NCBI GenBank assembly: GCA_050173015.1
Contig: JBFXLE010000008.1
Coordinates: 105,036 to 169,035, forward strand
DNA from: Calditrichaceae bacterium
GTDB taxonomy: Bacteria; Calditrichota; Calditrichia; Calditrichales; JBFXGD01
Length of the DNA: 64,000 nt
Direction: 5' to 3'
Notes under the pieces: model-generated
The model's database searches: none
Seen by the model: only the letters and a program-made list of their open reading frames with translations
Told to the model about the DNA's origin: nothing
Shown: positions 1 through 64,000 of the stretch, in pieces
Numbering within the stretch: position 1 is the stretch's first letter
Layout of the letters: the number at the start of each line of letters is the position of its first letter
Translations under genes and position numbers: made by a program

Positions 1-2
1 AA

Positions 3-830
3 TATCCGCAGTTTCTGGACAACCTTTCAACCTGTAAATCCCCGCAGCAGATGTTTGGCGCCGTTGCCAAAACATATTATGCGCAAAAAGCCGGTATCAA
101 TCCGGAAGATATCATTGTAGTCTCCATCATGCCTTGTACCGCGAAAAAATTTGAAGCGCAGCGACCGGAGATGAAATCGAGCGGATTTCGTGATGTTGAT
201 TATGTACTGACTACACGTGAGCTGGGCTTAATGATCCGGCAAACCGGAGTCGATCTCAGAAAAATTGAAGAATCCGAATATGATTCTCTCCTGGGCACTT
301 CCACGGGCGCTGGTGTAATTTTTGGCGCGACGGGAGGCGTCATGGAAGCAGCACTCAGAACGGCCTATGAAATTGTCACCGGACGCGAAGTTCCGTTTAA
401 AAATCTAAATATTGTCCCCGTCCGAGGCATGGAAGGAGTAAAATCTGCATCCATAAAAATAGAAAACTGCAAGGATGAATGGAAATTTCTTGATGGTGTG
501 ACCTTAAATGTCGCCATCGCGCACGGCTTGAAGAATGCGGATAAAGTAATGAGCAGCATGGAAAAAAACGGATCAGAATTCCATTTTGTTGAAGTTATGG
601 CTTGTCCCGGTGGCTGTATCGGGGGCGGCGGTCAGCCAATTCCGACCAGTATGGAGATCCGTGAGAAACGAATGGCGGCGATTTATGAAGAAGATACAAA
701 TATGAATATCCGGAAGTCACATGAAAATCCGGAAGTAGATCGTATTTACAAAGATTTTCTGGAGGAACCCCTGGGGCATTTATCCCACAAATTGTTACAT
801 ACGAGCTATACGCCTCGTAACAAAAATTAA
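3..830 (+). CDS. hydA: [FeFe]-hydrogenase catalytic subunit, C-terminal part (5' end lies outside the window)
   Basis: Frame is open from base 3 (YPQFLDNLSTCKSPQQM...). H-cluster motifs MPCTAKKFE and EVMACPGGCIGGGGQP; small-subunit-like tail RKSHENP...HKLLHT. Confidence 0.96.
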   Translation, partial: YPQFLDNLSTCKSPQQMFGAVAKTYYAQKAGINPEDIIVVSIMPCTAKKFEAQRPEMKSSGFRDVDYVLTTRELGLMIRQTGVDLRKIEESEYDSLLGTSTGAGVIFGATGGVMEAALRTAYEIVTGREVPFKNLNIVPVRGMEGVKSASIKIENCKDEWKFLDGVTLNVAIAHGLKNADKVMSSMEKNGSEFHFVEVMACPGGCIGGGGQPIPTSMEIREKRMAAIYEEDTNMNIRKSHENPEVDRIYKDFLEEPLGHLSHKLLHTSYTPRNKN

Positions 831-851
831 GAGTTTTCCTTCCTGGTGGTT

Positions 852-884
852 AGGGGATGGAGGATATTCTTTCATCCCCTTTTT
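852..884 (+). terminator. Intrinsic terminator or attenuator after hydA
   Basis: Stem AGGGGATG (852-859) / CATCCCCT (873-880) followed by TTTT. Confidence 0.65.
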
Positions 885-951
885 AATATTCGCAGGGATT
901 GGAAATATGATGAAAAATATGGTTGTCATGAGAATCCTAAGGAGCAATGTG

Positions 952-2358
952 ATGAGTTTTATAGACAACAAACGAATTTACGCTGAATTGGCAAATCCCG
1001 TGATTGCTTCACCGGAGCGCATTCGTGAAATTTTTGCAAAGGCCCGCGAAATGAAAGGACTTGAATATGATGAAGTCCTTGCTCTGCTACATCTTGACGA
1101 CCCTCGGCTGATCAGTGAAATGTATGAAACATCACGATGGATAAAACAGGAAATCTATGGCAACAGACTCGTGCTCTTTGCTCCATTATATGTCTCCAAT
1201 TTATGTCAGAATGAATGTCTTTACTGCGCCTTTAGAGCAAAAAATAAAAAACTGGTCAGAAAATCACTATCACAGGATGAAATCAGGGAAGAAGTTGAAT
1301 TTCTTCTATCACAGGGCCATAAACGGGTTCTTCTGGTTTCCGGTGAATCTTATACCGAACGCGGGCTGAATTATATATTTGATTCGATCAAAACGGTGTA
1401 TTCCGTCAAAACCGGCAACGCGAATATTCGCAGAATTAATGTGAACATCGCTCCCCTGTCCGTAGATGAATTTAAACGGCTATATCAGCAGCAAATAGGC
1501 ACGTACCAGCTATTTCAGGAGACATACCACGAGGATACATACAAAAAATTACATCTGAAGGGCCCGAAATCGGATTATGAATACCGTCTCAACACAATGG
1601 ACAGGGCTTTTGAAGCCGGATTTGATGATGTAGGAATAGGCGTCTTATTCGGGCTTGCTGACTGGAGATATGAAATACTCGCTCTTCTCAATCATATCAA
1701 TCATCTGGAGCAAAAATTCGGAATCGGTCCGCACACCGTATCCGTTCCGCGGCTTGAACCCGCGCTCAATTCTGAGATCAGTTATGATCCGCCTTACGCG
1801 GTGAGCGACGAGGATTTTAAAAAAATTATCGCTGTTCTGCGAATTGCCGTACCGTACACCGGGATTATACTCAGCACCCGTGAGAGCGCTTCTATGCGCC
1901 GGGCCGCTTTTGATTTGGGCATATCGCAAATATCCGCGGGATCCAGGACCAACCCCGGTGGTTATAAACATGATGATACGCATCCTACGGATATCCCCGA
2001 AGGTGAAAGGAGTCAGTTCTCTTTGGGTGACTCCAGACCGCTGCTGGAAGTGACAAAGGATATCGTCGCGCATGATCACATACCCTCATATTGCACAGCA
2101 TGTTATCGTCTGGGACGCGTCGGTAAGGATTTTATGGATCTCGCCAAACCGGGTTTAATAAAGCAAAATTGCCTTCCAAACGCGATGTTCACTTTTGCCG
2201 AGTATTTACATGATTTTGCTGACGCGGAGTTAAAAATCGACGGATTCAAAATGATTGAGAGAATGATTGGGGAAGAAATCAATAATGAAGGGTTGCAAAG
2301 AAGAGTTCGCAAAGATTTGATCGAAATAGAGAACGGCCATAGGGATTTATATTTATAG
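952..2358 (+). CDS. hydG: [FeFe]-hydrogenase H-cluster radical SAM maturase HydG
   Basis: CQNECLYC radical SAM motif, FQETY, C-terminal CTAC-x22-C auxiliary cluster motif. Start placed at ATG 952 after AAGGAG (ORF track starts at 907). Confidence 0.95.
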   Translation: MSFIDNKRIYAELANPVIASPERIREIFAKAREMKGLEYDEVLALLHLDDPRLISEMYETSRWIKQEIYGNRLVLFAPLYVSNLCQNECLYCAFRAKNKKLVRKSLSQDEIREEVEFLLSQGHKRVLLVSGESYTERGLNYIFDSIKTVYSVKTGNANIRRINVNIAPLSVDEFKRLYQQQIGTYQLFQETYHEDTYKKLHLKGPKSDYEYRLNTMDRAFEAGFDDVGIGVLFGLADWRYEILALLNHINHLEQKFGIGPHTVSVPRLEPALNSEISYDPPYAVSDEDFKKIIAVLRIAVPYTGIILSTRESASMRRAAFDLGISQISAGSRTNPGGYKHDDTHPTDIPEGERSQFSLGDSRPLLEVTKDIVAHDHIPSYCTACYRLGRVGKDFMDLAKPGLIKQNCLPNAMFTFAEYLHDFADAELKIDGFKMIERMIGEEINNEGLQRRVRKDLIEIENGHRDLYL

Positions 2359-2486
2359 AGTAGTATTGAAAAGAATACGAGAAATAAATAAGATAAAAGA
2401 TTAAATTAAAAATTTAATATGAGTACAGACTTTGAATCGGAAAACAATTGATCCACAAAAATGAATGAATTAAGAAGGCTGACGAC

Positions 2487-3545
2487 ATGCTGACAATACT
2501 TAATGAAGATCCACACAAGAGAATTGAGCTAAACCGGAGCCAGATCATTGATTTATTAAAAACGGATGATCCGTACATTATAAAAGAATTATATAACCGT
2601 GCCAATAAGATTCGGGCGCGTTATTGCGGAGAGGAAATTCATGTCAGAGGGCTTATTAATTTTTCAAACTATTGTAAGCGTGCTTGCCTGTATTGCGGAT
2701 TAAGAAAAAACAATAAAAATATTCAGCGATACCGCCTTACTACAGATCAGATTTTTGCGACGGTTTCGAAAGGAGTAACGGCGGGTTATAAAACTTTCGT
2801 GCTGCAATCGGGTGAAGATCCCTACTACACCGATGAAATGGTGTCAGGACTAATCAGGATGATCAAATCAAAATTTAGTGTCGCCCTTACCCTTTCTCTT
2901 GGTGAACGACCTTATTCAACGTTAAAGAAATGGCGTGAGGACGGCGCGGACAGGTATCTTTTAAAGCATGAGACTTCTGACGCGGGCTTGTATCGGAGAC
3001 TTCATCCTGATTTGGAATTTCACAACCGGATCACTTCTTTGATCAACCTCAAGGAGATAGGTTATCAGACCGGGTCAGGCATAATGATTGGACTGCCCGG
3101 ACAAACCTATGAAAGTATAGCAGACGATATTATCTTATTTAGAAATCTTGATATTGACATGATCGGCTGTGGTCCATATATCTATAACCCCGATACCCCG
3201 AAAATTAAAACAACACCAAACCGTAAAAAATACATTCAGCCGGAAGCGGAATTTATTTACAAAATCACCGCCATAAACCGGATTATGATCAAGGATGCAC
3301 TTATTCCCGCCACAACAGCTCTTACTACAATCGAAGAGACAACCGGACAGAAAAACGCTCTATTATGCGGCGCCAATGTTATTATGCTGGATATAACTCC
3401 CTTAGAAGTGAAACACCTCTATAAAATATATCCGAAAAAAGACTTTATTGATGGGATCAAGGACGCGGAAATACTTTTTCAGAATCTTACCATCTCAACG
3501 GGAAGACCTGTATCAAAAACACTTGGGCACAGGGCACATCTTTAA
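2487..3545 (+). CDS. hydE: [FeFe]-hydrogenase H-cluster radical SAM maturase HydE
   Basis: CKRACLYC, LQSGED, LSLGE, RYLLKHET, PATTA, YKIYP; follows hydG. Confidence 0.92.
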   Translation: MLTILNEDPHKRIELNRSQIIDLLKTDDPYIIKELYNRANKIRARYCGEEIHVRGLINFSNYCKRACLYCGLRKNNKNIQRYRLTTDQIFATVSKGVTAGYKTFVLQSGEDPYYTDEMVSGLIRMIKSKFSVALTLSLGERPYSTLKKWREDGADRYLLKHETSDAGLYRRLHPDLEFHNRITSLINLKEIGYQTGSGIMIGLPGQTYESIADDIILFRNLDIDMIGCGPYIYNPDTPKIKTTPNRKKYIQPEAEFIYKITAINRIMIKDALIPATTALTTIEETTGQKNALLCGANVIMLDITPLEVKHLYKIYPKKDFIDGIKDAEILFQNLTISTGRPVSKTLGHRAHL

Positions 3546-3586
3546 TATTTGTTAAAGCCGGTTAGTTGCCTTACCTCAAATTTTTA

Positions 3587-4813
3587 TTATAAATAGGATA
3601 GAGCTGAGTCGTTCATTTTATAAAATGGCTCGATAGCGCGCTTGTAAATTCCAAGACAATAAGCTATCGCCATGCCGTAATTAGTGACCGGAATTTCGAG
3701 GTCTATTGCCGGCTTTAACCGGTTGTAAATCTGCTTTCTCGTGAGCATACACCCGCCGCACTGAATAACCATACTGTATTCCAGGATCTCCCGTTCCACA
3801 TTGCTGAGTCCCGCCACCATATCAAAATGGAGCTTTTTCCCGGTAAAATTGGTTATCCATCTTGGAATTTTTACTCTTCCAATATCGTCTCCGGCAACAT
3901 GATGGCTGCATGATTCAAGAACTAATATCCGGTCATTATCCTTTAGCTTGGATATATAAGGTGTGCCGTCGATATATTCCCTGAAAGCTCCGCGATATCT
4001 GGCCAGAAGAATGCTGAAACTTGTAAGAGGGATATCAGCCGGGACTGAGGCATCCGCTTTTAAAAATTCCTGACTGTCTGTAATCACTAATTTTGGTTTC
4101 AGATCAGGATGTGTCCTAAAAAATGCCTCCAGTTCCCTCTCTTTCATGATGATAGTGATGCAGTCATGATCGAGCAAGTCGCGAATCGTCTGAACCTGAG
4201 GCAATATAAGTCTGCCCTTCGGCGCCTCCACATCAATCGGCGTTACAAGGACAACAATATCACCGTATGAAACCAGATCACCCACCAGACTCGGCTGATC
4301 CAGAGAGGACTCAGGAACATGTTTTTTTATTAAACCGATAATCTCATCTATATTATCAGGGCAAAAAGCGTTAAACTCAATAATATCCGTCAATGTCTCT
4401 TTTTCGATTATTTCTTTGGTCAAGGCGGACATTCTTAAAAGATCGGATTTATTATGCACCACCAGGAACGGCACCCTGTATTCTTCAAACTTTTCGACGA
4501 GCAGCCGTTCGGGACTTTCGTAAGTATTTTCGGAGACCAGCAGGATCGCCATATCTATCGTTTTTATGACATCGAGTGTTCTCCCGACCCTTTTCTGTCC
4601 CATTTCCCCCACATCATCAATACCCGCCGTATCAATAAAGATGACCGGACCAATTCCGGGCAGTTCCATCGCTTTGTTTACGGGATCGGTCGTCGTGCCC
4701 GGATAATCGGCAACGATCGAAACATTCTGACCCGATACCGCATTGATAAAAGAACTTTTTCCGATATTTCTCCGGCCAAAGATTCCGATATGCGGTTTTT
4801 CTGCTTTTGTCAT
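3587..4813 (-). CDS. hydF: [FeFe]-hydrogenase maturation GTPase HydF
   Basis: GRRNIGKS, GTTTD, DTAG, NKSD, GRLILPQ, CSHH...QCGGC. ATG at 4813 (track extends to TTG 4834). Confidence 0.95.
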   Translation of the reverse strand: MTKAEKPHIGIFGRRNIGKSSFINAVSGQNVSIVADYPGTTTDPVNKAMELPGIGPVIFIDTAGIDDVGEMGQKRVGRTLDVIKTIDMAILLVSENTYESPERLLVEKFEEYRVPFLVVHNKSDLLRMSALTKEIIEKETLTDIIEFNAFCPDNIDEIIGLIKKHVPESSLDQPSLVGDLVSYGDIVVLVTPIDVEAPKGRLILPQVQTIRDLLDHDCITIIMKERELEAFFRTHPDLKPKLVITDSQEFLKADASVPADIPLTSFSILLARYRGAFREYIDGTPYISKLKDNDRILVLESCSHHVAGDDIGRVKIPRWITNFTGKKLHFDMVAGLSNVEREILEYSMVIQCGGCMLTRKQIYNRLKPAIDLEIPVTNYGMAIAYCLGIYKRAIEPFYKMNDSALSYL

Positions 4814-4853
4814 GGATACTCCAAATTTAGACAATGAAACTCAACAAAATCTG

Positions 4854-6323
4854 TTACTCGTTATCTATTTCTTTTTCCCGGTTATCGGGTATTTCATCAA
4901 TTGTAAATCCGAGTTTTAACAGATAATCCGGCTTCATTAAGATCTCCAACTGATCGGGGTCAATTAAATGTAAATGCTGATTTGCATTAAATATATCACA
5001 ACTGTGTTCCGACATTACTCTTGCCAGTTTTTCCACCTGCTTATACCCCAGATACGGAATAAGCGCTGTCGTAACAGCTGGATTTTTCAACAATTTTTCA
5101 AGCGCCTGTTTCGTATTGATATTCAGACCGGTCATCATATTACGATTTACTGTCCAGTTGCAATCAATGAGTAATTGCAGACTATCCAGCAAGGCGTCTC
5201 CAATTACCGGCAGATTGGCATTCAGATCAAGGCATCCCTGAGCGGCAAGCGAAGTGATAAGTCCGTCATTCGCGTAGATTTTATGGCAAGCGCCAATGAC
5301 AAATTCAGGAATAACGGGATTAATTTTACCGGGCATGATGGAGCTTCCAACCTGTTTCTTCGGAATTTCCATCTCTTTTTGAGAAATTAAATCCGAAGAG
5401 AGCAACCGGAGATCGGAAACCATTTTCTCCAGATTTACCGCGTTTGCCTTCAGGATCGCGTGTACTTCGACAAATGAATCCAAATTAGCGGTCGTGTCCG
5501 ATAGATTTTCACTTCTGGTCACCGGGTGCCCTGTTAAATCCTTCAATGTCTGCACCACTTCGAAAATGAAAAATCTGGGAACGGTGATACCTGTGCCGAC
5601 AGCGCTCCCGCCAAGATTCACGATTTTTATTCGTTCCAAACTTTTTGAAACGCGCCACCAGTCTCGTGAAAGGGCATTATTATATGCGCTGAATAGTTTT
5701 CCGTATGAAGATGGAACCGCTGCCTGCATTTGGGTATATGCAATACGAAGGTTTTCCCGGTAGTTTGTTTCGTGTACTTCAGTGATTTTTCGCAATCCGT
5801 TGATTTCTTTTTCCAAAACTCCCAGTAATTCCATCATAGCCAGTCTCAGGGCGGTAGGAACCACATCATTGGTTGATTGAAAGATATTGGCATGTTCTAT
5901 CGGATGAACAACTTCATAATCACCCGGATTTTTACCCATTCTCACCAGAGCCGAATTAGCGATAATCTCATTGATGTTCATATTGATGCTTGTTCCGGCT
6001 CCTCCGGAAATGCCGGGAACAATAAAATGTTCGAAATATTTACCGGAAGATATTTCTTCAGCACTAATGATGATTTGTTTTAAAACAGAGTCATCAATAA
6101 ATTTTAAGGGAAGTATTTTATTCGGATATTTCTGCCGGGTAGCATTTTTAAATTTTTCATAAGTTTGATAACAGGCGAGTTTGACAGTTCCGAGAGCTCG
6201 GTACCATATAAAATTAAATGGGGATCGATCCGGAAAATTCTCTCTGGCTCTTATCGAATGAATCCCGTATAATGAATCTCTCGGAATACCTTTTTCTCCA
6301 AGAGCATCCTGTTCAGTTCTCAT
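4854..6323 (-). CDS. aspA: Aspartate ammonia-lyase (fumarase/aspartase superfamily)
   Basis: GGAGTSINMN, QSTNDVVPT, GSSIMPGKINP signature; directly upstream of hydF. Confidence 0.85.
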   Translation of the reverse strand: MRTEQDALGEKGIPRDSLYGIHSIRARENFPDRSPFNFIWYRALGTVKLACYQTYEKFKNATRQKYPNKILPLKFIDDSVLKQIIISAEEISSGKYFEHFIVPGISGGAGTSINMNINEIIANSALVRMGKNPGDYEVVHPIEHANIFQSTNDVVPTALRLAMMELLGVLEKEINGLRKITEVHETNYRENLRIAYTQMQAAVPSSYGKLFSAYNNALSRDWWRVSKSLERIKIVNLGGSAVGTGITVPRFFIFEVVQTLKDLTGHPVTRSENLSDTTANLDSFVEVHAILKANAVNLEKMVSDLRLLSSDLISQKEMEIPKKQVGSSIMPGKINPVIPEFVIGACHKIYANDGLITSLAAQGCLDLNANLPVIGDALLDSLQLLIDCNWTVNRNMMTGLNINTKQALEKLLKNPAVTTALIPYLGYKQVEKLARVMSEHSCDIFNANQHLHLIDPDQLEILMKPDYLLKLGFTIDEIPDNREKEIDNE

Positions 6324-6562
6324 GAATTAAATTTACTAAATATTTGTCTTTTTTGAAAATAACAATAAAAATATTATGCTGTTAAATGCATTGAATATTT
6401 AACAGTTTCTAATTAAAAAACATGTGAAAAACACCTGATTAAAGAATCAAACTTCCTGTTTTATCCTGATTCTTTATTTCGTTTTTGACAAAAAAATACC
6501 TTTCTCCCATGGCCGGGGAAAAAACACCGTTCACAATTGTTCAGATAACCAAATAATATATT

Positions 6563-6889
6563 CTATTTCTTTGGTTTTATCGTTTTTAGCAATTTACCCG
6601 TTTGAGAATCAAATATTTTTAGGACTATTCCGTCAATAATACTGATCTCACATTTTCTGAATTCGCTGGCAATGATTTCTACATTCGGTTCCTTAGCATC
6701 AAGGTGGAGATAAACATCTACTTGTTCGAGGGTATCACTGTCTTTCCATTCATATTCCACCACTACATTCACATTTTTGAAATCAGGTTGTATCTCAGTT
6801 GTATCAGCCTCTACCGAGAGCACGGCCGCGGAAGCATTGGAACCGATCATGAGAACAAACAAAAAAACCATAAAAAAGGCAGCTTTCAT
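6563..6889 (-). CDS. Hypothetical secreted protein
   Basis: Signal peptide ending ASA; AGGAGG ribosome-binding site upstream; no family recognised. Confidence 0.6.
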   Translation of the reverse strand: MKAAFFMVFLFVLMIGSNASAAVLSVEADTTEIQPDFKNVNVVVEYEWKDSDTLEQVDVYLHLDAKEPNVEIIASEFRKCEISIIDGIVLKIFDSQTGKLLKTIKPKK

Positions 6890-6957
6890 CAGACACCTCC
6901 TTTTCTTGAAGATCCCCCGGCCTTTCTACGACTTTTATATATTATTACCCGGTTTGT

Positions 6958-7812
6958 CTAATCTCTTTGCCTTTCCGCTGTTAAATCGAACGAATCACCG
7001 ACATTCATTAGTTTAACCCTGCCTTTGAAATGCTGAAACATTGTATGCATTGCCGTAAAACCGGTGCAATGCAAAGGGACAATAAATGCCGGATCTATTT
7101 TCTTCAGATCGGCAACAACACGCTCAATCCTTTTTAAAGGACTGCCAAGCAGATGCATACCTCCAAAAACAGCAAATATAGTATTATTATGAGTAATTCT
7201 CATTGCGTGTTTTACGCTGTTTACCGCGCCTGAATGTCCGCATCCGAGAAGAACAATCAGTCCTTTTTCACTATTTAGTATCAGCGACATATCATCATGT
7301 ATTTCATCGTGGATGTAACTTTCCAATACCCGCTGCTGGTAGGTCTCATCAATAAATTCATATTCCGTCAGGCGCGGGATTTCTCCTGAAATCCATACAT
7401 CCGGGAATAGTTCATGGGCATGTGATTTGAAAATAAAATTCGCCCCCGAAGAAGTCACATCCTTTTTTTCCCAGGGCACACCGATATCCACTTTTCCATT
7501 CGGATAGACGCGGAATTTTTTATTTGTTAAGGCAGGATGGCAAACGACGGAAATTGGTTTTACGCGTTTCACAAAATGAGTCAATCCGCCCGTGTGGTCA
7601 AAATGACCATGGCTCAAAACAATCATATCCACAAGATTAAGGTCAAGACCAAGCTGAATCGCGTTGTGCATAAACGCGTCCGTCTGCCCCGTATCAAAAA
7701 GAATATTTCCTTCCGATGTCTGTACCAGCACCGACAATCCCTGCTCGGCAATAAGTTTCGGGTTGTTCACCCTGTTTTCGGAAAGGATGGTAAGTTTTAT
7801 TTTTGATAACAT
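6958..7812 (-). CDS. MBL-fold metallo-hydrolase
   Basis: FDTG, SHGHFDHTGG, GCGHSG, GGMH, PLHCTG motifs. Confidence 0.9.
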   Translation of the reverse strand: MLSKIKLTILSENRVNNPKLIAEQGLSVLVQTSEGNILFDTGQTDAFMHNAIQLGLDLNLVDMIVLSHGHFDHTGGLTHFVKRVKPISVVCHPALTNKKFRVYPNGKVDIGVPWEKKDVTSSGANFIFKSHAHELFPDVWISGEIPRLTEYEFIDETYQQRVLESYIHDEIHDDMSLILNSEKGLIVLLGCGHSGAVNSVKHAMRITHNNTIFAVFGGMHLLGSPLKRIERVVADLKKIDPAFIVPLHCTGFTAMHTMFQHFKGRVKLMNVGDSFDLTAERQRD

Positions 7813-7931
7813 GGTCCCCCCTGTCTAAAAATTTTTAAAATTAATTTTTATTCAGGTATTACCACAACGTATGTGATATAATACACATAAATAAAACGGA
7901 TTCACATAATTAAAATAAATATTTCTGCCGG

Positions 7932-9050
7932 TCAGCAATATCTGATCTCCGGTTGAGTTCGACCGATTTTTGTTAATACGATTTGCCATAACTGATTATC
8001 CCGGGAACGGAATCCCGCAGCTGAACTCAAAAGGTAATATCTCCACATTCTTCTGAACCGGTCATCATAATGAATTTTCAATTTCGGCCAGGCGTTTTCA
8101 AAATTTTCATACCACGCCATTAAGGTCTTATCATAATCCGGCCCAAAATTATGCCAGTCTTCAATGACAAACAGATTTTCCGCCGCCGAGCCAATTTGTC
8201 TTATGGATGGAACCTGTCCGTTCGGGAATATATATTTTATTGTCCATGGATTCATGGTGGTGGAGCTCTTGTTTTGTCCGATGGTCTGAATAAACGCAAT
8301 TCCATCCTCTTTAAGAGTACGGTTGACCACCTCCATATAAGTCCGGTGATTTTTATAACCGATATGTTCGAAGCTGCCAATGGAAATCACACGGTCAAAT
8401 GAGCCTTTAACGGCACGGTAATCCTGTAATCTTATCTCTACGGGCAGCTCATGGCACAATTCATTGCCCAGCTCATACTGATTTTTTGAAACCGTTATGC
8501 CCGTGACGGAAACGCCGTACATCTCCGCGGCAAATTTCGCGAACGCACCCCACCCGCAGCCGATATCCAGAACAGTCATACCTTCCCTGAGATCGATTTT
8601 TTTGCAAATCATAGCGAGCTTGGCTTCCTGCGCTTCATCAAGCTGATCCGCGTTTTTCCAATAAGCGCAGCTGTAATTCATCCTTTTGTCGAGCATCGCT
8701 CTGTACAAATCGTTCCCTACGTCGTAATGATGTTTTCCAACCTGATATGCCCTGTCTCTGTTCTGAAGATTAAACAGTCTCGATTTAAGAACATGCCATT
8801 TTAAGGGTAAGCTGTGTTTAATCCGATGATGGATCCCTGAAGATAAAATCCGGTAAAATAATTCATCAAGCGCCTCACAATCCCACCACCCGTCCATATA
8901 GGACTCTCCCAAACCCAGCGCGGAATCACGCAGTACCCGTTCGTAGAAGCGCTCATCATGCACAAGAATATCATACCGCTCATGGCCGTTTATTTTAATA
9001 GCGGCCATCTCAAGCAATTCATAGATTATGGATTCAGCCTTAGGAGCCAT
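7932..9050 (-). CDS. cfa: Cyclopropane-fatty-acyl-phospholipid synthase
   Basis: LGLGESYMDGWW, HYDVGNDLY, YSCAYW, LDIGCGWG, KYIFPNG, RMWRYYL. Confidence 0.95.
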   Translation of the reverse strand: MAPKAESIIYELLEMAAIKINGHERYDILVHDERFYERVLRDSALGLGESYMDGWWDCEALDELFYRILSSGIHHRIKHSLPLKWHVLKSRLFNLQNRDRAYQVGKHHYDVGNDLYRAMLDKRMNYSCAYWKNADQLDEAQEAKLAMICKKIDLREGMTVLDIGCGWGAFAKFAAEMYGVSVTGITVSKNQYELGNELCHELPVEIRLQDYRAVKGSFDRVISIGSFEHIGYKNHRTYMEVVNRTLKEDGIAFIQTIGQNKSSTTMNPWTIKYIFPNGQVPSIRQIGSAAENLFVIEDWHNFGPDYDKTLMAWYENFENAWPKLKIHYDDRFRRMWRYYLLSSAAGFRSRDNQLWQIVLTKIGRTQPEIRYC

Positions 9051-9241
9051 ACAACGGTCCCCTGAAATATATAATTTTAGATAAAAAGTTTGAACAGGAT
9101 CAGTTTTATCTAACCAGGATTAATTCATATAGATTGCGGATCTGTATCTATTAAACAAGAGAATTGAATTTATTTTCCGTAAAAAATATTTTTTCTCACC
9201 GGTAAGATTTTTTTCTTCCCGGCTGAATATTCTTCTATAGA

Positions 9242-10369
9242 TCAACTCAGACGTTTTTGGAAACGCAGGACCGCGGATCCGAAAGCGATTAATCCGAAAG
9301 CCAGCATGGCCAACGCCTCCTTTACAAGATACGGGGCTGATGTGCCTTTTAAATATATTTCCCGTATGACTACCATGTAGTAACGCAGAGGATTAAGATA
9401 GGTTACCATCTGAACCCAGTCGGGCATGTTTTGGATGGGGATAAAAAAACCGGAGAGGATAAACGCGAATATTGAAAAAAACCAGGCGACAAACATGGCC
9501 TGCTGCTGAGTTTTAGCCATCGTTGACGCAAATATACCGAGTCCAAGGGTGCTTAAACTAAAAATCATACTCAACACATAGAGTAAAATCAGATTTCCTT
9601 TGATCCATATCCCAAAGATGATTCCCGCGGCAAGTATGCCGACGTTTAGAAGCAGGAATGAGATGATCAGGAAAGGAATCGTTTTTCCGATTATAAGCTC
9701 ACTGCTTCTTATGGGCGTCACCATTAATTGTTCAAGCGTTCCGATCTCTTTTTCCCGAACTATACTCATTCCTGTCAAAACCGCCGTAATAATAGTAAGC
9801 AATACGGCGATGACTCCGGGTACAATATTATTTACGCTTTCAAGACTCGGATTATATAACATCCGTGGTAAAATTTCAGTTATGTGCACACCTGCCGTTT
9901 TTTGGGCGAGAAGTCCGGCGCTGCCCAACCACTCTTTCTGGAGATTGACAGAGATCTGATTCACATACCCCAGAGCGATTCCTGCCGAGTTTCCATCCAC
10001 TCCGTCAACGATTGCCTGAACTTTGGGCTGAATACCGTTTTTCAAATCCCTTTCAAAATGAGGCGGAATAACCAAGGCTAGTTTTATTTCACCGTAATCC
10101 ATCATCTCTTTCGATCTGGCTTCCGTTTTCACCACCCCGACATACTCGAATGATTCCGTCACACTGAACGCATCGATAATCCTTCGGCTGGACTGTGAAT
10201 GATCCAAATCAACAATAGCCAGCGGAACATGCTTTACATCGGTGGTTATGGCAAATCCCAGCAAAACGATTTCGACAAACGGCATCACAAAAATGATACC
10301 AATGAAAGCTTTTTCCCTTAAAATTTCCCTGAACTCTTTTTGTATCAGATATAATATCCTTTGGATCAT
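9242..10369 (-). CDS. ABC-2 type transporter permease (YbhR-like)
   Basis: IQKEF, YNP, REKEIGTLEQL, LSGFFIPIQNMP, NPLRY; start placed at ATG 10369. Confidence 0.9.
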   Translation of the reverse strand: MIQRILYLIQKEFREILREKAFIGIIFVMPFVEIVLLGFAITTDVKHVPLAIVDLDHSQSSRRIIDAFSVTESFEYVGVVKTEARSKEMMDYGEIKLALVIPPHFERDLKNGIQPKVQAIVDGVDGNSAGIALGYVNQISVNLQKEWLGSAGLLAQKTAGVHITEILPRMLYNPSLESVNNIVPGVIAVLLTIITAVLTGMSIVREKEIGTLEQLMVTPIRSSELIIGKTIPFLIISFLLLNVGILAAGIIFGIWIKGNLILLYVLSMIFSLSTLGLGIFASTMAKTQQQAMFVAWFFSIFAFILSGFFIPIQNMPDWVQMVTYLNPLRYYMVVIREIYLKGTSAPYLVKEALAMLAFGLIAFGSAVLRFQKRLS

Positions 10370-10371
10370 AT

Positions 10372-11475
10372 TTACTCCAGTTTCGTGCTGAACTTTCTGA
10401 GACTTAGGATGATCAATCCGGCGGACATCACTACCAGATAAATCGTTTGCCATGTCAATTCAGCGATTCCAACGCCTTTAAGCATGATACCGCGGATAAT
10501 TTCTATAAAATGCGTCGCGGGTATAATCCAGGCGATATACTGCAGAATTTCCGGCATACTTTTGATGGGAAAAATAAATCCTGTGAGCATCACTGTCGGT
10601 AATATGGTGGCGACAATTGTAACCAACATGGCCACCTGCTGTGAACTGGTGACCGTTGAGATAAGCAGGCCCAGACTTAAGCCGGTCAGTAAATAAAGGA
10701 TCAGCATTATATTAAGCAGCATCAGGGAACCATTGACAGGGACATCAAACCACAGCCATGCAAAAAAGAGTACGAGAATGCTGTCAAAAAAACCGATAAT
10801 CACATAAGGGATTACCTTGCCGATGATAATCTGGACAGGCCGAACCGGACTGACCAGAATCTGCTCCATCGTTCCCACCTCTTTCTCACGTACGATCGTG
10901 ATGCTTGTCAAAAGTGCGCTGATCAGAAGCATAATCACCGCGATCAATCCCGGTACAAAGAAATAGGATGACTTCAAATCCGGATTATACAGAAGTCGCG
11001 GTTCAACCTGAAACGCGGTCATCATCTGTTGATTCATCATAAAATTATATTTACTCACGATAAGCGTGACATAATTGTTTATATAGTTTGCCGCGTTGGG
11101 ATCACTCGCGTCGATCAGTAACTGCACCGGAGTACTCACGCCGGTTTGCAATTCTCTTGAGAAGTTTTCCGGTATCACAAGAACGCACCGGGCTTTCCTC
11201 TGATAGAATATGGTTTCAATCTGATCATAAGGGACATCTACATCGGTCACAATAAAAAAATCCGTCGAGATTATTTTTTCTGTCAACGCCCTGCTTTCCG
11301 GTGTTTTAGATAAATCAACGATCGCGGTTTCGATATTACGCATCTCCAGCGTAATCGCGTAGCCGTAAAGAAAAAGCATAATTATTGGCATGGCGATGAT
11401 AATAGCGAGAGTCTGGGGATCTCTCCAAATATGAGTAAACTCTTTTTTCGCTATACTTCTCAGGATCTGGTTCAT
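10372..11475 (-). CDS. ABC-2 type transporter permease (YbhS-like)
   Basis: KEFTHIWRD, YNPDL, REKEVGTMEQ, LTGFIFPI. Confidence 0.9.
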   Translation of the reverse strand: MNQILRSIAKKEFTHIWRDPQTLAIIIAMPIIMLFLYGYAITLEMRNIETAIVDLSKTPESRALTEKIISTDFFIVTDVDVPYDQIETIFYQRKARCVLVIPENFSRELQTGVSTPVQLLIDASDPNAANYINNYVTLIVSKYNFMMNQQMMTAFQVEPRLLYNPDLKSSYFFVPGLIAVIMLLISALLTSITIVREKEVGTMEQILVSPVRPVQIIIGKVIPYVIIGFFDSILVLFFAWLWFDVPVNGSLMLLNIMLILYLLTGLSLGLLISTVTSSQQVAMLVTIVATILPTVMLTGFIFPIKSMPEILQYIAWIIPATHFIEIIRGIMLKGVGIAELTWQTIYLVVMSAGLIILSLRKFSTKLE

Positions 11476-12218
11476 AGAGCCGCCTGCTTTACAACCTTCA
11501 TAAAAACATCCTGCATGGAATCCACCCGGTACTTGCTTTTAAGTTTCTGAGGATTATCCAGCTCCACGATCCGGCCGTCCCGCATAATGCTCAATTCGTG
11601 ACAATATTCCGCTTCATCCATATAATGGGTTGTCACGAATATGGTTTTACCTTTTTCGGCAAGCTCGTAAATAAGCAGCCAGAAATTTCTTCGTGATACA
11701 GGATCGACACCACTCGTCGGCTCATCCAGAAAAATGATTTCCGGATCATGTAAAATAGCGGTACTCAACGCCATCCGCTGTTTCCATCCGAGCGGCAAAG
11801 AACGAGTGAGCTGATCCGCCTGTTCCTCGAGTTTCAGATAACTTAGCAGTTCTTCCGTTTTTGTTTCAATCTCTGCGCGGCTTAATCCGTAAATCCCGCC
11901 ATAAAATTCTATATTCTGTCTTACCGTCAGATCATCGTAAAGGCTGAATTTCTGACTCATATATCCGATATTTCTTTTAATGGTCTCCGGCTCAGTGTAA
12001 ACATCATATCCGGCGACAGTGGCTTTGCCGGATGTCGGGAGCAACAGGCCGCATAGCATTCTGATCGTAGTCGTTTTGCCGGCTCCGTTCGCGCCCAAAA
12101 ATCCAAAAATCGCGCCGCGTTTAACTTTAAAACTAATATTATCCACCGCGTTGAAAGAGCCAAAGCTCCTGGTCAGATTTTCCACAACAACAGTATATTC
12201 GTTCTCAGCTATCTTCAT
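11472..12218 (-). CDS. ABC transporter ATP-binding protein (resembles the C-terminal half of YbhF)
   Basis: GANGAGKTT, LPLGWKQR, LDEPTSGVDP, TTHYMDEAE. Confidence 0.92.
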   Translation of the reverse strand: MKIAENEYTVVVENLTRSFGSFNAVDNISFKVKRGAIFGFLGANGAGKTTTIRMLCGLLLPTSGKATVAGYDVYTEPETIKRNIGYMSQKFSLYDDLTVRQNIEFYGGIYGLSRAEIETKTEELLSYLKLEEQADQLTRSLPLGWKQRMALSTAILHDPEIIFLDEPTSGVDPVSRRNFWLLIYELAEKGKTIFVTTHYMDEAEYCHELSIMRDGRIVELDNPQKLKSKYRVDSMQDVFMKVVKQAAL

Positions 12219-12325
12219 ATTACCGGACTTTTAGTTTTATGGGTTTTGGTGACAAAATCATATCGTTACTCCCCGGTGTCTGTCAATTTTTGACCGCCTA
12301 TCGTTTTTCTCATCACCCCTTTTTT

Positions 12326-12533
12326 CTTCTCACTTCCTACTTCCCACTTCTTACTTCTTACTTTTCTTCATTTCCCAAGCAAGCAGAAGATCCCTCCGGG
12401 ATGACGTGTACGGCGGTCTGTCGTTAAATGGCCGGGCGCCCCTACTCTTAACTCTTAACTCTTTTCTCTTAACGCTCTTAATCTTTTCTCTTTTTTCTTT
12501 TTTCCTAAAATTCCTACTTCCTACTTCTTATTT
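12326..12533. repeat. Intergenic heptamer-repeat element, copy 1 (inverted copy at 63674-63771)
   Basis: Five CTTCyyA-type heptamers at 12326-12360. 12443-12487 (45 bp) and 12509-12533 (25 bp) are exact reverse complements of 63727-63771 and 63674-63698. Confidence 0.9.
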
Positions 12534-12535
12534 CT

Positions 12536-13471
12536 TTATCCATCATCTCTACCCGTCATTAGTTCCAAAAACAGATTTTCAAGGTTTGGCTGTATTAAAT
12601 CAACCGAATGATATTCGATTTTCAGTTTTTTAAGTCCGCTGCAAATTTCATCATGCCCTATTTTTTCCTTGTCCAGAAAGTGTACCCCGTTTCCAAAGAG
12701 CTGTACTTTTTCATTCCACGGTGATGACCGCAACGTTTCGAAGACAGAGTAAGGCTTGTCCGTACGTATAAGAAATAAATCCGACTTAAAGGACTCTATC
12801 AGTGTTTCCGGACGGTCAGTCGCCAGAAGTTTTCCGTCATACATGAGACCAACTCTGTCACATAGGCTGGCTTCATCCATATATGCCGTGCTTACAAGAA
12901 TACAGGTCCCATCCTTGGCGAGCGTCTGTAATATCTCCCAAAACTCATTCCTTGAAACAGGATCTACCCCAAAAGTTGGCTCATCCATCACCACAACATC
13001 CGGTTCATGCATCAGCATGCAGGATAAAGCCAGTTTCTGTTTCATTCCTCCGGATAGGTCGCCCGCTCTGCGTTTTTTAAACGGTCCCAATCTTGAAAAA
13101 TCATACAAGCGTGTCATTCGTTCCAATTGCCCGGATTTTGGTATTTTAAAAAGATCACCAAAGAAACGCAGATTCTGTTCAACCGTTAAATCGGGATATA
13201 AACTAAAGCGTTGAGGCATATATCCAATATTTGCCCTTACAGTGTGGAGATCTTCCTGAACAGCTTTACCATGGAATAATACATCACCGGAATCCGGATT
13301 CAAAAGCGATACCAGTATTCGGATCAGCGTGGTTTTCCCCGCGCCGTCAGGACCGATTAGTCCGAAGATTTCACCCTTTGCCACTTCAAGTGAAACATCT
13401 TTCAGGGCTTGAACAGAACCATAGGATTTTTTCAGATTTTTAATGATTATTGGATGATCGTTAGCCGACAT
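12536..13471 (-). CDS. ABC transporter ATP-binding protein (resembles the N-terminal half of YbhF)
   Basis: GPDGAGKTT, LSGGMKQK, MDEPTFGVDP. Confidence 0.92.
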   Translation of the reverse strand: MSANDHPIIIKNLKKSYGSVQALKDVSLEVAKGEIFGLIGPDGAGKTTLIRILVSLLNPDSGDVLFHGKAVQEDLHTVRANIGYMPQRFSLYPDLTVEQNLRFFGDLFKIPKSGQLERMTRLYDFSRLGPFKKRRAGDLSGGMKQKLALSCMLMHEPDVVVMDEPTFGVDPVSRNEFWEILQTLAKDGTCILVSTAYMDEASLCDRVGLMYDGKLLATDRPETLIESFKSDLFLIRTDKPYSVFETLRSSPWNEKVQLFGNGVHFLDKEKIGHDEICSGLKKLKIEYHSVDLIQPNLENLFLELMTGRDDG

Positions 13472-13492
13472 ATTATGTTCCCGGTTGAATAA

Positions 13493-14362
13493 TTATATCT
13501 TTACATCCACAGGCATACCGATTTTGAAGATACCATCGGGATTGGATACGGCAATTTTTACAGAATATACCAGCGTGGTCCGGGTCTCTTTTGTCAATAT
13601 CGTTTTTGGAGTAAACTCTGATTCGCTTGAAACCCACCTGACTTTTCCCTCAAATTCTTTATCGACGCCGTCAATCGTCAGCTTGACAATTTGACCCAGT
13701 TTTACCTTATTCAGCTCCTCCAGCGGGATATAAATCGTTGCTTCCATACTGGAGATATTAGCCAGATCAACAACAGCCATCCCCGGCGTAATGAGTTCAC
13801 CTTTATAATGATATTTGTTGATAATGATTCCGTCAATCGGTGAGATTATTCTGGCATCCTGAATATTCAATTCTGTAATGTCCTGAGCTGCTCTTAACTG
13901 TTCGATCTTACTCGAAATAATTTGCCTGTTTGATTTTAATCCATCCTTTTGAGCCGTCAGTACATCGACCTGTGTGGCGAGTTCATCCCGTTTTTGTTCC
14001 GTTGCCGCTCCTTCTTTAAGCATGAGCTCGGTTTTTGCCAACGTTTGAGAAGCAAGATCGAGTTGTGCCTGTACCTGCCGCGCCTGCGCGTCAACCGCCT
14101 GCAAATTTACGGTTAATTCCACAAGCTGAGCCTGCTGCTGTCTCCGCTGCGCCAGGAGCTTATCCTTATTGATGAGCGCGAGAATCTGATTCTTCGCGAC
14201 CGGGTCCCCCTCTTCAATTTGTAGAGAATCGATTTCTCCGGCAATCTTCGCGGACAAACGGATTACATCGGTCTCAAGACGGCCGTTATAAATAGTCTGA
14301 TCATCGTTGTTATTTGAACAGGCGATAATAAATAACAATATGATTAAATAATAAGCTCTCAT
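13493..14362 (-). CDS. HlyD/YbhG-family efflux periplasmic adaptor (lipoprotein)
   Basis: IIAC lipobox, biotinyl-like EEGDPV, coiled coil, SPIDG, SEFTPK, KIGMP. Confidence 0.9.
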   Translation of the reverse strand: MRAYYLIILLFIIACSNNNDDQTIYNGRLETDVIRLSAKIAGEIDSLQIEEGDPVAKNQILALINKDKLLAQRRQQQAQLVELTVNLQAVDAQARQVQAQLDLASQTLAKTELMLKEGAATEQKRDELATQVDVLTAQKDGLKSNRQIISSKIEQLRAAQDITELNIQDARIISPIDGIIINKYHYKGELITPGMAVVDLANISSMEATIYIPLEELNKVKLGQIVKLTIDGVDKEFEGKVRWVSSESEFTPKTILTKETRTTLVYSVKIAVSNPDGIFKIGMPVDVKI

Positions 14363-14364
14363 TA

Positions 14365-15663
14365 TTATAATCTCCACTCATTTATTGGTTGGCCGCTTAA
14401 ATAGTCAATCTCATTTATCTTCATATCAAGGGTTAACATTTGTGTCGCGTAACTTAATTCGGCCTGGGTCAGTTCTAAATTAGCATCATTGAAATCCGTC
14501 GCGCTAGCCATACCCTGTAATGATTGGGACTGGATGATTTTCATTTTTTGTCTGGACAGCTCAAGTGCTTTTTCAGATACTTTTAACTGCTCTTTCACCG
14601 CGCTTAATTCACGCACAGCCGTGTCAAATCTTGTTCGGATCTGATCAACAAGAGCCTTTTTCTGATAACCAAGCCTGACAATTCCCGCTTCGCGCGCTTC
14701 GACCGCTTTTTTGTCAGCTCCCCAGCTCCATAAATTCCAGCTCACTCCGGCCCCCCAGACACCGTAAGTCATCCAGTCTTTCTTAATCACATCCACACCC
14801 GGATTACCGTATTTTACCGCCGCCTCAATCGCTACGGATGGATAATAGGCTGACCGGGTTCTTTTTATATCCGATTCCAGAAGTTGTTCCTGAATTTCGA
14901 GGGCTTTGTAAGCTTCTATGCGGGAAATTTCCAATTCCGCGTAATCAGATACCAAATTATCCTGATTTTTCTCATCGGGAACAACAGGCTCTCCCGCGAG
15001 AATCTCGAGCGTTTGCATGGCGGACTCCATAGATGCCCGGGCCGAGATGATTTTCTGATCATAACTGAGTTTAGCCAGCGCCAGAGAAAGCGTATCTACC
15101 GGAAGCGCCATACCGTTCCTGACCAGTGATTTTACCTGATTCAGCTGTAGCCGCGTTCTCTCCGCCGCGGCTTCCAGCAAAGCTATATTCAACTTGCGCG
15201 CCTGAACCTGCCGATAAACAGTGACCGTCTCAAAGGCGATATCTTTTATGCTTTTTTCCTTATTGTTTTCCGCGAACCGGTACTGCCGGTCACTGATTTC
15301 GACTGCCGCCTGCTGAGCGTATCCGCTAAAAACCACGTACGAAGCCGTTAACCCCGTCTCATAGGAATCGTATGTCGCCAGTCCGATTTTTGATGCCGGC
15401 ATAACAACTGAACCCGGTAGATTTATCTCAGCGACATCCGTAACATGCCGGTAACCCGCGTTAAAATCCACTGACGGCAATGTTTTTCGAAAGACAGAAA
15501 TCTTCGCCAGGCCGGCGGATTTGACATCCTCTTCCGCTGCTTTGAGTGTGGGATTATTGCTGATCGCCAGCTCAATAGTCTCAGACACCGACTGAGAGAA
15601 TACGAAGCTCTCCGTCAGTTGATTTATAGATAAAATGATGAAGATCATTAAGGAAAATCTCAT
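14365..15663 (-). CDS. TolC-family outer membrane efflux protein
   Basis: AISNNP, LPSV and YYPSV repeats, helical composition, position in efflux operon. Confidence 0.88.
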   Translation of the reverse strand: MRFSLMIFIILSINQLTESFVFSQSVSETIELAISNNPTLKAAEEDVKSAGLAKISVFRKTLPSVDFNAGYRHVTDVAEINLPGSVVMPASKIGLATYDSYETGLTASYVVFSGYAQQAAVEISDRQYRFAENNKEKSIKDIAFETVTVYRQVQARKLNIALLEAAAERTRLQLNQVKSLVRNGMALPVDTLSLALAKLSYDQKIISARASMESAMQTLEILAGEPVVPDEKNQDNLVSDYAELEISRIEAYKALEIQEQLLESDIKRTRSAYYPSVAIEAAVKYGNPGVDVIKKDWMTYGVWGAGVSWNLWSWGADKKAVEAREAGIVRLGYQKKALVDQIRTRFDTAVRELSAVKEQLKVSEKALELSRQKMKIIQSQSLQGMASATDFNDANLELTQAELSYATQMLTLDMKINEIDYLSGQPINEWRL

Positions 15664-16304
15664 TTACTTTCTCCCCGCGCGCTAATTCCATAATAGATAT
15701 TTTCAAAGATGGCTTTTTTTCTGTCTTCAATAAATTTCTTCCGGTCATAATCATTTTCCATTGAAAAAATTGCCCTAAAGACCGGTTCGGCAATAAAAAA
15801 GTAGATACAGGCTCCGATCACATTCATCATCAAATTTACATGATCCACCGCTACAATTTCGCCGCTCTTCACAGCCCTGTCTATGGCATGGATCATTTTG
15901 TGCGGCACCTGAAATTTATCTGAACGGATCAATGAGGAAATGATTTCTTCGACGATACTCCCGCCCTCCAGCATTTCGCTCGCGACAAACACCGGCAGCC
16001 TTGGATTTTCATCAAGTATGTCAATATATCTGTTTATAAATGATTTTAATGTTGTTTCAAACCTGTTTTCTTCTTTGAATACATCAAGAAGCTCGCCAAA
16101 ATATTTGACAAAAACCAACTCAAAAATTTGCGCGTAAAGCTTATCCTTACTTCTGAAATAATAATGAAGCATGGCCTTATTGATACCCGCGCGGTCGGCA
16201 ATATCCTGCATCCTGGCGCCATGCCTTCCCTTTTCTATGAATACATCCATGGCATTTTGCAGGATAATTTCTTCCGTGGTTTTTGTGTTTGAAATCCTGG
16301 GCAT
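15660..16304 (-). CDS. TetR/AcrR family transcriptional regulator
   Basis: HTH FIEKG...MQDIADRAGINKAMLHYYFRSKDKL; first gene of the efflux operon. Confidence 0.93.
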   Translation of the reverse strand: MPRISNTKTTEEIILQNAMDVFIEKGRHGARMQDIADRAGINKAMLHYYFRSKDKLYAQIFELVFVKYFGELLDVFKEENRFETTLKSFINRYIDILDENPRLPVFVASEMLEGGSIVEEIISSLIRSDKFQVPHKMIHAIDRAVKSGEIVAVDHVNLMMNVIGACIYFFIAEPVFRAIFSMENDYDRKKFIEDRKKAIFENIYYGISARGESK

Positions 16305-16310
16305 AATTAC

Positions 16311-16351
16311 CAACCAACTTGTTTAACTTATTTATTTAACTTTTTGGTTAA
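16311..16351. promoter_or_regulatory. Putative TetR operator(s)
   Basis: TTAAC-N6-GTTAA at 16336-16351 and related CAACCAACTTGTTTAA at 16311-16326, just upstream of tetR. Confidence 0.4.
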
Positions 16352-16476
16352 TTTATAGTCCCTTACAATTATTGTCAAGAAAAAAATCATCCCCATCATA
16401 ATCTTGCTTCTTCAGGTCAGCTTTCTTAATTTCATGCTCTTAGTCAATGTCTGTTAAATAACAAGCCGGAGCTTTT

Positions 16477-17712
16477 GTGAGTCGAGTACATGTAACTTCT
16501 GAAATAAGTCCATTAAAAAAAGTGATCATTCATACACCCGGTATGGAACTGGAGCAGATGACTCCCGAAGCCGCCGTTGAATTGCTGTATGATGATATTC
16601 TCTATCTGCCCTCCGCCATCAAACAACACAATCAGCTCAGCGGCGTTTTGTCAAAAGTCGCGGAACCGATTCAGGTTAATGATTTACTGGTGGATATTTT
16701 AAAGGACGAAAAAGTAAAAAGAGAACTTATACACGATTTGTGCGCTCACCTAAACACCGTTGAAGTTGAAAATTCCCTTCTGGAGCTTGATCCTAAAACA
16801 CTGTCGGCTCAATTGATCACAGGGACAAAGATCAAAAGAAACACGTTGGAGCGTTATTTAACTCCAAGGAATTATTCTCTGCCGCCTTTGCCGAACCTGT
16901 TCTTTACCAGAGATTCAGCAATGGTTATCAATGATAAAGCCATCATCGGCAATATGGCGAACCGGATTCGTATCGCGGAAGCGATCATAATGAGCTATAT
17001 ATTCCGTTTTCATCCTGATTTACTTTGCCAGGAATTTTTAATTGACGCCACAAAACAGAGTATGCCGGACGCCACTTTTGAAGGCGGCGATATTCTTATT
17101 CTCCAGGAAGATACTGTTCTTATCGGGATGAGTGAAAGAACCAGCATCCGCGGCATTGATTATCTTGTAGAACAATTCAAAAAAAGTAAAAACATAAAAC
17201 ATGTGTTCGTTGTTGTCCTTCCGAAAATCCGTGCCACCATACACCTCGATATGGTTTTTACGATGATTGACTATGACAAGGCCGTCGTTTCACCACCGGT
17301 AATTCTGGCAAAAAATGCCGTTGATGTCATCCATATAAATTTATCCGATGCCAATCATCCCAAATTTAACAGATATCCCTATCTTCTCAATGCTTTAAGA
17401 ACAGTCAATATTAATCTGGAACCGATTAATTGCGGGGGAGATACGGATCTCTACCAAAAACGTGAACAATGGCAATCCGGGGCTAACTTCTTTACAATCG
17501 CGCCGGGAAAAATTATCGGTTACGGAATGAATATATACACCTATGAAGCGCTCGCTCAGGCAGGAATACCGCGTATTGAAGCCATTGATGTGATGAGCGG
17601 AAAAGTTGATTTAAACAAAATGGATAAATATGCGGTGGCTATTTCGGGAAATGAGCTCACCAGAGGCGGAGGCGGTTGCCGCTGCATGACTATGCCCATT
17701 TCGCGGGAATAA
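16477..17712 (+). CDS. arcA: Arginine deiminase
   Basis: SEISPL, PNLFFTRD, EGGD, HLD, EQW, ELTRGGGGCRCM with catalytic Cys. Confidence 0.92.
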   Translation: MSRVHVTSEISPLKKVIIHTPGMELEQMTPEAAVELLYDDILYLPSAIKQHNQLSGVLSKVAEPIQVNDLLVDILKDEKVKRELIHDLCAHLNTVEVENSLLELDPKTLSAQLITGTKIKRNTLERYLTPRNYSLPPLPNLFFTRDSAMVINDKAIIGNMANRIRIAEAIIMSYIFRFHPDLLCQEFLIDATKQSMPDATFEGGDILILQEDTVLIGMSERTSIRGIDYLVEQFKKSKNIKHVFVVVLPKIRATIHLDMVFTMIDYDKAVVSPPVILAKNAVDVIHINLSDANHPKFNRYPYLLNALRTVNINLEPINCGGDTDLYQKREQWQSGANFFTIAPGKIIGYGMNIYTYEALAQAGIPRIEAIDVMSGKVDLNKMDKYAVAISGNELTRGGGGCRCMTMPISRE

Positions 17713-17823
17713 CTGTTTATTAACTTACTAAAATCTTCACAAGGGAAAATATAATGTCGGGATGCAATCTGATTCCCGATATATATTACAGATGAGACTA
17801 TTCAGTTGAAGCAAATAATCGTT

Positions 17824-18267
17824 CTATAAAATCGGAGCGATCTTTTTGTTTTTTTCCTTCTGCTGGCCTTTAAACGCCTTGATAATTTTCAGCAAATCAC
17901 GCCGTGTAATCTGCCCGACCATCTTACCATCCTGATCCGCGACAACCAGGCGTCTGAAAAAATGCTTCAGGAACATATCCGCTACACTGAAGATATCAGT
18001 ATTAGGCGGAATCGTAACCACATGTTCCGTCATAAAATCAGAGACTCTGCCGCTGGGAAGACTGTGGTATTCTCCTTTTGTCAACAGTGTGAGACAGTCT
18101 TTTTCCGAGAGAATTCCGACAATCTTCATTTCATCATCGGTTACAACCGCGCTGGTTATTCCCTTTGTAAGAAGAACGTCGATTGCTTTGTAGACATCCA
18201 TATCCCGCTGCAGGGTAACAAAAGTCTTATCCATAAAATCCTGCACCGTTGGCAAGTTGCTACTCAT
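17824..18267 (-). CDS. CBS domain pair protein
   Basis: VQDFM...GILSEKD and VSDFM...GQITRRD. Confidence 0.9.
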   Translation of the reverse strand: MSSNLPTVQDFMDKTFVTLQRDMDVYKAIDVLLTKGITSAVVTDDEMKIVGILSEKDCLTLLTKGEYHSLPSGRVSDFMTEHVVTIPPNTDIFSVADMFLKHFFRRLVVADQDGKMVGQITRRDLLKIIKAFKGQQKEKNKKIAPIL

Positions 18268-18360
18268 TAGAATTCCTCCTATTTGTTAGTTAATCACGAA
18301 ATGCTGATCCCATAAATGAATATCAACAATATGAATGATTCATGCAAGAATAATTAACAA

Positions 18361-18666
18361 TTATGAATAATAGTTGACTTTACAGCCGCAGCCGTCCCAC
18401 ATTTTTTCATAAATTTCCATCCGTTCATCCAGAAGTGCCATCGCAGACTCCGGACTGGTAAAACTTCTCAAAGCAATTTCAGATTTATTCGTTGTCTCCT
18501 GCAGGATGTATGTATTCTCTATTTTCATGATTCGGATAATACCGGAGATGAGAGTATCGCGTTCAGTGATGATTTCCGCGGAATTTTTTAATAATTCAAG
18601 TTGATCCGCGGTAATGACTTTTACTTTTTCTATTCCGATTTCTGTTAATAAATTATTTAAATCCAT
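18361..18666 (-). CDS. Hypothetical protein with C-terminal MWDGCGC motif
   Basis: 101 aa ORF in an otherwise empty gap; ends RMEIYEKMWDGCGCKVNYYS. Confidence 0.75.
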   Translation of the reverse strand: MDLNNLLTEIGIEKVKVITADQLELLKNSAEIITERDTLISGIIRIMKIENTYILQETTNKSEIALRSFTSPESAMALLDERMEIYEKMWDGCGCKVNYYS

Positions 18667-18770
18667 TTTGTTTCTGCCTTACTTTGTTCAACTTTATAAA
18701 TAAAAGATGAACAAAAATCAGATAAGATACACCTGCGTTTTTACATCTCTGCAAGCATTTTAAAACAATA

Positions 18771-19397
18771 TCACAGAATTCCCGCCTTTTGTAAATCGGT
18801 TCTCAGTTTTTCCACCCCGGTGAAAATAACTCCCCGCATACCGGCTTTGACGGCGCCTTCAATATTTTGCGGCCTGTCGTCAATAAAAAAACAATTTTCA
18901 GGATCAAAGCCAATATTTTTAGCCGCAATTTTGTACACTTCAACGGCCGGCTTCAGAATTCCGGTTTCAAAACTGAGGGTGGGGTTTTCAAAAACATCCA
19001 GTAACGGATAATTTTTTTTAAGGTAATTCCAGTGCGCGGGATCAATATCCGAGAGCAAACCTATAGGATATTTCCCCTGTATTTCACGCACAACCGATTC
19101 CATGCCTTCCATCGGCTCAAATATATCACACCATTTTTCTATAAAAACATCGTATTCAAGTTGAATATCAAACTGATCTTTAACCGACTGATACATCTGT
19201 TTTGTATCTATCTTGCCGGTATTATACTTAATAAAAAGCTCATTTTTGAATAATTTATCCAACAGCGTGAGATCATCGGCGTTGGGTGAAGGGTGGGCAT
19301 ATTTAAACAATCCCCTCGCGAAATCAACCTTAACAAGTACGCGTCCAAGGTCAAATATAACCGCTTTTATTTCATTATTTCCAGGATTTATCATCAT
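18771..19397 (-). CDS. HAD-family phosphatase (YihX-like)
   Basis: FDLGRVL, KP, FIDD motifs. Confidence 0.9.
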   Translation of the reverse strand: MMINPGNNEIKAVIFDLGRVLVKVDFARGLFKYAHPSPNADDLTLLDKLFKNELFIKYNTGKIDTKQMYQSVKDQFDIQLEYDVFIEKWCDIFEPMEGMESVVREIQGKYPIGLLSDIDPAHWNYLKKNYPLLDVFENPTLSFETGILKPAVEVYKIAAKNIGFDPENCFFIDDRPQNIEGAVKAGMRGVIFTGVEKLRTDLQKAGIL

Positions 19398-19411
19398 TCA
19401 AATTCCTTTTT

Positions 19412-21268
19412 TTAAGACGCGCTGCTCTCCACTAAATTTCTTGCTTTCAAAAGAATGTCAGCGGCGGTTTTTCCATATAATTTCAAACGTTCCGCATGAT
19501 CATCGCGTGGTTCATTGCTTACCAATTCATAATAATAACGGAACTTGGGCTCCGTCCCCGAGGGTCTCAACAAAATCCAGCTCTTATCTTCAAAGATTAT
19601 TTTTAAGCCGTCGATGGTATTAATTTCCACAATCTTTTTGTTTTCATTCCCGATGCTAATTTCATCCCCGAATTTATAAAGTCCGCTCATCAGAACATTG
19701 ACAACATCGACCTTATATTTTTGCCAGGCTTCAACACTGACTCCCTTCACATCTTCTCCGCCTCTTTCAGGGTAAAAATATCCGTATTTTTTACACAGGC
19801 TGTTATACCGCTCCGAAAGATTTTCTCCGGTGGATGCCATCACATCCAGCGCCGCCAGGAACCCCGCCAAAGCGCATTTTTCTAATGTATGCCCCTTAAA
19901 AGTAATACCGTCCGACTCTTCAAATGCCATCGCCACATCACCGCCGGCAAGCGCGGCGCGAAAATTTTTAAATCCGACGGGAGTTTCATAAAACGGAAAT
20001 TGGTTTGCGCGGGCGATTTCCGGTGCAAATCCTGACGAAGGCACACTGGTTACAATGCCGCCTTTGATACCTTTATTGATGATATTCTCAAAAGCAATGG
20101 CGGCAAAACGGTTCATATCAATGTCCATTTCCGCGTCGTTAAAACGAATCCTGTCCGCATCCGGATCCATCGCCACGGCCAGCGTCAGTTTTCTTCCCGA
20201 TGAATTCAGTTTATCCATCAGCGGTCTTTGATTGGCGGCGCTCGGCTCCGGTTTCACCCCATGAAACGAATAATCTTCATCGGTATGTATAAATTCGATT
20301 GACCGCGTCTTTTCCAGTTCGCTTATAAGATCCTCACCGAGAAGAGACTGCACATATCCTCTTGATGAACCATGCATATTATCGACGAGAATAAAAAGAT
20401 CGTTTTTTGATTTTTTCAGCCAGGAGCGAATTTTTTTCAGATCAAACGCGATACTCTTCTCTTCCACAAATTTTCTGAAAACCTCCTTACCATCAATATC
20501 TATGCGTAATTCCTTAAAATCACTCATCGCCGGGACAAAATCTGAACCGGTTTTCATATAAAAATTTGATTTCTCTTCGATAATCGATGTCAGATTTTTG
20601 TCAGCCGGCCCGCCATCACCGGGATTAAATTTAACACCCGCGTATTCCATCGGATTATGCGAGGGGGTAAAGTTAATCGATCCGGCCGCTTTCAATTCTT
20701 TAAGTATCGCCGACCCCACGCCCGTCGGACATTCGCCTACGAAATATATCCTGATTTTTTCTGAAGCCAGTTCACGCATGGCGGCATCCAGAAACCGATC
20801 TCCCATAAACCGGTTATCCCGCAGAAGGAGAATCCCTGCTTTCCTGACATCATCAAAATCCGTGTACCCGTTTGTCTTCAAAAATTCATCGCTTTTCATC
20901 ATTTCAATGATACCGCGAACCACTTTATGCGCATTTTCGATTGTAAAGTCTTCTCCAATGAGACCACGCCATCCCGATGTGCCAAAGACAACAGGAGCCG
21001 GATCTTTCGATTCGACGGCCCTCTGCCCCTGAAAGACTCTGATATGATCGATAATCTCCCTGCATTTTTTACGGATATCATTTCCAACGGAGGCTCCGTT
21101 GTAGAAATTACCCAAAATATTCGCCGCCTCCCAGAGATTGGGTTCCCGATCCTGAGACGGGTTAAGATAACCATCTAATTTGCTGATAATTTCAGGTGGA
21201 AGTGAATTTAAATTATCTGTGATAGTATTTTGCAATGCACCTGCAAAAGCCGTCTTGCTTATGGTCAT
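19412..21268 (-). CDS. Phosphoglucomutase/phosphomannomutase family protein
   Basis: FGTSGWRG, TPSHNP, DPDADR, FEES, RPSGTEP. Confidence 0.92.
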   Translation of the reverse strand: MTISKTAFAGALQNTITDNLNSLPPEIISKLDGYLNPSQDREPNLWEAANILGNFYNGASVGNDIRKKCREIIDHIRVFQGQRAVESKDPAPVVFGTSGWRGLIGEDFTIENAHKVVRGIIEMMKSDEFLKTNGYTDFDDVRKAGILLLRDNRFMGDRFLDAAMRELASEKIRIYFVGECPTGVGSAILKELKAAGSINFTPSHNPMEYAGVKFNPGDGGPADKNLTSIIEEKSNFYMKTGSDFVPAMSDFKELRIDIDGKEVFRKFVEEKSIAFDLKKIRSWLKKSKNDLFILVDNMHGSSRGYVQSLLGEDLISELEKTRSIEFIHTDEDYSFHGVKPEPSAANQRPLMDKLNSSGRKLTLAVAMDPDADRIRFNDAEMDIDMNRFAAIAFENIINKGIKGGIVTSVPSSGFAPEIARANQFPFYETPVGFKNFRAALAGGDVAMAFEESDGITFKGHTLEKCALAGFLAALDVMASTGENLSERYNSLCKKYGYFYPERGGEDVKGVSVEAWQKYKVDVVNVLMSGLYKFGDEISIGNENKKIVEINTIDGLKIIFEDKSWILLRPSGTEPKFRYYYELVSNEPRDDHAERLKLYGKTAADILLKARNLVESSAS

Positions 21269-21283
21269 TATGATGTATCTCCT

Positions 21284-21664
21284 CTATTCAACTCCGTTTG
21301 TTTCCTCACGCAGTGCCGGGCGAACATTAATTTTTTTTGCCTGGCGAATTGTTACGGATCCGGGTTTGGCTCCCCTGGGCTTACTTACCTGTTTGACAAA
21401 GCAATAATGTACCGGGACACTCCCGCCTTCCCTCATTTTTGAAAACCAGGCGGCCAGCTCTGCAGCTTCTTTGATACTCTGTTTGTCCGGCACTACAGAA
21501 ACATCACCGCAGCGAAGAACAACATGACTACCCGGCGCGCCATTGACATGAAACCATAAATCATTGGCATGACCGGTTCTGAACGTTAACTGATCATTGC
21601 TGTAATCATCCTGTCCTACGAGAATCTCCAGGTCTGAACTGCTTAAAAACCGTTTTACCTTCAT
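21284..21664 (-). CDS. NFACT RNA-binding domain protein (DUF814), standalone
   Basis: VG...NDQLT, DLWFH, PGSHV, AAWFS, KPRGAKPG. Confidence 0.88.
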   Translation of the reverse strand: MKVKRFLSSSDLEILVGQDDYSNDQLTFRTGHANDLWFHVNGAPGSHVVLRCGDVSVVPDKQSIKEAAELAAWFSKMREGGSVPVHYCFVKQVSKPRGAKPGSVTIRQAKKINVRPALREETNGVE

Positions 21665-21742
21665 ACTTACTAATATCTTGTTTAGTTCTGCCCTAATATA
21701 AATTTACAGAATGAATCTTCAAAGTTTTTTAGCTGAGCCGGT

Positions 21743-23140
21743 TTATATTTGGATCATTTCTTCCCTTTCCGGGAAATAAACCGAAGGATAGCCTAAGTCT
21801 GAAATCGCTGCTTTCAATGGTAAGGCCTGATCTTCTTCACCATGCACAAGAAAGATTTGTGTTAATTTTTCCGGTTTGTGAAACTTCACATACTCCAACA
21901 ATTCCTGACGATCCGCGTGTCCGCTAAAATCATCCATTTTTTTGACCTTGCATAACACCTTGTGTTTTTCACCAAAAATACTCACTTCTTCATCACCGTC
22001 CATCATTTTCCGGGCAAGAGTATGCGCCGCCGCGTAACCAACAAACAACACCAGATTTTTGGGATTCTCTATATTATTTCTTAAATGATGCAGTATCCGG
22101 CCCCCTTCTGCCATTCCTGAAGCGGATATGATGATGTGCGGAGTCTTCAGATCGTTTAGTTCTTTGGATTTTGCCGCCTCGCGGATGTATTTCAATCTAC
22201 CGAATCCGAACGGATTATCATCTTCAGACAGAAACAATCGATGAGTTTCCCTGTCGAGACATTCCGGATGCAATCTGAATACTTCAGTCGCGTTGCAGGC
22301 CATGGGGCTATCCACAAAAATGGGTATATCGGGAATCCTGGCCTGATCAAAAAGTTTATGAAGCATGTAAACCAGGACCTGAGTTCTTCCGACGGCAAAG
22401 GCGGGAATAATAATTTTTCCGCCATCTTTTACAACTTCCCGGATGGTTTGGGCCAGCTCTTCTTCAACATCATCCGAAGGAGTGTGCAGACGATTGCCAT
22501 AAGTACTCTCCATTAAAAGAACATCAAGATCGCGAAGATAATTCGGGTCATGCAGCACCGGCATATCTTTACGGCCGATATCACCGCTGAATCCAAACCG
22601 GATTGACCTTCCGTTTTCTGATATTTCCAACAGAATACCCGCCGAACCCAAAATATGTCCGGCGTCCCTGAAAGTCGCTTTCACGCCCGGAGCCACCTCA
22701 ATCGGATGATCATAATGAATTCCCACAAAATGTTTCAGCGCGGTCTCGGCGTCATCAATCGTATAGATCGGTTCAATGGGGGGCTGATTTTTACGTTTAC
22801 GTTTCTTATTTACCCATTCCACATCCTTCTCCTGCAGATAAGCGGAATCACGAAGCATGATCTGACACAAATCCGCGGTCGCGGAAGTGGCGTATATTTG
22901 TCCTTTAAATCCGTTTCTTATCAGGTTCGGAATGTTGCCGCTATGATCGATATGGGCATGCGACAACAGCATTACATCAACTTCAGACGGATTAAACAAA
23001 AAATTCTTATTCCGATCATAGGTTTCACTGCGGCGTCCCTGGAACATACCGCATTCCAAAAGAATTTTTTTACCATTAATCGATAATAAATACTGTGACC
23101 CTGTGACGGTTTGCGCGCCGCCAAAAAATTGAATTTTCAT
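21743..23140 (-). CDS. MBL-fold beta-CASP ribonuclease-like hydrolase
   Basis: VTGS, SHAHIDHSG, AGHILGS, ESTYG, PAFAVGR, SASGM, FSGHAD. Confidence 0.92.
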   Translation of the reverse strand: MKIQFFGGAQTVTGSQYLLSINGKKILLECGMFQGRRSETYDRNKNFLFNPSEVDVMLLSHAHIDHSGNIPNLIRNGFKGQIYATSATADLCQIMLRDSAYLQEKDVEWVNKKRKRKNQPPIEPIYTIDDAETALKHFVGIHYDHPIEVAPGVKATFRDAGHILGSAGILLEISENGRSIRFGFSGDIGRKDMPVLHDPNYLRDLDVLLMESTYGNRLHTPSDDVEEELAQTIREVVKDGGKIIIPAFAVGRTQVLVYMLHKLFDQARIPDIPIFVDSPMACNATEVFRLHPECLDRETHRLFLSEDDNPFGFGRLKYIREAAKSKELNDLKTPHIIISASGMAEGGRILHHLRNNIENPKNLVLFVGYAAAHTLARKMMDGDEEVSIFGEKHKVLCKVKKMDDFSGHADRQELLEYVKFHKPEKLTQIFLVHGEEDQALPLKAAISDLGYPSVYFPEREEMIQI

Positions 23141-23226
23141 TTTCCGTTCCCCTGTTACTGGACGACTATCAGATTTTCAGTGAAATAACATCTTCTTTTA
23201 TTTTATTCCTGCTGGATTACCACCCG

Positions 23227-23922
23227 CTATAATTTTGTCAATCCGCCGAATCTAATCCATTCAAAGCACTTTTCAAGTGAACCCTGCAGCTCTCCGCGAT
23301 CGTTACCTATCCAATAATTATGCAGACCGGCTTCTTTTGCCGGCTCTATATCATTCTGCAGATCATTGCCAATCATGATCGCTTCTTCTGGTTCCACATC
23401 AAGTTTATTCAGAATTTCCTGATAATATTTGGGATCAGGCTTACAAAAATGAGAATTTTCATAGGTGGTAATGAGCGAGAAAGAAAAGTCAGACAGGCCC
23501 GCCCAGTCTATCCTGTGTTCAATGGCCCGGGCGGGAAAAAGCGGATTTGTCGCGATAACCACCTGGCATCCCCATTTAAAGAGCTCACTGACAAAATCTC
23601 GCGCGATGGGAATCGGTCTGGTATATTTTTTCAGCATCGGAAACTGTTCATCATAAAAGGAATCGATTACCGGCCGAACGACCGAAGCCGGATGGCTGAG
23701 ACGGGGATAGAAATAGTCGTCAAAAACTTCTTTATTGGTTTTGGAAGAATCCCCGTTTTGAATCATCTCTTTTGTACCTTCCAGGACCAGATTAATCATA
23801 TCGTCAGGCGGAAGGTACTCATTCATCTTACGGCTTAACGCTTCAAAATAGACCGGAATGAATCGGTCCATATTTGTATCAAGCAGCGTATCATCAAGAT
23901 CAAGCAATACGGCTCGGATCAC
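23227..23922 (-). CDS. HAD-family hydrolase
   Basis: DLDDTLL, ATNP, KP, IGND. Confidence 0.9.
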   Translation of the reverse strand: MIRAVLLDLDDTLLDTNMDRFIPVYFEALSRKMNEYLPPDDMINLVLEGTKEMIQNGDSSKTNKEVFDDYFYPRLSHPASVVRPVIDSFYDEQFPMLKKYTRPIPIARDFVSELFKWGCQVVIATNPLFPARAIEHRIDWAGLSDFSFSLITTYENSHFCKPDPKYYQEILNKLDVEPEEAIMIGNDLQNDIEPAKEAGLHNYWIGNDRGELQGSLEKCFEWIRFGGLTKL

Positions 23923-24095
23923 CAGGAAACTCCTTTCCGGTTAATTCCAATGTATATTGAAAACAGAATTTAAGAAAATCAAACGTCTTTATCTAAAACA
24001 AAAAAAGATTCCTGATTGGAAATCTGATCATTTTTATAAAATTGATGGAAATTCACAGCGAAAAAAGAGATAGCGGGCTTACCGGAAGAGGGTAG

Positions 24096-25106
24096 TCAGA
24101 TGATCGTCCAGCCATATTTAATCAGAGCAATCAGAAAAGTGTAGGCTATAAAGCAGAATAAACTTGTTTTAATAAAGCGGATTTTCATCATTCCGGCTAT
24201 ATCAGAAATACTATTATTTTTCGAAAAGAACACCATTAAACCGGCGGACATCCCCGTCAAACCGCCGGTGAAAAGTAATCCATAAAGAAGGTAACCCACA
24301 TGTAGGTAATTTGCCCAAAGCATATCAAAGGGACAGTGATGCGAAGGCATCGCGTAAATGTATTTTGAAAAATGAACGATAAGCGCGTCCAACGCGGCGA
24401 TAAACAAGAGTGGTGAAAGCAGACCCGTCACATAACCGGTTCGCTGAAGAAGTTTGGTCTGCCGCTTTTTCAAGCCAAGCACAGCGAGTATGACATAGAA
24501 AATCAGCAATCCGTAAAAAAGATATACTTTTACTGATTCATTATCGCTGCTGTCAAAAGAATTTTGTGACATCGGGTTGTCACTGAATGAAATACTGCAG
24601 CAGGTAGTGATGATATTTGGATTAATATTAAGATAGTACTGAACTTCCGAATAAATTTGTATAAATATAAACGGGATCAGTACCAGCAGCAGATAAAATT
24701 TTTGACGGGTGAGTGGAAATTCAGGGATCTTCTGATCAAGATTATTTATAACAAGCCATAACCCGTAAATAAAAAATCCGCCTATCTTGAGGTAAAGCGT
24801 CATCCAACCAAAACTATTTGTATTTAAAGCGCCCGTTCCGCACATGGCGCCCTTGATCAGCGCCGGGAAATGATCATTTACGGTCACGACAAAAAGCAGG
24901 AGCGAGATCATCTGAAACCCGAACACATAATTCATCACGGTCGATACAAGATGTGTTTTTCTTTCCAGCAGAAGCTGTTCATCCGTCGATGACTGAATAT
25001 CCCATTTTCGGGCGATCTGAACTCCGATGCCGACCGCATAGACGGAGAACACAAGCACAAAGATATCTCCGATCAGCATTACGATGACCCACAGATCGGT
25101 CAGCAT
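24096..25106 (-). CDS. Polytopic membrane protein with Cys/His motifs, function unknown
   Basis: About 8 hydrophobic segments; GAMCGTG, TTCCS, SHHCPF; start abuts the stop of the ABC ATPase. Confidence 0.8.
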   Translation of the reverse strand: MLTDLWVIVMLIGDIFVLVFSVYAVGIGVQIARKWDIQSSTDEQLLLERKTHLVSTVMNYVFGFQMISLLLFVVTVNDHFPALIKGAMCGTGALNTNSFGWMTLYLKIGGFFIYGLWLVINNLDQKIPEFPLTRQKFYLLLVLIPFIFIQIYSEVQYYLNINPNIITTCCSISFSDNPMSQNSFDSSDNESVKVYLFYGLLIFYVILAVLGLKKRQTKLLQRTGYVTGLLSPLLFIAALDALIVHFSKYIYAMPSHHCPFDMLWANYLHVGYLLYGLLFTGGLTGMSAGLMVFFSKNNSISDIAGMMKIRFIKTSLFCFIAYTFLIALIKYGWTII

Positions 25107-25799
25107 CTATTCATGCTCCCCATCGACCAGGTGACCGTCCCTCATACAAATGATGCGGCCTATCAGATCCGATTCATACACAAGGGGATCATGAGTGGCA
25201 ATGATCTGCGTTTTACCCTGTTCTTTAAGATCCCGGAAAATATCCATAATCTGTCCGGATAATTTTGTGTCAAGATGAGCAGTCGGTTCGTCAGCCATGA
25301 TAATTTCCGGATCGGTAATCAATGCCCGGGCAATGGCCACGCGTTGAGCTTCGCCGCCGGAAAGTGTATCAATTTTAAAATTCAGCCGGTGAGAAATATC
25401 CAGACTTTCGGCGATCTTCATCGTCCTCCTGTTGAGTTCTCCGATATTTGGTCCCGAGGGAATCATTGGGATAATGATATTCTGCGCCGCCGTCAGTCCG
25501 CTGATCAGATTAAAATTTTGAAATATAAATCCAATATGTTGTCTTCTGAACAAGGTCAGGAATTTCTCTGTCCATTTTGAGACCCTGTTTCCGAGGATAA
25601 TCACATCACCCGAAGTCGGTTTGGCCATGCACCCCAGCACGGCCATTAAAGTTGTTTTGCCTGATCCGGAGGGACCCTTGAGCGCTATGACTTCTCCTTT
25701 TTTTATATTTAAGTCAACACTTCGAACAGCATCGACCTCATTGACTTTATCCTTATTAAAAGTTTTTGACAGTTTTTGAGTCACAATCATATCAGGCAT
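25107..25799 (-). CDS. ABC ATP-binding protein, LolD/MacB type
   Basis: GPSGSGKTT, IGFIFQNFNL, LSGGEAQRVAIARAL, ADEPT, ATHD. Confidence 0.92.
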   Translation of the reverse strand: MPDMIVTQKLSKTFNKDKVNEVDAVRSVDLNIKKGEVIALKGPSGSGKTTLMAVLGCMAKPTSGDVIILGNRVSKWTEKFLTLFRRQHIGFIFQNFNLISGLTAAQNIIIPMIPSGPNIGELNRRTMKIAESLDISHRLNFKIDTLSGGEAQRVAIARALITDPEIIMADEPTAHLDTKLSGQIMDIFRDLKEQGKTQIIATHDPLVYESDLIGRIICMRDGHLVDGEHE

Positions 25800-26955
25800 G
25801 CATCACCTCCGAAGGGTCAATGACCGCCGCTTTCCAGGATGGTATCATCGTCGCGGCGATATAAGGCACAACAGCAAGAACCAGAATCAGAAGCACACTG
25901 CCGATTTGCACGACCGGCAGCAGATTAAAATCGGGATAAATTACCGACCAGCCGACTAAAAACGGCTTTAACAAGGGCGCCTGAAATATAAAATCATGCG
26001 CATACGCGCCGATTAATCCAATAAGAGTCGCGGTTAGCGAAATGGATATACCTTCCCAGAATTTTAGTAAGAGTATATCCGATATTTCCCAGCCGACAGC
26101 CTTTAGTATTCCCAGTTCTTTTTTTGCTTCTGCTGAGATACCGGAGGCTCTTTGCCAGGCCAGAATCATATAGGCAAAAAGGGAAATCAGCAGTCCGAAC
26201 ATAAACAAGCCCCCTCGATACCCAAACAAAGCTTCGTAGGTTGATTTTATTTCCGATTTTGTAACAACTCTCACGGAAGCAAAACGGCGGTCAATTTTGC
26301 GGCTGATATTTTCTATTTCATCATCATTGAAAACATAGACGGAAAGATCGCTGTAATCTTTTTGTTTCAATCCGACAATCTTTCGCGCGTCTTCTATGGG
26401 AAGGATGATCAAATCCCTGGTCAGCAGATCCGATGGTGAGCTAAACCGGCCGGTTATCGTAAAATTATGCAGATTTTCATCCGTGTCAAAAAGGCTCAGG
26501 TTGTCCTGAAGTCTCAGGTAGTGCGTCTCCATAAAACCGGTTCCGCAAACCGCTATTCCCCGGTCACCGGGTTGAATTCCCTTTCCTTCCACTATGGTGA
26601 GATCTCCGGTAAGAGAATCAGCTCCGATTAAGGTAAACACTCCGCCGGTGGGTGAATCAAAATAATACCCCCAAACGCGCGGAACAACCGATTTAATACC
26701 TCGTATTTCGCTGATACTCTGCGCAAGACTGTCCGGTATTTCAACCATTCGGCCCGCTTTGATCTTCTGCACCGTAATATCGGGCGCGGTGCTAAGCACC
26801 TGCTGTGTTTCATATGACAGCGACTGGATAAAAAAGACAATGGAAGCGTAAGCAAATACAACCACCGAAAATATGGTGATAACTCCAAGATGCCATTTCC
26901 AGTTACGCCGCATTGATGTTAAAAAGAATGCCAGAATAAATAAATGCCGTCTCAT
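25792..26955 (-). CDS. ABC permease, FtsX/LolE/MacB type
   Basis: One TM, large periplasmic domain, then three TM; ELGILKAVGW, PSWKAAVIDP. Confidence 0.88.
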   Translation of the reverse strand: MRRHLFILAFFLTSMRRNWKWHLGVITIFSVVVFAYASIVFFIQSLSYETQQVLSTAPDITVQKIKAGRMVEIPDSLAQSISEIRGIKSVVPRVWGYYFDSPTGGVFTLIGADSLTGDLTIVEGKGIQPGDRGIAVCGTGFMETHYLRLQDNLSLFDTDENLHNFTITGRFSSPSDLLTRDLIILPIEDARKIVGLKQKDYSDLSVYVFNDDEIENISRKIDRRFASVRVVTKSEIKSTYEALFGYRGGLFMFGLLISLFAYMILAWQRASGISAEAKKELGILKAVGWEISDILLLKFWEGISISLTATLIGLIGAYAHDFIFQAPLLKPFLVGWSVIYPDFNLLPVVQIGSVLLILVLAVVPYIAATMIPSWKAAVIDPSEVMHA

Positions 26956-27320
26956 TTCTTATTCCCGTTGATTGGAATTTTGTTTTTAGTGACAACAGTT
27001 TGTGAAGATTGCATCATTTTTACCTGCGAAGGCGGCCAAAAAAACGTGGATGTCGGAAAATGATCCAAAAATCCGGGGATATCCTGAAAAGCCGCGGCCG
27101 GTTCCGGCAGAGCAATATGTCGGGTATGTCTTGATTCCGTTGTCACACACATATCGGTAAGATGCAGCAGCCTGACAATCTCAGCTTCCTCAACCAATCT
27201 CTGCTCATTCGATACTACCGCGCGACTGTGCAGAACGAGAATGGTGAAAATCACAATCAGCATAACCGTTAAAAAAGCATACATTTTCAGAATTATAAAA
27301 TCACGATCAAGACCGGTCAT
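26952..27320 (-). CDS. Small membrane-anchored hypothetical protein
   Basis: One TM followed by LTDMCVTTESRHTRH...DHFP; overlaps the permease start. Confidence 0.7.
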   Translation of the reverse strand: MTGLDRDFIILKMYAFLTVMLIVIFTILVLHSRAVVSNEQRLVEEAEIVRLLHLTDMCVTTESRHTRHIALPEPAAAFQDIPGFLDHFPTSTFFWPPSQVKMMQSSQTVVTKNKIPINGNKK

Positions 27321-27329
27321 TATCTACTC

Positions 27330-28184
27330 TCATTTGTCGCTAACCTTCTTCATGAATTCAATTATTTCAACGGATGTCAGTAACTTCCCACGGTGAATTT
27401 TGATAAATTCTTCAGCAATCATTTTTTCTTTAAATGCCAGTACGGGCATTTTTCCCGCGTTCAGAAGCACATTACTGTTTATTACAAACCATGCTTTTTC
27501 CATTCCGAAGGGAAAACCCGTTGTAAAATTTATGACCCTGATATTGCTTAAATTACCGCCGTCCATTTTAATCTTCGCGCATTTAAGACCACATGCGTTA
27601 ACGATCCCTTTATCCGTGATTATTTCCAGGCGTGAAAGTTGTTTTTCATATACGGGTTGCTCACAGTGGTAGCAAACCCCGATTTTTTCCCCGGGCTCAG
27701 GATAAAACACTCTTGAATAATCGTTCACACTGTTTTCTCTAGCCAGTTTTAGGATCGATTCCGTTCCGAAAATTGATCCGCCATGCTGACTGACAAAATA
27801 AACAGCCCTGTCTTGCCGGTCAAATACCATCACAGGAAATATAGCGTTCGCCGGATAATGATTTCCCCCAAGAACAAAAATCGCGTTTGCCGCGGAAATC
27901 ATCCGGCCCGAATAATATTCTTTTACATACATGTCAGCATACCGGTCTGAATTGTCGATAAGTTTTATCGCGCATGGCAGCGAGCAGGCATATTCCGGAT
28001 CCTTCCCCTTAAGAATCAAATCAACTTTGGTCATCATATTCTCATAAATATCTGCTCCGCAATTTATACATGTACTGATTTTTTTACCCAGATCAGGTTT
28101 GAAGAATTTATCAGCTTCCCCTGAAATGGCGCTTGCGGCCATGACAAACATCAGAAAAACGATATACCATTTCTTATATGACAT
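27330..28184 (-). CDS. Secreted protein with two tandem NosL-like metal-binding domains
   Basis: Signal peptide; repeats CINC...CSLPC and CYHC...CGLKC, each ending A..F...H.G. Confidence 0.8.
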   Translation of the reverse strand: MSYKKWYIVFLMFVMAASAISGEADKFFKPDLGKKISTCINCGADIYENMMTKVDLILKGKDPEYACSLPCAIKLIDNSDRYADMYVKEYYSGRMISAANAIFVLGGNHYPANAIFPVMVFDRQDRAVYFVSQHGGSIFGTESILKLARENSVNDYSRVFYPEPGEKIGVCYHCEQPVYEKQLSRLEIITDKGIVNACGLKCAKIKMDGGNLSNIRVINFTTGFPFGMEKAWFVINSNVLLNAGKMPVLAFKEKMIAEEFIKIHRGKLLTSVEIIEFMKKVSDK

Positions 28185-28989
28185 TGGTAACCTCCTGTGA
28201 ATGATATGAATTTACCGCGGCAGCAGCCGCTCCTATAGCCGTCGTAACCTGGGGCTGTCTGCATATTACCACCGGCCTCATCAGTTCATCTTCCAACGCC
28301 GCCAGCATACCTCTGTTCAAGGCGGCGCCGCCATCAAACAGGATGACATCTTCGACCTTTACCCTCCCCGCTAAACGGGCAATCCTTCTCGCTATGGAAT
28401 AATGGATGCCGGCCGCGATCTCGCTTTTGCTATGTCCCGCGGCCAGAAGAGAGATGATTTCTGATTCCGCGAAAACAGCGCATGTGCTGTTTATCGGCAA
28501 TGGCTGATCAGCGCTTTGAAAATGTAGTTCGGCAAATTCGGAAAGATCTACTTCCAGATTTCTTGCGGCCATTTCCAGAAACCGTCCCGTCCCGGCCGCG
28601 CATTTATCGTTCATTACAAAATTGCTCACATGACCATCAGGATCTAGTTCAATCACTTTGGCATCCTGTCCGCCAACATTTATAATCGTCCGTATATTAC
28701 CCGATTCACGGCATGTCAGAACCGAACCCATGGCGTTGGCTGTTATTTCATTGATTGATTCATCACTGTCCTTAAACAGCTTCCTTCCATAGCCCGTTGA
28801 GACCGTGTAAAGCAATTCATCCCTGTTCAGGTTGTTTTTATCCAGCAGCGTCTGCAGCCCGTCCGCCGCGTTTTTATTAAAGCTGCTGCCGGTAGGAGAT
28901 GTGCCGGTGGCAATTAATTGAAGTGAATCATCAAGCAGGGCAATTTTTATCGCGCTTGATCCGATATCAATTCCCGCGTAATAAGACAT
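28174..28989 (-). CDS. ATP-dependent [4Fe-4S] activator/reductase (HgdC/BcrA/DCCP-R, ASKHA family)
   Basis: GIDIGS, TGYGR, GGQDAK, MNDKCAAGTGRFLE, STCAVFAESE. Confidence 0.93.
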   Translation of the reverse strand: MSYYAGIDIGSSAIKIALLDDSLQLIATGTSPTGSSFNKNAADGLQTLLDKNNLNRDELLYTVSTGYGRKLFKDSDESINEITANAMGSVLTCRESGNIRTIINVGGQDAKVIELDPDGHVSNFVMNDKCAAGTGRFLEMAARNLEVDLSEFAELHFQSADQPLPINSTCAVFAESEIISLLAAGHSKSEIAAGIHYSIARRIARLAGRVKVEDVILFDGGAALNRGMLAALEDELMRPVVICRQPQVTTAIGAAAAAVNSYHSQEVTNVI

Positions 28990-30286
28990 TCTCTGTCTCC
29001 GAATGGTTTTTCCGTTTTTTCAATTTTATTGATTCGAGAAACGCTTCTATTCTAGTTGATAACTGTCCCGCGTCTTCAGGGCTGTAATCGGTTTCAATAT
29101 AAAGCATGGGTATTCCTTCATCGGAAAGCAGTCTGCCTGTTTTACGTGATTCCAGTTCATAGAGCTGACACCCCGCGAATGCCTGATAAATGACCCCGTC
29201 CACCGCAAACTGCCGGACATTGTCTAACAACTTCCGGAATCTGTCTGAATTCGGAGTGAAATTCGGACAGGTCCCCGGCTTAAGATAGCGGTCCGCGATC
29301 GCCGGAATCATATCATATAAATACCACTCATCCACGGCAACAGTGTCATAAAGCAAGCGCGTGGTCGAACAAAATTCTTCTGTAACCACAATTCCCCCCA
29401 GTTTTTCGATTAAAACGGGAAGTTTCATGTTTGGAAATATTGACGGCGATCCTGTCAGAAGAATTCGCGGAGCTCTTTCAGCGGCGACAGCGCGCCTTTC
29501 AATTTTTCTTGCCTCCATCTCATCATTCAGGCGGGATAAGGCCGCGGTCCATGACATGATATCATCAAAGAAAAAGGTGTTTGATATGAGTATGGCGTCT
29601 TTTCCGCCAATAACCGGCAACGTTTTGCGATTTTCATTGAACCTTCGGAACTGATTTTGCGCCTCAGCCACCATTTTTATGGAGTCGCGCAATCTGCTTC
29701 TCGTTATCCTTTGGCCGGTCACTTTTTCAAGCTTCAGAACCAGTTTTTTGACTGCCCCCTGCCAATAGAAACGGGCCTCTTCACTATCTTTTGTCGGCGG
29801 TACTTCGAGAGTGTAAAATTCGGCGTCAATGTCTTCGACGACTTCCGGGAGCTTCTTTTTTTGATCACAGGTTGTTGGATTTATAATCAGATCCGGCTTT
29901 ACATTTCGAGCGAATGTATTCGCGTATAGTGAGCCCAGAGTGGATTTAATCAATGGACATGTTTTGGCGGGAAGAAATTCGGCGCCTATGGTATCTGTCG
30001 CATAAGCCCCGGAACATATCCGAACCGGGATCGCTCCCGCCGCATAGATTAGTTCCAGCGGGACGTGAATACACATTGTCGCGATGACTTTTTTTCCGTT
30101 GGGATTAAATCCTGAACTATCGGAATACCATTTCAGCTTATCATAAAAATATTCCATCGCTTTCAGATTCTCCGGAAAATCATCCATGATCTCCCGAAGG
30201 CTCTTATTTGATTCCATACGAAGATGAACCGCCGCCGTTTTTTTGATGCGCTCTTTTCTGTTTAAAGTGTCGCTCATTTCTCCCAT
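28967..30286 (-). CDS. Double-cubane-cluster-type anaerobic reductase (2-hydroxyacyl-CoA dehydratase D-component family)
   Basis: MCIHVP, TCPLIKS, TTCDQKKK, PRILLTG, EEFC, TCPNFTPN, GCQLY, ETDYS.ED.GQL.TRIEAFLE match the recalled DCCP pattern; overlaps the activator gene. Confidence 0.85.
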   Translation of the reverse strand: MGEMSDTLNRKERIKKTAAVHLRMESNKSLREIMDDFPENLKAMEYFYDKLKWYSDSSGFNPNGKKVIATMCIHVPLELIYAAGAIPVRICSGAYATDTIGAEFLPAKTCPLIKSTLGSLYANTFARNVKPDLIINPTTCDQKKKLPEVVEDIDAEFYTLEVPPTKDSEEARFYWQGAVKKLVLKLEKVTGQRITRSRLRDSIKMVAEAQNQFRRFNENRKTLPVIGGKDAILISNTFFFDDIMSWTAALSRLNDEMEARKIERRAVAAERAPRILLTGSPSIFPNMKLPVLIEKLGGIVVTEEFCSTTRLLYDTVAVDEWYLYDMIPAIADRYLKPGTCPNFTPNSDRFRKLLDNVRQFAVDGVIYQAFAGCQLYELESRKTGRLLSDEGIPMLYIETDYSPEDAGQLSTRIEAFLESIKLKKRKNHSETENVLLRGN

Positions 30287-31278
30287 CCGGTCACCTCCGA
30301 TTTTTCGGTAACATTAAATCTTTTAAAAAATCCTTTTTCAGTCGATGTAAATACCGGCATGGTCAGAATCGACACCTTAAGACAATCGTTCTCAGGGCAG
30401 GCTTCAACGCATTTAAAACACATCATGCAGTCATCCCGTACAATATTTTTACTTTCAATATCATCCGCGATTTCTTTGATCCCCACATCACACACACGAT
30501 GACAATTTCCACAACGGGTGCATTTCGATCCATCCTTGGTCAGCCTCAGTAATGATGCTTTTGAAAATATATATTGCAGCGCGCTCATTGGACAGAAAAA
30601 ACAAAAAAACCGCTTTTTCACAAACGAACCTGTGATGAACAGACCGGTCACAATGAGTCCCAGTGTGGACATAATGATGGTCGTACCCGAACTGAAATCT
30701 ACCGCGAACTGCGATGTATCACCTGAAAATAAAGGCAAAACCGTTCTACCCGGACAAACCTGGCAAAACGGAGCGGACAGATCATGTGAAAATTTTGGAA
30801 GGCCGAAAAGTGAATTGCTCATCCCTAAAGGAATCAGAATAAGGAGAATCAACAGAATGTATTTTATCTTCTTCAGATGTTTAAAGGTTAGTTCATCGTA
30901 TTTCGAAAAACGGACACCCGTTTTCTTTCGTAATCCGGTAATCCAGTCCTGAATCGTACCCAGAGGACAGATATACCCACACCAGGCTTTGTTAAAGAAA
31001 ATGAAAAGGATAAAGAATACAACAATTCCGTTCAGCAAAGCTATACCGCGCCAGCTAAACAGGCTGCTCCAGGTTGTATGCAACCTGTGTTGCAGGCTTA
31101 TCAGGAAACAGGTCCCTGCGCTGCCCTGATTATAAGGACAGGCAAAAGTCGGGATCTGGTCACTTATGTGGATAAAATAGTACCCGCCGTAAATCAGCAC
31201 CAGAAATGCCGCTAGCTGAAAGTAAAATCTGAACCGGCTGATATTCGAAAAATTGATATAATCGCTGATTCTATTCAT
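30274..31278 (-). CDS. Membrane 4Fe-4S binding protein (NapH/MauN/YccM-like)
   Basis: TM helices, WCGYICPLG, FCQVCP, FCFFCP, CTRCGNCHRVC, CMMCFKCVEACP. Start ATG 31278 overlaps the upstream stop. Confidence 0.88.
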   Translation of the reverse strand: MNRISDYINFSNISRFRFYFQLAAFLVLIYGGYYFIHISDQIPTFACPYNQGSAGTCFLISLQHRLHTTWSSLFSWRGIALLNGIVVFFILFIFFNKAWCGYICPLGTIQDWITGLRKKTGVRFSKYDELTFKHLKKIKYILLILLILIPLGMSNSLFGLPKFSHDLSAPFCQVCPGRTVLPLFSGDTSQFAVDFSSGTTIIMSTLGLIVTGLFITGSFVKKRFFCFFCPMSALQYIFSKASLLRLTKDGSKCTRCGNCHRVCDVGIKEIADDIESKNIVRDDCMMCFKCVEACPENDCLKVSILTMPVFTSTEKGFFKRFNVTEKSEVTGWEK

Positions 31279-32251
31279 TGAATGTGACCTCCCGGTACGG
31301 TACTTTTTTCCGCTCGCGATAGTAAAAAACAGCAACGGCAGCCAGGGAAAGCGCGAATACAAAAACGATCATTGCCCAGACCGCGGAAGAATACATCATT
31401 TTTGACGGAATATAACTTTCCGAAAATGTGGCAGTATACCGGACGCGCTTATAGGAACTGCCGTCAAATTCACCGTTTTCGGTAATGTCATGTTCGGATA
31501 CAATCAAAAAATTAAATATTTTTTGTTTCTCAAATTCAGATAACGTTGAAAAATAGTCCTCCGGTATTTGAAATGTCACTTCTCCGTTTTTATCCGATTC
31601 TGCTAATTTAGCCCATCCGGTTTGGGTGATGAGTTTTACCTTTGAACCTGAAACCGGGGTTCCGTTAAGATTTAATTTGAAAGTTACTTTGTCACCGGAC
31701 TGAATAAAGGTATGGAAATCCTCCCGGGGAAGCCTGTTTCTTATGACTTCATATGGGATATGACTTTTCAGGTCCTTGGGTTGAAGATTCGCAAGCACGT
31801 GTTTGTGCCCGTTTTGACATTTATGACTCAACCGTTCCGCTTTCGCGCTGATTATGTGCAGCGTATCTCCGGATACATATTTTTTCGTAAGATAAAGATT
31901 GTAGAATCCCTCCAGATTGCCGTTGTATATTATGGTCCCTTTCTCAAACTCACAGTCAATCAATTTATTTTCAGGTGAGAGGAGATGGACTCGCGCATTT
32001 ACGGATGGCGGGCCGGTTAAATATTCTGATTCTCCGGGCAGTGTCCCCGCCCGTATCCATTGTATGATATGAAAGACTCCCCTTTTACCGTTCCCCGGGA
32101 CGGAAGAGATTTTATGCATTCCGAACGGCTGAATTTTCTTATCCGCGTCTTTCGGCGGAACATTTGATATCCAAAAAGTATTTTCCGCTTTTAAAGACGC
32201 GCCCTGAAAAATCAGAAAAATCGCAAAACAATAATAAATATATTTTTTCAT
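31271..32251 (-). CDS. Secreted, C-terminally anchored protein (DUF4198-like, putative metal handling)
   Basis: Signal peptide, HKCQNGHKH, Ig-like 'GDKVTF..NG.PV...SDKNGEVTF' segment, C-terminal TM. Confidence 0.65.
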   Translation of the reverse strand: MKKYIYYCFAIFLIFQGASLKAENTFWISNVPPKDADKKIQPFGMHKISSVPGNGKRGVFHIIQWIRAGTLPGESEYLTGPPSVNARVHLLSPENKLIDCEFEKGTIIYNGNLEGFYNLYLTKKYVSGDTLHIISAKAERLSHKCQNGHKHVLANLQPKDLKSHIPYEVIRNRLPREDFHTFIQSGDKVTFKLNLNGTPVSGSKVKLITQTGWAKLAESDKNGEVTFQIPEDYFSTLSEFEKQKIFNFLIVSEHDITENGEFDGSSYKRVRYTATFSESYIPSKMMYSSAVWAMIVFVFALSLAAVAVFYYRERKKVPYREVTFNE

Positions 32252-32317
32252 CCTGTCTGCCTTTCACTCAGGAAGTCTGAAAAATCTCTCTCACCATTTA
32301 AACGACCTCATTCCGGA

Positions 32318-34549
32318 TTAAAATTTTAATCCCGCCGTTATGGTGACATTAACCGGGTAACCGGGATAGTAAGATTCACTCCAGACGCCCCTGCTGTAAC
32401 TGGCGTAAGCCCATGTAGCGTAATTTGTATCAAATACATTGTTTACACTCAAAGACGCGAAATAACGCCGTGTTTCATATGACAGTTTGGTGTTTACAAT
32501 ACCGTATCCGCCATATAGATGTACATTTTCATTGTCCATATAATATTTATCTACCCATTTCCAGCTTATATCCGCGCTCAACCCTGAAGAATGAACATAG
32601 CGCAGATCGGCTCCAACCTGATGGCGGGGTGTTTTCCTGAGATAATTATCATTGTAATCCTGGGAATTATCAAAACGGGCCTCTAAATACGCGTAATTCA
32701 ATGAGAGTATCAGAGATTCCACTAATTTCAGATTTCCCGCAAATTCAACTCCTTTATGAATGGTCTCACCGACATTCTCGTATTTTCCTGAAATCTCATC
32801 CTTGATAATCTGATCGGTAAAGTTCATCGCAAATAAGGAAACCTGGTAATCAAATCTCCGTGATATCTTTCCCCGCGCGCCTATTTCATAATTCGTCAGA
32901 TACTCGGATTTCAAATCCGGATTGGGTACCACCCCATATCCGCCAATAAATAACTGAGAAATTTGCGGAGGGTTGAAACCCCGTCCGACATTGGTGTAGA
33001 TAGTTAAAAATTTGAATGGATTATAGGATAATGCCAGTTTTGGACTCCAGGCGCTGATTGTGGCGACATCCGAAGTATTTCCGTCGTCGGGGAGACGATC
33101 ATCCCAATCATAATGAACACGGTCGTATCTGAGTCCGAATGAAAGCATCAGGGGATTGGAAATCTGAAAATCATTTTGCAGGTAATACCCATTGATATCA
33201 TAGATACTTGTTCCCTTATCCGTCATATCCGTCTTGACACCAAATTCGTCAAGATCAAATGTTTCGGAATCACCGTTTTCCCGCTCAGCAGTGATTCCGC
33301 CGATAAGAGAATTTCTTTTCCCAAGGATAAAAAATGATCGCTGCAGTCTTATTTCACCGCCAAAAAGATTGATGTCATCTTCGCTGGTGAAGGTATCGTT
33401 ATAACCGCCTTCATCCATGCAATTTCTGAAAAATAAATTGGAATTCAGGTCGAATCCGGATGAAAAATGTTTTTTATGTGTGATTCCAAGCCTGAAAAAC
33501 TCCTTTTTGCTTCCCGCGAATTTATTTTCGTTTGCTGTTTCGCGCGCTTCGAACTGCTCCTTAGAGAGAGAACCGGGAAAATCGGTATCACTCCGGATAT
33601 AGTCCAGCGACAGCATCATATTACCCAATCGCTCGTAATCGGTCTGGAGTTTTGCGGCGAATTTATCCGCGTTGTATGAATTTCTGTCTCTGTACCCGTT
33701 TGTGGAATGATCCGACGCGCTGAGATATATCCCGTACTGGCCTAATTGGCCGCCGGCGCTCATAGTAAATTTTTTTAAATCGTATGCGCCGAATGATGAT
33801 TCTATTTTGCTTTCAAATTTTTTCGGGGCCTTTTTTGTGACGATATTGATAACCCCCGTAATACCATTTGGACCGTATAATGCTGATACCGGACCCTTCA
33901 AGACTTCAATCTTTTCGATATTTCCAAGATCAATCCCTTCAAAATCAACCCTTCCCATTGCTTCATTAATGGAAATCCCGTCAACCAGTACTAAAATTCC
34001 CCTTGTCACATGAGAATGCAGTCCCACACCGCGGAAACTCACCACATTATATTCTGAATGAAAACGGTCTTCAGTAAAAACCCCCGGAATTTTCTGAAGC
34101 ATGGTCTCCACATTTCTCATTTCGGCCTGTTTTATATCATCCATTGAGACCAGATATACCGAGGCCGGAATATCTTTTATCTCTTTTTCCATTTTTGTCG
34201 CCGTTACAACGACTCTTCCTTCTGATTCATAAATTATCGGATTAAGACCGAAATTTATTGTTGTAGTTTCACCTGCATTCACCCGGATGTCTTTTCTCAC
34301 CACTTTTTCATATCCGATCAACAATGCTTCAAGGGTGTAAACGCCGGGTTTGACATTACGAATTTCGTAATTACCGGCATAGTCGCTTACATCCCCGAGA
34401 TATTCGCCTGTAATGTATATTTGTGCTTCCTGGAGTACGGTATTTGTTAAATTGTCATTCACATTCCCTTTAATGACACCGAATTCCTGAGCAAAAATTA
34501 TATTTGCGAACAGAATCAGTAAAAACCCCCCAGATGTGAAATATTTCAT
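32318..34549 (-). CDS. TonB-dependent outer-membrane receptor
   Basis: N-terminal carboxypeptidase-regulatory-like domain, VVVTATK, IEVLKGPVSALYG...GVINIVTK plug, NPDL.SE, NNVFD, terminal Phe. Confidence 0.95.
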   Translation of the reverse strand: MKYFTSGGFLLILFANIIFAQEFGVIKGNVNDNLTNTVLQEAQIYITGEYLGDVSDYAGNYEIRNVKPGVYTLEALLIGYEKVVRKDIRVNAGETTTINFGLNPIIYESEGRVVVTATKMEKEIKDIPASVYLVSMDDIKQAEMRNVETMLQKIPGVFTEDRFHSEYNVVSFRGVGLHSHVTRGILVLVDGISINEAMGRVDFEGIDLGNIEKIEVLKGPVSALYGPNGITGVINIVTKKAPKKFESKIESSFGAYDLKKFTMSAGGQLGQYGIYLSASDHSTNGYRDRNSYNADKFAAKLQTDYERLGNMMLSLDYIRSDTDFPGSLSKEQFEARETANENKFAGSKKEFFRLGITHKKHFSSGFDLNSNLFFRNCMDEGGYNDTFTSEDDINLFGGEIRLQRSFFILGKRNSLIGGITAERENGDSETFDLDEFGVKTDMTDKGTSIYDINGYYLQNDFQISNPLMLSFGLRYDRVHYDWDDRLPDDGNTSDVATISAWSPKLALSYNPFKFLTIYTNVGRGFNPPQISQLFIGGYGVVPNPDLKSEYLTNYEIGARGKISRRFDYQVSLFAMNFTDQIIKDEISGKYENVGETIHKGVEFAGNLKLVESLILSLNYAYLEARFDNSQDYNDNYLRKTPRHQVGADLRYVHSSGLSADISWKWVDKYYMDNENVHLYGGYGIVNTKLSYETRRYFASLSVNNVFDTNYATWAYASYSRGVWSESYYPGYPVNVTITAGLKF

Positions 34550-34634
34550 TTATTTTCTCCTGATGCTGAGAGTTCTATGTTAAACTTTAAATCATACGTG
34601 AGAGACCGAGAATGAAGCCTTTAAAGCACAAATT

Positions 34635-35120
34635 CTATTTTTGTTTGTTCTTTTCAGCCATTCGCTCCATTCTGATTGCTGTGGCGGTTTTTATCATTTC
34701 TAAACCGGTTAAATAGGTACCGCCGTAATGCCCGATAAAAAATTCAGCATTTTCACTGCTTCTGAATGAAAAAGTCGGCATCATGGCATAAGCGGGGAGA
34801 ATGTTGCTGCCGACCACAAAACTGGCATCGTTCATTTCTATCAGATCACCCGTATAGAAATCCTTTACTTTTACGGAAGTGTATTTAGTTTTGTCCATCA
34901 ATGCTGTCGCGCAGCCCACGGCGCAGGCATGTGTTACCGGGCCCCCGTCAAGTGACAATTCAATCCGAGTCCACATCTTTTCATAAACATCCATTCCGCA
35001 AATGGGGCAGGATCCGATTTTATCACCCAGATCCGGCTTCAGAACCGCGCCGGCGTTTTGTGAGTACCCGATAGCCATAAATAATAAAATGCAAATTATG
35101 ATTAATTTTATCGATTTCAT
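34635..35120 (-). CDS. NosL-like secreted metal-binding protein
   Basis: Signal peptide, CPICGM, HACAVGC, FVVGS...AMMP...F...YGG. Confidence 0.8.
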   Translation of the reverse strand: MKSIKLIIICILLFMAIGYSQNAGAVLKPDLGDKIGSCPICGMDVYEKMWTRIELSLDGGPVTHACAVGCATALMDKTKYTSVKVKDFYTGDLIEMNDASFVVGSNILPAYAMMPTFSFRSSENAEFFIGHYGGTYLTGLEMIKTATAIRMERMAEKNKQK

Positions 35121-35163
35121 TTTTAATCTCCGTTTTACTTTTTAAAGATTAATTTTGAATGAA

Positions 35164-35649
35164 TTACATTTCCTGTCCAACAGACAGTCTCATCAACAAA
35201 TCCCATGTGACTTCGTCAAATTTTAACATTTTACTACCCTGATGATCCTCCCTGAATTCTTCCGCGTCCGTTTTTGTTTTTAGCGGCACCAGTTCATTCC
35301 CCATCGGCCCAAGAATATCGCTGTCAATCACAAAAAAGGCGCTGTCGGCTTCTACCCACTGCAGTTCATAATATTCGCGAACATATATTTTCACCGGTTT
35401 TTGTTCAGCGGACCCTCCGTATTTTTCCGGATGCAGAAAATATTTAAACATATCTTTTGGACCGTCAAAAAACTTCACCATCCCATCCGCATAAATCATT
35501 TCAGCAATCCATTTCGGATAGGGGTGAACAAACATGGCGCAAACCGGACAGCGATCCTTCTCACCGGGCATTTTTGGATTTTGATCAGCAGCCTCCGAAA
35601 CAAAAACAACCAGGAGAAGCGACAAAATGATTATTTTGATTTTTTTCAT
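35164..35649 (-). CDS. NosL-family protein
   Basis: RCPVCAM, FFDGPKDM, SDILGPMG, F.EDHQG. Confidence 0.88.
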   Translation of the reverse strand: MKKIKIIILSLLLVVFVSEAADQNPKMPGEKDRCPVCAMFVHPYPKWIAEMIYADGMVKFFDGPKDMFKYFLHPEKYGGSAEQKPVKIYVREYYELQWVEADSAFFVIDSDILGPMGNELVPLKTKTDAEEFREDHQGSKMLKFDEVTWDLLMRLSVGQEM

Positions 35650-35712
35650 TTATAAATATCCTTTAAATCTTGTGTTCAAAAGACAAGCGTTATTATTGTT
35701 CCCCCACAGGAC

Positions 35713-36234
35713 TCAGGGACCGTTCTGACTTGCTGTCTTATTTTCAGTTCGGCGGCCAATTCTGTCAAAAATATATTGTTCTGTAAGCCACCCGACATAA
35801 ACCTCGAGAATCACACCTTCCCTGCTTAGTACAAAAGTAGTGGGGATTCCTTTGATTTTGTAGCGCTTCGCGGTTTTTGCGTACTCATCCACCAGCATTG
35901 GAAAAGTCACGTTAAATTCAATCTGAAAATCCTCCACATGATATTTGCTCTGTCCAACATTTACGCAAAGAATTTCCGCCTGCGCCATATCGCCAAACTT
36001 CTCATACGAGTTCTGCATCACCGGAAACTCGGAACGACATTCAGAGCACCAATCCCCCCAAAAATGAAGAAGGACTATTTTCCCTTTATAGTCATTTAAT
36101 GATACTTCCCTGCCGTTTACGTCATTTAGAAGAAAATCAGGCGCCTGCTCACCGATTTCGGGCATTCTATCACCGCATCCCATCATCATCATGAGAAAAA
36201 GGGTGATGATCCCCGTCTCTGAGATTTTTTTCAA
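35713..36234 (-). CDS. TlpA/ResA-like thioredoxin lipoprotein
   Basis: MMGC lipobox, APDF.L, FWGDWCSEC, GIPTTF. Confidence 0.92.
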   Translation of the reverse strand: MKKISETGIITLFLMMMMGCGDRMPEIGEQAPDFLLNDVNGREVSLNDYKGKIVLLHFWGDWCSECRSEFPVMQNSYEKFGDMAQAEILCVNVGQSKYHVEDFQIEFNVTFPMLVDEYAKTAKRYKIKGIPTTFVLSREGVILEVYVGWLTEQYIFDRIGRRTENKTASQNGP

Positions 36235-36317
36235 TTTCAGATACTCCGAAATAAATTCCGTCTCATAAAAACGGGATATTAATCAAGTTTTATTAATTAG
36301 AAGACTAAAGGGATGGA

Positions 36318-36695
36318 TTATTCGGGTGGATGATAAATATCCTTCTGTAAAACAGGGATACTCAAAAAATCATTTTTTGGTTTTAACAGGGTTTGCTTAT
36401 CGGGGATTAAAAGCAAATTTTCAAAAAACATTAATTTAGCGGTTAGATCCATAACCACCGGAACAATCGTACTCATGCGTGAAGCACAATGCGTAAACCC
36501 GATCAGGCCGGCCTCATCATCACAGGTGCATTTTGTCATATCACCATTGCATCCGCAATTGCAATAATGGACCAAATCCGGAAGCGCTTCCGCCTGCCGG
36601 AAGGCTTCCTGAATGACAGGTACTCCGGCCATATTAAAAATGACCAGGAAGCTCATAAATAACGCCAGGATTTTTTTCCGATTGACCCGATTCAT
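36318..36695 (-). CDS. Cys-rich small membrane protein ending in HPP (putative CruR/DUF2946-like regulatory upstream ORF)
   Basis: N-terminal hydrophobic segment, HYCNCGC...KCTC...HC (6 Cys), C-terminus DIYHPPE. Confidence 0.65.
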   Translation of the reverse strand: MNRVNRKKILALFMSFLVIFNMAGVPVIQEAFRQAEALPDLVHYCNCGCNGDMTKCTCDDEAGLIGFTHCASRMSTIVPVVMDLTAKLMFFENLLLIPDKQTLLKPKNDFLSIPVLQKDIYHPPE

Positions 36696-36713
36696 TTTAA
36701 ACCAATTTTGATA

Positions 36714-37547
36714 TTACAAATCTTTGTTTGAAAATATTTTTATCGCCAGCGCCAGCGGCAGACCGCCCCATGCCAGCAATGCCGTAAATAATACCAGAAA
36801 TCCGCTTCCCGTTCCGCCTACAAACTTTAATACCGCCCCTGCCGTAGGCCCGAACATGATCTTTCCGCCCAGAACAAACAAGGTTCCTACCCTTACAAGA
36901 TCAACCGGATTTCCAAAAAGCATTCCAAAAAGCACATTACGGAGTACGTTTCCCTCAAAACTGGAAGCCAGCCACATGACAAGCAAATCATAAAGAATAA
37001 CAAATATGAACCAGACAAATAAACCGATACTGAGGGCTTGTGTTCTTTTCATAGTGATCACACTTATCAGCGCGGAAATACTTAAAAATATCAACCCTAA
37101 AACAAGACTCAGCAAAACAAAAGCGATATACGCCGTCAGATCACTCGCGCCCGCTCTCCATCCGATGACCATACCGGCGGCGCCGAAACCGATACCTGTG
37201 GAAATCACTATAGCGAGAAACAAACCAAAATACTTCCCCAGCAGATTTTCTGATCGCAATACCGGCTGTGATATCTGAAGCTGCAGTGCTCCCGGTTCAT
37301 CCGACGCAAAGCTCATTGCTCCCAGAATTAGAGCTACCAACGGGACAAGGTAAAGATTCAAATTTAATAAACTCGCTGTTGTGCGGATAAAATCCTGGAA
37401 ACCGGTAAATCCTGATATTTTTGTGCCCGCGAAACTGATTGTAAGAGCGATTACAGCAAATACCACCGAAAAAATCATCACCCAACGGCTACGGATTACC
37501 GAGAGTAATTCCTGCATGGCAATTGAATTAATTATTTTAATATTCAT
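36714..37547 (-). CDS. nosY: NosY ABC permease for CuZ maturation
   Basis: RTTASLLNL, YLVPLVAL, GKY.G, YDLL, NPVDL.R; downstream of nosDFL. Confidence 0.9.
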   Translation of the reverse strand: MNIKIINSIAMQELLSVIRSRWVMIFSVVFAVIALTISFAGTKISGFTGFQDFIRTTASLLNLNLYLVPLVALILGAMSFASDEPGALQLQISQPVLRSENLLGKYFGLFLAIVISTGIGFGAAGMVIGWRAGASDLTAYIAFVLLSLVLGLIFLSISALISVITMKRTQALSIGLFVWFIFVILYDLLVMWLASSFEGNVLRNVLFGMLFGNPVDLVRVGTLFVLGGKIMFGPTAGAVLKFVGGTGSGFLVLFTALLAWGGLPLALAIKIFSNKDL

Positions 37548-38307
37548 AGGATTCCTTTGTCTCTTCTGCCAGATGCGCTCCCGTTACAATGAGCCTGCCA
37601 ATTATTTTATCTGAATTATTCTCAAAAATATCAAAGCGGTCGCCGGGCTTATCAACCTTTAATCTGTACATTCTTGATTCCCCGTATGGAATTTCCATTT
37701 GCAATTCAGGATAATTCAGGATACTGATTGACGCATCCTTTTCTGTCCGGTTCGATATACGAATCTGTACTATCTGATTCAGAGTTGCTTCAAATACTTC
37801 CGGAGTGAGCTTATTCTGGATATAATCCGCCCGGACATATAAATCCGGTTCCTGATATTCGTCCCACATTTTATTCCATGAGAGAATTTCGCCCTCGCGG
37901 ATTGTATTTTTAAATTTCAGCGCTGCCGCCGAATCGCTAAAAGTCGTAACATTAAAGTCCATGACAGGAGTGCGATAATCACCCCTGACAAAGAGAGCGC
38001 TGTCCGCGGCAATCCAGTTTTTTGTGTCAAAGGCAATCACATAAAATTTGAGTATATTATTTTTCTCCCTCACGTGGCCGCCGGAAAAATACTGTACCAT
38101 GCAGATGGGATGATCAAATTTTATGATCTCTCCATTTATTTTGATTAATTCAGCGGCATACTCAAAATCAAGAATCTCCATCCGGCAGGTTATACAAATA
38201 TCACCCTTTTCAACCGGTACGGGCTCACCCGAAATGCTCCCGCATCCCGTAATCAATGAAAAGATGGCACTTAATATGGCCTGACCGATCCATTTTTGTA
38301 TGCTCAT
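37537..38307 (-). CDS. nosL: NosL copper chaperone lipoprotein with C-terminal cupredoxin-like extension
   Basis: ITGC lipobox, CITCRM, FDHPICM, TPVM; extra ~100 aa beta-rich tail. Confidence 0.85.
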   Translation of the reverse strand: MSIQKWIGQAILSAIFSLITGCGSISGEPVPVEKGDICITCRMEILDFEYAAELIKINGEIIKFDHPICMVQYFSGGHVREKNNILKFYVIAFDTKNWIAADSALFVRGDYRTPVMDFNVTTFSDSAAALKFKNTIREGEILSWNKMWDEYQEPDLYVRADYIQNKLTPEVFEATLNQIVQIRISNRTEKDASISILNYPELQMEIPYGESRMYRLKVDKPGDRFDIFENNSDKIIGRLIVTGAHLAEETKESYEY

Positions 38308-39212
38308 TCCTGAATATTCTCCGAAAATATCCTGTTGTAAACATATTCCAGCGTCGGGTCTTCCGTCCAGAAACGCTCTATTTTTGCCCCGGCTTTACGC
38401 AGAATTTCCAGCAAATTAGGACGTTTGTCGGCTTCAACAACTACCCGGAAAATGTCACCTTCGATTTCAACTTCCCTCGCTCCGTTCGCAAGAAGCAGAT
38501 CCTTGTATTCCGGTTGTGTATTAAGAAATACAATAATCATTCTGGCATCGGCGTCAGATGTTCTCTTTAATTCAAGCGCGTCTTTTACGGCAATCAGCCG
38601 GCCGTCTTTCAGAAGAGCGATTCGGTCCGCCAGTTGTTCCGCTTCGCTCAACAGATGTGTGGCCATGACAATAGTGCATTTTCTGGCTTTAATCTCCCTC
38701 ACGAGTTCTTTAAACTTGGCCACGCCCTGCAGATCAAGGTTTATGGTTGGCTCATCAAGGATGTAGACGTTAGCCGGAGACAATTTCAATAATCCTAGAC
38801 CAAGCCTCTGAACCATTCCCCCTGAAAACACCCCGACAAATTTATCCGTTGATCCGTTCAGATTGATATCTTTTAAAATCTCATTAATATGAGTCTGCGG
38901 TTGTTGTCTTATTTTCGAGTGATACAAAAGAATCTCTCTGGCCGTCAAATTATCCGGAAATGACAGCCTCTGGGGCAAAAACATCATATTTTTTTTAACT
39001 TCCCTTGGATATTTCCAGACATCGGTGTCATTGACTAAAATCTGTCCGGTTGTGGGCTTGATAAGCCCAATGATCATTTTTAATAATGTCGATTTTCCGC
39101 TGCCGTTCGGACCAAGCAGAGCAAAGGTCTCTCCGGGTTTTATGTCAAGATCGACGTTATTAACAGCAAGCGTATCTTTGAATTTTTTTGATATATTTCT
39201 GATCTTTATCAT
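38304..39212 (-). CDS. nosF: NosF ABC ATPase
   Basis: GPNGSGKS, FSGGM, LDEP; lies between nosD and nosL. Confidence 0.9.
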   Translation of the reverse strand: MIKIRNISKKFKDTLAVNNVDLDIKPGETFALLGPNGSGKSTLLKMIIGLIKPTTGQILVNDTDVWKYPREVKKNMMFLPQRLSFPDNLTAREILLYHSKIRQQPQTHINEILKDINLNGSTDKFVGVFSGGMVQRLGLGLLKLSPANVYILDEPTINLDLQGVAKFKELVREIKARKCTIVMATHLLSEAEQLADRIALLKDGRLIAVKDALELKRTSDADARMIIVFLNTQPEYKDLLLANGAREVEIEGDIFRVVVEADKRPNLLEILRKAGAKIERFWTEDPTLEYVYNRIFSENIQE

Positions 39213-39228
39213 AATCCGTCCGGGATAA

Positions 39229-40650
39229 TTAAATTTCTGATTTGAACCAACTGTTTACCCGATATATCATGAGACCGGAGAAGCCGAATAATAATGACGA
39301 AAAAAGAAGCATCGGGAAAATCATTTTTTTCTCATTCGGCGGCATTAAACGGGACAAAAGCCACTCCGGCATCTGGACCGGCTTCATTAGCGGATAATGG
39401 TCTGTATGTTTAACCTGTTCAATAAACGGCAAGATGCGTTCTGAAAATACTAACGCCTGCGCGGCAGGACTATAAACATACAAACGGAAAAAGGGATACT
39501 CACCCTGAAGATGGTCAAAAATCCCCTGTACACGGTGCGGAATATCACTTATCCCGTCCGCGTCAAGATCGTAGCCTTTAAAATTACTCCAGTAGTTACC
39601 ATGATGATCTTTTTGCCATGTAACGGTTACTTCGCCTCCGACAGAAACCAGATTACTCAGATTATCTACAAAGGTGTTATCATAAAAATTAGTACCTTCT
39701 GAACTAAGATAGTATTTAATCGCCACACCGCTTTGTGCAATGAGGTTGTTGCGGACGACATTTAAATGAGACATGTCCAGGAACATACCGGTAGTGTTAT
39801 TTACAATAAGATTATACTCGGAAAGTGAATGCCGGACATCTTTATAGAGCACTCCATATGCCCGGTAACCCACATTATGAGCAAAGATGTTGTACCTGAA
39901 TACGAGACCCCGCTCGGAGTACATCAGTGCGACACCCGCCACATTTTCAGTAAAATAGTTATGCTCAAACACATCATAATCCGAATACATAAAATGCAGG
40001 CCATAACGCACATTTTTAATAAGACAATGGGTTACAAGGTTGCTGTCGGCAAAATCGAAATAAATACCATCGCGCGCGCCGTAAACATATAATGAATCCA
40101 GGTGATTATTGCGCGAATCATGCAGGTGAATACCGTTTCCTCTGTCTTCTTCGGGTTCACTATCACGCCCGTGAATAGTGGTTTTTTTTATGATATTATA
40201 ATTCGCGCTAAAAAGATAGATTCCGAACAAATTGTCTTCGAACAGACAATTTTCAATAACATTATGATGCGCCTTGTAAATCTTCAATCCCGCATTATCA
40301 TGAATCCGCTTATGCCCGCCTCCCCTGATAATGAAACCTTTTATCGTACAGGAATCAGCAAACAACTTTACTGCGTCCCCTGAATCCGTCGGCGCGGATA
40401 TAATAGCCCCCTGTTCCCCAAGCAAAATCAGCTTTTTATCTATCTTAATATTCCCGAAGTATGTTCCCGCTTTCACTCTAATAGTATCGCCCGGCTGGGC
40501 GGCTTCAATCGCTGAATTTATTGAATTGAACTTTTGATCACTTTTTGAAACAAATATGGTGCCGGCCGTACTGGCGGGGGGAAACGCCAGGACGATGGCG
40601 AAACTGAGGACAACTTCTTTCCATAGACTCATTTTCATTACCGACACCAT
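39229..40650 (-). CDS. nosD: NosD beta-helix maturation protein
   Basis: PGDTI, RGNGIHL, RDGIY, RYGLHFMY, GNYWS..GYDLD.DG; C-terminal TM. Confidence 0.93.
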   Translation of the reverse strand: MVSVMKMSLWKEVVLSFAIVLAFPPASTAGTIFVSKSDQKFNSINSAIEAAQPGDTIRVKAGTYFGNIKIDKKLILLGEQGAIISAPTDSGDAVKLFADSCTIKGFIIRGGGHKRIHDNAGLKIYKAHHNVIENCLFEDNLFGIYLFSANYNIIKKTTIHGRDSEPEEDRGNGIHLHDSRNNHLDSLYVYGARDGIYFDFADSNLVTHCLIKNVRYGLHFMYSDYDVFEHNYFTENVAGVALMYSERGLVFRYNIFAHNVGYRAYGVLYKDVRHSLSEYNLIVNNTTGMFLDMSHLNVVRNNLIAQSGVAIKYYLSSEGTNFYDNTFVDNLSNLVSVGGEVTVTWQKDHHGNYWSNFKGYDLDADGISDIPHRVQGIFDHLQGEYPFFRLYVYSPAAQALVFSERILPFIEQVKHTDHYPLMKPVQMPEWLLSRLMPPNEKKMIFPMLLFSSLLFGFSGLMIYRVNSWFKSEI

Positions 40651-40720
40651 TTTTTCCCATCATTTTAAACAGATTGATTTTATACTATTATAAGAGACTC
40701 AATCAATAAAACCTGAAATC

Positions 40721-41149
40721 TTATTTCCGCCAGGTTTCTTTCTCTCCGAGATTCTGCTTCTGGGCGATTTGCCCTCTCACCGCGGCAACCCCTGCCTTTA
40801 TCATCCATTGAAGCGCCTGATCAAGATCCTCCGTCATCTGATAAGTACAAACCTTCTTTTCATCCATATCTTTCTTCACTTTTTCCATAAAGGCCAGCGC
40901 TTTTTTCTCCCACATTTTAGCATCTTTAATCTCTTCAAATACGAGAGTATTCATTTTTCTGGACTCAACATCCTTTATGACAGAGTCAACGATGTTTTGT
41001 GTCGCTGTGCATTCGTTATATTTTGACTCACATTCCTTCATATCGAATTTTTTTACCTTGTACTGTGCCTGAACCGGCGCGACAAGAAAGATGCCAAGAA
41101 ATAACATCAGCACCATCCAGGCGGGATTATATAATTTAAAACCTTTCAT
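40721..41149 (-). CDS. Hypothetical secreted helical Met/Cys-rich protein inside the nos cluster
   Basis: Signal peptide ending VQA; 7 Met and 3 Cys in the mature part; GAGGAG RBS; between nosB and nosD. Confidence 0.7.
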   Translation of the reverse strand: MKGFKLYNPAWMVLMLFLGIFLVAPVQAQYKVKKFDMKECESKYNECTATQNIVDSVIKDVESRKMNTLVFEEIKDAKMWEKKALAFMEKVKKDMDEKKVCTYQMTEDLDQALQWMIKAGVAAVRGQIAQKQNLGEKETWRK

Positions 41150-41152
41150 TAT

Positions 41153-41797
41153 TTACTCCTCTGATATTTTTTGTGTTCTGGAAAAAAATATGGCCGCAAC
41201 AAGCAGCGCAGCCGCAACACCCAAAAAAACGGCGCCTGACCGCGGCATATTTGTCACTCCAAAATTTGCAATCTGCCTGAAGCCAATGAGTGGCGGTGTA
41301 AAACCTTCAATTTTCATGGCAGCTTGCGGGGATAAATCATGCCCGTAATTGTAAAGCCATATATAAAAACGATAAAAACTGAAGCCCGCAAGGTAACTCA
41401 GGAGCACCACCAGATCTATGAGTCCCGACATGCGTCCCATGATGAGCAGCCTTAGTGCCAGCAGTGAAAGAATACCGATGGCCAATGGCAGCCAGGTCAA
41501 CTCCGGAAAATCACTTTCCTGAATATGTTTCATACCGATGTAGTGATTCAGAACATTTATTTCTTTCAAATGTCTGCCATGATCTCCACTCTCCAGTTTA
41601 TGTGAGTAAATATCCAAAACGAGTCCATCAGGATAGAAATTCGAATTGAGGGTCATTCTATAGAGTGGAAAGGCGTATGTCATCAACAGGCTGACCACGG
41701 CGATTAATATCAAAACACGTGATTTGACGGTCAGCGGAAGATCGGTGAAATGATTCAGCTTTTCCAGAAATTTATCGATGCGATTTGAATTTTTCAT
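41153..41797 (-). CDS. nosB: NosB membrane protein of clade II nos clusters
   Basis: YPDGL, INVLNHYIGM, FPE, WLYNYGHDL.P.A, PPLIG; directly after nosZ; ATG 41797 after AAGGAG. Confidence 0.88.
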   Translation of the reverse strand: MKNSNRIDKFLEKLNHFTDLPLTVKSRVLILIAVVSLLMTYAFPLYRMTLNSNFYPDGLVLDIYSHKLESGDHGRHLKEINVLNHYIGMKHIQESDFPELTWLPLAIGILSLLALRLLIMGRMSGLIDLVVLLSYLAGFSFYRFYIWLYNYGHDLSPQAAMKIEGFTPPLIGFRQIANFGVTNMPRSGAVFLGVAAALLVAAIFFSRTQKISEE

Positions 41798-41856
41798 TAG
41801 TAACTCCTTAAAAATGCCTTTACCGGGCTCCTTCTGCAAATGATCAACATCCTGAA

Positions 41857-43821
41857 TTAATTTATAAGTTTCGCGTGTTTGATTTTATTTGCCGGAGTGA
41901 TTTCAAGTTTTTCAGCACCTTTCGGCTTCACCAATAGATAACCCTGCATTTCCTGATGCAGCGCCGAACAGAAATTCGTGCAGTAGAACGGCCAGACACC
42001 CGGTTTATTGAGTTTTACAGTAAGAGTTTTGGTTTCTCCGGGAAACAAATCGGTGTTAACATCATATTCACATATGGCGAATCCATGAATTTCATCCCGC
42101 ATTTCTTCAATATTTGTCAAATGAATAGTGAGATTATCCCCTTCCATACATTCGATTTTTGTCGGCGCTAATGTACTCCTGACAACAGTCATCCATACTT
42201 CCACGTTGTTTCCATTTCTCACAACTTTGGCATCTTTCGCATCCCAAATAGCATTCGGATGTTCATTGAAAATAGCATTAGACGGAGCATCTGATCCTTT
42301 TTTGTAGAACATTTCTACGACATTGGAAGCAATCAGGTCCGCTTTGAGAAAAACCGCATAATGAGGTTCCGGCTCCGGGAATGCCTGGAATATCATTTTC
42401 ATTTTCTCACCGGATATATCTATTAACTGACCGCTTTCCGGCATATCCGGTCCGACCGGTAAATGTGTGCCTTTGGACAATTTATTCAGCGATATTAACC
42501 AGTTTCCATGGGGATGCATAGTTTCTCCGTGAGCAACCGCCAAATGCCCCACATTGTAAGCGACAGGAATCTTATCGACCAGTTCCCATTTATCATTCAG
42601 ACCCACACTCCATTTCGCGATCGCGCTTTCAACAAAAAGACTGGTGTAGGCATAACCTTTTTCGTCAAACTGAGTGTGAAGCGGACCAAGCCCTACAGTT
42701 ACTTCCGCTTCTCTGACAGCATTATAGCGTAACACAGGAATGCCGTCTTCATCGCCTTCGAAGTCTTTACTGTTAATTGCCTGCTGAATTTTTTCAAAAC
42801 TAAAAATTGACACTGTTGGCGAAAGTTTGCCATTACCAACGATATATTTGCCGTCAGGAGTCACATCGACCCCGTGAGGACTCTTCGGACATGGAACAAG
42901 GTAAACTAAACCGGGATTCTTGTTCGGGTCAAGCACAGGAACTCCGCCCAGCATAATTGTTTTTCCGGAATCTTTTATATTTTTTTCTGCAAGTTTCCAG
43001 TTGACGACCGCGATATAATCCATTTCTTTCTGGGAAGCGGTAACCTCCAGAACACCCGTCGCTCTCTCTGAATTATAGCAAGTCCAGAATGCCCATCCGT
43101 CACTTGGACCTTTACCGGCATCACCAAGGTCAAAATTGAACGGCGGCATCAAAATTTCCCAGCCGTAACTAAAATGACCGTCAACAGGATCAATTTTTAT
43201 TCCCGCCACAATTCCTTTATATGATTTCGCGTAATCTTCAACGTCTTCATATTTTCCCTTTGGTAGCGGTATAGAAAATCGGCTGGCCATTAGTGAGTAC
43301 TCAGTATTCGGAGTCACATAAGCGGACCCATGATCACCCATCACATTGGGAACAGGCCCGAATACTTCAACTGTCCTGAAGGTACGAAGATCGATTCTTG
43401 CCGTCCTGTTATTTGCGTTGTCATTCACAAATAACCATCTTCCGTCATAATCACCATTCGTTTCACTGGGCGCGGGATGATGCACGTCGCCCCATCTGAA
43501 ATCACCCATCAGAGCTTCACTCTCAACGTCAAATCCGTACCCCGTGGCCGCGTAATCCTGAAACACAGGAATCGTGCGAATATGACGCATTGACGGAACA
43601 CCATAAACATACACACAACCATTGTGACCGCCGGACATGAACACATAGTAATCATCAAAATCACCCGGAGCGACATAAGTCCTCAGTGCATTTTCTGCGA
43701 CTTCGCTCTTGGCAGTGGTCCCCTGTTTTTCTCCGCCGCCACATCCACCGCCCATAAACATCATAAAGATGCCCGCGATTATAAAAGTGGTCAGCATCGG
43801 AACTAAAATACTGCGTTTCAT
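41857..43821 (-). CDS. nosZ: Nitrous-oxide reductase, clade II (Sec/lipoprotein signal)
   Basis: CuZ His motifs DVHH, GDH, PHG, GPLH, VGH, EPH; CuA motif HGF...CTNFCSALHQEM; no twin-Arg; signal ends GGGC. Confidence 0.98.
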   Translation of the reverse strand: MKRSILVPMLTTFIIAGIFMMFMGGGCGGGEKQGTTAKSEVAENALRTYVAPGDFDDYYVFMSGGHNGCVYVYGVPSMRHIRTIPVFQDYAATGYGFDVESEALMGDFRWGDVHHPAPSETNGDYDGRWLFVNDNANNRTARIDLRTFRTVEVFGPVPNVMGDHGSAYVTPNTEYSLMASRFSIPLPKGKYEDVEDYAKSYKGIVAGIKIDPVDGHFSYGWEILMPPFNFDLGDAGKGPSDGWAFWTCYNSERATGVLEVTASQKEMDYIAVVNWKLAEKNIKDSGKTIMLGGVPVLDPNKNPGLVYLVPCPKSPHGVDVTPDGKYIVGNGKLSPTVSIFSFEKIQQAINSKDFEGDEDGIPVLRYNAVREAEVTVGLGPLHTQFDEKGYAYTSLFVESAIAKWSVGLNDKWELVDKIPVAYNVGHLAVAHGETMHPHGNWLISLNKLSKGTHLPVGPDMPESGQLIDISGEKMKMIFQAFPEPEPHYAVFLKADLIASNVVEMFYKKGSDAPSNAIFNEHPNAIWDAKDAKVVRNGNNVEVWMTVVRSTLAPTKIECMEGDNLTIHLTNIEEMRDEIHGFAICEYDVNTDLFPGETKTLTVKLNKPGVWPFYCTNFCSALHQEMQGYLLVKPKGAEKLEITPANKIKHAKLIN

Positions 43822-43906
43822 GCTTTAATCCTCCTTACGAGATAAGTAAACCCTTAACCAGATTGACACCAATCAGGCCATTATTTATTGTATTAATCCC
43901 CGGTTT

Positions 43907-45139
43907 TCAATTTAAATTTAGAGCTTTCATCCGCTCGGCTTCCTCCGCTCTCGCTAACTTATAAGCATTATTAAGCAGCGTTATAACTTCCTGTTTTTCT
44001 TTGTCCGTCAGTACAATCTGGGTTGAAAGCACCACTTCCATCGTGGCTTTGGGAGTGACCATAAACTGCTCAAGTGTCAGATTAAATCGTTTTTGCACAT
44101 CTTCCGCCGCCTTACTCAACTCAGGCCCAATATTGGTAGGTGATTCTACTTCATACACCTTAACGCTATGACAAATAAAACACCCTTTTTCGACAAAGAA
44201 TTTGCCGCCGCCTTCCATCATTCTTCTTTCCTTATCTATTTCTTCCTTTGTTTTCTCCTCGGTGAGATTAATTCCCGGCAAATACTCGACAGGCACATTC
44301 ATCTTCTGCCAGCTCATCACAAGCATTGCCAGAGACTGACCATCTTTTGTCGAAAAATTAAATTGCGGCATGATTGATGTAGGTACGAGCGCTGTAGGCG
44401 AGCGCAAATGCTGAACATGCCAGTTAAAAGAAGATTTATAGGATGTTGTATAATATGTAAAATCAAGCATTTCAGGATTTTTATCACCCTCATACATCAA
44501 ATCAGGACCGATTACTCCACCCTGCCCGTTGATCCTGTGGCAGGCGCTGCAGCCTTTAGTCTTCATCAATTTTTTTGCATGGTTGATGTATTCCATCCCC
44601 TCCGTATATCTCTCGTAACGGTGACAGGCGTTACAGTTCACCTCCATGAGCGCCCCTTTCGAACGCACGAGATAAATATCTTCTATCTCCCTGCCTAAAA
44701 CCGGAAATTCCCAGTGAGGTACCGCGCCGTATGCGGTCGCAAATTCCAGCGAATACCCCTGCCCGCCATGACAAACAGTACAGCCGTACTTTTCGATCGG
44801 GTGCTTTTGCAATATTTTCGACGGGTGACTCCTATGCGGATTTGGACTGTATTCCATACCTTTCCATGTTAACCCCAGATGACAGGATGGACATCGGTCA
44901 ACCCGGTTAAGATCCGCGATATAGATCTGCTTGATGCCTTTCTCAATCTTTGAAGCGGTCTCCTTGCCGGATTTTTCAAGAACGATATCATAAAAATCAT
45001 CCTGGTACGCGCTCCAGTCAGCTGAATATGACTGAATAATTATAAATCCTGTAATAACCAGGAGAAACAATGACAGGGAAAAAAGCAGATATGGTTCATT
45101 CTTTATCCCGTCAAAACTAAATTTTTTAAATATATTCAT
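43907..45139 (-). CDS. Membrane-anchored pentaheme cytochrome c
   Basis: N-terminal TM; CPSCH, CTVCH, CNACH, CSACH, CFICH; ATG 45139 after GGAG. Confidence 0.92.
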   Translation of the reverse strand: MNIFKKFSFDGIKNEPYLLFSLSLFLLVITGFIIIQSYSADWSAYQDDFYDIVLEKSGKETASKIEKGIKQIYIADLNRVDRCPSCHLGLTWKGMEYSPNPHRSHPSKILQKHPIEKYGCTVCHGGQGYSLEFATAYGAVPHWEFPVLGREIEDIYLVRSKGALMEVNCNACHRYERYTEGMEYINHAKKLMKTKGCSACHRINGQGGVIGPDLMYEGDKNPEMLDFTYYTTSYKSSFNWHVQHLRSPTALVPTSIMPQFNFSTKDGQSLAMLVMSWQKMNVPVEYLPGINLTEEKTKEEIDKERRMMEGGGKFFVEKGCFICHSVKVYEVESPTNIGPELSKAAEDVQKRFNLTLEQFMVTPKATMEVVLSTQIVLTDKEKQEVITLLNNAYKLARAEEAERMKALNLN

Positions 45140-45156
45140 TATATATACTCCGCCTA

Positions 45157-46539
45157 TCAGAATCGAACCGGTATTGAAGGCCACGCTTCCCATGGCCAGT
45201 AAAAATCATAAAATGTGCCGCGCATAAACGTGCCGACAATAACAAGTACCAAAATGAGTACGACGATGATGATAAATATCAAATTTTGTTTATTTCTGCC
45301 CTTATGAAACCACACCCCTATTGCTTGTGGGCCGCTTTTATCGATAAACGGCCAGACGGCAAGTAAAACAAGAAGTACTCCCGGTACGATAATCCCCCCG
45401 ATAAGCGCGCCGTTCAGCATGTAGCCGCCGATTTTGAAAGATGTATCCGCGACCAGTTCCTGCAGCCACAAAAAATACCATGGCGCCTTCGCGACGTCAG
45501 GGGTGACCCCCGGATTGGCCGGCGCTTCGAGAGGCGCCTTAAAAAGTATTGATAAAACCGTGGTTACCAGAAATGTCAGAATAAAAACGGTGAGGATTCT
45601 TCTTGGTAAAAATGGACTGGTATTAAGAGTATCCTCCTCAGATACCATTGATGTGATGACGCTCGGTCTTTGCCCTCTGGCGATTCCCAACAGTGAATAT
45701 GTTTTTGATGAGGTGACTTCAATGGTTTGCTCTTTTCGCTCAAGGGCAAGATGATCAACGCAGGCCAGCCCGCCGTCTTTACGGATTCGCCACATATGAT
45801 ATGAGATTAGTATGAGGAGAATTATCGGCAGAAACGCCACATGCAGCACATAAAAACGAATCAGAGTGTTTTGCTCGATCTGATTGCCGCCAAGCAGAAG
45901 ATAACTCATAGAGTCGCCGATCAGCGGCGCGGCCTTCGCGATATTGGTTCCCACAGTGATCGCCCAGTAGGCAAGCTGATCCCATGGCAAAAGGTATCCT
46001 GTAAAAGAAAGAAACATCGTGAGCAAAAGTAAAAGTATGCCCGACAGCCAGTTCACCGCTCGGTTCGCTCCGACGACTTCCGCGCTGCGGTAAGCGCCGG
46101 TTAAAAACACTCTTACCATATGAAAAAACACAACCGCGACCATCAGATGGGCCGCCATTCTGTGGGTGTTGCGAAGAAGCCATCCAAATGAAATCACAAA
46201 TTCTATATCCTTGACACTCCAGTAAGCGCGTTCGATGGATGGAACATAGTAGAACATCAGGACAACGCCGGTAATAGAAAGGATTAAGAATAATGACGCT
46301 GAAATCGTACCCAGCCAGAGCGAATACCCCCAGGAGAGGCTTTTTTTTGTGATTTTTGCCGGAAACCAGTGTAGCAGGAAATTCCGTATGATCGATTCTC
46401 CCGCTTCTTTCGCGCTGCGTGGAAGCCATGTCCAAATGCTTCTTTCCCAAACATTCAGCCAGTACTCCCGCGATATAATCTTTCCGTTTCCGTTACTTTT
46501 TACTTCAGGCGTGTCGGTTACTTTTTCTTGAAGATCCAT
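45157..46539 (-). CDS. Cytochrome b of a Rieske/cytb complex (cyt b6-like fused to subunit IV)
   Basis: TGVVLMFYYVP, H-x13-H, FTGYLLPWDQLAYWA, H-x14-H, PLEAPANP...KAPWYF. Confidence 0.93.
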   Translation of the reverse strand: MDLQEKVTDTPEVKSNGNGKIISREYWLNVWERSIWTWLPRSAKEAGESIIRNFLLHWFPAKITKKSLSWGYSLWLGTISASLFLILSITGVVLMFYYVPSIERAYWSVKDIEFVISFGWLLRNTHRMAAHLMVAVVFFHMVRVFLTGAYRSAEVVGANRAVNWLSGILLLLLTMFLSFTGYLLPWDQLAYWAITVGTNIAKAAPLIGDSMSYLLLGGNQIEQNTLIRFYVLHVAFLPIILLILISYHMWRIRKDGGLACVDHLALERKEQTIEVTSSKTYSLLGIARGQRPSVITSMVSEEDTLNTSPFLPRRILTVFILTFLVTTVLSILFKAPLEAPANPGVTPDVAKAPWYFLWLQELVADTSFKIGGYMLNGALIGGIIVPGVLLVLLAVWPFIDKSGPQAIGVWFHKGRNKQNLIFIIIVVLILVLVIVGTFMRGTFYDFYWPWEAWPSIPVRF

Positions 46540-46555
46540 ATTGATACTCCAAAAC

Positions 46556-47071
46556 TTAGGAAATATTAAATTCCGTTCCTTTTTTAACTTCGATTGAGGT
46601 ATCTATTACCAGCTGCTGATCGTCGGGGGCGATATCGATCTTATGCCAGGGGAGAGGGGTAGGCGCCGGTCCTTCATAATTAGTACCGTCCTCATAAAAC
46701 TTTGAGCCGTGACAGGGGCAATGATATTCATGGTTAATCTCAACATCTTTCCCGTCGATTTTCACTGTTTTTGGTTTTGCCAGTTGAACATGCTTCACCG
46801 TACAGCCCAGGTGAGTACATACTGCGGTGTGGGCGTGCATTTTTTTGTGATTTTTGGCGATGAATTCCTTCTGCTCACTAAAAAATTTTACACCGTCCGG
46901 AAGATCGGCCGCCATACCTACTTTAAATTTTTGCAGCGGCTCGTACAGAACATTTGGAACAAAAGAGCGGACCCAAGCGAAAAGATTACCCGCAAAGGCG
47001 ACAACAATTGTCCCCGCGCCAAGTTTGTTCAAAAATGAACGTCTGGTTTCTTTCTTTGTTGATTCTGTCAT
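46556..47071 (-). CDS. Rieske [2Fe-2S] protein
   Basis: Tat motif TRRSFL, CTHLGC, CPCHGS, GPAP.PL. Confidence 0.95.
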   Translation of the reverse strand: MTESTKKETRRSFLNKLGAGTIVVAFAGNLFAWVRSFVPNVLYEPLQKFKVGMAADLPDGVKFFSEQKEFIAKNHKKMHAHTAVCTHLGCTVKHVQLAKPKTVKIDGKDVEINHEYHCPCHGSKFYEDGTNYEGPAPTPLPWHKIDIAPDDQQLVIDTSIEVKKGTEFNIS

Positions 47072-47086
47072 TTAACTCACCTCTCA

Positions 47087-49024
47087 TCAAACTAATTGTT
47101 CATCAAATGAAAATTTTTCCATCGTCATGGCATCCGTCGGACAAATCTTCGCGCACAATCCGCAACGGATGCACAAATCTGTATCCTTGATCATTACCGA
47201 GAGTGGTGTATCATTATTAAGATCAAGACTTTTTGTTATTTTTTCTATTTCTTCCTGATTGATAATCATGTCATCAAAGGGTATGATTTTAAGACAGTAC
47301 TCAGGGCATATATCAACACATCCGCCGCAGAGAATGCATTTCTCCGAATCGTAAATTGTCTGAATGTGACACTTCAGACACCTTTCACCCTGCCCGACAG
47401 CTTCCTCAATGGAATACCCTGTTTCGACTTCAGTGATCCCTGTTCTGCGGTCAGTAGAAACAGTGGGAGGAATTTCCCGGTCACACTGTTCATAACCCGC
47501 GGGCATATCGTAGTCTCTGGTTTGGATTAGTTCGATTTTGGCGGTAATCCTGACTTCCGGTTGAGATATTTTTTGAGACGGTTCAGAAAGATATTTATGA
47601 ATGGAACCTGCCGCGAGTTTGCCGTTTGCGGCCGCTTCGATCAGTATTCTTGGACCAAAGGCCACGTCTCCGCCGCAAAAAACACCCGGCGCGGTGGTTT
47701 CCAGTGTGTCAGGATTGATTTTTATTGTTCCCTGTGGTAGCACTTCTACTTTGTCAGAAGAACTCAAAAACGAAAGATCCGGCACTTGTCCGATTGCTAA
47801 AATGACTGTATCAGCTTCTATCACTTTCTCGGTGTCCGGTCTAAGCACAGGATTAAACTTCCCGTTCTCATCGAACAACTTTTCCACTTCAAGAAATTCA
47901 ACACCGCTCAGTTTTCCGTCTTTTCCGGCAAATTTCTTTGGTCCCACGGATGGTAAAAACCTGATCCCTTCGATAGAAGCTTCGTGCAATTCATCCTTCC
48001 CCTGAACAGTTTTCGCCGCAGGCATTTCTTCAAAAGATTCAAGGGACGCTACCAGAACTTCCGCGCCTCCACGCCTGGCGCTTCGCGCTGCGTCAATAGC
48101 GACATGCATTTCTCCGGCTTCAGCGACTCGATCCACTTCATCCATTGGTTTATAGAACTCGCGTATCGCTGTTCTCGCGGCGTCAAGAGCAACGCTCCCG
48201 CCTCCGATGACAATGACTTTTTTACCGAGATCTATCTTATATCCGCTGTTGACGTTCAATAAGTAATCAACCGCCTTAACAACGCCGTCAAGTTGAATTC
48301 CGGGCAAATTAAGATCACGCCCTTTCATGGCCCCGGTGCTGAGAAAGATGGATTTATACCCCATTTTTTTTAATTCTTTTAAACCAAAACCCTTGTGGAG
48401 GCTTGCGTTATATTTAATCTCGACTCCAAGACTTTTAATAACCGCCACCTCTCTGTCGATCACACCGCGGGTAAGACGGTATTCCGGTATTCCCAGACGC
48501 ATCATGCCACCGGGAATCGCCGCCGCTTCAAAGATGGTCACCTTGTATCCCAGAAGCGCGAGATCATGCGCGCATGCTAATCCCGCCGGTCCGGCGCCGA
48601 TCACAGCGACTTTCACACCATCGTTTCTGCCGTTGTTTTTAAGAAGATTGGGCAAATGCCAGGCAAACTTACTACCAACATCGGGTTTTCCGGCTAATAA
48701 AGAATTAACCGTATCAGGTTTTGACGATTCCGGACCAAATTGCTCAGTTACAAACCGTTTTAATCCCCTGATAGTGACCGCCTCATCGAGTTTGCCTCTT
48801 CTGCACGCGTCTTCGCACGGAGCGGCGCATACTCTACCGCAAATGGAGGCTATCGGGTTCGGTGACTTGGCCACAAGGTAGGCATCTTCAAATTTGTTTT
48901 CTGCGATTAACTGAACATATTTCCCGGAATCGGTATGAACGGGGCAGGCCTGAAAACAAGGGACATCACTTCTATACCATTCAAAATCACGAAGATTAGT
49001 GATATATTTCACTTTGACTCCCAC
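47087..49024 (-). CDS. NAD(P)H-dependent FAD/FeS oxidoreductase (GltD/NfnB/DsrL-like) with C-terminal 2x[4Fe-4S]
   Basis: CFQACP, CGRVCAAPCEDAC, GAGPAG, GIPEYRL, GGGSVA, RCLKC, CILCGGCVDICP, CIRCGLCAKICP. Confidence 0.92.
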   Translation of the reverse strand: MGVKVKYITNLRDFEWYRSDVPCFQACPVHTDSGKYVQLIAENKFEDAYLVAKSPNPIASICGRVCAAPCEDACRRGKLDEAVTIRGLKRFVTEQFGPESSKPDTVNSLLAGKPDVGSKFAWHLPNLLKNNGRNDGVKVAVIGAGPAGLACAHDLALLGYKVTIFEAAAIPGGMMRLGIPEYRLTRGVIDREVAVIKSLGVEIKYNASLHKGFGLKELKKMGYKSIFLSTGAMKGRDLNLPGIQLDGVVKAVDYLLNVNSGYKIDLGKKVIVIGGGSVALDAARTAIREFYKPMDEVDRVAEAGEMHVAIDAARSARRGGAEVLVASLESFEEMPAAKTVQGKDELHEASIEGIRFLPSVGPKKFAGKDGKLSGVEFLEVEKLFDENGKFNPVLRPDTEKVIEADTVILAIGQVPDLSFLSSSDKVEVLPQGTIKINPDTLETTAPGVFCGGDVAFGPRILIEAAANGKLAAGSIHKYLSEPSQKISQPEVRITAKIELIQTRDYDMPAGYEQCDREIPPTVSTDRRTGITEVETGYSIEEAVGQGERCLKCHIQTIYDSEKCILCGGCVDICPEYCLKIIPFDDMIINQEEIEKITKSLDLNNDTPLSVMIKDTDLCIRCGLCAKICPTDAMTMEKFSFDEQLV

Positions 49025-49057
49025 AGATACAGTTTTACAATTTTTTCCAGGTGTTAA

Positions 49058-49474
49058 TTAATGATTAAATACTCTTAGGAAGTTCTTTAAATTGTCACAT
49101 AACGAAAAATTTCTGTACACATCGCAACTATGACAATCTCCGTTTTTACAACTTATTTTTGCTTCAAAACATGGTTGTTTCTTTGAAATGTAGGCTGGAC
49201 AAGCCCTCTCTTCGTTGCAATTATTGATGTCCCAGCATGGAATGAGCGCGAGCAGCCGCCTGATACCTTCGATGTTCATCTTTTCATTCTTGATCAAATG
49301 TCTGATCTTTTTCAGCCACTCAAGATCATGCTCATCATATATACGCCGGTTCGTCCCTGTCCGGTGCGGAATTACGATACCTGCATCCTCATACATTCTT
49401 AGAGTGTTGGGAGATATATCAAGGAGACGGGCAATATCACCGATGGAATACCATTTTTTTATCAATGTTTCCAT
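49058..49474 (-). CDS. MerR-family regulator with Cys-rich C-terminal domain
   Basis: YSIGDIARLLDISPNTLRMYE...RRIY HTH; 8 Cys in PCWDINNC...CP...PCF...C...CHSC...C. Confidence 0.9.
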   Translation of the reverse strand: METLIKKWYSIGDIARLLDISPNTLRMYEDAGIVIPHRTGTNRRIYDEHDLEWLKKIRHLIKNEKMNIEGIRRLLALIPCWDINNCNEERACPAYISKKQPCFEAKISCKNGDCHSCDVYRNFSLCDNLKNFLRVFNH

Positions 49475-49514
49475 ATTACCTACTTTTTACAGGCATTTTT
49501 CGCAAATCTATATC

Positions 49515-49873
49515 TACATTTCAAAATGTAATCAAAATATCAATTTTTACAATATGACGCTAACGCATAATCATTGCGCTATAAATACCGGCGGGTCAGA
49601 TCCGGAGTCATTTCGATGTCCGAAACTGCATTTTTCATCATCCGATTAAAAGCATTTCAATTTTCTATTCAATTCCGACGGCAAAATCGTCTTCTGTTTT
49701 ATATCTTTTCTATCGATAACAGTTTGTTTTGCTCATCTCCTCTTTTTTGAGTCCATTCATCATATACATTTTAAAATGTATGTTTGTCTTTTATCCTCTG
49801 ATTAAATTGTATGGTTAAAAATGAATTAAAAAATAATGAATGTCAAGTGAAAATATATACATAATAAAATGTA
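49515..49873. promoter_or_regulatory. Three TACAT-N6-ATGTA palindromic boxes (putative operators)
   Basis: TACATTTCAAAATGTA 49515-49530; TACATTTTAAAATGTA 49765-49780 (perfect 18-bp palindrome 49764-49781); TACATAATAAAATGTA 49858-49873. Confidence 0.7.
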
Positions 49874-49934
49874 GAAAGGAAGGCTGAAAGCTTATTTTAC
49901 AACAATCTCAATGATATTTTGACGCAAATAAATT

Positions 49935-49965
49935 TAAAATAGCCGTTCAATGAACGGCTATTTTA
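49935..49965 (-). terminator. Intrinsic terminator after the acyl-CoA dehydrogenase gene
   Basis: 15-bp inverted repeat TAAAATAGCCGTTCA-A-TGAACGGCTATTTTA just past the stop at 49972. Confidence 0.8.
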
Positions 49966-49971
49966 CCGGCA

Positions 49972-51669
49972 CTAACCGTTCATTTCGTACAGGCCGTTTA
50001 ACGCGTAAACATGCTCTTTCCAGATCTTTCCATATCTTTTTTCATCAACTACCGGCTTGCGGATCATGTTCATACAATGATCCATTTGCTTTGAATTCGC
50101 GGATGGTTTGCTGTACAGCAGAAGAGCGAATTTCGAAAAATCTCTAACCATAAAATCAAAAATCTGATCAATGAGATTATCTTCAATCTGATAAATTTTT
50201 GTATTTTCCAGAATTAACTGACCATACACGATCAATGTAAAAATCTCACCAAGGCTCAGGAGAAAATCAATATCTTTGGTTTGCGTTTCATCCGGACTGG
50301 CCGTCGCCAGCAATTTCTTAAACACCGAAATCTGTTCCTTAAAGATATTTACATTTGGCAGATCATGTTTATCATACACCTTTTTATAATCATGAAACCG
50401 GATTTTTCCAAGTCCCCGCGCCGCTCCCTGTTTAAAAAGAAAATCATCGTTTTTGGGAGTATCGATTTGAGCCACTTCCGGGTATTCCGCAGGATTGAAG
50501 AAATAATTCGCCATAAATTTTACAATCAGCGCGATATTGACATGAACCGTTCCTTCGAGTTTTGGAAGAGCCCTGATATCACGGGCGGCCATTTCAAAAA
50601 ACGTGTCTTTCTCAAAACCTTTGGCCGCGATGACATCCCATAATAAGTTGATCACTTCCTCACCCTGGGTGGTCACTTTCATCTTCACCACCGGATTATA
50701 CAACAGATAACGCCGGTCATCAGGAGACGCCGACCGCATATAATCCGCGGCTCTCAGCGCGAATAATTTCATGGCCACCAGCCGCGAGTAGGCGTCCGTG
50801 AACAATTGTTTCACATGAGGAAAATCGGTCACATACATATTGTAAAGCCGGCGGTTCGCCGCGTGATTGATCGCTTCATAGAAAGCGTGAGTACAAATAC
50901 CGATGGATGCCCATCCAAGGTTGTATTTTCCGATATTTACCGTATTTAACGCGCTGTCCCAGGCTTCCTGCCCTTTCGAAAGTATCTCGTTTTCAGTAAT
51001 CGGGTAATCGCGTAACAGATACTCGGAAACATAATTCTGAGTGGAAACAATATTTTTGACACATTCATAATTCTTATGGCTGTAGTTCGCGACAAAGAAA
51101 ACATAATCACCGGATTCAGCCATTTTTCCGAAAGTTGACACCATTGGGGCCACATTTCCGTTACCGATATAATACTTACTGCCGTTTGCCAGATACGAAC
51201 CGTCACCCTTTGGCTTGAGATTCATTTCGGTCGAATACACATCAGCCCCGTGATCTTTTTCAGAAAGACCAAAGGCGAACACTTCGCCATCTTTCAACAA
51301 TTTGGCGGCGTGTTTTTTTTGAGTTTCATTCAAACTCATCCAAATGGGTCCCAGGCCGAGTATGGTTACCTGCCAGGTGTACCAGTACGCGAGTCCGTAA
51401 AAAGCGAGAATTTCATTGAACTCACAGATCCGCCAGGTATCCCAGCGGTAATTTTCATCCCCGTAGCCGGAAGGAGTCAGCAGTGTGGCGAATAATTTTT
51501 CCTTCTTTTGAAATTCAAGAAAATCCGCGTACCATATTCGTTTATGGTCGTCATCTTTTAGTTTTTGTTTGCCTTTTTTCTCAAAGAACTCAATTGTTTT
51601 CAGCATCAAATCTTTTGTTTCTCCATCGGGATAATGACGAACGTGTTTTTTGGGATTTAACAGAATCAT
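49972..51669 (-). CDS. Acyl-CoA dehydrogenase family protein
   Basis: FGLSEKDHGAD, NGSKYYIGNG, NIGKYNLG, AAKGFE, LPKLEGT. Confidence 0.92.
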   Translation of the reverse strand: MILLNPKKHVRHYPDGETKDLMLKTIEFFEKKGKQKLKDDDHKRIWYADFLEFQKKEKLFATLLTPSGYGDENYRWDTWRICEFNEILAFYGLAYWYTWQVTILGLGPIWMSLNETQKKHAAKLLKDGEVFAFGLSEKDHGADVYSTEMNLKPKGDGSYLANGSKYYIGNGNVAPMVSTFGKMAESGDYVFFVANYSHKNYECVKNIVSTQNYVSEYLLRDYPITENEILSKGQEAWDSALNTVNIGKYNLGWASIGICTHAFYEAINHAANRRLYNMYVTDFPHVKQLFTDAYSRLVAMKLFALRAADYMRSASPDDRRYLLYNPVVKMKVTTQGEEVINLLWDVIAAKGFEKDTFFEMAARDIRALPKLEGTVHVNIALIVKFMANYFFNPAEYPEVAQIDTPKNDDFLFKQGAARGLGKIRFHDYKKVYDKHDLPNVNIFKEQISVFKKLLATASPDETQTKDIDFLLSLGEIFTLIVYGQLILENTKIYQIEDNLIDQIFDFMVRDFSKFALLLYSKPSANSKQMDHCMNMIRKPVVDEKRYGKIWKEHVYALNGLYEMNG

Positions 51670-51726
51670 ACTTGCCCCTTCATTTTGTCACCTTTTATTT
51701 TATCGAAAACACTAAAAACAATGCCA

Positions 51727-52875
51727 TTATCGAAGCCAGAACCCCACACCGACACCTATAAATGTCGCGACAGCGTATCCCAGCGTTCCGCAAAGAATCG
51801 CCGGTATGATCAGCGCCTCCCACTTTCGCGCGACTGCCATCGCCGCCGCTGTGGTCGGTCCGCCCATATTCGCGTTGGACGCGATGACTATTTCAGCCAG
51901 ATCTAATTTAAACATTTTTCCGGCGACAAGTATAAAAAGCAGATGAACCAGAAGAATAAGTCCGGCAAAAACAAACAACACCGGACCCACTTTCAGTACG
52001 ATCATGATGTTGGCGCTCGCGCCGATGGTGGCGAAAAACACCTGCATCAACAAGGTGCCGATCTGATCCGCTCCGGTTATTTTACCAAGCTGTTTCGGGA
52101 AAACGGTCGCCGCGAGAACGATGAAAGCGGTAATAAACAGAATCCCGCTCCCGTCGATACCCGACAATTCGGCAAAATAGAATCCTGCCGCGCATACCGC
52201 GAGGCCGATGGCGAGACTCTTTCCCATATTCAGCAGATTCAATCCGCTTTCTTCCATATAGGAAACACTTTGGGTGTCATCCGAATTTTGAGCCTTTTCC
52301 TCATGATGCGTTGGAAATCTCTTTTGTAGAAAAGCAATGGAAGGCAACGCGAACAGCACCAAAAAATATATGGTCATTACGAGATTATCGGCGGCCACAC
52401 CGGCGGCGAGAAGATCGCTTGATTTTAGCTGCAGGGCTTCCGCGGAAGCGACAAAATTCATTGAACCGCCAATATAGGTGGAACAAAATATGCCCGCCAA
52501 TCTCCACCCATCAGGCCCCAGCGGGATGGTTTGAAATGCGATCCAGGTACCAATCACCGTGCCGATGCTTCCAAAAGAGAAGGCCAGCAGAGTGGGACCG
52601 GCTTCTTTTATTATTCTTCTCATATCTGCCCTGAAAAGCAGGAGGGGAATAGCCAGCGGGACAAGATATGACCAGACAATATCATAAGCGGGAGCGGATG
52701 CCGGAATAATCGACAAATTGGATAAAACAAATGTGCCAAGAATCGAAATGACCACCGCGGACAACCGCGCTCCCCACTTTGTTTTTTCCGCCCAAAGACC
52801 AAACGCGGCGACCGAAAAAAGCACCGCCCAGATAATCCAGTGTTGATTTTCAGCAATCAGCGTCGTTTCAAACAT
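51727..52875 (-). CDS. DUF819 family membrane protein
   Basis: TYIGGSMNF, AADN, ASNANMGGPTTA, GTLGYA. Confidence 0.88.
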   Translation of the reverse strand: MFETTLIAENQHWIIWAVLFSVAAFGLWAEKTKWGARLSAVVISILGTFVLSNLSIIPASAPAYDIVWSYLVPLAIPLLLFRADMRRIIKEAGPTLLAFSFGSIGTVIGTWIAFQTIPLGPDGWRLAGIFCSTYIGGSMNFVASAEALQLKSSDLLAAGVAADNLVMTIYFLVLFALPSIAFLQKRFPTHHEEKAQNSDDTQSVSYMEESGLNLLNMGKSLAIGLAVCAAGFYFAELSGIDGSGILFITAFIVLAATVFPKQLGKITGADQIGTLLMQVFFATIGASANIMIVLKVGPVLFVFAGLILLVHLLFILVAGKMFKLDLAEIVIASNANMGGPTTAAAMAVARKWEALIIPAILCGTLGYAVATFIGVGVGFWLR

Positions 52876-52917
52876 TCCGGTTCTCCTTGTGAATTAGTTC
52901 CGCGGGATTATTCCTAT

Positions 52918-54549
52918 CTAAAATTGTTCATCATATTTTGTCCACAGTTCATTCCCGAGTTTCCAGGCGCGGTCAACCACCCGGTTTCCCCAATCCATGG
53001 AGTATTTGGTTAAGAAGGCTCTGGATTTATTCTTATTTTTATGATAAAGATTCAACGCCTCCTGCTCTGTATTTTTCTGATTGGCAAAGACTTCCGCCTG
53101 CATCGGATTCCAGACGGCATCCACATCTTTCCTCATATCTCCCCAACGCTGCGCGGCAAGGGTTCCAAGCCGGTTAAACGCCCACCAGGCGGATTCATAC
53201 GTAAATCCGTTCACTCTTCCCGGTGTTTTGTAAGATTTCGGCACGTCACTGATGCTGCAGTAAAAAGGCACATAAATAGAAGTGGCCGTGTTATCCATCG
53301 CCATCCAGACCACGCCGCCGATCTCATCCGGCAGCCAGTCTCTGGACTGCGTGATGGTCGCGTACATGGTAAACCAGCGGGCGATGGGTCTTTCACCGCG
53401 CCAGCCCCAGCCCCCGTTCACGTCAAAAATAGGATTCATATCATACGGCATGAACGGATTGGCGAATGGTGAAATCTCCGTTTTACCCTCTTTATTTGTC
53501 CAGGTGATATGCTTTACAAAATTATAATCCGTTCCTTCATAATAATCCTTGAAAATTTCAACCATTTTTTCGAGCGTCACCAGCGTATCCGGTTTAACCG
53601 AAAACGGATAATTTTCTGAATTCGGGTGGAGTTTTAATGAAGGAGCGGCTAAATCGAAAACACGCCATTCTCTTCTCCGGGCGGCAAAGGATGTTCTGCC
53701 TTCGGGATCATAAGCATAACAGAATTCAAACGGACCCTCTTCCGGATTCCACCAGCCGCTGTCCTGAGCGACGGAAAATACATTTTCGGAGGCCATAAAA
53801 TAATCGTTATTATTTAGATCGATCCGGCGGATCCTGCTGGCATTGGCATTAACGGAGATTTCACCGTCGGGCACGCGCTGAGCAGCCCATACCGCCCCAA
53901 AATTACCTTCTCCCGGTCCGATAATTTCAAGACTCCATACTTCCTTTGTATCGGCAATGGTCAGGCATTCGCCATAGTCATTCCATCCGTATTTTTTTGT
54001 GAGCTCATCGGCAAGAAGAATCGCTTCACGGGCGGTTGCCGTTCTTTCCAGCATCAGACGGACCAACTGCTGGCAATCGATCAAGCCGCTGTCGGAACGC
54101 ATGGATTCTCTTCCACCGAATGTGGATTCACCTATGCCGAGCTGTTTATCGTTCATACAGGGATAGGCGGTATTGATAAATCCGTGAGTATATTCCACCT
54201 GCGGGATTTCACCGACCGGGATATGTTTATAAGCCGGCATGGCGAGCGAGTCATTTTTTACCCGCTTTCTCATGGTCACCATCGTCCCCTTTTTATGCTT
54301 CTTGGCCGGTTCAATATCCAGCCAGGATCTGGTGCGGTGACTGTCGTCAGTATGCGATGTCATCACCGATCCGTCCGCGGATGCCAGTTTTCCGACCATG
54401 ATTGTCGTGCAGCCGTTCGGACGGCCGCCTTCCCAGTCAGGCTTGTCGTCGTCCTGTGACTGAGCATTGACGGGTAAAAAGGATATTAAAATAAAATTAA
54501 AAAAAAGTAATAAGAAACCTTGCTTGAAGAGTGATCTGATAAATGACAT
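52918..54549 (-). CDS. Peptidase C69 family dipeptidase (secreted)
   Basis: Signal peptide, GCTTIMVGK.ASADGS (Ntn Cys), MNDKQL.IGEST, ESAWWAF. Confidence 0.9.
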   Translation of the reverse strand: MSFIRSLFKQGFLLLFFNFILISFLPVNAQSQDDDKPDWEGGRPNGCTTIMVGKLASADGSVMTSHTDDSHRTRSWLDIEPAKKHKKGTMVTMRKRVKNDSLAMPAYKHIPVGEIPQVEYTHGFINTAYPCMNDKQLGIGESTFGGRESMRSDSGLIDCQQLVRLMLERTATAREAILLADELTKKYGWNDYGECLTIADTKEVWSLEIIGPGEGNFGAVWAAQRVPDGEISVNANASRIRRIDLNNNDYFMASENVFSVAQDSGWWNPEEGPFEFCYAYDPEGRTSFAARRREWRVFDLAAPSLKLHPNSENYPFSVKPDTLVTLEKMVEIFKDYYEGTDYNFVKHITWTNKEGKTEISPFANPFMPYDMNPIFDVNGGWGWRGERPIARWFTMYATITQSRDWLPDEIGGVVWMAMDNTATSIYVPFYCSISDVPKSYKTPGRVNGFTYESAWWAFNRLGTLAAQRWGDMRKDVDAVWNPMQAEVFANQKNTEQEALNLYHKNKNKSRAFLTKYSMDWGNRVVDRAWKLGNELWTKYDEQF

Positions 54550-54817
54550 GAGCGCTCCTTTTGGGCCGGTATTAATTTTACAAATAAATTAAAAACAAGG
54601 TAAGAAATTTCTTCTTCAAATTAAAATGAACAGGTATTTATTGTATAATTTTTTTTTTAGAATGCAGAAAAATATCGGGGAAATTTTGGGTTCAGAGTGA
54701 TTTTAACATTCATGCGGGTGTTTATAAAATGATATGATTTTCAGAATTGATTATTCTGAAAAACCGGATGGGAAATTAGTGAACAAATCAACCAAAAATG
54801 TTTATGTCAGATCGGAT

Positions 54818-55180
54818 TCACCTGGAAAATATTACCTTAACCTGGGCGTATTTTCCTGATTCATGAACAATTTCACTCTGGGCGTTATATGATTTTAGAG
54901 CATCATCAACCTGCGCGCTCCAGGCGGGAAGTTCCGCTGCTTCCGTAAAGGCCATAAAACTCAGCAGATAATCCTTATCCCGCAAATCAAGTGAAATTTC
55001 CATCGGCTGAGCCGTCATCTGATTCAAATAATTCATAATATAATTGATCACCTTTATCAGAGGTTTGGGATCTTCCGCTTCAAAGCGGCAGCCTTCATCG
55101 AGACATAAATTGGTCTGGATATCTTTATTCTCATTGATCATTATGATCAAATTTTTTAAATCAACCGTATTTTCTGTCAT
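54818..55180 (-). CDS. Hypothetical protein (possible degenerate HATPase-like fold)
   Basis: GGAG RBS; DPKPLIKVINYIMNY resembles the N-box helix region, but no G boxes are present. Confidence 0.6.
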   Translation of the reverse strand: MTENTVDLKNLIIMINENKDIQTNLCLDEGCRFEAEDPKPLIKVINYIMNYLNQMTAQPMEISLDLRDKDYLLSFMAFTEAAELPAWSAQVDDALKSYNAQSEIVHESGKYAQVKVIFSR

Positions 55181-55379
55181 TATTTACTCCGTTTATTTGG
55201 ATTATCCGGATTGGATTTGACATTGACAATTAATATAATCGGTTAAAATTCTGAATTATTAACTTCCGCGCGAAAATTACACATGCTCTAATCATTTCTA
55301 ATTAGATCGGATGAATACAAGTGAATGTTTAGTAAATTATTTTTATATTCGGCAATTTAATCCGGAAAATCAATCAAAA

Positions 55380-55796
55380 TCAGGATTCGGGCTGAGTTTC
55401 AGGATGATCCACAATCAGCACAAGCCCCTGAACTTCTTTGATAATGACATGTTCGCCTTTTTCCACAGGTTTCGCCTCATCAGACAACCGCGCTCGCCAT
55501 AATTCTCCTCCGACGCGGATCATTCCCTCCGGATTGAGCCGCTCGTTTGTGATTCCTTTTCCCCCGATCAGATTATTTGACCTTGCGGGGCGTGAGGGAT
55601 CGTAGGAATGCCAGACATGCGGGAAGAGAAGAACATCCTTGATCAGCCACAGGGAAATAATGGCAATATTTATCCATACCGGATAGGCGATCCACTCACC
55701 CGCGGCAAAAAGAATGGTGCTGAGAATGACAATTCCCGGGATTTGTAAAAATACATACCTGATCAGAATTTTTTTTGTCCATTCGCCTTTTTTCAT
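55380..55796 (-). CDS. NfeD-like membrane protein
   Basis: TM pair followed by LIG.KG...PEGMIRVGGELWRA...VQGLVLIV. Confidence 0.88.
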   Translation of the reverse strand: MKKGEWTKKILIRYVFLQIPGIVILSTILFAAGEWIAYPVWINIAIISLWLIKDVLLFPHVWHSYDPSRPARSNNLIGGKGITNERLNPEGMIRVGGELWRARLSDEAKPVEKGEHVIIKEVQGLVLIVDHPETQPES

Positions 55797-56086
55797 AACA
55801 TTGCTCCGGAACGCGCCGGTTTGATTTATATAAAGTCCGGTTAGTCCGGATAAATTCGGGTCATTTCGATAGATCCCGGGCTGATAGGTTGACTGCTATT
55901 TAATAGTTTGAGATATCCGTGGCTCTCATGGGATCAATCTCATAAAAATATCCCCGGTAATCAATAAAATATTATGTTTATTAAAAGAAGATGTCGAAAA
56001 ATCGATCAATTTAATTTATTGTTTAATTATTAAATGTTTACGAAATAATCGTCGATAATCTTAATATATAGAAAGAGAGGAATGCG

Positions 56087-56971
56087 ATGCAAAAATTCCA
56101 ATCGACGAATCAACCGCACGAACATTTTTATGAACATGTGGGTGAGGTGGTAAAAGCTTTGGATAATTTGAAGATTATTGCCGTGCATGAGCATGGTATT
56201 AAGGCGGTATTTAAAGAACTTGGCCGCCAGAATATACATCCGGCCTTTGGAAGTCTTAGAATTGACCGGGACAAAGAAGGCAGAGTATTTATAAAGGAGT
56301 ACCGGCCTTCCACTTCCCTGTTCAGAACCGGATATTTTCACTCCATCGATTCCCAGCTTCCGTTCTGGGAAAAGGTAGGCAGCGCCATCATCCGCTTGTC
56401 GGAAAGCAAAAACCGCCTGCTTAAAGATCCTGAACAACAGACGGGCGCCAAAAAATCGTTGTTCAAAAAAGGCAGCGAATATTGTATCATTCTTCAGGGA
56501 AATATGGATAAAAATTATCTAAAAATCCTGATAGAACAGGGACGGATAAGTTATGACACCAATAAAGATAATCTAAGAGAAGAAAATATATTTTCCGCCC
56601 TTGAGATTCTCTCAAAGACTGATATGGATCAAATTGTCGAAATACGAATTCTGAATAAACAATTTTATCTGAAAGAGATTGGCGGGACGCTTCTTCTAAG
56701 GGATAAATCCACCCGTGACATCGCCTGTATTATCGGTCGAAAAACGGATGGCAAACTTTATACGGCGCCCGGTGAATACAATTCCGAAATTTCGGAAAAT
56801 GATCTGAATCTGAAGGTGGGTCCTGTTGAAGTAGCGAGAGAGATTAATCTTTGCGGCGACGCGCTTGTCAGGGAAAAGAAAATGCTGATCCTGGATGAAA
56901 TCACACTTGAAGAATTGCGGGAATTTCTAAGAAACGCTGAATCATATTATATCGAATCCTCTGAAGTATAG
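56087..56971 (+). CDS. Hypothetical protein
   Basis: 294 aa ORF with AGAGG RBS; no family recognised. Confidence 0.7.
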   Translation: MQKFQSTNQPHEHFYEHVGEVVKALDNLKIIAVHEHGIKAVFKELGRQNIHPAFGSLRIDRDKEGRVFIKEYRPSTSLFRTGYFHSIDSQLPFWEKVGSAIIRLSESKNRLLKDPEQQTGAKKSLFKKGSEYCIILQGNMDKNYLKILIEQGRISYDTNKDNLREENIFSALEILSKTDMDQIVEIRILNKQFYLKEIGGTLLLRDKSTRDIACIIGRKTDGKLYTAPGEYNSEISENDLNLKVGPVEVAREINLCGDALVREKKMLILDEITLEELREFLRNAESYYIESSEV

Positions 56972-56975
56972 CCGA

Positions 56976-57734
56976 TTAAAACCGTAAAATCATCTTTGCC
57001 GAATCAGCCAAAGCCCGGTAGATGGCTCTTACATCATTCCGGTCAAGAGCCAGGCTGATCCGTCTGTCGCCGTTTTCCGGTTCAGGGTACAATTCCGGGA
57101 CGGTATCAGGATCCCTGCCGGTCTCGTACGCCAGCAGACGCAGGCCGCGGTCAAACTCCAGTTCAAACATAAATTCCTGATTCTCCACAGGCCTTTTCAA
57201 CAAAAACAGCGCGTCGGATGTATCCGCCGGCCCAGATGTGATATCTTTTACCAGTATCGGTTGTTTTGGCAGCGTAGCCTGTTCATTCCGCAGGGTGAAC
57301 GGCTCGGACAGCCATTCCTTCGACTTCCCCCGCTCTTTTAATTCATCCAGTGAAGAACCAAGCATCCGGGATTCGATCTTACATCCGCGCAACTGCACGC
57401 CTTCCATGTCCAGACTGATATAACCGGCAATAAGATCAATGCTGAGATATAATTCTCCCGTCTCCGCCAGCGCTACCCTGTTTTTCCAGAAAATTTCTTC
57501 AATTTCGAGCGCCGTCACTTTTTGCTGAATCCGTTGCGCCGCGGTCATGGATAATGTGGCAGATTCCGGATCAGCCGCAACGTTGATCCGGCTTTCGCTT
57601 TTGACGTCATACGCCGAAACAAACATGAATCCGGCGGTGATGCCGGTAATCAGCAGGGCCGACGCGATCAACATATTGAAGGAGAATCCCGTCCTCCTTT
57701 TCCGCGTTATCTGTTTAAATTTTCTTCTCTTCAT
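56976..57734 (-). CDS. Membrane-anchored protein resembling a degenerate L,D-transpeptidase (YkuD) fold
   Basis: LYLSIDL...ISL and L...DVRAIY.AL resemble YkuD termini; no His/Cys catalytic motif; follows the LDT gene. Confidence 0.55.
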   Translation of the reverse strand: MKRRKFKQITRKRRTGFSFNMLIASALLITGITAGFMFVSAYDVKSESRINVAADPESATLSMTAAQRIQQKVTALEIEEIFWKNRVALAETGELYLSIDLIAGYISLDMEGVQLRGCKIESRMLGSSLDELKERGKSKEWLSEPFTLRNEQATLPKQPILVKDITSGPADTSDALFLLKRPVENQEFMFELEFDRGLRLLAYETGRDPDTVPELYPEPENGDRRISLALDRNDVRAIYRALADSAKMILRF

Positions 57735-57746
57735 TGGTGACGTTGC

Positions 57747-58484
57747 CTAGTAAATATAAATTCTTGATCTGCGCTTCACGCCGTCGAAGACAATCTTCAT
57801 GTCTTCATCCCCAAGCCGGACACAGCCGTGAGTCACCGGCATTCCCAGAAGCCGTTTAAATTTAGTCCCGTGAATCAGATAGCCGTATCCGAATCCGATG
57901 GCGTATTTACCGAGAACACCCGCTTCATACCTGATGTCCGCGTACCGCGGCGGAATGGGCAGCCCCTCTTCCAGATAAGCCCAGTCGGGTTTTCGCCAGA
58001 CGGGATTTTCCGTTTTTACTAGCACATTGTACCTTCCTCGCGGCGTTTTAAAAAGCCATTCCCTGTTTTTTGACGCTTTCAGTAACACATAACTGCCCGT
58101 GGAGCAGACCCCCTTATGCAGAAGGCTGTCTCCCTGCATTAAACTGATTTCATTATCGGAAGTATTGACGATCACGTAGGGCATTTTGGGTTTGATGGCA
58201 TCATACCGGCCGCGAAGATTTTCGATACGGCTTGTGAGCTGTTCAATCGTTAGAATGGACTCATGATCAATGGGATAATCCGGGTCAAAAAGAGTGCTTT
58301 GACCGGAAACGCCTTTTTCATTAAAACCGAACCGGGAATCAGGAATGGAAATCAACAAGGCGGGGATCAGTCCGCAAACTAATCCTATCAGAAAATATTT
58401 TCGGGATTTTTTCACCCGTTTGTCATATTTGTCATTACCAGGTAAACTAAACATGAGTTGATCTGAGATTAAATTCCCCGGCAT
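57747..58484 (-). CDS. L,D-transpeptidase (YkuD family)
   Basis: STG, TPRG, NPVW.KPDW, YLIHGT...THGCVRL. Confidence 0.93.
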   Translation of the reverse strand: MPGNLISDQLMFSLPGNDKYDKRVKKSRKYFLIGLVCGLIPALLISIPDSRFGFNEKGVSGQSTLFDPDYPIDHESILTIEQLTSRIENLRGRYDAIKPKMPYVIVNTSDNEISLMQGDSLLHKGVCSTGSYVLLKASKNREWLFKTPRGRYNVLVKTENPVWRKPDWAYLEEGLPIPPRYADIRYEAGVLGKYAIGFGYGYLIHGTKFKRLLGMPVTHGCVRLGDEDMKIVFDGVKRRSRIYIY

Positions 58485-58532
58485 CCTCCCTTGTACCTAA
58501 ATGGATTGCCGGGGAGTTGATCATTGTTATAC

Positions 58533-59108
58533 TTATTTCACTTCTGCCGTGAGACTGGCGATCTTTTTAAGAATCGAGCTTGCCCTGTCGCGGGCGGTCA
58601 GGTAATCACCGCTTTCCATGGCGGTACTTACACCGGCTACTGACGCTTCGGTACTAGCCATATCATTTTTAATCATTTCCAGAGCGGCGCGGCCTTCTTT
58701 GCCTACACGCGCTTTTGAAATCGCTTTTTTCGCAGCCTTAATTTCATCAGGGATCCGGGCAAGAAGTCCTTCAGCTTCCATTTTCACCTGCTCTTTTGCC
58801 GCTTCAACTGAATTCGCTGCTTCATTCGCGGCGTCTCTTGCTGCCACGAGCATGTTTTTGGCTTCATCATAATTTCTGGAGAAAGCGAATTTGTCGTTTT
58901 GTTTTGTGATTTCCGCGCTGGCCGCGTCTAACGCTGTCTGGGCCTGGGCGAATTTATCCGCGACATAGCGATCCGCGCCTGCGCTTCTCGCCGCTTCAAG
59001 AGCCGCTCTCGCTTCATCAAGTTCCGCCTGCGGAGCGTCCGCGCATCCGGTCATCATAAAAATCATAATTCCCGCTACGATCATCGTTAAGAATCTTTGG
59101 ATCTTCAT
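58533..59108 (-). CDS. Ala-rich helical lipoprotein (DUF4398-like)
   Basis: MTGC lipobox, A..AGADRY, YDEAK. Confidence 0.75.
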   Translation of the reverse strand: MKIQRFLTMIVAGIMIFMMTGCADAPQAELDEARAALEAARSAGADRYVADKFAQAQTALDAASAEITKQNDKFAFSRNYDEAKNMLVAARDAANEAANSVEAAKEQVKMEAEGLLARIPDEIKAAKKAISKARVGKEGRAALEMIKNDMASTEASVAGVSTAMESGDYLTARDRASSILKKIASLTAEVK

Positions 59109-59547
59109 TGTATCCTCCGGTATGGTTAATAGTTGGTCAAAAAATTATTTATGAAAAGATTATACCAAATTACCAAAACTTAGCCCGACCTATTATAATT
59201 TCGGATAAATATCTTCTAACGCTTTCAGTGATAGACTCCTTATAACAATCTATACAGGACAACTTCATCAATCAAAATAAATGCACCATCCGGATTCCTG
59301 TACCCGGTCCGCTTGATGAATTAATTTGATTTAGAATTAAACCGGCCTCCTGTTTGAGAAGATAAGAACAATATAACTTTGCCGCCCGCTGGCTTTAATT
59401 AAATTACAAAAAAAGCGGCTAATCAGCGATATGTTTTGATTAAGCTATAAAATATTAATTGAATTGGCAATAACAAAAGAATTTTCAATAAAACCCGAAT
59501 GAGTTTCTGATAACCTTAATCCGGCAAAACCCGTTTTTTACCGTGAT

Positions 59548-60030
59548 CTAAATAACGGAAAATGTCCCGAAAAATTGATCAAATCTCTCGATCAGCCCGA
59601 TCGTCTCATCAAACCAATCGCTGGTTCTTTGATCAAGGTGTTCGGAATTTCTTGGATGAAGATAATTTACCTTCAGAAACACATCCTGACGGTTATGGGG
59701 AAAGTGATTCTTGAATACAAATTTCATATCCAGTTCCACACAGGTTTCATCGGGATGGAACAGAGATACCAGCCTTTTGCTTAATTTATTCTGTGAATCA
59801 TGCGTCCATGGATAGACTTTTTGCAGATGAGCCTCTTTGATCCGCAGATTGATGTAAGGCAACCGGGAACTCCTGGTTGGGGGATAAGTCAGCTGCCCTT
59901 CACAGATGTGAATCAGATCAAAGTGATTGAGCGCTGATAATTTCTGAGTCCATTTTTCCAGCTTTGTCGCGGGGGATTTTTTTGTTTTAGGTATGGTGTA
60001 TTCCTTTTCTTCCAGGGGTATAAGAGTCAT
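59548..60030 (-). CDS. Hypothetical protein
   Basis: 160 aa ORF with AAGGAG RBS; no family recognised. Confidence 0.6.
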   Translation of the reverse strand: MTLIPLEEKEYTIPKTKKSPATKLEKWTQKLSALNHFDLIHICEGQLTYPPTRSSRLPYINLRIKEAHLQKVYPWTHDSQNKLSKRLVSLFHPDETCVELDMKFVFKNHFPHNRQDVFLKVNYLHPRNSEHLDQRTSDWFDETIGLIERFDQFFGTFSVI

Positions 60031-60361
60031 CCATTTCTCCTTCTATAGATTTTCTGACATTATTTATAATCGGTCTGATTGGATGACAGCTTAATTTACT
60101 GTTTGGAACCGTTAGGATTCTGGCCAGTGTTGATTCGCGCCACATACCCGAAATGGGTACCGTCATACATCTAAAAAGGGTATCATACGGGCCATTCAAC
60201 CTATTTAATCTCCTTATTTATGCTCTTAATCACTTATAACCGTTTTTCCTGAATTATTTTAAATATATCGATTGTTGCACATTTGTACGCGCTTACTATT
60301 TAATATGTATCCGGGTGAACTGATTTTCGCGGTATTCATCCAAAGCATCTCGGGGGGATCG

Positions 60362-63097
60362 ATGAAGAAGTATTTTGTTATACTTTTGCTCTATTTATTT
60401 TTATTTCAACAGACTCATGCCCAAAGCATTCCGGATCGTTACCGCGCGAAGACTCCGGATGAAAAGAAGATTTCCACGCTGATACTAAATCTGATCCCGG
60501 TTATAAACGACAGAGTTTACAAAAACAATGAGCTCACGGCCGCTCAATTTTCGGCGGGGTATTCCAATTATCTTCTGCAGATAGATCAAAATCTCAGAAT
60601 ACGTGTAACGATCTCCGTCTCGGGTGATTTTAAAGAATCCCTTGCTTTTGTAAAATCATCAGGGGGAGAAATAACCGCCTTTAATGAAAAATTCGGTCTG
60701 ATCGACGCCTGGATTCCATTTAAAACCATCATTCCACTCGCTTCGGGTAAATTTATCACCAACATCCGGGAAACAGAAATGGGGCATACACGGTCAGGCT
60801 CCGTCACATCGGAAGGTGATACGCTTCATCATACGGATATTGTACGGAATATTCTTGGCGGTGACGGAACCGGGATCACGGTCGGGGTCATCTCAGATGG
60901 CTGCGACAGCATTACCGATCCGCAATCCACCGGTGATCTGCCCGCTTCCATCAATGTGATTGACAATTCCGAAGTAGGTGACGAGGGCACGGCCATGCTG
61001 GAAATTATTCACGATCTGGCGCCCGGCGCCGGACTGGCGTTTAGCGAGGGAATTGAATCTTCCACCGAATTTATCAATTCGATTAACGATCTGGTGGCGG
61101 CCGGTTGTCAGGTGGTGGTGGATGATATCGGATTTTTTGGCGAACCCTGGTTTGAAGAAGGTCCCATCGCCAGCGCCGCGAGGGACGCGATTGTCAACGA
61201 CGGGATTGTTTACGCTTCCTCCGCCGGTAATTCACGCGAAGATCATTATGAAGGCGACTTCAGCGGTTTGGGATCCCAATTGAGTCTGAATGATGTACAC
61301 GATTTCAGCGGCAGCGGTGACTGGACACAACAAATCCGGGTCGGGGGTTCCACAATGGTTATTATATACCTACAGTGGAGCGAGCCGTTCGACGGCGTGA
61401 CAAGTCAGTACGATGTACATCTCGCCAATCAATCTGCCACTTCACTGCTCTCCGTATCACGTAGCCGGCCGGATGTCAATGATCCCTATGTATATATTTG
61501 GTATTATAACTTCCTAACCACTGTCGATACGCTAAATGTTATTATAGAGAAGAATTCAGGGACTGACCGGCGCGTGGAACTGGCGTATAATTATTTTGGC
61601 AGCAGTTCTATTGCTGTCGATGAGTATTATGATCTTCCGGGCAGCATCAATGGGCAACCGGCCGTATCCGAGGTTATCGCCGCCGGTGCGGTGCGTTACG
61701 ATTCTCCCAATACGTTGGAGTACTTCAGTTCCATCGGGCCAAGCCGGATATATTCCTATCCATCCTACACCTATGAAGACCGAAACAAACCGGATATCGT
61801 CGCCGTGGATGGCAATATCATCACCGGGGCGGGCGGATTCGGACAGGAATATCCGGGCGGCAGCGGGCAGATACGCTTTTTTGGCACCTCGGCATCCGCG
61901 CCACACGCGGCGGCATGCGCGGCGGCGATCTGGTCCGCTTATCCGAATCTGACTAACACGCAGGTAAAAGACCGGATTTTAAACTCCGCCGTTGATCTTG
62001 GATCCGCCGGTTTCGATTATCTTTACGGTTACGGAAGAATCGACGCCCAACAGGCGGCCGATTCCCCGCAGTTCACCGTCAGCGGCATCAACGGAGCGAA
62101 TAATTCACTGATCAGCACTACCCTGGTTCCCGGTGACGCGCTCGCGGAACTGACCGGTTATACCTTCGCGGCTGATCAGTCTCCCCATAAAGTCTATCTC
62201 AATTCCATCAGTTTTTCCGTTGGCGGGACGGTAAACGCCAGTGATATTAATGATTTTTCCCTGTATGAAGACACGGATGGCGACAAAGTCATTACACCCG
62301 GCGTTGATAATTTGCTGGACAGCCGGTCATTTAATCAAAATCCCGTTTTCAGCAATCTTGGGTACAGCTTTAGCGATGCGGGAAGCGATCTGATTATCAC
62401 GGCGGATATCAAATCAACAGCCAATCCGGAACACACCATGAGCATCGCCCTTACAAACAACACCGATGTGAACGCCTATTTTGGCGTGTTTCCGTTTTCC
62501 ACCAATTTTCCCTTCAATTCCCCGGATATCAGTCTTCCGGTTGAACTGCTGTATTTCAGCGCGCTGCCAAAGGACGGTTATATTCATATCACCTGGGAAA
62601 CGGCTAGCGAAATCGACGCCGCTTTTTTTGAGATTGAAAAAAATGACACCGTGATCGCGCGAATATCGGCCGCCGGAAACAGCAGTTCCGGTCAACTCTA
62701 TTCCTTCCACGATAAAAACCCGCTCTATGACCGGGAATCGCGTTATACCCTGTATCTCACCGAAACAAACGGACAGAGGGAACGGCTTCAGTCATCCACC
62801 GCCACGTTGGCCTTGCCGGAAAATCCGCTTATTCTGCAAAACTATCCGAACCCTTTTAATCCCGAAACACGCATCCTCTATTCTCTTTCAAGAGACGCGC
62901 GTGTTGAGCTGACGATATTCGATATCAGGGGGGCGCTGGTCAGACAACTGGTGGATGAATATCAAACGGCGGATCAGTATGAACTTATATTTTCCGGTGA
63001 GCGGCTCGCCTCGGGAATTTATCTTCTCCGTCTGGTCACCTTAGACAATGACAGCGTCAGATCATCCCGGACACGGCGTATGCTGCTTCTCAGGTAG
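60362..63097 (+). CDS. Secreted subtilase (S8/S53-like) with C-terminal sorting tail
   Basis: Signal peptide from ATG 60362; GVISDG, DEGTAM, SAGN, FFGTSASAPH, YGYG; LPVELLYFSA and QNYPNPFNPET tail. Confidence 0.9.
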   Translation: MKKYFVILLLYLFLFQQTHAQSIPDRYRAKTPDEKKISTLILNLIPVINDRVYKNNELTAAQFSAGYSNYLLQIDQNLRIRVTISVSGDFKESLAFVKSSGGEITAFNEKFGLIDAWIPFKTIIPLASGKFITNIRETEMGHTRSGSVTSEGDTLHHTDIVRNILGGDGTGITVGVISDGCDSITDPQSTGDLPASINVIDNSEVGDEGTAMLEIIHDLAPGAGLAFSEGIESSTEFINSINDLVAAGCQVVVDDIGFFGEPWFEEGPIASAARDAIVNDGIVYASSAGNSREDHYEGDFSGLGSQLSLNDVHDFSGSGDWTQQIRVGGSTMVIIYLQWSEPFDGVTSQYDVHLANQSATSLLSVSRSRPDVNDPYVYIWYYNFLTTVDTLNVIIEKNSGTDRRVELAYNYFGSSSIAVDEYYDLPGSINGQPAVSEVIAAGAVRYDSPNTLEYFSSIGPSRIYSYPSYTYEDRNKPDIVAVDGNIITGAGGFGQEYPGGSGQIRFFGTSASAPHAAACAAAIWSAYPNLTNTQVKDRILNSAVDLGSAGFDYLYGYGRIDAQQAADSPQFTVSGINGANNSLISTTLVPGDALAELTGYTFAADQSPHKVYLNSISFSVGGTVNASDINDFSLYEDTDGDKVITPGVDNLLDSRSFNQNPVFSNLGYSFSDAGSDLIITADIKSTANPEHTMSIALTNNTDVNAYFGVFPFSTNFPFNSPDISLPVELLYFSALPKDGYIHITWETASEIDAAFFEIEKNDTVIARISAAGNSSSGQLYSFHDKNPLYDRESRYTLYLTETNGQRERLQSSTATLALPENPLILQNYPNPFNPETRILYSLSRDARVELTIFDIRGALVRQLVDEYQTADQYELIFSGERLASGIYLLRLVTLDNDSVRSSRTRRMLLLR

Positions 63098-63101
63098 CGA
63101 A

Positions 63102-63572
63102 TCAGGCAAACTGTACGGTCGATTTTACAATTTTCGGTTTAATCAGTTTTTCGAAATCCCTGTACTTCATTTTAACCAGCTCACGGTGAGAACCGGCGTT
63201 AAAGGCGATATCTTCATCATCGGTCAGGCTCTCCGCGACCAAAACCTGCATACCGTATAAATTTCCAAAGGGCGGCATGGCGCCGATTTCGCAGTCCGGG
63301 AATGAATACTTAAATTCCTCTTCGCTGGCCAGCTCCACATTTTTCGCGCCGATGTTCTCCTTTAGCATTTCAAAATTGACCCGGTACGAAGCGGGAAGCA
63401 CCAGCATGGCCAGTGCATTATCGATTTTGATCATCACCGTTTTGGCCATTTCCTTCCCGGGAATGTGAGCCAGCGCGGCGACTTCCTGCGCGGTGTAGGC
63501 CGGAGAATGACTAATCACCACATACTTGACCTTATGTTCGTCAAGCAGCTGTTTAATTTTTTTGACCGGCAT
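63102..63572 (-). CDS. YbaK/EbsC family aminoacyl-tRNA deacylase
   Basis: HSPAYTA, MAKTV, LASE, GAMPPFG, FNAG. Confidence 0.92.
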
Positions 63573-63673
63573 GAATTTCCTCCCCTTTTTAATTGATTAA
63601 ATGTCTGAAACAATGAATCGGCTTATAAAACATTTTACTCACGAACGCCGCGGCTGTTTCACACGGGAGAGAA

Positions 63674-63771
63674 AAATAAGAAGTAGGAAGTAGGAATTGG
63701 AAGAAAAAAGATAAAAGAAAAAAGAAAAAAGATTAAGAGCGTTAAGAGAAAAGAGTTAAGAGTTAAGAGTA
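63674..63771. repeat. Intergenic heptamer-repeat element, copy 2
   Basis: AAGTAGG and GTTAAGA heptamer runs; 25-bp and 45-bp blocks identical to the reverse complement of blocks within 12443-12533. Confidence 0.9.
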
Positions 63772-64000
63772 AGGACAGACCGAATGCAGTTAACCGCGAA
63801 AATTTGATTCCCCAATCCCGAAGGGATGACATTATTGTAGAAAAACAAACCCCGCAACTGACCCTCCCCTCGATCCCCTCCCTTATGCATCAGGCTGTTG
63901 CAGAGGGGGAATACTAAAGGCTTATACTCGCGTATAAGTTTTTAGCAGGGTAAAAATTTTTTCTAACGATTCTCATAACGAGTTTCGTCAGTATGATCTT

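Follow-up and report, generated by a model that had tools for sequence, protein, structure and literature searches.

A widely conserved, undescribed gene core beside a clade II nos operon: a possible module for reductase-coupled trace-metal acquisition

Introduction

Several described systems resemble parts of the locus examined here. According to the available portions of one account, NosA/OprC constitutes a TonB route of copper to NosZ, and CcoG, an iron-sulfur membrane protein of the NapH type that bears an Ig-like domain in the periplasm, has been proven to be a cupric reductase (PMC7558416). DUF4198 proteins are presented, in the accessible parts of two reports, as periplasmic, Zn- or Ni-binding and often encoded beside TonB receptors; of those characterised, Zcp binds Zn and another binds Ni with a Kd of 18 nM, with TonB receptors and NikR as neighbours (PMC12663993, PMC12537917). 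Double-cubane cluster proteins (DCCPs) are described in available excerpts as reducing small unsaturated molecules, their physiological substrate not being known (PMC7317905), and as co-occurring with an SAO uptake locus bearing metal-binding Cys/Sec motifs (bioRxiv 10.1101/2022.07.06.499078). The locus described here, found in a 64,000-nucleotide stretch of a Calditrichaceae genome (the window), brings together a TonB receptor, a DUF4198-fold periplasmic protein and a DCCP-type reductase. A short-query full-text literature search found no published description of this combination, in keeping with the novelty claimed in a preliminary description, and its core gene set is widely conserved and undescribed.

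Organization of the locus

All 14 co-oriented open reading frames are present on the minus strand between 24096 and 36695 (Table 1), with overlaps of 4-23 bp at six junctions, one abutting junction and a remaining intergenic spacing of 9-85 bp; from the DUF4198-like gene through the last gene, the junctions overlap or abut, and 173 bp separate this last gene from the next one. The 14 genes and their tight packing thus stand as first described, and the family assignments hold in the profile searches. The adjoining nos genes include a nosZ matching TIGR04246 at 823 bits (cutoff 625) and a nosD whose product matches TIGR04247 at 381 bits. Of the 21 nos and module proteins of the window that were scanned, none matched as a NosR equivalog; the sole NosR row is that of the NapH-like protein, whose 23.7 bits fall short of the cutoff of 1000. 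On consensus scanning, neither promoters nor terminators showed a clear pattern in either direction.

Table 1. Features of the locus, in order of transcription.
Feature	Coordinates	Strand	Support
Clade II nos genes: nosZ, nosB-like, 142-aa gene, nosD, nosF, 256-aa NosL-like gene, nosY	36714..43821	-	
Cys-rich membrane-anchored small protein, 125 aa	36318..36695	-	18 bp after nosY
TlpA/ResA-like periplasmic thiol:disulfide oxidoreductase, lipoprotein signal, WCSEC motif	35713..36234	-	AhpC-TSA 4.9e-27, Redoxin 1.8e-18
NosL-family protein, canonical type	35164..35649	-	PF05573 1.4e-31, 110 bits; CPVCAM motif
Divergent NosL-like protein	34635..35120	-	PF05573 1.7e-6, 28.8 bits (cutoff 24)
TonB-dependent outer-membrane receptor, CarboxypepD_reg + plug + barrel	32318..34549	-	Profile search
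Membrane-anchored DUF4198-fold periplasmic protein, HxCx3H...E...H signature, conserved cytoplasmic tail	31271..32251	-	
NapH/CcoG-like 4-TM iron-sulfur membrane protein	30274..31278	-	Fer4_5 4.7e-13, Fer4_10 4.9e-11
DCCP, catalytic reductase component	28967..30286	-	NF040772 350.2 bits (cutoff 350)
ATP-dependent activase, BcrAD_BadFG / archerase type	28174..28989	-	PF01869 5.3e-53
Tandem NosL-like periplasmic protein, two domains	27330..28184	-	PF05573 1.4e-11, first half
p122, small membrane protein, 122 aa, first gene of ABC unit	26952..27320	-	No family match
MacB/LolCE-type permease, FtsX + MacB_PCD	25792..26955	-	Profile search
ABC ATPase, MacB/LolD/FtsE type	25107..25799	-	ABC_tran 5.2e-32
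Polytopic membrane protein, 336 aa, Cys/His	24096..25106	-	No Pfam or NCBIfam match

A four-gene core conserved across phyla

For comparison, 79 loci out of 207 detected relatives were used. The genes for the DUF4198-like protein, the NapH-like protein, the DCCP and the activase are contiguous in 70 of them, with the activase after the DCCP; of the nine others, eight are cut by contig ends and one (L055) has a spurious interposed match. This core was found in Bacteroidota, Ignavibacteriota, Calditrichota, Nitrospirota, Thermodesulfobacteriota, Pseudomonadota, Spirochaetota and Campylobacterota, and a TonB receptor gene lies directly upstream of it in 51 of the 79 loci. Conserved synteny elsewhere, which the preliminary description had set as a test, was therefore found for the core, and the proposed tie between the DCCP, activase and NapH-like trio and a periplasmic protein is borne out by the same contiguity. 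The view that all 14 genes form one system did not survive, as the conserved part is a core of only four to five genes and the ABC unit accompanies it in 3 of the 79 loci; judged by gene content, the region is a composite and not one indivisible system. The arrangement is more than chance, because it is conserved elsewhere. A 90%-identical Calditrichaceae locus (L001) has the same gene order. Among the 50 loci outside clade A, 11-12 have ExbB, ExbD and TonB genes after the cassette, and a DsbD_2-family membrane protein, a family which we take to be annotated also as UreH-like, follows the activase in 28; the latter is found in none of the 29 clade-A loci, the window included.

Properties of the core proteins and the receptor

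The DUF4198-like protein scores below threshold against PF10670 (22.8 bits, cutoff 34), and its fold is confirmed by a model-based structural search: the AF2 model has a pLDDT of 90.6, and its top nine Foldseek matches are Zn-, Cu- and Co-bound Zcp and a Ni-bound Ideonella DUF4198 protein (E 1.5e-9 to 5e-7). Conservation across 56 sequences is 85% or higher for H143, C145, H149, E168 and H180, and the cytoplasmic tail follows the consensus YRxRRxxPYxExxFDE. From the fold and this residue conservation, we infer metal binding at the His-x-Cys-x3-His...Glu...His site.

The NapH-like gene likely starts at the ATG at 31278 and not at the TTG at 31362. Its product, which reaches 76 bits against NapH/MauN (cutoff 213) and 19.6 bits against CcoG, combines two 4-Cys motifs of the ferredoxin type with four additional pairs of invariant Cys, as seen in 30 sequences of 63% mean identity; a structure search returned no solved relative. 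Its C-terminal domain with both 4-Cys motifs presumably lies in the cytoplasm, as we take to be the case in NapH. In the Sulfurovum mangrovi cassette the NapH-like and DUF4198-like proteins are naturally fused (722 aa), and L076 encodes, 3 kb upstream of its cassette, a NapH-like::NosL fusion of 611 aa; these natural fusions suggest a physical coupling of the NapH-like protein with its partners.

The DCCP matches solved structures 7yyl (2.4e-69) and 6eno (8.3e-69) and has seven invariant cysteines (C72, C91, C110, C140, C306, C340 and C373), while the activase reaches 231.6 bits against TIGR00241 (cutoff 125.4). Among solved structures, the receptor comes closest to YncD (1.2e-44) and a PQQ transporter (9.4e-44), these nearest relatives carrying PQQ or a cargo not known. 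Across 44 cassette receptors, whose median identity to that of the window is 27%, no conserved Cys, His or Met was found.

Accessory genes

The tandem NosL-like protein consists of halves that align to each other at 9e-13 and match the divergent NosL-like protein at 4e-31 and 5e-25, the latter protein being 37% identical to each. The TlpA-like protein scores 131 bits against the ResA subfamily, under the cutoff of 170. The Cys-rich protein, with no Pfam or NCBIfam match, belongs to a real small family, for which a search of 1.84 billion representatives gave 14 matches at E<=1e-3; the 12 that were aligned (those of 1014 and 838 aa were omitted) share an N-terminal TM helix, CxCGCxG[DE]xxxCxC, G[FY]xxC and a C-terminal HPP. 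In 15 of the 29 clade-A loci, small proteins (c6, c17 and c55), at most possible homologues of the Cys-rich protein (hhalign 22%), occupy the equivalent position. The extra NosL, TlpA and Cys-rich genes are lineage-specific in their distribution.

As for the ABC unit, the best NCBIfam rows of the ATPase are bacteriocin exporter, FtsE, MacB and LolD, all under cutoffs. The 336-aa membrane protein has 271 relatives at E<=1e-5, none of them named beyond "hypothetical", an Atlas search with it returned hypothetical clusters only, and its GAMC, CC and PxHHCP motifs are invariant in 32 sequences of the family. The complete unit, with p122 directly upstream of FtsX, recurs in L001, L045 and L058, SCO1 preceding it in L045, and in a fourth locus the 336-aa protein alone accompanies the core. 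The unit is best seen as a recurrent cassette in its own right, found in the company of copper chaperones.

Linkage to nos genes

Within 10 kb of the core, nos genes occur in 8 of the 25 loci from Bacteroidota, Ignavibacteriota and Calditrichota (FCB), and in none of the 54 loci from other phyla; L002, L009, L022 and the unclassified L018, listed among the FCB loci, have 10-kb flanks without nos. The linked loci show at least four gene arrangements: the cassette may sit between nosD and a nosG/nosH-like pair, be transcribed divergently from nosZ, precede nosZ, converge with the nos genes or, as in the window, follow nosY. By this count the nos link is real but clade-restricted: the claim of a link stands for part of the FCB loci and fails elsewhere. 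Since the core lacks nos neighbours in all 54 non-FCB loci, the alternative that an independent metal system came to lie beside nos is also partly right.

Proposed function and alternative explanations

The reading that we tentatively favour, at somewhat less than even confidence, is that of a composite metal-supply module on the nos operon, performing reductase-coupled trace-metal acquisition, probably of copper for N2O reductase in this genome. A TonB receptor energised by ExbBD-TonB would carry the metal, in free or complexed form, through the outer membrane, and the DUF4198-fold protein would take it up at its conserved site. The NapH-like protein, with invariant Cys pairs placed on both membrane faces, would link this periplasmic site to the cytoplasm, where the activase would use ATP to drive very low-potential electrons onto the [8Fe-9S] DCCP. 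We infer the chemical role of this reductase, which may reduce the metal or its ligand in a CcoG-like hand-off, or keep a thiol path reduced. To our knowledge, Cu(II) can be reduced without an ATP-driven low-potential donor, and simple cupric reduction therefore leaves the DCCP unexplained. The cargo here would most probably be copper for CuA and CuZ of the Sec-type N2O reductase. Carriage and reduction in the periplasm would fall to additional chaperones equivalent to four NosL domains, to the Cys-rich protein and to TlpA. Trans-envelope metal handling, as first suggested, fits the receptor, the structural matches of the DUF4198-fold protein to Zcp and Ni-DUF4198, the NosL copies and TlpA. 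If this proposal is true, the core supplies N2O reductase, by which this greenhouse gas is destroyed, with copper.

It is unlikely, although worth serious consideration, that the core instead mediates reductase-coupled uptake of another metal (Ni, Zn, Fe or Co) or of several, with its nos position reflecting shared anoxic regulation or convenience. In two Rhodocyclales loci (L077 and L078) a cluster for urease, a Ni enzyme, surrounds the cassette, and these flanking genes point to nickel; an MntR/DtxR-type repressor adjoins it in L017; and the zinc and nickel bound by characterised DUF4198 proteins beside TonB receptors or NikR, the lack of nos linkage outside FCB and the presumed UreH-like annotation of DsbD_2 favour this explanation too. 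On the other hand, linkage to nos in at least four arrangements, including insertion in the operon between nosD and nosF, argues against it, as do copper-type neighbours outside nos contexts: NosL (L048 and L075), SCO1 and multicopper oxidase (L075), together with the NapH::NosL fusion, point to copper. A scan of the window and of 14 of the 79 loci for metal-responsive riboswitches found none, a result that counts against the favoured copper reading.

Import of a metal-ligand complex or organometallic compound, from which the cytoplasmic DCCP cleaves or releases the ligand reductively, seems rather improbable. Such a system would be a Gram-negative counterpart of the proposed DCCP-SAO locus link, and it agrees with the reported DCCP activity on small unsaturated molecules, with the diversity of the receptors, which lack conserved metal ligands as expected of chelate receptors, and with DsbD_2 as a candidate inner-membrane carrier. 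However, DsbD_2 is missing from clade-A cassettes, a classical binding-protein-dependent importer is absent, no metallophore biosynthesis genes were found in the flanks examined, and a soluble cytoplasmic reaction needs no tight link of the DCCP to membrane iron-sulfur and periplasmic proteins.

Resting CuZ needs a strong reductant, and the DCCP, activase and NapH-like protein might deliver low-potential electrons to the periplasm and so activate or repair N2O reductase, a task assigned to NosR in clade I organisms. In L005, L016 and L019 the cassette is inserted between nosD and the nosG/nosH-like pair, its NapH-like protein being a paralogue of the NosH-like gene there, and the scanned window proteins include no NosR equivalog; yet this explanation is very improbable, given the 54 non-FCB loci without nos nearby and the receptor, ExbBD-TonB genes and DUF4198-fold protein that it leaves unexplained. 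That unrelated operons without a shared function came together by chance is scarcely credible, for although the NosL/TlpA genes, core and ABC unit are separable in other genomes and the promoter and terminator scans are neutral, the close junctions from the DUF4198-like gene onwards, the shared order in L001, the core kept in 70 loci and the ABC unit near the core in three further lineages all speak against it.

Comparison with described systems

Compared with the TonB route of copper to NosZ, the receptor of the window is without the CxxxM-HxM signature of OprC, which, like its lack of conserved Cys, His or Met, weighs against the copper reading. The periplasmic component differs from its closest structural relatives in that its conserved site includes a Cys without counterpart in the sites at which characterised DUF4198 proteins bind Zn and Ni, as far as the available portions of those reports describe them (PMC12663993, PMC12537917), a difference that argues against a cargo of the other-metal kind.

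Gene organization of the window

Every gene from position 46539 down to 24096 lies on the minus strand (window gene calls), and the fourteen-gene run listed in the preliminary description was recovered in full by gene calls and family searches, starting 18 bp after nosY. According to the gene coordinates, six of its junctions overlap, namely those between the genes for the DUF4198-like and NapH-like proteins (8 bp, given an ATG start at 31278), the NapH-like protein and the double-cubane cluster protein (DCCP; 13 bp), DCCP and the activase (23 bp), the activase and the tandem NosL-like protein (11 bp), p122 and the FtsX-type permease (4 bp), and the permease and the ABC ATPase (8 bp). The genes for the ATPase and the 336-aa membrane protein abut, the other intergenic gaps of the run measure 9-85 bp, and its last gene is followed by 173 bp and then an unrelated HAD hydrolase gene. 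Promoter and terminator scans of the window returned counts near shuffle expectation. Rfam searches at gathering thresholds gave no riboswitch or other RNA match in the window and no riboswitch in 14 of the 79 related loci introduced below, where the matches were one tRNA and two '5_ureB_sRNA' hits marking urease genes.

Coordinates of the features discussed, by sequence of origin
Feature	Sequence	Coordinates	Strand	Length or annotation
Fourteen-gene run	window	24096-36695	-	
DUF4198-fold protein	window	31271-32251	-	326 aa
Conserved tail of the DUF4198-fold protein	window	31271-31330	-	
NapH-like protein	window	30274-31278	-	
DCCP	window	28967-30286	-	
Activase	window	28174-28989	-	
NosL-like gene of the nos cluster	window	37537-38307	-	256 aa
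Regulator, flavoprotein and Rieske genes	window	46556-49474		
Radical-SAM and HydF genes	window	907-4834		
NapH-like::DUF4198-like fusion	L080, Sulfurovum mangrovi plasmid NZ_CP087125.1	10804-12972		722 aa, annotated '4Fe-4S binding protein'
Receptor upstream of the cassette	L080	7764-9943		two annotated CDSs
NapH-like Fer4_5::NosL fusion	L076	470-2305		611 aa
Cassette inside urease cluster	L077, Azovibrio restrictus DSM 23866	524-19675		

The adjoining nos cluster is of the clade II (Sec-type) kind, as it combines a NosZ recognised by TIGR04246 (823.4 bits, cutoff 625) with NosD (381.3 bits, cutoff 300), the ABC ATPase NosF and the ABC-2 permease NosY. Its upstream part encodes a Rieske protein, a cytochrome b and a multi-haem/cytochrome c protein, and further genes specify a NosB-like membrane protein, a 142-aa protein and a NosL-like lipoprotein with a C-terminal extension. 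The gene for the latter sits between nosF and nosY, and this F-L-Y order recurs in four related loci (L005, L016, L019 and L030). Ahead of the cytochrome b, cytochrome c and nosZ genes lie those for a MerR-family regulator, a 645-aa GltD-like FeS flavoprotein and the Rieske protein, which may form a dedicated electron-input module for the clade II N2O reductase.

The source of the window is most likely a member of the Calditrichota. The nearest related locus is L001, from a Calditrichaceae metagenome-assembled genome (MAG), in which the DCCP is 90% identical and the downstream gene order is the same. Elsewhere in the window, a HydF gene accompanies two genes for radical-SAM proteins, of which one bears a BATS domain; the three resemble the genes for the [FeFe]-hydrogenase maturases HydG, HydE and HydF, and the organism would thus be an anaerobe.

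A conserved core within a composite run

An alignment of 22 subfamily DCCPs was searched against one genome per species (185,579 species) and retrieved 207 relatives, the best 79 loci of which were examined together with as much as 10 kb of flanking sequence on either side, their ORFs being searched with the window proteins. Among these best 79 of 207, 70 loci carry the genes for the DUF4198-like protein, the NapH-like protein, DCCP and the activase next to one another, in this order and on the same strand. Of the nine that do not, eight are truncated by a contig end, and in the other (L055) an overlapping hit intervenes. A TonB receptor gene is found directly upstream of the core in 51/79. 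A quick maximum-likelihood tree of 77 DCCPs resolved two supported clades (98% SH-aLRT): clade A unites the window with 29 loci from Bacteroidota, Ignavibacteriota, Calditrichota, two Desulfobacteraceae, one Fidelibacterota and one unclassified source, and the other 50 loci comprise 47 of clade B and three omitted from the tree because their ORF calls were short. Small membrane proteins of clusters c6, c17 and c55 precede the receptor in 15/29 clade A loci versus 0/50 of the others, a DsbD_2-family membrane protein follows the activase in 0/29 versus 28/50, and ExbB, ExbD and TonB genes are present in 0/29 versus 11-12/50. Because of the contiguity of the four genes and these clade counts, the conserved unit is the four-gene core, usually together with the receptor (hereafter the cassette), and it carries the marks of TonB-energised uptake. 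Two clusters, c13 and c42, were spurious Arg-rich antisense ORFs in high-GC loci and were dropped.

The proposal that all fourteen genes make up one system did not survive this comparison. The ABC unit (p122, FtsX-type permease, ABC ATPase and 336-aa membrane protein) adjoins the core in only three of the 79 loci, namely L001, L045 (Rhodocyclaceae, with an SCO1/SenC copper chaperone gene ahead of the unit) and L058 (Thermodesulfobacteriota), the 336-aa protein being also present without the rest of the unit in L017; extra NosL, TlpA and Cys-rich genes were not found with the core in other loci, scattered NosL genes excepted. The run thus has three parts: the conserved core, another recurrent cassette (the ABC unit) and periplasmic accessories specific to the lineage.

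Repeated units consisting of a small Cys-motif membrane protein of cluster c6 and a TonB receptor were observed in three Lutibacter/Flavobacteriaceae loci (L009, L023 and L027), each unit adding either a BNR-like protein with CxCC/CPH motifs or a YtkA-like lipoprotein. This repetition points to a broader family of such modules among Bacteroidota.

DCCP and its activase

The window DCCP only just reaches the cutoff of the double-cubane reductase model NF040772 (350.2 versus 350 bits), and over residues 60-421 it matches the solved Carboxydothermus hydrogenoformans DCCP (7yyl, 2.4e-69; 6eno, 8.3e-69). Seven Cys are invariant in the 22-sequence alignment (72, 91, 110, 140, 306, 340 and 373). A seven-Cys motif, CX19CX18-19CX29CX166-170CX32-34CX32C, is given in the preprint of Haft & Gwadz (bioRxiv 10.1101/2022.07.06.499078); the window protein shows this pattern with spacings X18, X18, X29, X165, X33 and X32, two of which fall one residue short of the published ranges. 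The neighbouring gene encodes a dedicated activase, an archerase-type ATPase (TIGR00241, 231.6 bits). From these sequence features the protein is predicted to be a double-cubane reductase, with a putative [8Fe-9S] cluster and putative ATP-driven reduction. A plasmid search for DCCP gave one useful record, that of Sulfurovum mangrovi, the other 15 being YjiM-type or other distant DCCPs of ~30-33% identity.

The DUF4198-fold and NapH-like proteins

The periplasmic protein of the core stays below the gathering score of PF10670 (DUF4198), with 22.8 bits versus 34 over residues 184-231 only; the DUF4198 fold was recognised in its predicted model (pLDDT 90.6) by a Foldseek comparison with the PDB. 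The nine best matches were exclusively Zcp, with Zn, Cu or Co bound, or the Ni-bound Ideonella DUF4198 protein (E from 1.5e-9 to about 5e-7, target TM 0.59-0.66). According to two reports, DUF4198 proteins are periplasmic Zn or Ni binders whose genes often adjoin those of TonB receptors (PMC12663993, PMC12537917). Relatives of the window protein keep H143, C145, H149, E168 and H180 and continue after a C-terminal membrane helix into the tail YRxRRxxPYxExxFDE (alignment A2). The strong conservation of this cytoplasmic tail points to a possible binding partner on that side of the membrane. His, the residue that forms the Ni site in the Ideonella protein (IsDUF4198), is not found at the mature N-terminus.

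The NapH-like protein falls far short of the cutoffs of both TIGR02163 (NapH/NosH; 76.3 versus 213 bits) and TIGR02745 (CcoG; 19.6 versus 316.7 bits). It shows the CX3CP motif and the two ferredoxin-type [4Fe-4S] motifs of the NapH architecture, along with four predicted transmembrane helices, the topology being read from the sequence and from that of NapH. Its Cys comprise one CX3CP, two CX2CP, eight invariant Cys in the two 4Fe-4S motifs and one more invariant pair; the protein also has the Fer4_5 membrane motifs, and in 30 relatives (mean identity 63%) four Cys pairs beyond the cluster motifs are invariant, of which two would be periplasmic and two cytoplasmic if the NapH topology applies. 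Foldseek gave 0 matches to solved structures at E<=0.001, from a model with a pLDDT of only 67. Another NapH-like polyferredoxin is FtrD, a component of the FtrABCD system for iron.

Fused NapH-like forms were absent at E<=1e-20 among the longer proteins of a large protein collection, which is weak evidence, and two such fusions do occur in the loci. The L080 fusion matches the window DUF4198-like protein over its C-terminal 200 residues (5e-21) and occupies the cassette position, with a second NapH-like gene, DCCP and the activase coming next; its DUF4198-like homologue is without the HxCx3H cysteine. The L076 fusion carries a NosL domain (2.8e-14) and lies 3 kb upstream of the cassette, in the order fusion, RND pump gene, cassette. 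Together with the conserved cytoplasmic tail, the fusions suggest that the DUF4198-fold and NapH-like proteins may form a complex. Two side observations concern these loci: the L080 receptor is annotated as separate plug and barrel CDSs lying 56 bases apart, and L031 contains a further NapH-like ORF in one translated stretch.

Receptor and accessory proteins

The best solved relatives of the receptor are YncD and the PQQ transporter (about 1e-44). An orthologue of PqqU/YncD itself was ruled out by NF041535 (173.6 bits versus a cutoff of 1200), and one of NosA/OprC by the composition of 30 PDB sequences retrieved at E<=1e-10, none of which is a NosA/OprC chain. A CxxxM-HxM site, or any conserved Cys, His or Met, is absent from 45 aligned cassette receptors.

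Four proteins of the window pass the NosL cutoff (PF05573, 24 bits), those encoded at 35164 (110 bits), 34635 (28.8), 27330 (45.3) and 37537 (38.3), their Cu(I) binding being putative; two domains of the 34635 type in true tandem make up the 284-aa protein. TlpA reduces copper chaperones in Bradyrhizobium. The Cys-rich 125-aa ORF belongs to a real, rare family. Its homology to the Bacteroidota clusters c6 and c17/c55 was not supported (hhalign probabilities of 1% and 0.3%; 22% and 7% with a family alignment); c6 is itself related to c17/c55 (hhalign 96%), all of which precede the receptor in Bacteroidota. Within the ABC unit, the 336-aa membrane protein falls into an unnamed family, at least 271 members strong, in which the motifs GAMC, CC and PxHHCP are invariant. 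The transporter is of the MacB/LolCDE type (type VII), with FtsX (31.4 bits, cutoff 25.5) and MacB_PCD (28.0, cutoff 27) domains and a separate ATPase (ABC_tran, 5.2e-32); LolCE itself is excluded for the permease, the equivalog score being 53 bits versus a cutoff of 362.

Linkage to nos and the probable metal

The fetched flanks contain nos genes in 8/25 loci of Bacteroidota, Ignavibacteriota and Calditrichota versus 0/54 others and, where at least 6 kb is available on both sides, in 5/8 versus 0/29; L001 could not be judged in this respect, its contig starting inside the cassette. The arrangements differ. In L005, L016 and L019 the cassette lies inside the operon, in the order nosD, cassette, polyferredoxin/NapH pair (NosG/H-like), nosF, nosL-like, nosY, and L011 and L030 agree as far as their contigs reach. 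The cassette is divergent from nosZ in L008, upstream of nosZ in L013, convergent with nosH-F-L-Y in L064 and placed after nosY in the window. These differing arrangements are a sounder argument for repeated selection of the linkage than the at least five changes of the nos label on the DCCP tree, a figure which overstates the independent events because many unlabelled rows are short contigs. No nos genes were found in the 9-10-kb flanks of L002, L009 and L022. The attachment to nos advanced in the preliminary description is real, although it is confined to one clade and is not obligatory.

With regard to the metal, copper is favoured by the linkage to nos, by NosL genes close to the core in two loci (L048 and L075, the latter also with a multicopper oxidase), by SCO1 in L045, by the NapH-like::NosL fusion of L076 and by the precedents of CcoG and NosA/OprC. 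Counted against copper, or for other metals, are an MntR/DtxR-type repressor in L017, the Zn- and Ni-binding DUF4198 proteins, the lack of shared Cys, His or Met ligands among the cassette receptors and the failure to find a riboswitch in the window or the 14 loci scanned. To this side also belong L077 and L078 (an Azonexus MAG), in which the cassette lies inside a urease cluster and stands with three TonB receptors between ureDABC and ureF on the opposite strand. The RND pumps found next to some cassettes could not clearly be assigned to the heavy-metal type; their best rows are multidrug subfamilies, all below cutoff. For the window and its clade we regard copper as the most probable cargo; the core as such may not be copper-specific.

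Proposed function and significance

By genomic inference, the feature probably functions in reductase-coupled metal acquisition; the full statement, which includes copper supply to N2O reductase, is put forward more tentatively. The periplasmic DUF4198-fold protein would bind the imported metal and dock on the NapH-like protein, while the activase and DCCP would pass low-potential electrons into this membrane module, or take substrate from it. The main weakness of this proposal is chemical, since the reduction of Cu(II) needs no such strong reductant, and three possibilities therefore arise for the role of DCCP: the substrate may be a refractory species, for instance a metal bound to sulfide or thiols or a chelate of very high stability; a thiol/disulfide relay through the Cys pairs may receive the electrons; or DCCP may act on an imported ligand.

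A more far-reaching version, which we regard as unlikely in its entirety, would make the cassette the first physiological context for DCCPs, namely an ATP-driven, envelope-spanning machine that mobilises copper captured in the periplasm from otherwise inaccessible states, sulfide- or thiol-bound Cu among them. Electrons far below the usual cellular range would be delivered through the NapH/CcoG-like membrane protein, sulfide might be mobilised along with the copper, and the metal would feed N2O reductase assembly in sulfidic, copper-starved habitats, with other lineages using the machine for other metalloenzymes, for example urease.

N2O reduction, the only biological sink known for this greenhouse gas, is limited by the supply of copper, and a dedicated uptake module in or beside nos operons would make it testable how clade II reducers acquire the metal in sediments that are anoxic and sulfidic. 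DCCPs are chemically remarkable, nitrogenase-like ATP-driven reductases without a known biological job (PMC7317905), and a gene context conserved across at least eight phyla provides a concrete hypothesis that names partner proteins for testing. Three unnamed families are also defined, namely the 336-aa Cys/His membrane protein, the Cys-rich 125-aa protein and the Cys-containing DUF4198 branch.

Comparison with known systems

The window DCCP shares seven Cys with the C. hydrogenoformans DCCP/DCCP-R pair and likewise has an archerase-type activase next in line, but it differs in its constant operon partners, which are a membrane FeS protein, a periplasmic protein of metal-binding fold and a TonB receptor; for the characterised enzyme no physiological substrate or partners are known (PMC7317905). 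Zcp of Neisseria gonorrhoeae and IsDUF4198 of Ideonella sakaiensis resemble the periplasmic protein in fold (E 1.5e-9, target TM 0.65) at a sequence identity of 9-12%. Unlike them, the window protein is membrane-anchored, has a conserved cytoplasmic tail and remains below the Pfam cutoff, and its conserved HxCx3H...E...H set would take the place of the three-His site of Zcp (H29/H31/H142) or the N-terminal His of IsDUF4198.

CcoG (FixG/RdxA) is a NapH-type, polytopic FeS protein of the membrane that reduces Cu(II) for a cuproenzyme in cbb3 oxidase assembly (PMC7558416); it combines CxxxCP-type motifs and two [4Fe-4S] clusters with an Ig-like domain in the periplasm. Equivalent parts are split over two window genes, those for the NapH-like and DUF4198-fold proteins, and fused in Sulfurovum mangrovi; on the other hand, the sequence similarity is marginal, the periplasmic domain belongs to another family and CcoG has no link to DCCP or a TonB receptor. 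NosA/OprC is a TonB-dependent outer-membrane route bringing copper to N2O reductase (PMC7558416), and the window receptor is also TonB-dependent and encoded with nos. The TlpA and ABC-unit parts of the run recall the Ftr1-P19 iron uptake operon of Campylobacter jejuni (1649-1656), which joins a metal-binding protein and thioredoxins of the periplasm with a membrane protein, ABC permeases and an ATPase (PMC6083913); the likeness drawn here is one of described gene content, and that operon has no DCCP, NosL or TonB receptor.

The sole earlier link found between DCCPs and metal uptake is the selenocysteine-assisted organometallic (SAO) locus, for which the preprint proposes metal-trafficking uptake in anaerobes (bioRxiv 10.1101/2022.07.06.499078). 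That locus, as described there, has a binding-protein ABC importer, a MerB-like enzyme and selenoproteins, and no TonB receptor, DUF4198 or NapH-like protein. Full-text searches of openly accessible literature found no published account that combines DCCP with any of these partners, be it a TonB receptor, DUF4198, a NapH-like protein or nos. In conclusion, the kind of system proposed here is a TonB-dependent metal acquisition pathway that would have recruited an ATP-driven double-cubane reductase through a CcoG/NapH-like protein.

Follow-up and report, generated by a model that had tools for sequence, protein, structure and literature searches.

The window analysed here is a stretch of 64,000 nt from a Calditrichaceae bacterium (assembly GCA_050173015.1, contig JBFXLE010000008.1, positions 105,036–169,035 of the forward strand). 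Downstream of its clade II nos cluster lie the three minus-strand genes, spanning 28174–31278, that an earlier sequence-only reading had singled out as a DCCP-type reductase with its activator and a membrane iron-sulfur protein. All three open reading frames are indeed there, but the conserved unit comprises five genes rather than three (table 1). The four inner genes of this cassette overlap in the window; the overlaps are 8 nt between the DUF4198-like and NapH-like genes, 13 nt between the NapH-like and DCCP genes, and 23 nt between the DCCP and activator genes, so that the DCCP gene (whose ATG is preceded by GGAGGT) overlaps both of its neighbors as had been noticed earlier. The activator gene in turn overlaps the downstream NosL-domain gene by 11 nt.

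Table 1. Features of the cassette and its surroundings in the window
Feature	Position	Strand	Basis and remarks
Clade II nos cluster	34635..43821	-	Pfam and NCBIfam; directly upstream of the cassette, same strand
TonB-dependent receptor	32318..34549	-	Pfam Plug and TonB_dep_Rec_b-barrel; N-terminal CarboxypepD_reg; first cassette gene
DUF4198-fold periplasmic protein, 326 aa	31271..32251	-	Signal peptide, C-terminal membrane anchor, predicted fold
NapH/NosH/CcoG-superfamily membrane iron-sulfur protein, 334 aa	30274..31278	-	Pfam Fer4_5 and Fer4_10
DCCP-type protein, 439 aa, single HGD-D gene	28967..30286	-	Pfam HGD-D, NF040772
ATP-dependent activator ("archerase", BcrAD/BadFG family), 271 aa	28174..28989	-	Pfam BcrAD_BadFG, TIGR00241
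NosL-domain protein, 284 aa	27330..28184	-	Pfam NosL, E 1.4e-11
Operon tail: 122-aa single-TM protein, FtsX/MacB-type permease, ABC ATPase, 336-aa seven-TM Cys-containing protein	24096..27320	-	

The N2O-respiration setting is real. The nos cluster contains nosZ (Sec-type; 823 bits, cut-off 625), two genes of unknown type (one for a 4-TM protein), nosD (381 bits, cut-off 300), nosF, a NosL-domain gene and a nosY-like gene, the nosF and nosY-like genes being of ABC type, as well as genes for a small Cys-rich protein and a TlpA/ResA-type thioredoxin and two more NosL genes. The window thus has four NosL-domain genes, one of them overlapping the activator gene, and this favors copper as the metal of the cassette (below). 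That 284-aa NosL protein has a homologue in the same position only in a related Calditrichaceae genome (L001, 79% identity), and its gene is a lineage-specific addition. The operon tail (Pfam FtsX, MacB_PCD and ABC_tran) is likewise common to L001 only, with 82–93% identity, and Pfam and NCBIfam yielded no family for its 122-aa and 336-aa proteins. Only one HGD-D gene is found among the open reading frames scanned and no CoA-transferase gene is present in the operon, both as previously stated; an acyl-CoA dehydrogenase-like gene is located about 20 kb away (49972–51669).

By sequence comparison the DCCP protein is, far beyond chance, of the double-cubane iron-sulfur reductase type. It scores 309.7 bits (E 4.3e-92) against Pfam HGD-D and 350.2 bits against NCBIfam NF040772 double_cubane (cut-off 350), and its closest solved structures are the Carboxydothermus-type proteins 7yyl_C and 6eno_A (E about 1e-69), with weaker matches to BzdN (5e-27) and a HadC-type protein (7e-18). 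The six cysteine motifs read from it earlier (ATMCIH, KTCPL, PTTCDQKKK, EEFCS, GTCPN and AGCQL) are all present, but a seventh family cysteine, in RICSG (C91), had been overlooked. All seven (C72, C91, C110, C140, C306, C340 and C373) align with those of the DCCP structures at near-identical spacing, and each is kept in 71 of 71 subfamily members. Assignment to the DCCP type rather than to the dehydratases is borne out by the single gene, by the alignment of all seven cysteines and by scores much higher for DCCP than for BzdN and HadC. The cassette DCCPs also form a distinct subfamily, as had been suspected, with all copies placed in the trees falling in one clade (SH-like support 100; IQ-TREE 100/100), the motif CDQK[KR]K instead of CDGKKK, and the activator motif discussed next. 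The available parts of the reports on the characterized DCCP describe substrate channels and the reduction in vitro of small molecules at its cluster, namely acetylene, azide and hydrazine (PMC9351452, PMC11971306).

The activator matches Pfam BcrAD_BadFG (180.7 bits, E 5.3e-53) and TIGR00241 (231.6 bits, cut-off 125.4), and has the motifs DKCAAGTG and STCAVFAES with both cluster cysteines. Its solved relatives are HadI (4eht, 1.7e-55), HgdC (1hux, 3.8e-51) and DCCP-R (7yyl_E, 2.2e-38), so HadI and HgdC are both better matches than the C. hydrogenoformans DCCP-R. The replacement of the usual DIGGQD by NVGGQD (here INVGGQD) holds throughout the group; N[IV]GGQD is found in 64 of 64 relatives, where Asn takes the place of the usual Asp of xDxGGQD, whereas all five solved activators have Asp.

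The 334 residues of the NapH-like protein are counted from its ATG; the reading frame stays open from a TTG at 31362. It matches Fer4_5 with E 4.7e-13 and obtains NCBIfam scores of 75 bits for NapH (cut-off 213), 24 bits for NosR and 20 bits for CcoG (cut-off 316.7). An alignment of 31 such proteins (62% mean column identity) has 16 invariant cysteines, C47, C57, C100, C104, C172, C175, C226, C229 and those of two CxxCxxCxxxC motifs. Four TM helices are predicted, of which the hydropathy scan scored three and the fourth, sub-threshold at about residues 17–38, was read by eye; judging by charge bias, C47, C57, C172 and C175 would face the periplasm and the remaining cysteines the cytoplasm. Its structural model (pLDDT 66.5) gave no Foldseek match at E≤0.001. 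NapH-like proteins of PF12801 are proposed to be a class of transmembrane electron carriers in the available text of two reports (10.1101/2021.01.07.425746, 10.1101/2024.10.16.618771).

The DUF4198-fold protein is probably a metal-binding component of the cassette, judging from its predicted structure. It reaches only 22.8 bits against Pfam DUF4198 (cut-off 34), but its AlphaFold2 model (pLDDT 88) has as top Foldseek matches the protein Zcp with Zn, Cu or Co (9mhl, 9mhm, 9mhn; E 4e-10 to 5e-9) and, further down, the Ni-bound DUF4198 protein 9gcb (E 1e-6), and binding of Zn, Cu, Co and Ni by DUF4198 proteins is described in the accessible part of PMC12663993. A single TM helix (residues 291–309) is followed by a conserved cytoplasmic tail. 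The motif H143-x-C145-x-x-G-H149 together with H180 is a candidate site, each His or Cys residue being present in 32 of 38 aligned relatives; it is missing in the Campylobacterota copies (6 of 38), which counts against the reading favored below.

The receptor's best NCBIfam match is the TonB-siderophore subfamily (199.5 bits, under the cut-off of 223.5), and its best solved relatives are YncD (6v81) and PqqU (9c4o), with E about 1e-44. The copper-receptor family TIGR01778 is not among the best 25 of 31 families for it, no OprC entry occurs among its 48 solved-structure matches, and no conserved Cys/His/Met site is found in 51 aligned receptors, which also counts against copper. Family scores, structure matches and the absent Cys/His/Met copper site rule out an OprC/NosA orthologue.

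The order receptor, DUF4198-type protein, NapH-like protein, DCCP, activator is fixed across 74 loci from other genomes in several phyla. Peptide patterns specific to the subfamily served to retrieve these loci, and the census therefore covers this DCCP subfamily only; each gene was counted only where enough sequence flanks it. All 49 loci whose sequence extends 4.5 kb or more upstream of the DCCP gene have a TonB-dependent receptor gene on that side. Among the loci with room, 59 of 60 have a DUF4198-like homologue, 63 of 63 have the NapH-like gene upstream of the DCCP gene, and 63 of 65 have the activator gene downstream of it. The DCCP is not always required, because one locus (L061) has a paralogous receptor/DUF4198/NapH-like/DsbD_2/TonB module without a DCCP of its own, a point against the reading favored below.

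The neighborhoods differ between phyla. In the FCB-type loci (Bacteroidota, Ignavibacteriota and Calditrichota) nos genes adjoin the cassette in 9 of 28 cases, and in 8 of the 16 whose flanks reach 4 kb or more, and the arrangements are of several kinds. At least four loci (L005, L019, L024 and L064) have it inserted inside the nos cluster, between nosD and nosG and near a TonB-copper-type receptor; in L024 nosD and this receptor (best match TIGR01778, 244 bits, under the cut-off) are on one side and nosG, nosH, nosF, nosL and nosY on the other. In a single case (L015) the cassette is flanked by nosZ on one side and by ccoNO-ccoP, with a P-type ATPase fragment ahead of them, on the other. Outside the FCB group nos genes are near the cassette in 0 of 42 loci, and ExbB, ExbD, TonB and DsbD_2 genes follow it in 20–35 loci (DsbD_2 in 35, with 0 of the 28 FCB-type loci among them). 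The absence of nos genes there counts against copper. Many of these carriers reduce sulfate and are not known to need much copper, which also weighs against it.

From gene context and motifs we tentatively favor the view that the cassette couples an ATP-driven low-potential reductase, through the membrane, to the reductive uptake of a metal, probably copper for NosZ in this organism. ATP hydrolysis by the activator would drive low-potential electrons into the double-cubane cluster of the DCCP, as is established for the family. We infer that they would then pass to the NapH-like protein, first to its [4Fe-4S] domain in the cytoplasm and then, by way of the four Cys pairs on both membrane faces, to the periplasmic side, where the metal species imported by the receptor would be reduced, freed from its ligand and caught on the DUF4198 His/Cys site. 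The metal is most likely copper in this genome and in other FCB-group N2O reducers, in which the NosL chaperones and NosDFY would take it over and use it to mature NosZ. Of the three roles suggested earlier for the DCCP, that of electron source for its membrane FeS partner fits best, given that the NapH-like gene precedes it at every locus with room.

It is less likely, though by no means negligible, that the same reductive-uptake machine handles iron (released by reduction from low-potential ferric siderophores, for example) or else nickel, cobalt or zinc, the nos and cbb3 neighborhood in the FCB group then reflecting co-regulation under anoxia and not copper delivery. PepSY_TM genes in three Sulfuricurvum/Sulfurimonas-type loci (after the activator gene in L054 and L058, upstream of the cassette amid the receptor genes in L059) and a DtxR-type repressor adjoining the cassette in L020 point to iron, as do the siderophore subfamily as top match of the receptor and the PepSY/DUF4198 clusters described below. 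The reduction of ferric catecholates requires a very low potential, and on this ground iron would make better sense of the ATP-driven step than copper; Cu(II) reduction has no obvious need of an ATP-boosted, very low potential, and this counts against copper. Zn, Co and Cu in Zcp and Ni in the solved DUF4198 protein would suit the other metals, and the DsbD_2 family is also called UreH-like, after a putative nickel permease. Iron, on the other hand, accounts poorly for the cassettes inserted between nosD and nosG beside a TonB-copper-type receptor or between cbb3 genes and nosZ; the metal of NosZ is copper, and the conserved Cys of the DUF4198 motif suits a soft metal.

About as likely as this second reading is the idea that the DCCP is the catalytic end-point, reducing a small molecule or an imported ligand in the cytoplasm (metallophore cleavage, for example), with the NapH-like protein working in the opposite direction and supplying the activator with electrons drawn from the quinol pool or the membrane. 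This would agree with the channels and in vitro activities of the characterized DCCP and with the regard of NapH proper, in the available sources, as a quinol-oxidizing subunit; moreover, the activator needs an electron donor and the cassette encodes no other. However, the conserved core lacks an inner-membrane importer for an organic ligand (DsbD_2 is confined to non-FCB loci; the ABC system in the window is of the MacB type), quinol is ill suited to reduce a low-potential [4Fe-4S] activator, and the invariant periplasm-side Cys pairs with the DUF4198 anchor and its conserved tail suggest a transmembrane assembly.

A NosR-like role, in which the module exports low-potential electrons that keep or return the NosZ copper centers to the active, reduced state in clade II organisms without NosR, is quite improbable. 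The membrane protein is related to the C-terminal part of NosR, 9 of the 28 FCB-type cassettes adjoin nos genes, and full reduction of CuZ* in vitro demands very low potentials, but such a role leaves the strict receptor link and ExbBD-TonB unexplained, fits badly with the lack of nos genes at the loci of other phyla, and NosG and NosH already adjoin the cassette in L024-type clusters. Finally, the other two roles offered by the sequence-only reading, a reductase that acts on N2O or other N-N compounds without copper and a scavenger of NosZ inhibitors such as acetylene and azide, agree with the in vitro substrates of DCCP and the N2O-respiration locus but are very improbable, because a freely diffusing gas would need neither the TonB-dependent receptor nor the periplasmic metal-binding protein to which this cytoplasmic and membrane-bound cassette is always coupled, most carriers have no nos genes nearby, and no sequence feature indicates N2O.

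The cassette resembles parts of several known systems. Like the C. hydrogenoformans DCCP/DCCP-R pair (6ENO, 7YYL) it has a single HGD-D-type subunit and an adjacent activator gene, but it belongs to a separate clade and its DCCP gene is preceded by those for the NapH-like protein, DUF4198 protein and receptor; a literature search found no published description of a DCCP in such a context. With NapH/NosH and the C-terminal part of NosR the membrane protein shares four predicted TM helices, CX3CP and two C-terminal [4Fe-4S] motifs, and like them it occurs in nos clusters. It differs in having two extra invariant periplasm-side Cys pairs and CX2CP where the second CX3CP stands, the window has no NapG/NosG partner, and the true NosH of L024 scores 233 bits against the NapH family. 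The clusters of PepSY-like membrane proteins with DUF4198 or DUF2271, some with TonB receptors, are proposed in the available text of two reports to be periplasmic iron-reduction and assimilation systems (10.1101/2021.01.07.425746, 10.1101/2024.10.16.618771), and in these systems of periplasmic metal reduction or buffering, Zcp included, a periplasmic protein of the DUF4198 fold likewise accompanies an electron carrier in the membrane; here, however, the carrier is a NapH-like FeS protein, no flavinylated DUF2271 or ApbE was seen with the cassette, the electron donor is the ATP-driven DCCP pair and not NAD(P)H, and the DUF4198 protein is membrane-anchored, with a His/Cys motif in place of the three-His site of Zcp. 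The accessible part of PMC7558416 describes the cupric reductase CcoG (FixG), which acts in cbb3 oxidase assembly, as a superfamily member serving the maturation of a copper enzyme; it combines a Fer4_5-type TM region, Cys-Pro motifs and two [4Fe-4S] clusters with an Ig-like domain in the periplasm, and its gene usually stands after ccoNO-ccoP, where the L015 cassette lies. Sequence similarity to CcoG is weak, the Ig-like domain is here a separate DUF4198-type gene product, and the cassette adds a dedicated ATP-driven electron source. NosA/OprC copper import for NosZ likewise uses a TonB-dependent receptor encoded with nos genes, but the cassette receptors have no conserved CxxxM-HxM-like site and L024-type loci hold a separate TonB-copper-type receptor beside the cassette's own; on the copper reading the whole would amount to a NosA-like import route equipped with its own CcoG-like reductase.

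The stretch 28174-31278 holds three overlapping minus-strand genes, in which the sequence-only reading had seen a double-cubane cluster protein (DCCP), its ATP-driven activator and a membrane ferredoxin inside an N2O-respiration locus, and all of the motifs quoted there are found in their products. The DCCP passes the NCBIfam double-cubane model NF040772 marginally, with 350.2 bits against a cut-off of 350; the next-best NCBIfam family is BzdN (112.7 bits, cut-off 454), and the HadC score is 86 bits against a cut-off of 700. Its nearest solved structures, 7yyl_C and 6eno_A, are both DCCPs (E ~1e-69), and solved non-DCCP relatives follow at E 5e-27 (BzdN) and 7e-18 (a dehydratase beta subunit). 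The family cysteines are C72, C91, C110, C140, C306, C340 and C373, so spaced (18, 18, 29, 165, 33 and 32 residues) that they deviate by at most one residue from the ranges of the published family motif, CX19CX18-19CX29CX166-170CX32-34CX32C (10.1101/2022.07.06.499078), and all seven align to cysteines of 7yyl_C. Six of them had been named before and are indeed present; C91 must be added to that list. The window has a single HGD-D gene, as had been claimed, rather than an alpha/beta pair; the activator gene overlaps it by 23 nt, and the family scan finds no CoA-transferase gene in the operon, again in agreement with the earlier claim. The lone HGD-D gene and the low HadC and BzdN scores do not fit a 2-hydroxyacyl-CoA dehydratase or class I benzoyl-CoA reductase. 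Since the family scores, cysteines, activator and membrane iron-sulfur protein all check out, the original observation is confirmed.

Features of the window discussed in the text
Feature	Position	Strand	Remarks
[FeFe]-hydrogenase C-terminal part, two radical-SAM genes, HydF gene	51-4834		HydE/G/F-type maturation set
122-aa single-TM protein, MacB/FtsX permease, ABC ATPase, seven-TM protein	24096-27320	minus	downstream of cassette
NosL-domain genes (four)	27330-28184, 34635-35120, 35164-35649, 37537-38307	minus	NosL domain
Activator	28174-28989	minus	BcrAD/BadFG-type, 271 aa
DCCP	28967-30286	minus	439 aa, single HGD-D-family gene
NapH-like protein	30274-31278	minus	Fer4_5 region and two ferredoxin-type motifs; 334 aa from ATG
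DUF4198-like protein	31271-32251	minus	326 aa; Zcp/DUF4198 fold
TonB-dependent receptor	32318-34549	minus	cassette member
Small membrane-anchored Cys-rich protein	36318-36695	minus	125 aa; between nosY-like and thioredoxin genes
nosZ, Sec-type	41857-43821	minus	start of array
Cytochrome c, cytochrome b, Rieske, GltD-like FeS flavoprotein, MerR-type regulator	43907-49474		directly upstream of nosZ

A scan of 1.84 billion representatives gave 2953 relatives of the DCCP at E<=0.001 and 227 at E<=1e-30. A FastTree phylogeny was built from the window DCCP, every second one (35) of the 70 full-length proteins from the loci described below, and 96 full-length representatives from 150 listed. In it the window protein, all 35 locus proteins and six unlabelled representatives form one clade (SH-like support 100), and proteins of the CDGKKK type fall outside it, with representative P0131 as the sole exception; IQ-TREE recovers the same clade with support 100/100 on a 53-row subset that includes 12 of the 35 cassette rows and 40 of the 96 representatives. 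The seven cysteines are kept in 71 of 71 subfamily members, and TGA read-through of the cassette genes in all loci gave only ordinary C-terminal stops, none in frame at a Cys position that would indicate selenocysteine. By these sequence comparisons the cassette DCCPs are a distinct subfamily of a recognisable DCCP family. The activator has a peculiarity of its own. Both cluster cysteines are present, and among solved structures it scores highest against HadI and HgdC, with DCCP-R (the ATP-dependent reductase of the Carboxydothermus hydrogenoformans DCCP) ranking fourth; in 64 of 64 cassette activators the nucleotide-binding motif xDxGGQD reads N[IV]GGQD, with Asn in place of the Asp that occupies this position in all five solved activators, DCCP-R included.

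We retrieved 74 loci (L001-L074, all from metagenome-assembled genomes) from species-representative genomes by means of an alignment of 18 subfamily members, called their open reading frames and compared these with the window proteins; a locus enters a count below only if its sequence extends far enough on the side concerned. Because the loci were found with subfamily-specific peptide patterns, this census describes the DCCP subfamily only. Within it the gene order is nearly invariant: the NapH-like gene lies ahead of the DCCP gene in 63 of 63 loci, the activator gene lies behind it in 63 of 65 (exceptions L059 and L062), a homologue of the 326-residue DUF4198-like protein is present in 59 of 60 (exception L069), and a TonB-dependent receptor in all 49. 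The carriers include Bacteroidota, Calditrichota, Ignavibacteriota, Nitrospirota, Thermodesulfobacteriota, Campylobacterota, Leptospirales and others. Genes for TonB (25 loci), ExbB (22) and ExbD (20) recur as additional neighbours, as does one for a DsbD_2-family membrane protein, found in 24 loci by gene calling and in 35 by ORF search. The closest locus, from a Calditrichaceae genome, has nine genes in common with the window at 79-96% identity. At L061 (322-5673), and also at L053 and L074, a second, divergently transcribed module adjoins the DCCP-bearing cassette; that of L061 consists of a receptor, a C-terminally anchored DUF4198-like protein, DsbD_2, TonB and a paralogue of the NapH-like protein in which the same cysteine motifs recur, and is without a DCCP or activator of its own. 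We found no published account of a DCCP in a cassette or nos context of this kind; the supplements of two papers (10.1101/2022.07.06.499078, 10.1101/2021.01.07.425746) may list related clusters.

The membrane protein of the cassette is conserved as strongly as the DCCP, with 62% mean column identity and 16 invariant cysteines. Its Fer4_5 score (49.3 bits, cut-off 22) puts it within the wider PF12801 superfamily; it does not reach TIGR02163 (NapH/NosH; 75 bits, cut-off 213) or TIGR02745 (CcoG; 20.1 bits, cut-off 316.7), nor any other NCBIfam model, and its 713 database relatives carry generic names only. Pfam finds no fused FixG_C Ig-like domain in it; it resembles CcoG in architecture only. 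It is a distant relative of NapH, NosR and CcoG. Hydropathy and charge bias predict the cysteine pairs C47/C57 and C172/C175 on the periplasmic side, and the Cys-Pro pairs C100/C104 and C226/C229 with the two [4Fe-4S] motifs on the cytoplasmic side, in a topology whose first TM helix falls below the hydropathy threshold and was assigned by eye. A search of solved structures returned no resembling entry, and a fold search with a model of moderate confidence returned no match at E<=0.001.

The 326-residue protein carries a signal peptide and a large beta-rich domain; a single C-terminal TM helix and a conserved cytoplasmic tail follow. It matches no NCBIfam model, and its Pfam score against PF10670 (DUF4198) is 22.8 bits, under the cut-off of 34. 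Its AlphaFold2 model (pLDDT 88) matches, in Foldseek, the zinc capture protein Zcp with probability 1.00, E 4e-10 and a target-normalised TM-score of 0.64, and the Ni-bound DUF4198 protein 9gcb with E 1e-6; the modelled fold is that of the solved DUF4198/Zcp members. The matched Zcp structures were solved with Zn, Cu or Co. The six of its 38 aligned relatives that do not carry the conserved His/Cys motif discussed below are copies of the Sulfuricurvum/Sulfurimonas/Arcobacteraceae type.

The receptor has YncD and PqqU as its nearest solved structures and, in NCBIfam, a siderophore-receptor subfamily as its nearest family. The NosA/OprC copper receptor family (TIGR01778) is absent from the 25 best of the 31 families listed for it, there is no OprC entry among its 48 PDB matches, and no Cys, His or Met column that could mark a copper site (e.g. 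CxxxM-HxM) reaches at least 85% conservation in 51 aligned receptors. Proteins of about 125 residues, with an N-terminal TM helix, a CxNxxKPxxxCxGxC-like motif and no Pfam family, lie just upstream of the receptors in Bacteroidota-type loci (L002, L010, L013, L015, L018, L022, L029 and L044). The window has a small Cys-rich protein as well, with the dense Cys motif CNCGCNGDMTKCTC and no family, to which the small proteins encoded ahead of receptors in other loci show no similarity.

In the window the cassette forms part of one tightly packed minus-strand array that runs from nosZ through a seven-TM protein. After nosZ come two unknowns, nosD, nosF, a NosL-domain gene and a nosY-like gene, then the Cys-rich small protein, a TlpA/ResA-type thioredoxin and two NosL genes, and then the receptor; behind the activator gene, and overlapping it by 11 nt, comes another NosL-domain gene, followed by the 122-residue protein, a MacB-type permease with its ATPase, and the seven-TM protein, which bears CC and HHCP motifs. 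Four NosL-domain genes for a single nosZ make an unusually large complement of putative Cu(I) chaperones; two of their products, of 284 and 256 residues, are far longer than the usual NosL, and the former has CxxC motifs. The gene set from the 122-residue protein to the seven-TM protein, common among the 74 loci only to the window and the Calditrichaceae locus L001, could serve as an exporter or as another NosDFY-like machine for periplasmic loading. The genes directly upstream of nosZ probably form the module that supplies this clade II nos cluster with electrons; the cluster is without nosG and nosH. The [FeFe]-hydrogenase and its maturation set make the organism an anaerobe or facultative anaerobe, and together with a protease bearing a type IX secretion tail they point to an anaerobic member of the FCB group (here Bacteroidota-, Ignavibacteriota- and Calditrichota-type loci). 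The window has no riboswitch or other RNA family, and two tRNAs are the only RNA matches across seven loci; a promoter and terminator scan was uninformative (32 promoter-like sites, 28.8 expected).

The linkage to nos genes extends beyond the window. They stand beside the cassette in 9 of the 28 loci assigned to the FCB group by record title (in 8 of 16 when at least 4 kb of sequence beyond the cassette is required), in 0 of 42 loci from other phyla (0 of 31 with at least 4 kb of flank) and in none of the four loci of unclear taxonomy. In four cases (L005, L019, L024 and L064) the cassette lies within a nos cluster, as it does in L012 as far as the contig reaches. At L024 it follows NosD (358 bits, cut-off 300), and beside it stands a receptor that scores best against the family of TonB-dependent copper receptors (244 bits, under the cut-off of 472). 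Behind the cassette come a NapG-like gene, a genuine member of the NapH family (233 bits, cut-off 213) and nosF-, nosL- and nosY-like genes. The Melioribacteraceae locus L015 (1-14942) reads P-type ATPase fragment, CcoNO, CcoP, small protein, cassette, fasciclin protein, NosZ (943 bits), so that the cassette follows cbb3 oxidase genes at what a review describes as the usual place of ccoG (PMC7558416). L008 (1-4608) has two tandem NosZ-like genes whose transcription diverges from that of the cassette; one scores 646 bits, over the family cut-off, and the other 427 bits, far short of it. In L044 and L070 the cassette is flanked by nosF/nosL/nosY-type genes.

Combining the invariant gene order with the family and electron-carrier literature, we propose that electrons would pass from the activator to the DCCP, on to the NapH-like protein and so to the periplasmic face, where a metal species imported by the receptor would be reduced or released and then caught by the DUF4198 protein. 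The metal proposed for the window genome is copper, destined for the NosL proteins and NosZ. The analysis shows the family memberships, the conserved motifs, the fold, the gene order and the nos linkage; the contacts between these proteins, the direction of the electrons, the metal and the reason for so low a potential are what we infer. In the family, activators use ATP hydrolysis to drive electrons into the double-cubane cluster, which dithionite and other ordinary low-potential reductants cannot reduce (PMC9351452); in benzoyl-CoA reductase a double-cubane cluster is described as an electron relay and store, not the active site (PMC11971306). Papers of 2022 and 2025 still call the natural function of the DCCP unknown (PMC9351452, PMC11971306). 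The cassette might be the first physiological setting for a double-cubane protein: a new TonB-dependent uptake in which ATP-made low-potential electrons, exported through a NapH/CcoG-like protein, free periplasmic metal that is held in a form not usable otherwise, for example under tight chelation or bound to sulfide, and which in the FCB group would be a copper accessory to the maturation of clade II N2O reductase and cbb3 oxidase. We put this forward tentatively, as a possible but, taken whole, rather unlikely account.

One of the main rival readings has the same machine acting on iron or another metal. The nos linkage of the FCB loci speaks for copper there; a PepSY_TM gene adjoining the cassette in three Sulfuricurvum/Sulfurimonas-type loci, a DtxR-type repressor adjoining it in L020, and the absence of any cuproenzyme gene seen near it in the non-FCB carriers all count against a copper-only reading. 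Alternatively, the DCCP could have a catalytic role in the cytoplasm, with the NapH-like protein as its electron donor. A NosR-like reactivation of NosZ would agree with the kinship to NosR and the nos-linked FCB loci, and would have to accommodate the 42 loci from other phyla. The reductase of N2O, azide or acetylene suggested by the sequence-only reading is the least compatible, since it fits worst with the linkage to a receptor and a metal binder. If the periplasmic release of copper proposed here is true, the cassette would supply an electron donor for a membrane protein of the NapH/NosR/CcoG type and a candidate copper-supply step in the maturation of clade II N2O reductase. Where habitats are anoxic, copper-poor or sulfidic, it could then set a limit to how much N2O is consumed, and it would bear on the limits of N2O removal in sediments and wastewater. 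A DCCP subfamily locked into a cassette with a receptor, a metal binder and a membrane wire in any case gives a concrete, testable hypothesis with defined partner proteins.

Published proposals count NapH-like PF12801 proteins among five classes of transmembrane electron carrier, and have PepSY-like membrane carriers, encoded together with DUF4198 proteins and in 231 clusters also with TonB receptors, reduce and assimilate periplasmic iron (10.1101/2021.01.07.425746, 10.1101/2024.10.16.618771). CcoG, of the same superfamily as the NapH-like protein, is a cupric reductase, whose activity is reported in PMC7558416 with an artificial donor only. Zcp is a periplasmic metal-binding, buffering protein (PMC12663993) with a three-histidine metal site; the 326-residue protein has a different conserved set, H143-x-C145-x-x-G-H149 and H180, in 32 of 38 aligned relatives. 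Lastly, family scans find no NapG-like gene in the window, and the NapH-like protein there, without a NapG/NosG partner, differs from the true NosH and NosG of L024, which are encoded by separate genes beside the cassette.

Follow-up and report, generated by a model that had tools for sequence, protein, structure and literature searches.

In the window, which here denotes the whole analysed stretch of 64,000 nucleotides, nosZ is preceded on the minus strand by four genes encoding a flavoprotein, a Rieske protein, a cytochrome b and a pentaheme cytochrome c, and is followed by a NosB-like gene and then by nosDFLY. The features of this region are:

49935..49965, minus strand: terminator-like hairpin with a 14-pair stem and a T run, closing the acyl-CoA dehydrogenase gene that lies upstream
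49058..49474, minus strand: MerR-family regulator with a Cys-rich C-terminal tail (Pfam MerR_1, 1.3e-20)
47087..49024, minus strand: FAD/FeS flavoprotein (Pfam Fer4_20, Pyr_redox_2, C-terminal 2x[4Fe-4S] domain)
46556..47071, minus strand: Tat Rieske [2Fe-2S] protein (Pfam Rieske; RR Tat motif; CTHLGC and CPCHGS(KF) boxes)
45157..46539, minus strand: cytochrome b (Cytochrome_B and Cytochrom_B_C; 7 hydrophobic helices)
43907..45139, minus strand: membrane-anchored pentaheme cytochrome c (exactly 5 CxxCH; one N-terminal hydrophobic helix)
41857..43821, minus strand: nosZ, Sec-type (clade II; TIGR04246 Sec-dependent NosZ, 823 bits vs cutoff 625)
41153..41839, minus strand: NosB-like polytopic membrane protein with hydrophobic helices, directly after nosZ
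40721..41149, minus strand: small secreted protein, 142 aa
40650-39229, minus strand: NosD
39212-38304, minus strand: NosF ABC ATPase
38307-37537, minus strand: NosL-domain protein
37547-36714, minus strand: NosY ABC-2 permease
36695-36318, minus strand: small signal-peptide protein at the cluster end
36274-36258, minus strand: terminator-like hairpin between the signal-peptide and thioredoxin-fold genes
36234-35713, minus strand: thioredoxin/AhpC-TSA-fold protein at the cluster end

The four genes are separated by gaps of 15, 16 and 17 nt and nosZ starts 85 nt further on, as an earlier note on this DNA had described, and their domains and motifs are intact. A GGAG-type Shine-Dalgarno sequence precedes every downstream start, and the 85-nt gap is free of terminator-like sites. 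The transcription unit is probably bounded on its upstream side by the hairpin behind the acyl-CoA dehydrogenase gene, and the MerR-family gene stops 33 nt before the flavoprotein ORF begins. Several start sites can be refined: the flavoprotein probably begins at the second GTG (49012), giving 641 aa in agreement with the 99%-identical database protein P0001, and the NosB-like protein probably begins at 41797 (214 aa). For the cytochrome c, the mechanical ORF begins at 45193 and overlaps the cytochrome b gene; the likely start is the ATG at 45139, in view of its Shine-Dalgarno sequence. NosZ carries a lipoprotein-like signal peptide and is without a C-terminal cytochrome c domain. Neither the NosB-like nor the 142-aa secreted protein matches a Pfam or NCBIfam family. 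The earlier statement that nosR, nosX and a nosGH pair are missing holds for the window, in which only a lone NapH/NosH-like polyferredoxin is encoded (31362-30274; 76 bits vs the NapH cutoff of 213), with no NapG-like partner found.

Conservation of this arrangement was assessed by a genome scan anchored on the flavoprotein, in which the best 80 of at least 698 loci were examined and a locus was counted as eligible if it held enough downstream DNA. Among these best 80, the Rieske gene lies next to the flavoprotein gene in 77 of 78 eligible loci (median gap 28 nt), followed in the same order by cytochrome b (71/72), pentaheme c (62/62) and nosZ (55/55), while a NosB-like gene follows nosZ in 52/52 and nosD is found in 48/48. 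The loci belong to Acidobacteriota, Bacteroidota, Ignavibacteria, Gemmatimonadota, KSB1, Zixibacteria and Anaeromyxobacter. The conserved block starts with the flavoprotein gene; the genes upstream of it are unconserved, the best upstream family reaching 16 of 60 loci. The NosD/NosF/NosL/NosY block (36714..40650) is colinear with the related loci as well. In contrast, two genes of the window are lineage-specific, as the MerR regulator finds no tblastn match at E<=1e-6, and the 142-aa protein no match, among the best 80 related loci. In Anaeromyxobacter soli the full block is present, and the nearest relatives of all five proteins of this locus belong to Acidobacteriota, hence the block travels as a unit. 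Such gene-for-gene recurrence in 55 of 55 eligible loci is far beyond chance, and the four genes together with clade II nosZ form a conserved unit. Conservation with nosZ, on which the earlier note had let its reading depend, is therefore borne out, but the rarity of the arrangement had been overstated, since operons of this type are common among clade II nos clusters and already appear in published gene maps.

Anaeromyxobacter-type 'atypical' clusters, as far as described, have the order Fe-S, Rieske, cytochrome b, cytochrome c, Sec-type nosZ, nosB, nosDFYL in common with the window, which differs by its own MerR-type regulator and the extra 142-aa gene. Sanford et al. 2012 is said to be the founding paper on these clade II 'atypical' nos clusters. 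The genes in question are labelled Fe-S, Rieske, cy-b and cy-c in existing maps (PMC11096178, Fig. 5; PMC13122619, Fig. 2), and nosR and nosX are missing from Anaeromyxobacter-type clusters as they are from the window (PMC11096178, PMC13122619, PMC9697520). Cytochrome b genes beside NAD(P)-binding FeS oxidoreductases have also been mentioned 'in many other cases' (PMC5600118). In none of the nos maps found is the Fe-S gene interpreted as coding for an NAD(P)H enzyme; it bears the label 'iron-sulfur protein' with its role ungiven. Reportedly, Wolinella succinogenes requires a Rieske/cytochrome bc complex to respire N2O (Hein, Witt and Simon 2017); like the window, this organism is said to have clade II NosZ and NosB. 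That bc complex is said to be a general one encoded outside the nos cluster, which reportedly comprises NosGH (NapGH-like), NosC1C2 and NosB, and the Wolinella NosZ is said to have its own heme c domain, with no flavoprotein involved. In the window, by comparison, Rieske and cytochrome b genes are inside the operon, a flavoprotein is added and the NosG/NosH pair is absent.

The flavoprotein opens with a Fer4_20 domain of the NfnB/GltD-like kind, followed by Rossmann domains for FAD and NAD(H); beyond a linker comes the C-terminal 2x[4Fe-4S] domain, which has an additional Cys pair (RCLxCH). The motifs of the protein are kept in 71 of 71 homologues. It has no hydrophobic helix and is predicted to be a soluble cytoplasmic protein. 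Its best matches in both sequence and fold are NfnABC (9bov/9bp5), with FwdF (5t5i) for the C-terminal domain; NfnB-like relatives score 1.8e-77 by sequence and 8.5e-41 in Foldseek (TM 0.59 over 665 columns). The same succession of Fer4_20, FAD, NAD(P) and ferredoxin-like domains is found in NfnABC, StnABC (9bov, 9n5u, 8oh5) and NfnI (5jca). These proteins, however, extend into or bind soluble partners such as a molybdopterin-like domain or HydB-like FMN subunits, whereas the window protein stops after the ferredoxin domain and has a ~28-residue insertion in its nucleotide-binding domain. Additionally, the NfnB 'YRR' stretch, which we take to bind the 2'-phosphate of NADPH, is replaced in the alignment by an invariant S-L-E-S, and this substitution points to use of NAD(H) rather than NADP(H). 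The linker carries the invariant arginines R516, R526 and R527. The window's copy of this cluster type is deep-branching, with at most 59-65% identity to any species-representative genome.

Since clade II clusters, where described, lack NosR, the flavoprotein might be thought to take its place. NosR of clade I is an FeS flavoprotein in the membrane that has been proposed to keep NosZ active and to relay electrons that come from the quinol pool or the cytoplasmic side. Both it and the flavoprotein are flavin/FeS accessory proteins genetically tied to nosZ. As a maintenance factor of this kind, the flavoprotein would not be a respiratory subunit but would use occasional low-potential electrons from NAD(P)H to keep CuZ reduced and active or bring it back to that state, via the b hemes or another route, while an ordinary Q cycle provides the bulk supply. 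The lack of a NosGH pair in the window and a linkage to nosZ (55/55) as tight as that of nosD (48/48; best 80 of at least 698 loci) would fit, but we regard this explanation as improbable. NosR is polytopic with a periplasmic FMN domain, whereas the soluble, FAD/NAD(H)-type window protein has an unrelated architecture without FMN-bind domain, membrane helices or periplasmic part; it is always encoded at the Rieske/cytochrome b end, away from nosDFYL, and it is related to the NAD(P)H/FeS modules found in bifurcating enzymes.

Alternatively, the flavoprotein could be a separate cytoplasmic NAD(P)H:ferredoxin-type oxidoreductase that is merely co-transcribed, makes no contact with cytochrome b and keeps pyridine nucleotides and ferredoxin in balance while the cells respire N2O. 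Its solubility is consistent with this, as are the absence of flavoprotein domains fused to cytochrome b (0 of 29 long homologues), the abundance of similar architectures of ~600 to 650 aa in Actinomycetota and Pseudomonadota (Atlas feature search), and the single locus of 78 eligible ones (L033) that holds the flavoprotein gene without Rieske or cytochrome b genes. Nevertheless, there is only a slim chance that it applies: a Rieske gene directly downstream in 77/78 eligible loci from many phyla (best 80 of at least 698) and intergenic gaps of translational-coupling size argue against it, and a homologous anammox protein has been reported in complexome work to co-migrate with its Rieske/cytochrome b partners.

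The two best PDB relatives of the Rieske protein are the anammox (Kuenenia) proteins 9rk4 (Kuste4569, 2.7e-16) and 9rk3 (Kustd1480, 3.2e-14), which rank above all b6f Rieske proteins and are the closest among all solved structures. All 76 homologues have the two cluster boxes and the potential-raising Ser of CPCHGS, and two residues on Phe or Tyr is found (38 each). This Ser plus Phe/Tyr pattern also occurs in Kustd1480 and Kuste4569, with measured potentials of +335 and +303 mV, respectively, so from these two residues the window protein is inferred to be of the high-potential type. The cytochrome b consists of four b6-like helices fused to three subunit-IV-like helices, with invariant heme-b ligands (H126, H140, H233, H248), an APWY Qo motif and a conserved cytoplasmic N-terminal extension (W36..P40..G47..H57-x-F-P). 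All 66 homologues keep the b6-type Arg-Lys that follows helix D at the Qn side, and the position of the heme-cn Cys is occupied by Trp in the window (W in 45, Y in 19 of 66 homologues). Its nearest NCBIfam models are ExtP (residues 51-258, 1.9e-70) and ExtQ (residues 305-449, 4.5e-18), both below cutoff (237 vs 290 and 66 vs 150 bits). Invariant residues on the cytoplasmic side include W36, P40, G47, H57, R251/R253/K254, K279, G285 and G289; the invariant cytoplasmic-side residues are absent from the start of ExtP. The cytochrome c, with class-I-like domains resembling FixO and SoxX, has five CxxCH motifs in 61 of 62 homologues and a weak ExtS match; it is presumed to carry electrons from the Rieske cluster to CuA of NosZ. 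The Ext proteins are the Rieske (ExtO), cytochrome b (ExtP), subunit-IV-like (ExtQ) and c-type cytochrome (ExtS) components of a Geobacter selenite/tellurite reduction operon, from which the window differs by its fused parts, the extra conserved 50-residue N-terminal extension and NosZ as operon partner.

The parallel drawn earlier to anammox Rieske/cytochrome b complexes with an NAD(P) oxidoreductase agrees with the relatives of both the Rieske protein and the flavoprotein. Like the window, Kuste4569-4574 and Kustd1480-1485 of Kuenenia stuttgartiensis combine a Rieske protein, a b6-like cytochrome b and a subunit-IV-like part with a membrane-anchored multiheme c and a cytoplasmic FAD/FeS NAD(P) oxidoreductase, and the window flavoprotein can be likened to Kuste4570 through the structural relatives reported for the latter, NfnABC 9bp5 and FwdF 5t5i (PMC12954380). 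Two extra helices in the subunit-IV part of 6 of 37 aligned cytochrome b sequences match the five-helix subunit IV described for the anammox complexes. In AlphaFold3 models of these, an extra heme b is surrounded by Arg511 and Arg550 from the reductase and, from cytochrome b, by an N-terminal His pair and the Arg/Lys after helix D (PMC12954380). Differences exist as well: in the anammox complexes cytochrome b and subunit IV are not fused, the heme-cn Cys is kept, the cytochrome c holds six or eight hemes instead of five, and the high-potential partner is a HAO-like octaheme protein instead of NosZ; the window, for its part, has a nucleotide site that looks NAD-specific.

Based on these likenesses, a mechanism with three steps of falling support can be outlined, the first resting on sequence and synteny and the other two being steps that we infer. 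First, the four genes supply the electron-delivery half of the clade II nos operon, with a dedicated membrane Rieske/cytochrome b quinol oxidase from whose Tat-exported Rieske cluster electrons pass via the membrane-anchored pentaheme c to periplasmic Sec-type NosZ. Second, the soluble flavoprotein would bind to the cytoplasmic side of the cytochrome b dimer, probably via the N-terminal extension and cytoplasmic loops of cytochrome b, so that four or five FeS clusters link heme bN to FAD and NAD(H); the place of its gene at the head of the conserved block, the invariant linker arginines and the invariant cytoplasmic-side residues of cytochrome b speak for this. Third, and least certain, menaquinol would be bifurcated at Qo, as proposed, though not demonstrated as an activity, for the homologous anammox complexes: one electron would flow downhill via Rieske, cytochrome c and NosZ to N2O, while the other, rather than returning through a Qi site, would be pushed over the two b hemes (bP, then bN) and the FeS chain onto NAD+. 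With a high-potential Rieske protein in hosts that presumably use menaquinone, a very low-potential second electron would be forced. Bifurcation of quinol to N2O and NAD+ is the reading that we prefer, though with less than even confidence. Most hosts are heterotrophs, amply supplied with NADH and without obvious need for quinol-derived NADH, and NfnB/GltD-type modules are reversible; the retained Arg-Lys after helix D together with the missing cn-Cys leaves room for a working Qi site and an ordinary Q cycle, and the L033 flavoprotein and the lack of cytochrome b fusions count against it, too.

The same complex could also run in the opposite direction, with NAD(P)H as donor and the flavoprotein FeS chain feeding heme bN and the Qi site; the flavoprotein would then be a built-in non-pumping NADH:menaquinone reductase, and Rieske/cytochrome b would perform a normal Q cycle to the pentaheme c and NosZ. 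Architecture and synteny fit this direction equally well, GltD-type modules normally oxidise NAD(P)H, and the Arg-Lys at the Qn side is kept throughout the homologues. Moreover, the organism of the window carries an [FeFe]-hydrogenase with HydE/F/G-like maturation genes, which makes it a fermenting anaerobe that would benefit from an electron sink, and clade II N2O reduction uncoupled from growth has been described for Flavobacterium azooxidireducens and Luteitalea pratensis. Still, we consider the reversed flow somewhat less likely, as the high-potential Rieske signature (Ser in 76/76) would be unneeded and a strictly kept separate NADH entry is difficult to account for where NDH-1 or NDH-2 already fill the quinone pool. 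For the anammox complexes, the authors who described them dismiss this direction as a large energy loss, an argument that rests on the coupled NADH dehydrogenases of those cells. If it applied nonetheless, the complex would be an NADH:N2O oxidoreductase serving as a sink for reducing equivalents in fermentative or oxygen-limited cells. If, on the other hand, quinol bifurcation is true, the NADH formed could re-enter complex I, and more protons would be pumped per electron than by a plain Q cycle.

The four genes directly upstream of nosZ (flavoprotein, Rieske protein, cytochrome b and pentaheme cytochrome c, here termed the module) and the genes surrounding them are arranged as follows in the window, which has a G+C content of about 43%.

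49474-49058, minus strand: MerR-type regulator with a Cys-rich tail (Pfam)
49024-47087, minus strand: flavoprotein, 645-aa ORF with Fer4_20, FAD and NAD(P) Rossmann domains and a C-terminal 2x[4Fe-4S] ferredoxin domain
47071-46556, minus strand: Rieske protein, 171 aa, with RR signal
46539-45157, minus strand: cytochrome b, 460 aa, with b6-like and subunit-IV-like parts fused
45139-43907, minus strand: c-type cytochrome, 410 aa, with one N-terminal hydrophobic helix and exactly five CxxCH motifs
43821-41857, minus strand: Sec-type NosZ (TIGR04246)
After nosZ, in order, minus strand: NosB-like membrane protein, 142-aa protein, NosD, NosF, NosL-domain protein, NosY
End of the cluster, minus strand: small secreted protein, then thioredoxin-fold protein

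The gaps of 15, 16, 17 and 85 nt that the earlier note had given between the module genes and nosZ were confirmed in the ORF listing, and all starts have a GGAG-type ribosome-binding site ahead of them. Formally, the cytochrome c ORF begins at 45193, inside the cytochrome b gene; the ATG at 45139 is the one equipped with a Shine-Dalgarno sequence. For the flavoprotein, the second GTG at 49012 is the most likely start, giving 641 aa, the length of a 99%-identical database twin. A strong terminator-like hairpin (49965-49935) ends the gene preceding the cluster, while no terminator-like site was found from the cytochrome c gene to nosZ. Within the gap ahead of nosZ, the RNA folds no better than its shuffles (z = 0.6), and a sigma-70-like 9-of-12 match makes an internal promoter possible; the promoter scan as such, with 43 sigma-70-like sites versus 33 +/- 5.3 expected, is uninformative.

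Assignment of the cluster to clade II is based on NosZ itself, which scores 823 bits with the Sec-dependent model TIGR04246 (cutoff 625) versus 453 bits with the Tat-type model TIGR04244, and whose N-terminus (MKRS, a hydrophobic stretch, then GGGC) carries no twin-arginine motif. The accompanying genes comprise NosD (TIGR04247, 381 bits, cutoff 300), an ABC ATPase, an ABC-2 permease, a NosL-domain protein and the NosB-like protein following NosZ (214-228 aa with several hydrophobic helices), for which no Pfam or NCBIfam model confirms the name and all Atlas neighbours are 'hypothetical'. Between the NosB-like gene and nosD, a 142-aa ORF with signal peptide (40721-41149, minus strand) has neither a family match in Pfam or NCBIfam nor a counterpart in the best 80 related loci described below. 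The absence of nosR and nosX noted earlier holds for the window ORFs scanned, none of which is of either type. Likewise, a nosGH pair is missing, as had been claimed: a lone and distant NapH-like ORF (31362-30274), located 5 kb past nosY and scoring 76 bits versus a cutoff of 213, has no NapG-like neighbour. This ORF belongs to a second, accessory cluster downstream of nosY (24096-35649, minus strand), whose genes are listed here; it is conceivable that the cluster is tied to copper or sulfide supply for CuZ.

35649-35164 and 35120-34635, minus strand: two further NosL proteins
34549-32318, minus strand: TonB-dependent receptor
32251-31271, minus strand: 326-aa membrane protein without assigned function
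31362-30274, minus strand: NapH-like polyferredoxin
30286-28967, minus strand: double-cubane-cluster reductase (NF040772, 350 bits, equal to the cutoff)
28989-28174, minus strand: BadF/BcrA-type ATPase activator of the double-cubane-cluster reductase
28184-27330, minus strand: third NosL-domain protein of the accessory cluster
26955-25107, minus strand: MacB/FtsX-type ABC transporter, at the end of the accessory cluster

At the window edge, the C-terminal part of an [FeFe]-hydrogenase (51-830, plus strand) precedes two radical-SAM genes, which their context marks as HydG- and HydE-like, and HydF (4834-3587, minus strand). Together with a subtilase carrying a type IX secretion sorting domain (60272-63097), these genes point to a fermentative anaerobe from the Bacteroidota/Ignavibacteria/Kryptonia superphylum, with which the nearest relatives of the window NosZ and cytochrome b agree.

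Whether the module belongs to nosZ was addressed through the flavoprotein. Among its best 120 relatives (of 7987 scored), one is 99% identical, two are 72-73% identical and 117 share 54-60% identity, at 97-100% query coverage and lengths of 624-668 aa. An alignment of the window flavoprotein with 40 relatives (A1, 41 rows) was used to scan one genome per species, yielding 739 pattern matches and at least 698 confirmed relatives, the best 80 loci of which were examined. Neighbours were counted by tblastn with the window proteins as colinear same-strand matches, and only in eligible loci, i.e., those with enough DNA downstream of the flavoprotein match; as loci were ranked by flavoprotein similarity, the counts describe flavoprotein-bearing loci and not the share of clade II nosZ.

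Genes found downstream of the flavoprotein gene in eligible loci (best 80 of at least 698)
Rieske protein: 77/78
Cytochrome b: 71/72
Pentaheme cytochrome c: 62/62
nosZ: 55/55
NosB-like gene: 52/52
nosD: 48/48

The coupling of the module to nosZ proposed in the earlier note is thus conserved, nosZ coming next in all 55 eligible loci, and this gene-for-gene recurrence rules out a chance neighbourhood. The sole miss is locus L033, where an amylase-like gene comes after the flavoprotein gene. Spacing in the related loci, as far as our own ORF calls go, is tight as well, with median gaps of 28 nt from flavoprotein to Rieske gene (at most 50 nt in 49/75 loci), 12.5 nt from Rieske to cytochrome b, 19 nt from cytochrome b to cytochrome c and 41.5 nt from cytochrome c to nosZ. 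The loci stem from Acidobacteriota (several classes), Bacteroidota, Ignavibacteria, Gemmatimonadota, KSB1, Zixibacteria, Kryptonia and Myxococcota, the latter including Anaeromyxobacter soli. In A. soli, all five tested proteins are most similar to ones from Acidobacteriota (68-82% identity), indicating that the block travels as a unit. In one MAG (PWTU01), the beginning of the module (flavoprotein and Rieske genes) is present twice, on the two contigs L008 and L044; the copy in L008 stands ahead of a divergent nos cluster, in which NosL precedes NosD and NosZ is 46% identical to that of the window, versus 56-67% elsewhere.

Upstream of the flavoprotein gene, no conserved gene was found among 60 related loci, the commonest families being Rrf2 regulators (16/60), Crp/Fnr (12/60) and hemerythrin/ScdA (7/60). 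Hence, the flavoprotein gene is the first of a conserved ten-gene block, in front of which regulators have been exchanged. In the window this place is taken by the MerR regulator (49058-49474, minus strand), located 33 nt upstream of the flavoprotein ORF and with about nine Cys among its last 60 residues. None of the best 80 related loci, where Rrf2, Crp/Fnr or hemerythrin/ScdA genes occur, has a counterpart of this regulator, which may act as metal or redox sensor for the operon.

The window cluster is a further member of a known, already drawn and widespread operon type. Genes labelled 'Fe-S', 'Rieske (S or Rs)', 'cy-b' and 'cy-c' appear in published nos cluster maps (PMC11096178, Fig. 5), and the same labels are used in a second map (PMC13122619, Fig. 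2). In a 2026 review, by comparison, NosHG alone is mentioned as clade II electron route (PMC13685413). From the side of cytochrome b, it was described that subfamily G members are found together with large NAD(P)-binding Cys-rich proteins, besides planctomycetes also 'in many other cases', and that clade G' consists of long cytochromes b in 'large conserved operons ... of an unknown function' (Dibrova et al. 2017, PMC5600118). Neither 'nitrous' nor 'NosZ' appears in that paper, and the motifs of the present family are absent from its supplementary alignment, which is trimmed. In the open-access literature searched, no paper was found that makes the nos-linked Fe-S gene an NAD(P)H enzyme or joins it to the anammox complexes; a function for the first gene of the operon type is absent from this literature. 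In excerpts of the 2012 Ignavibacterium album genome paper, alternative complex III is given as the only complex III, unlike the cytochrome b-Rieske complexes of relatives, and NosZ and NosLDFY are assigned to IALB_0848 and IALB_0851-0854, respectively. In a MAG labelled I. album (L048, 10001-21878), nosZ is directly preceded by all four module genes, which may have escaped notice in the type strain.

As for the membrane part, the window Rieske protein displays both cluster boxes (CTHLGC and CPCHGS) and an RRSFL motif at residues 10-14; among its homologues, the boxes are present in 76/76 and the RR motif in 68/76. The Ser of CPCHGS is kept in all 76, and two residues further on Phe and Tyr are found in 38 sequences each. 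In the 37-row alignment of cytochrome b (A2), the ligands of hemes bP and bN, H126/H140 (14 apart) and H233/H248 (15 apart), are invariant in 37/37 sequences, and the b6-type Arg-Lys pair after helix D (R253, K254) is kept. The Qo motif reads APWY in 66/66 homologues, so that Trp-Tyr of PEWY is retained and Pro-Glu is not. Where b6 has its heme-cn Cys, 64/66 homologues carry Trp (45) or Tyr (19), wherefore a covalent heme cn is not expected. The pentaheme cytochrome c is less well defined structurally, as its model reached a mean pLDDT of only 66.6 with no PDB fold match at E<=0.001; at the sequence level, FixO-, SoxX- and NrfH-like hints were obtained. Judged by these sequence features, the module can be firmly assigned as a putative nos-dedicated, quinol-oxidising Rieske/cytochrome b complex, from which the pentaheme cytochrome c would deliver electrons to NosZ.

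Conservation of cytochrome b extends to its cytoplasmic side. The N-terminal extension (W36, P40, G47, and H57-x-F-P in 65/66 homologues), the end of helix D (R251, R253, K254, D255, G256, G257) and a cytoplasmic linker motif (K279, G285, G289) are all conserved. Geobacter ExtP, the nearest named family, aligns only from residue 51 onwards, which marks the first part of the N-terminal extension as peculiar to the nos-linked family. A search for gene fusions returned 29 cytochrome b homologues of 806-2300 aa, most of them fused to c-type cytochromes and one to a Rieske protein; flavoprotein domains were fused to cytochrome b in 0/29 of these long homologues, a blank that is weak evidence.

The flavoprotein itself matches Fer4_20 (4e-19) and Pyr_redox_2 (4.5e-30) in Pfam and contains GxGxxG and GGGxxAxDxAR motifs, while scoring below every NCBIfam equivalog cutoff (e.g., gltA with 282 versus 472) and retrieving only 'hypothetical' or generic names in Atlas searches. 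By these scores, it is a member of the NfnB/GltD family and none of the named enzymes. Two CxxCxxCxxxCP motifs, the RCLxCH Cys pair and an RRTG motif are present in 71/71 full-length homologues. The best fold match of its model (mean pLDDT 76.5) is 9bov_A (8.5e-41, TM 0.59 over 665 columns), and the NfnB-like subunits of the bifurcating enzymes NfnABC and StnABC are its best fold relatives, followed by NfnI (5jca, TMt 0.69) and glutamate synthase small subunits. In the HMMER alignment, NADP-binding 9bov reads V-L-Y-R-R-T-R-E-E-M-P where the window flavoprotein has V-A-S-L-E-S-F-E-E-M-P, with S327 and E329 invariant in A1. An acidic residue at this Rossmann-fold position is the usual mark of NAD over NADP binding. 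As the invariant acidic residue stands where the NADP-binding relative has its Y-R-R stretch, the nucleotide site is presumably of NAD(H) type. The NAD-binding domain also contains a family-specific insertion of about 28 residues (289-317; 48073-48159, minus strand; pLDDT <50), which repeats the preceding 'DAAR' helix motif and in which A309, D311, R314 and R318 are invariant.

The flavoprotein is probably the cytoplasmic subunit of the Rieske/cytochrome b complex, considering that its place in the block is nearly obligate, that it has no membrane anchors, that cytochrome b has a conserved cytoplasmic surface and that the anammox complexes discussed below set a precedent. No hydrophobic helix was found in the protein, and prediction of a trimmed, cofactor-free complex of two cytochromes b (33-445) and the flavoprotein (486-645) scored 0.19 and 0.23 versus a mark of 0.32; here, the input was given as alignments and covered only the flavoprotein C-terminal domain, possibly wrongly trimmed, and the scores speak neither for nor against binding. 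That the flavoprotein is an unattached cytoplasmic enzyme is very improbable, and a NosR-like maintenance role is only slightly less so. Six loci of Bacteroidota and Ignavibacteria (L007, L009, L032, L033, L039, L048) encode a NapH-like Fer4_5 polyferredoxin upstream of the flavoprotein on the same strand, usually accompanied by a SAM methyltransferase gene, and their NapH-like proteins are 63-73% identical to one another. Locus L033 has this trio but lacks Rieske, cytochrome b and nosZ genes, so that a NapH-type membrane protein may be a further partner of the flavoprotein.

The precedent for a cytoplasmic subunit comes from the anammox bacterium Kuenenia stuttgartiensis, in which two of three Rieske/cytochrome b complexes possess a cytoplasmic NAD(P) oxidoreductase and a multiheme cytochrome c; bifurcation of quinol electrons to a high-potential acceptor and NAD(P)+ has been proposed for those complexes, not demonstrated (PMC12954380). 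In both systems, a large FAD/NAD(P)/multi-FeS gene lies within the Rieske/cytochrome b operon. In a comparison with solved structures, 9rk4 (2.7e-16) and 9rk3 (3.2e-14) were the best matches of the window Rieske protein, and all b6f Rieske proteins ranked behind them. These two entries are Kuste4569 and Kustd1480, respectively (PMC12954380, Table 1), with measured potentials of +303 mV (Ser/Tyr) and +335 mV (Ser/Phe) (PMC12954380). The relatives of the window flavoprotein, NfnABC (9bov/9bp5) and, for the C-terminal part, FwdF (5t5i), are the reported homologues of Kuste4570 (PMC12954380). AlphaFold3 models of the Kuenenia complexes place one reductase on each cytochrome b dimer, with an extra heme b modelled between an N-terminal His of each cytochrome b, Arg/Lys after helix D and an Arg of the reductase (PMC12954380). 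Candidates for such residues are invariant in the window family, namely His57 and R253/K254 of cytochrome b and R516/R526/R527 in the flavoprotein linker, and may be equivalent to the anammox residues.

The anammox likeness invoked in the earlier note stands for the Rieske protein with its best PDB relatives, while the flavoprotein shares only third-party structural relatives with the Kuenenia reductase and cytochrome b differs in form. Whereas the anammox cytochrome b is split and b6-like with a CxGG heme-cn site, that of the window is fused, has 4+3 helices and carries Trp at the Cys position. A five-helix subunit IV as in anammox bacteria (PMC12954380) is present in 6/37 cytochromes b of the family (L014, L024, L025, L027, L036, L045) and not in the window. 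In these six, an insertion of about 70 residues between helices F and G contributes two extra hydrophobic stretches, and about 11 residues are missing after the Qo motif. The five hemes of the window cytochrome c and its partner NosZ are both unlike the anammox complexes. Nonetheless, three independent results, i.e., Rieske protein, flavoprotein relatives and candidate residues, tie the window module to the anammox type.

With regard to the direction of electron flow, bifurcation is favoured, if tentatively for the whole chain of claims, since the strict conservation suggests that the flavoprotein is the outlet of the low-potential branch and not an optional inlet, and since the high-potential Rieske signature occurs in organisms that we take to be menaquinone users. 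Menaquinol has a potential of about -74 mV and NAD+ of -320 mV. By arithmetic on these textbook values and the presumed Rieske potential of about +300 mV, the second electron would leave Qo at about -450 mV and could reach NAD+ even against the membrane potential. Driven by the very high potential of N2O, which would act via the high-potential Rieske centre, the second quinol electron would then cross the membrane and reach NAD+. NADH could re-enter complex I, and this 'NAD loop', taking the place of the Q cycle, would give clade II N2O respiration a higher proton yield. In this full form, with flavoprotein, Rieske protein, cytochrome b and pentaheme cytochrome c acting as a menaquinol:N2O + NAD+ bifurcating oxidoreductase with an 'NAD loop' in place of a Q cycle, the proposal is rather doubtful. 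An equally doubtful main rival is reverse flow, in which NADH would feed heme bN and Qi and the complex would serve as NADH:N2O oxidoreductase and electron sink. Such a sink would suit a fermenting anaerobe, as indicated by the [FeFe]-hydrogenase and HydE/F/G-like genes of the window (51-4834), and fits reports of N2O reduction without growth.

How electrons reach clade II NosZ, and why some clade II organisms reportedly grow better per N2O than clade I organisms (a finding ascribed to Yoon et al. in 2016), are questions that bear on the main biological sink of a potent greenhouse gas. Here, a module other than NosGH is locked to nosZ in phyla abundant in soil and sediment, namely Acidobacteriota, Bacteroidota, Ignavibacteria and Gemmatimonadota. 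If the flavoprotein is a subunit of the complex, N2O respiration would be wired directly to the pyridine nucleotide pool, either for energy-saving bifurcation or as an NADH sink, and either would alter models of the energetics and yields of N2O reduction. The hypothesis of NAD(P)-reducing Rieske/cytochrome b complexes from the anammox field would in that case gain an easier organism. Should bifurcation prove true, the module would even offer the first tractable model for such anammox-type complexes, as the operon is present in cultured, genetically accessible bacteria such as Anaeromyxobacter.
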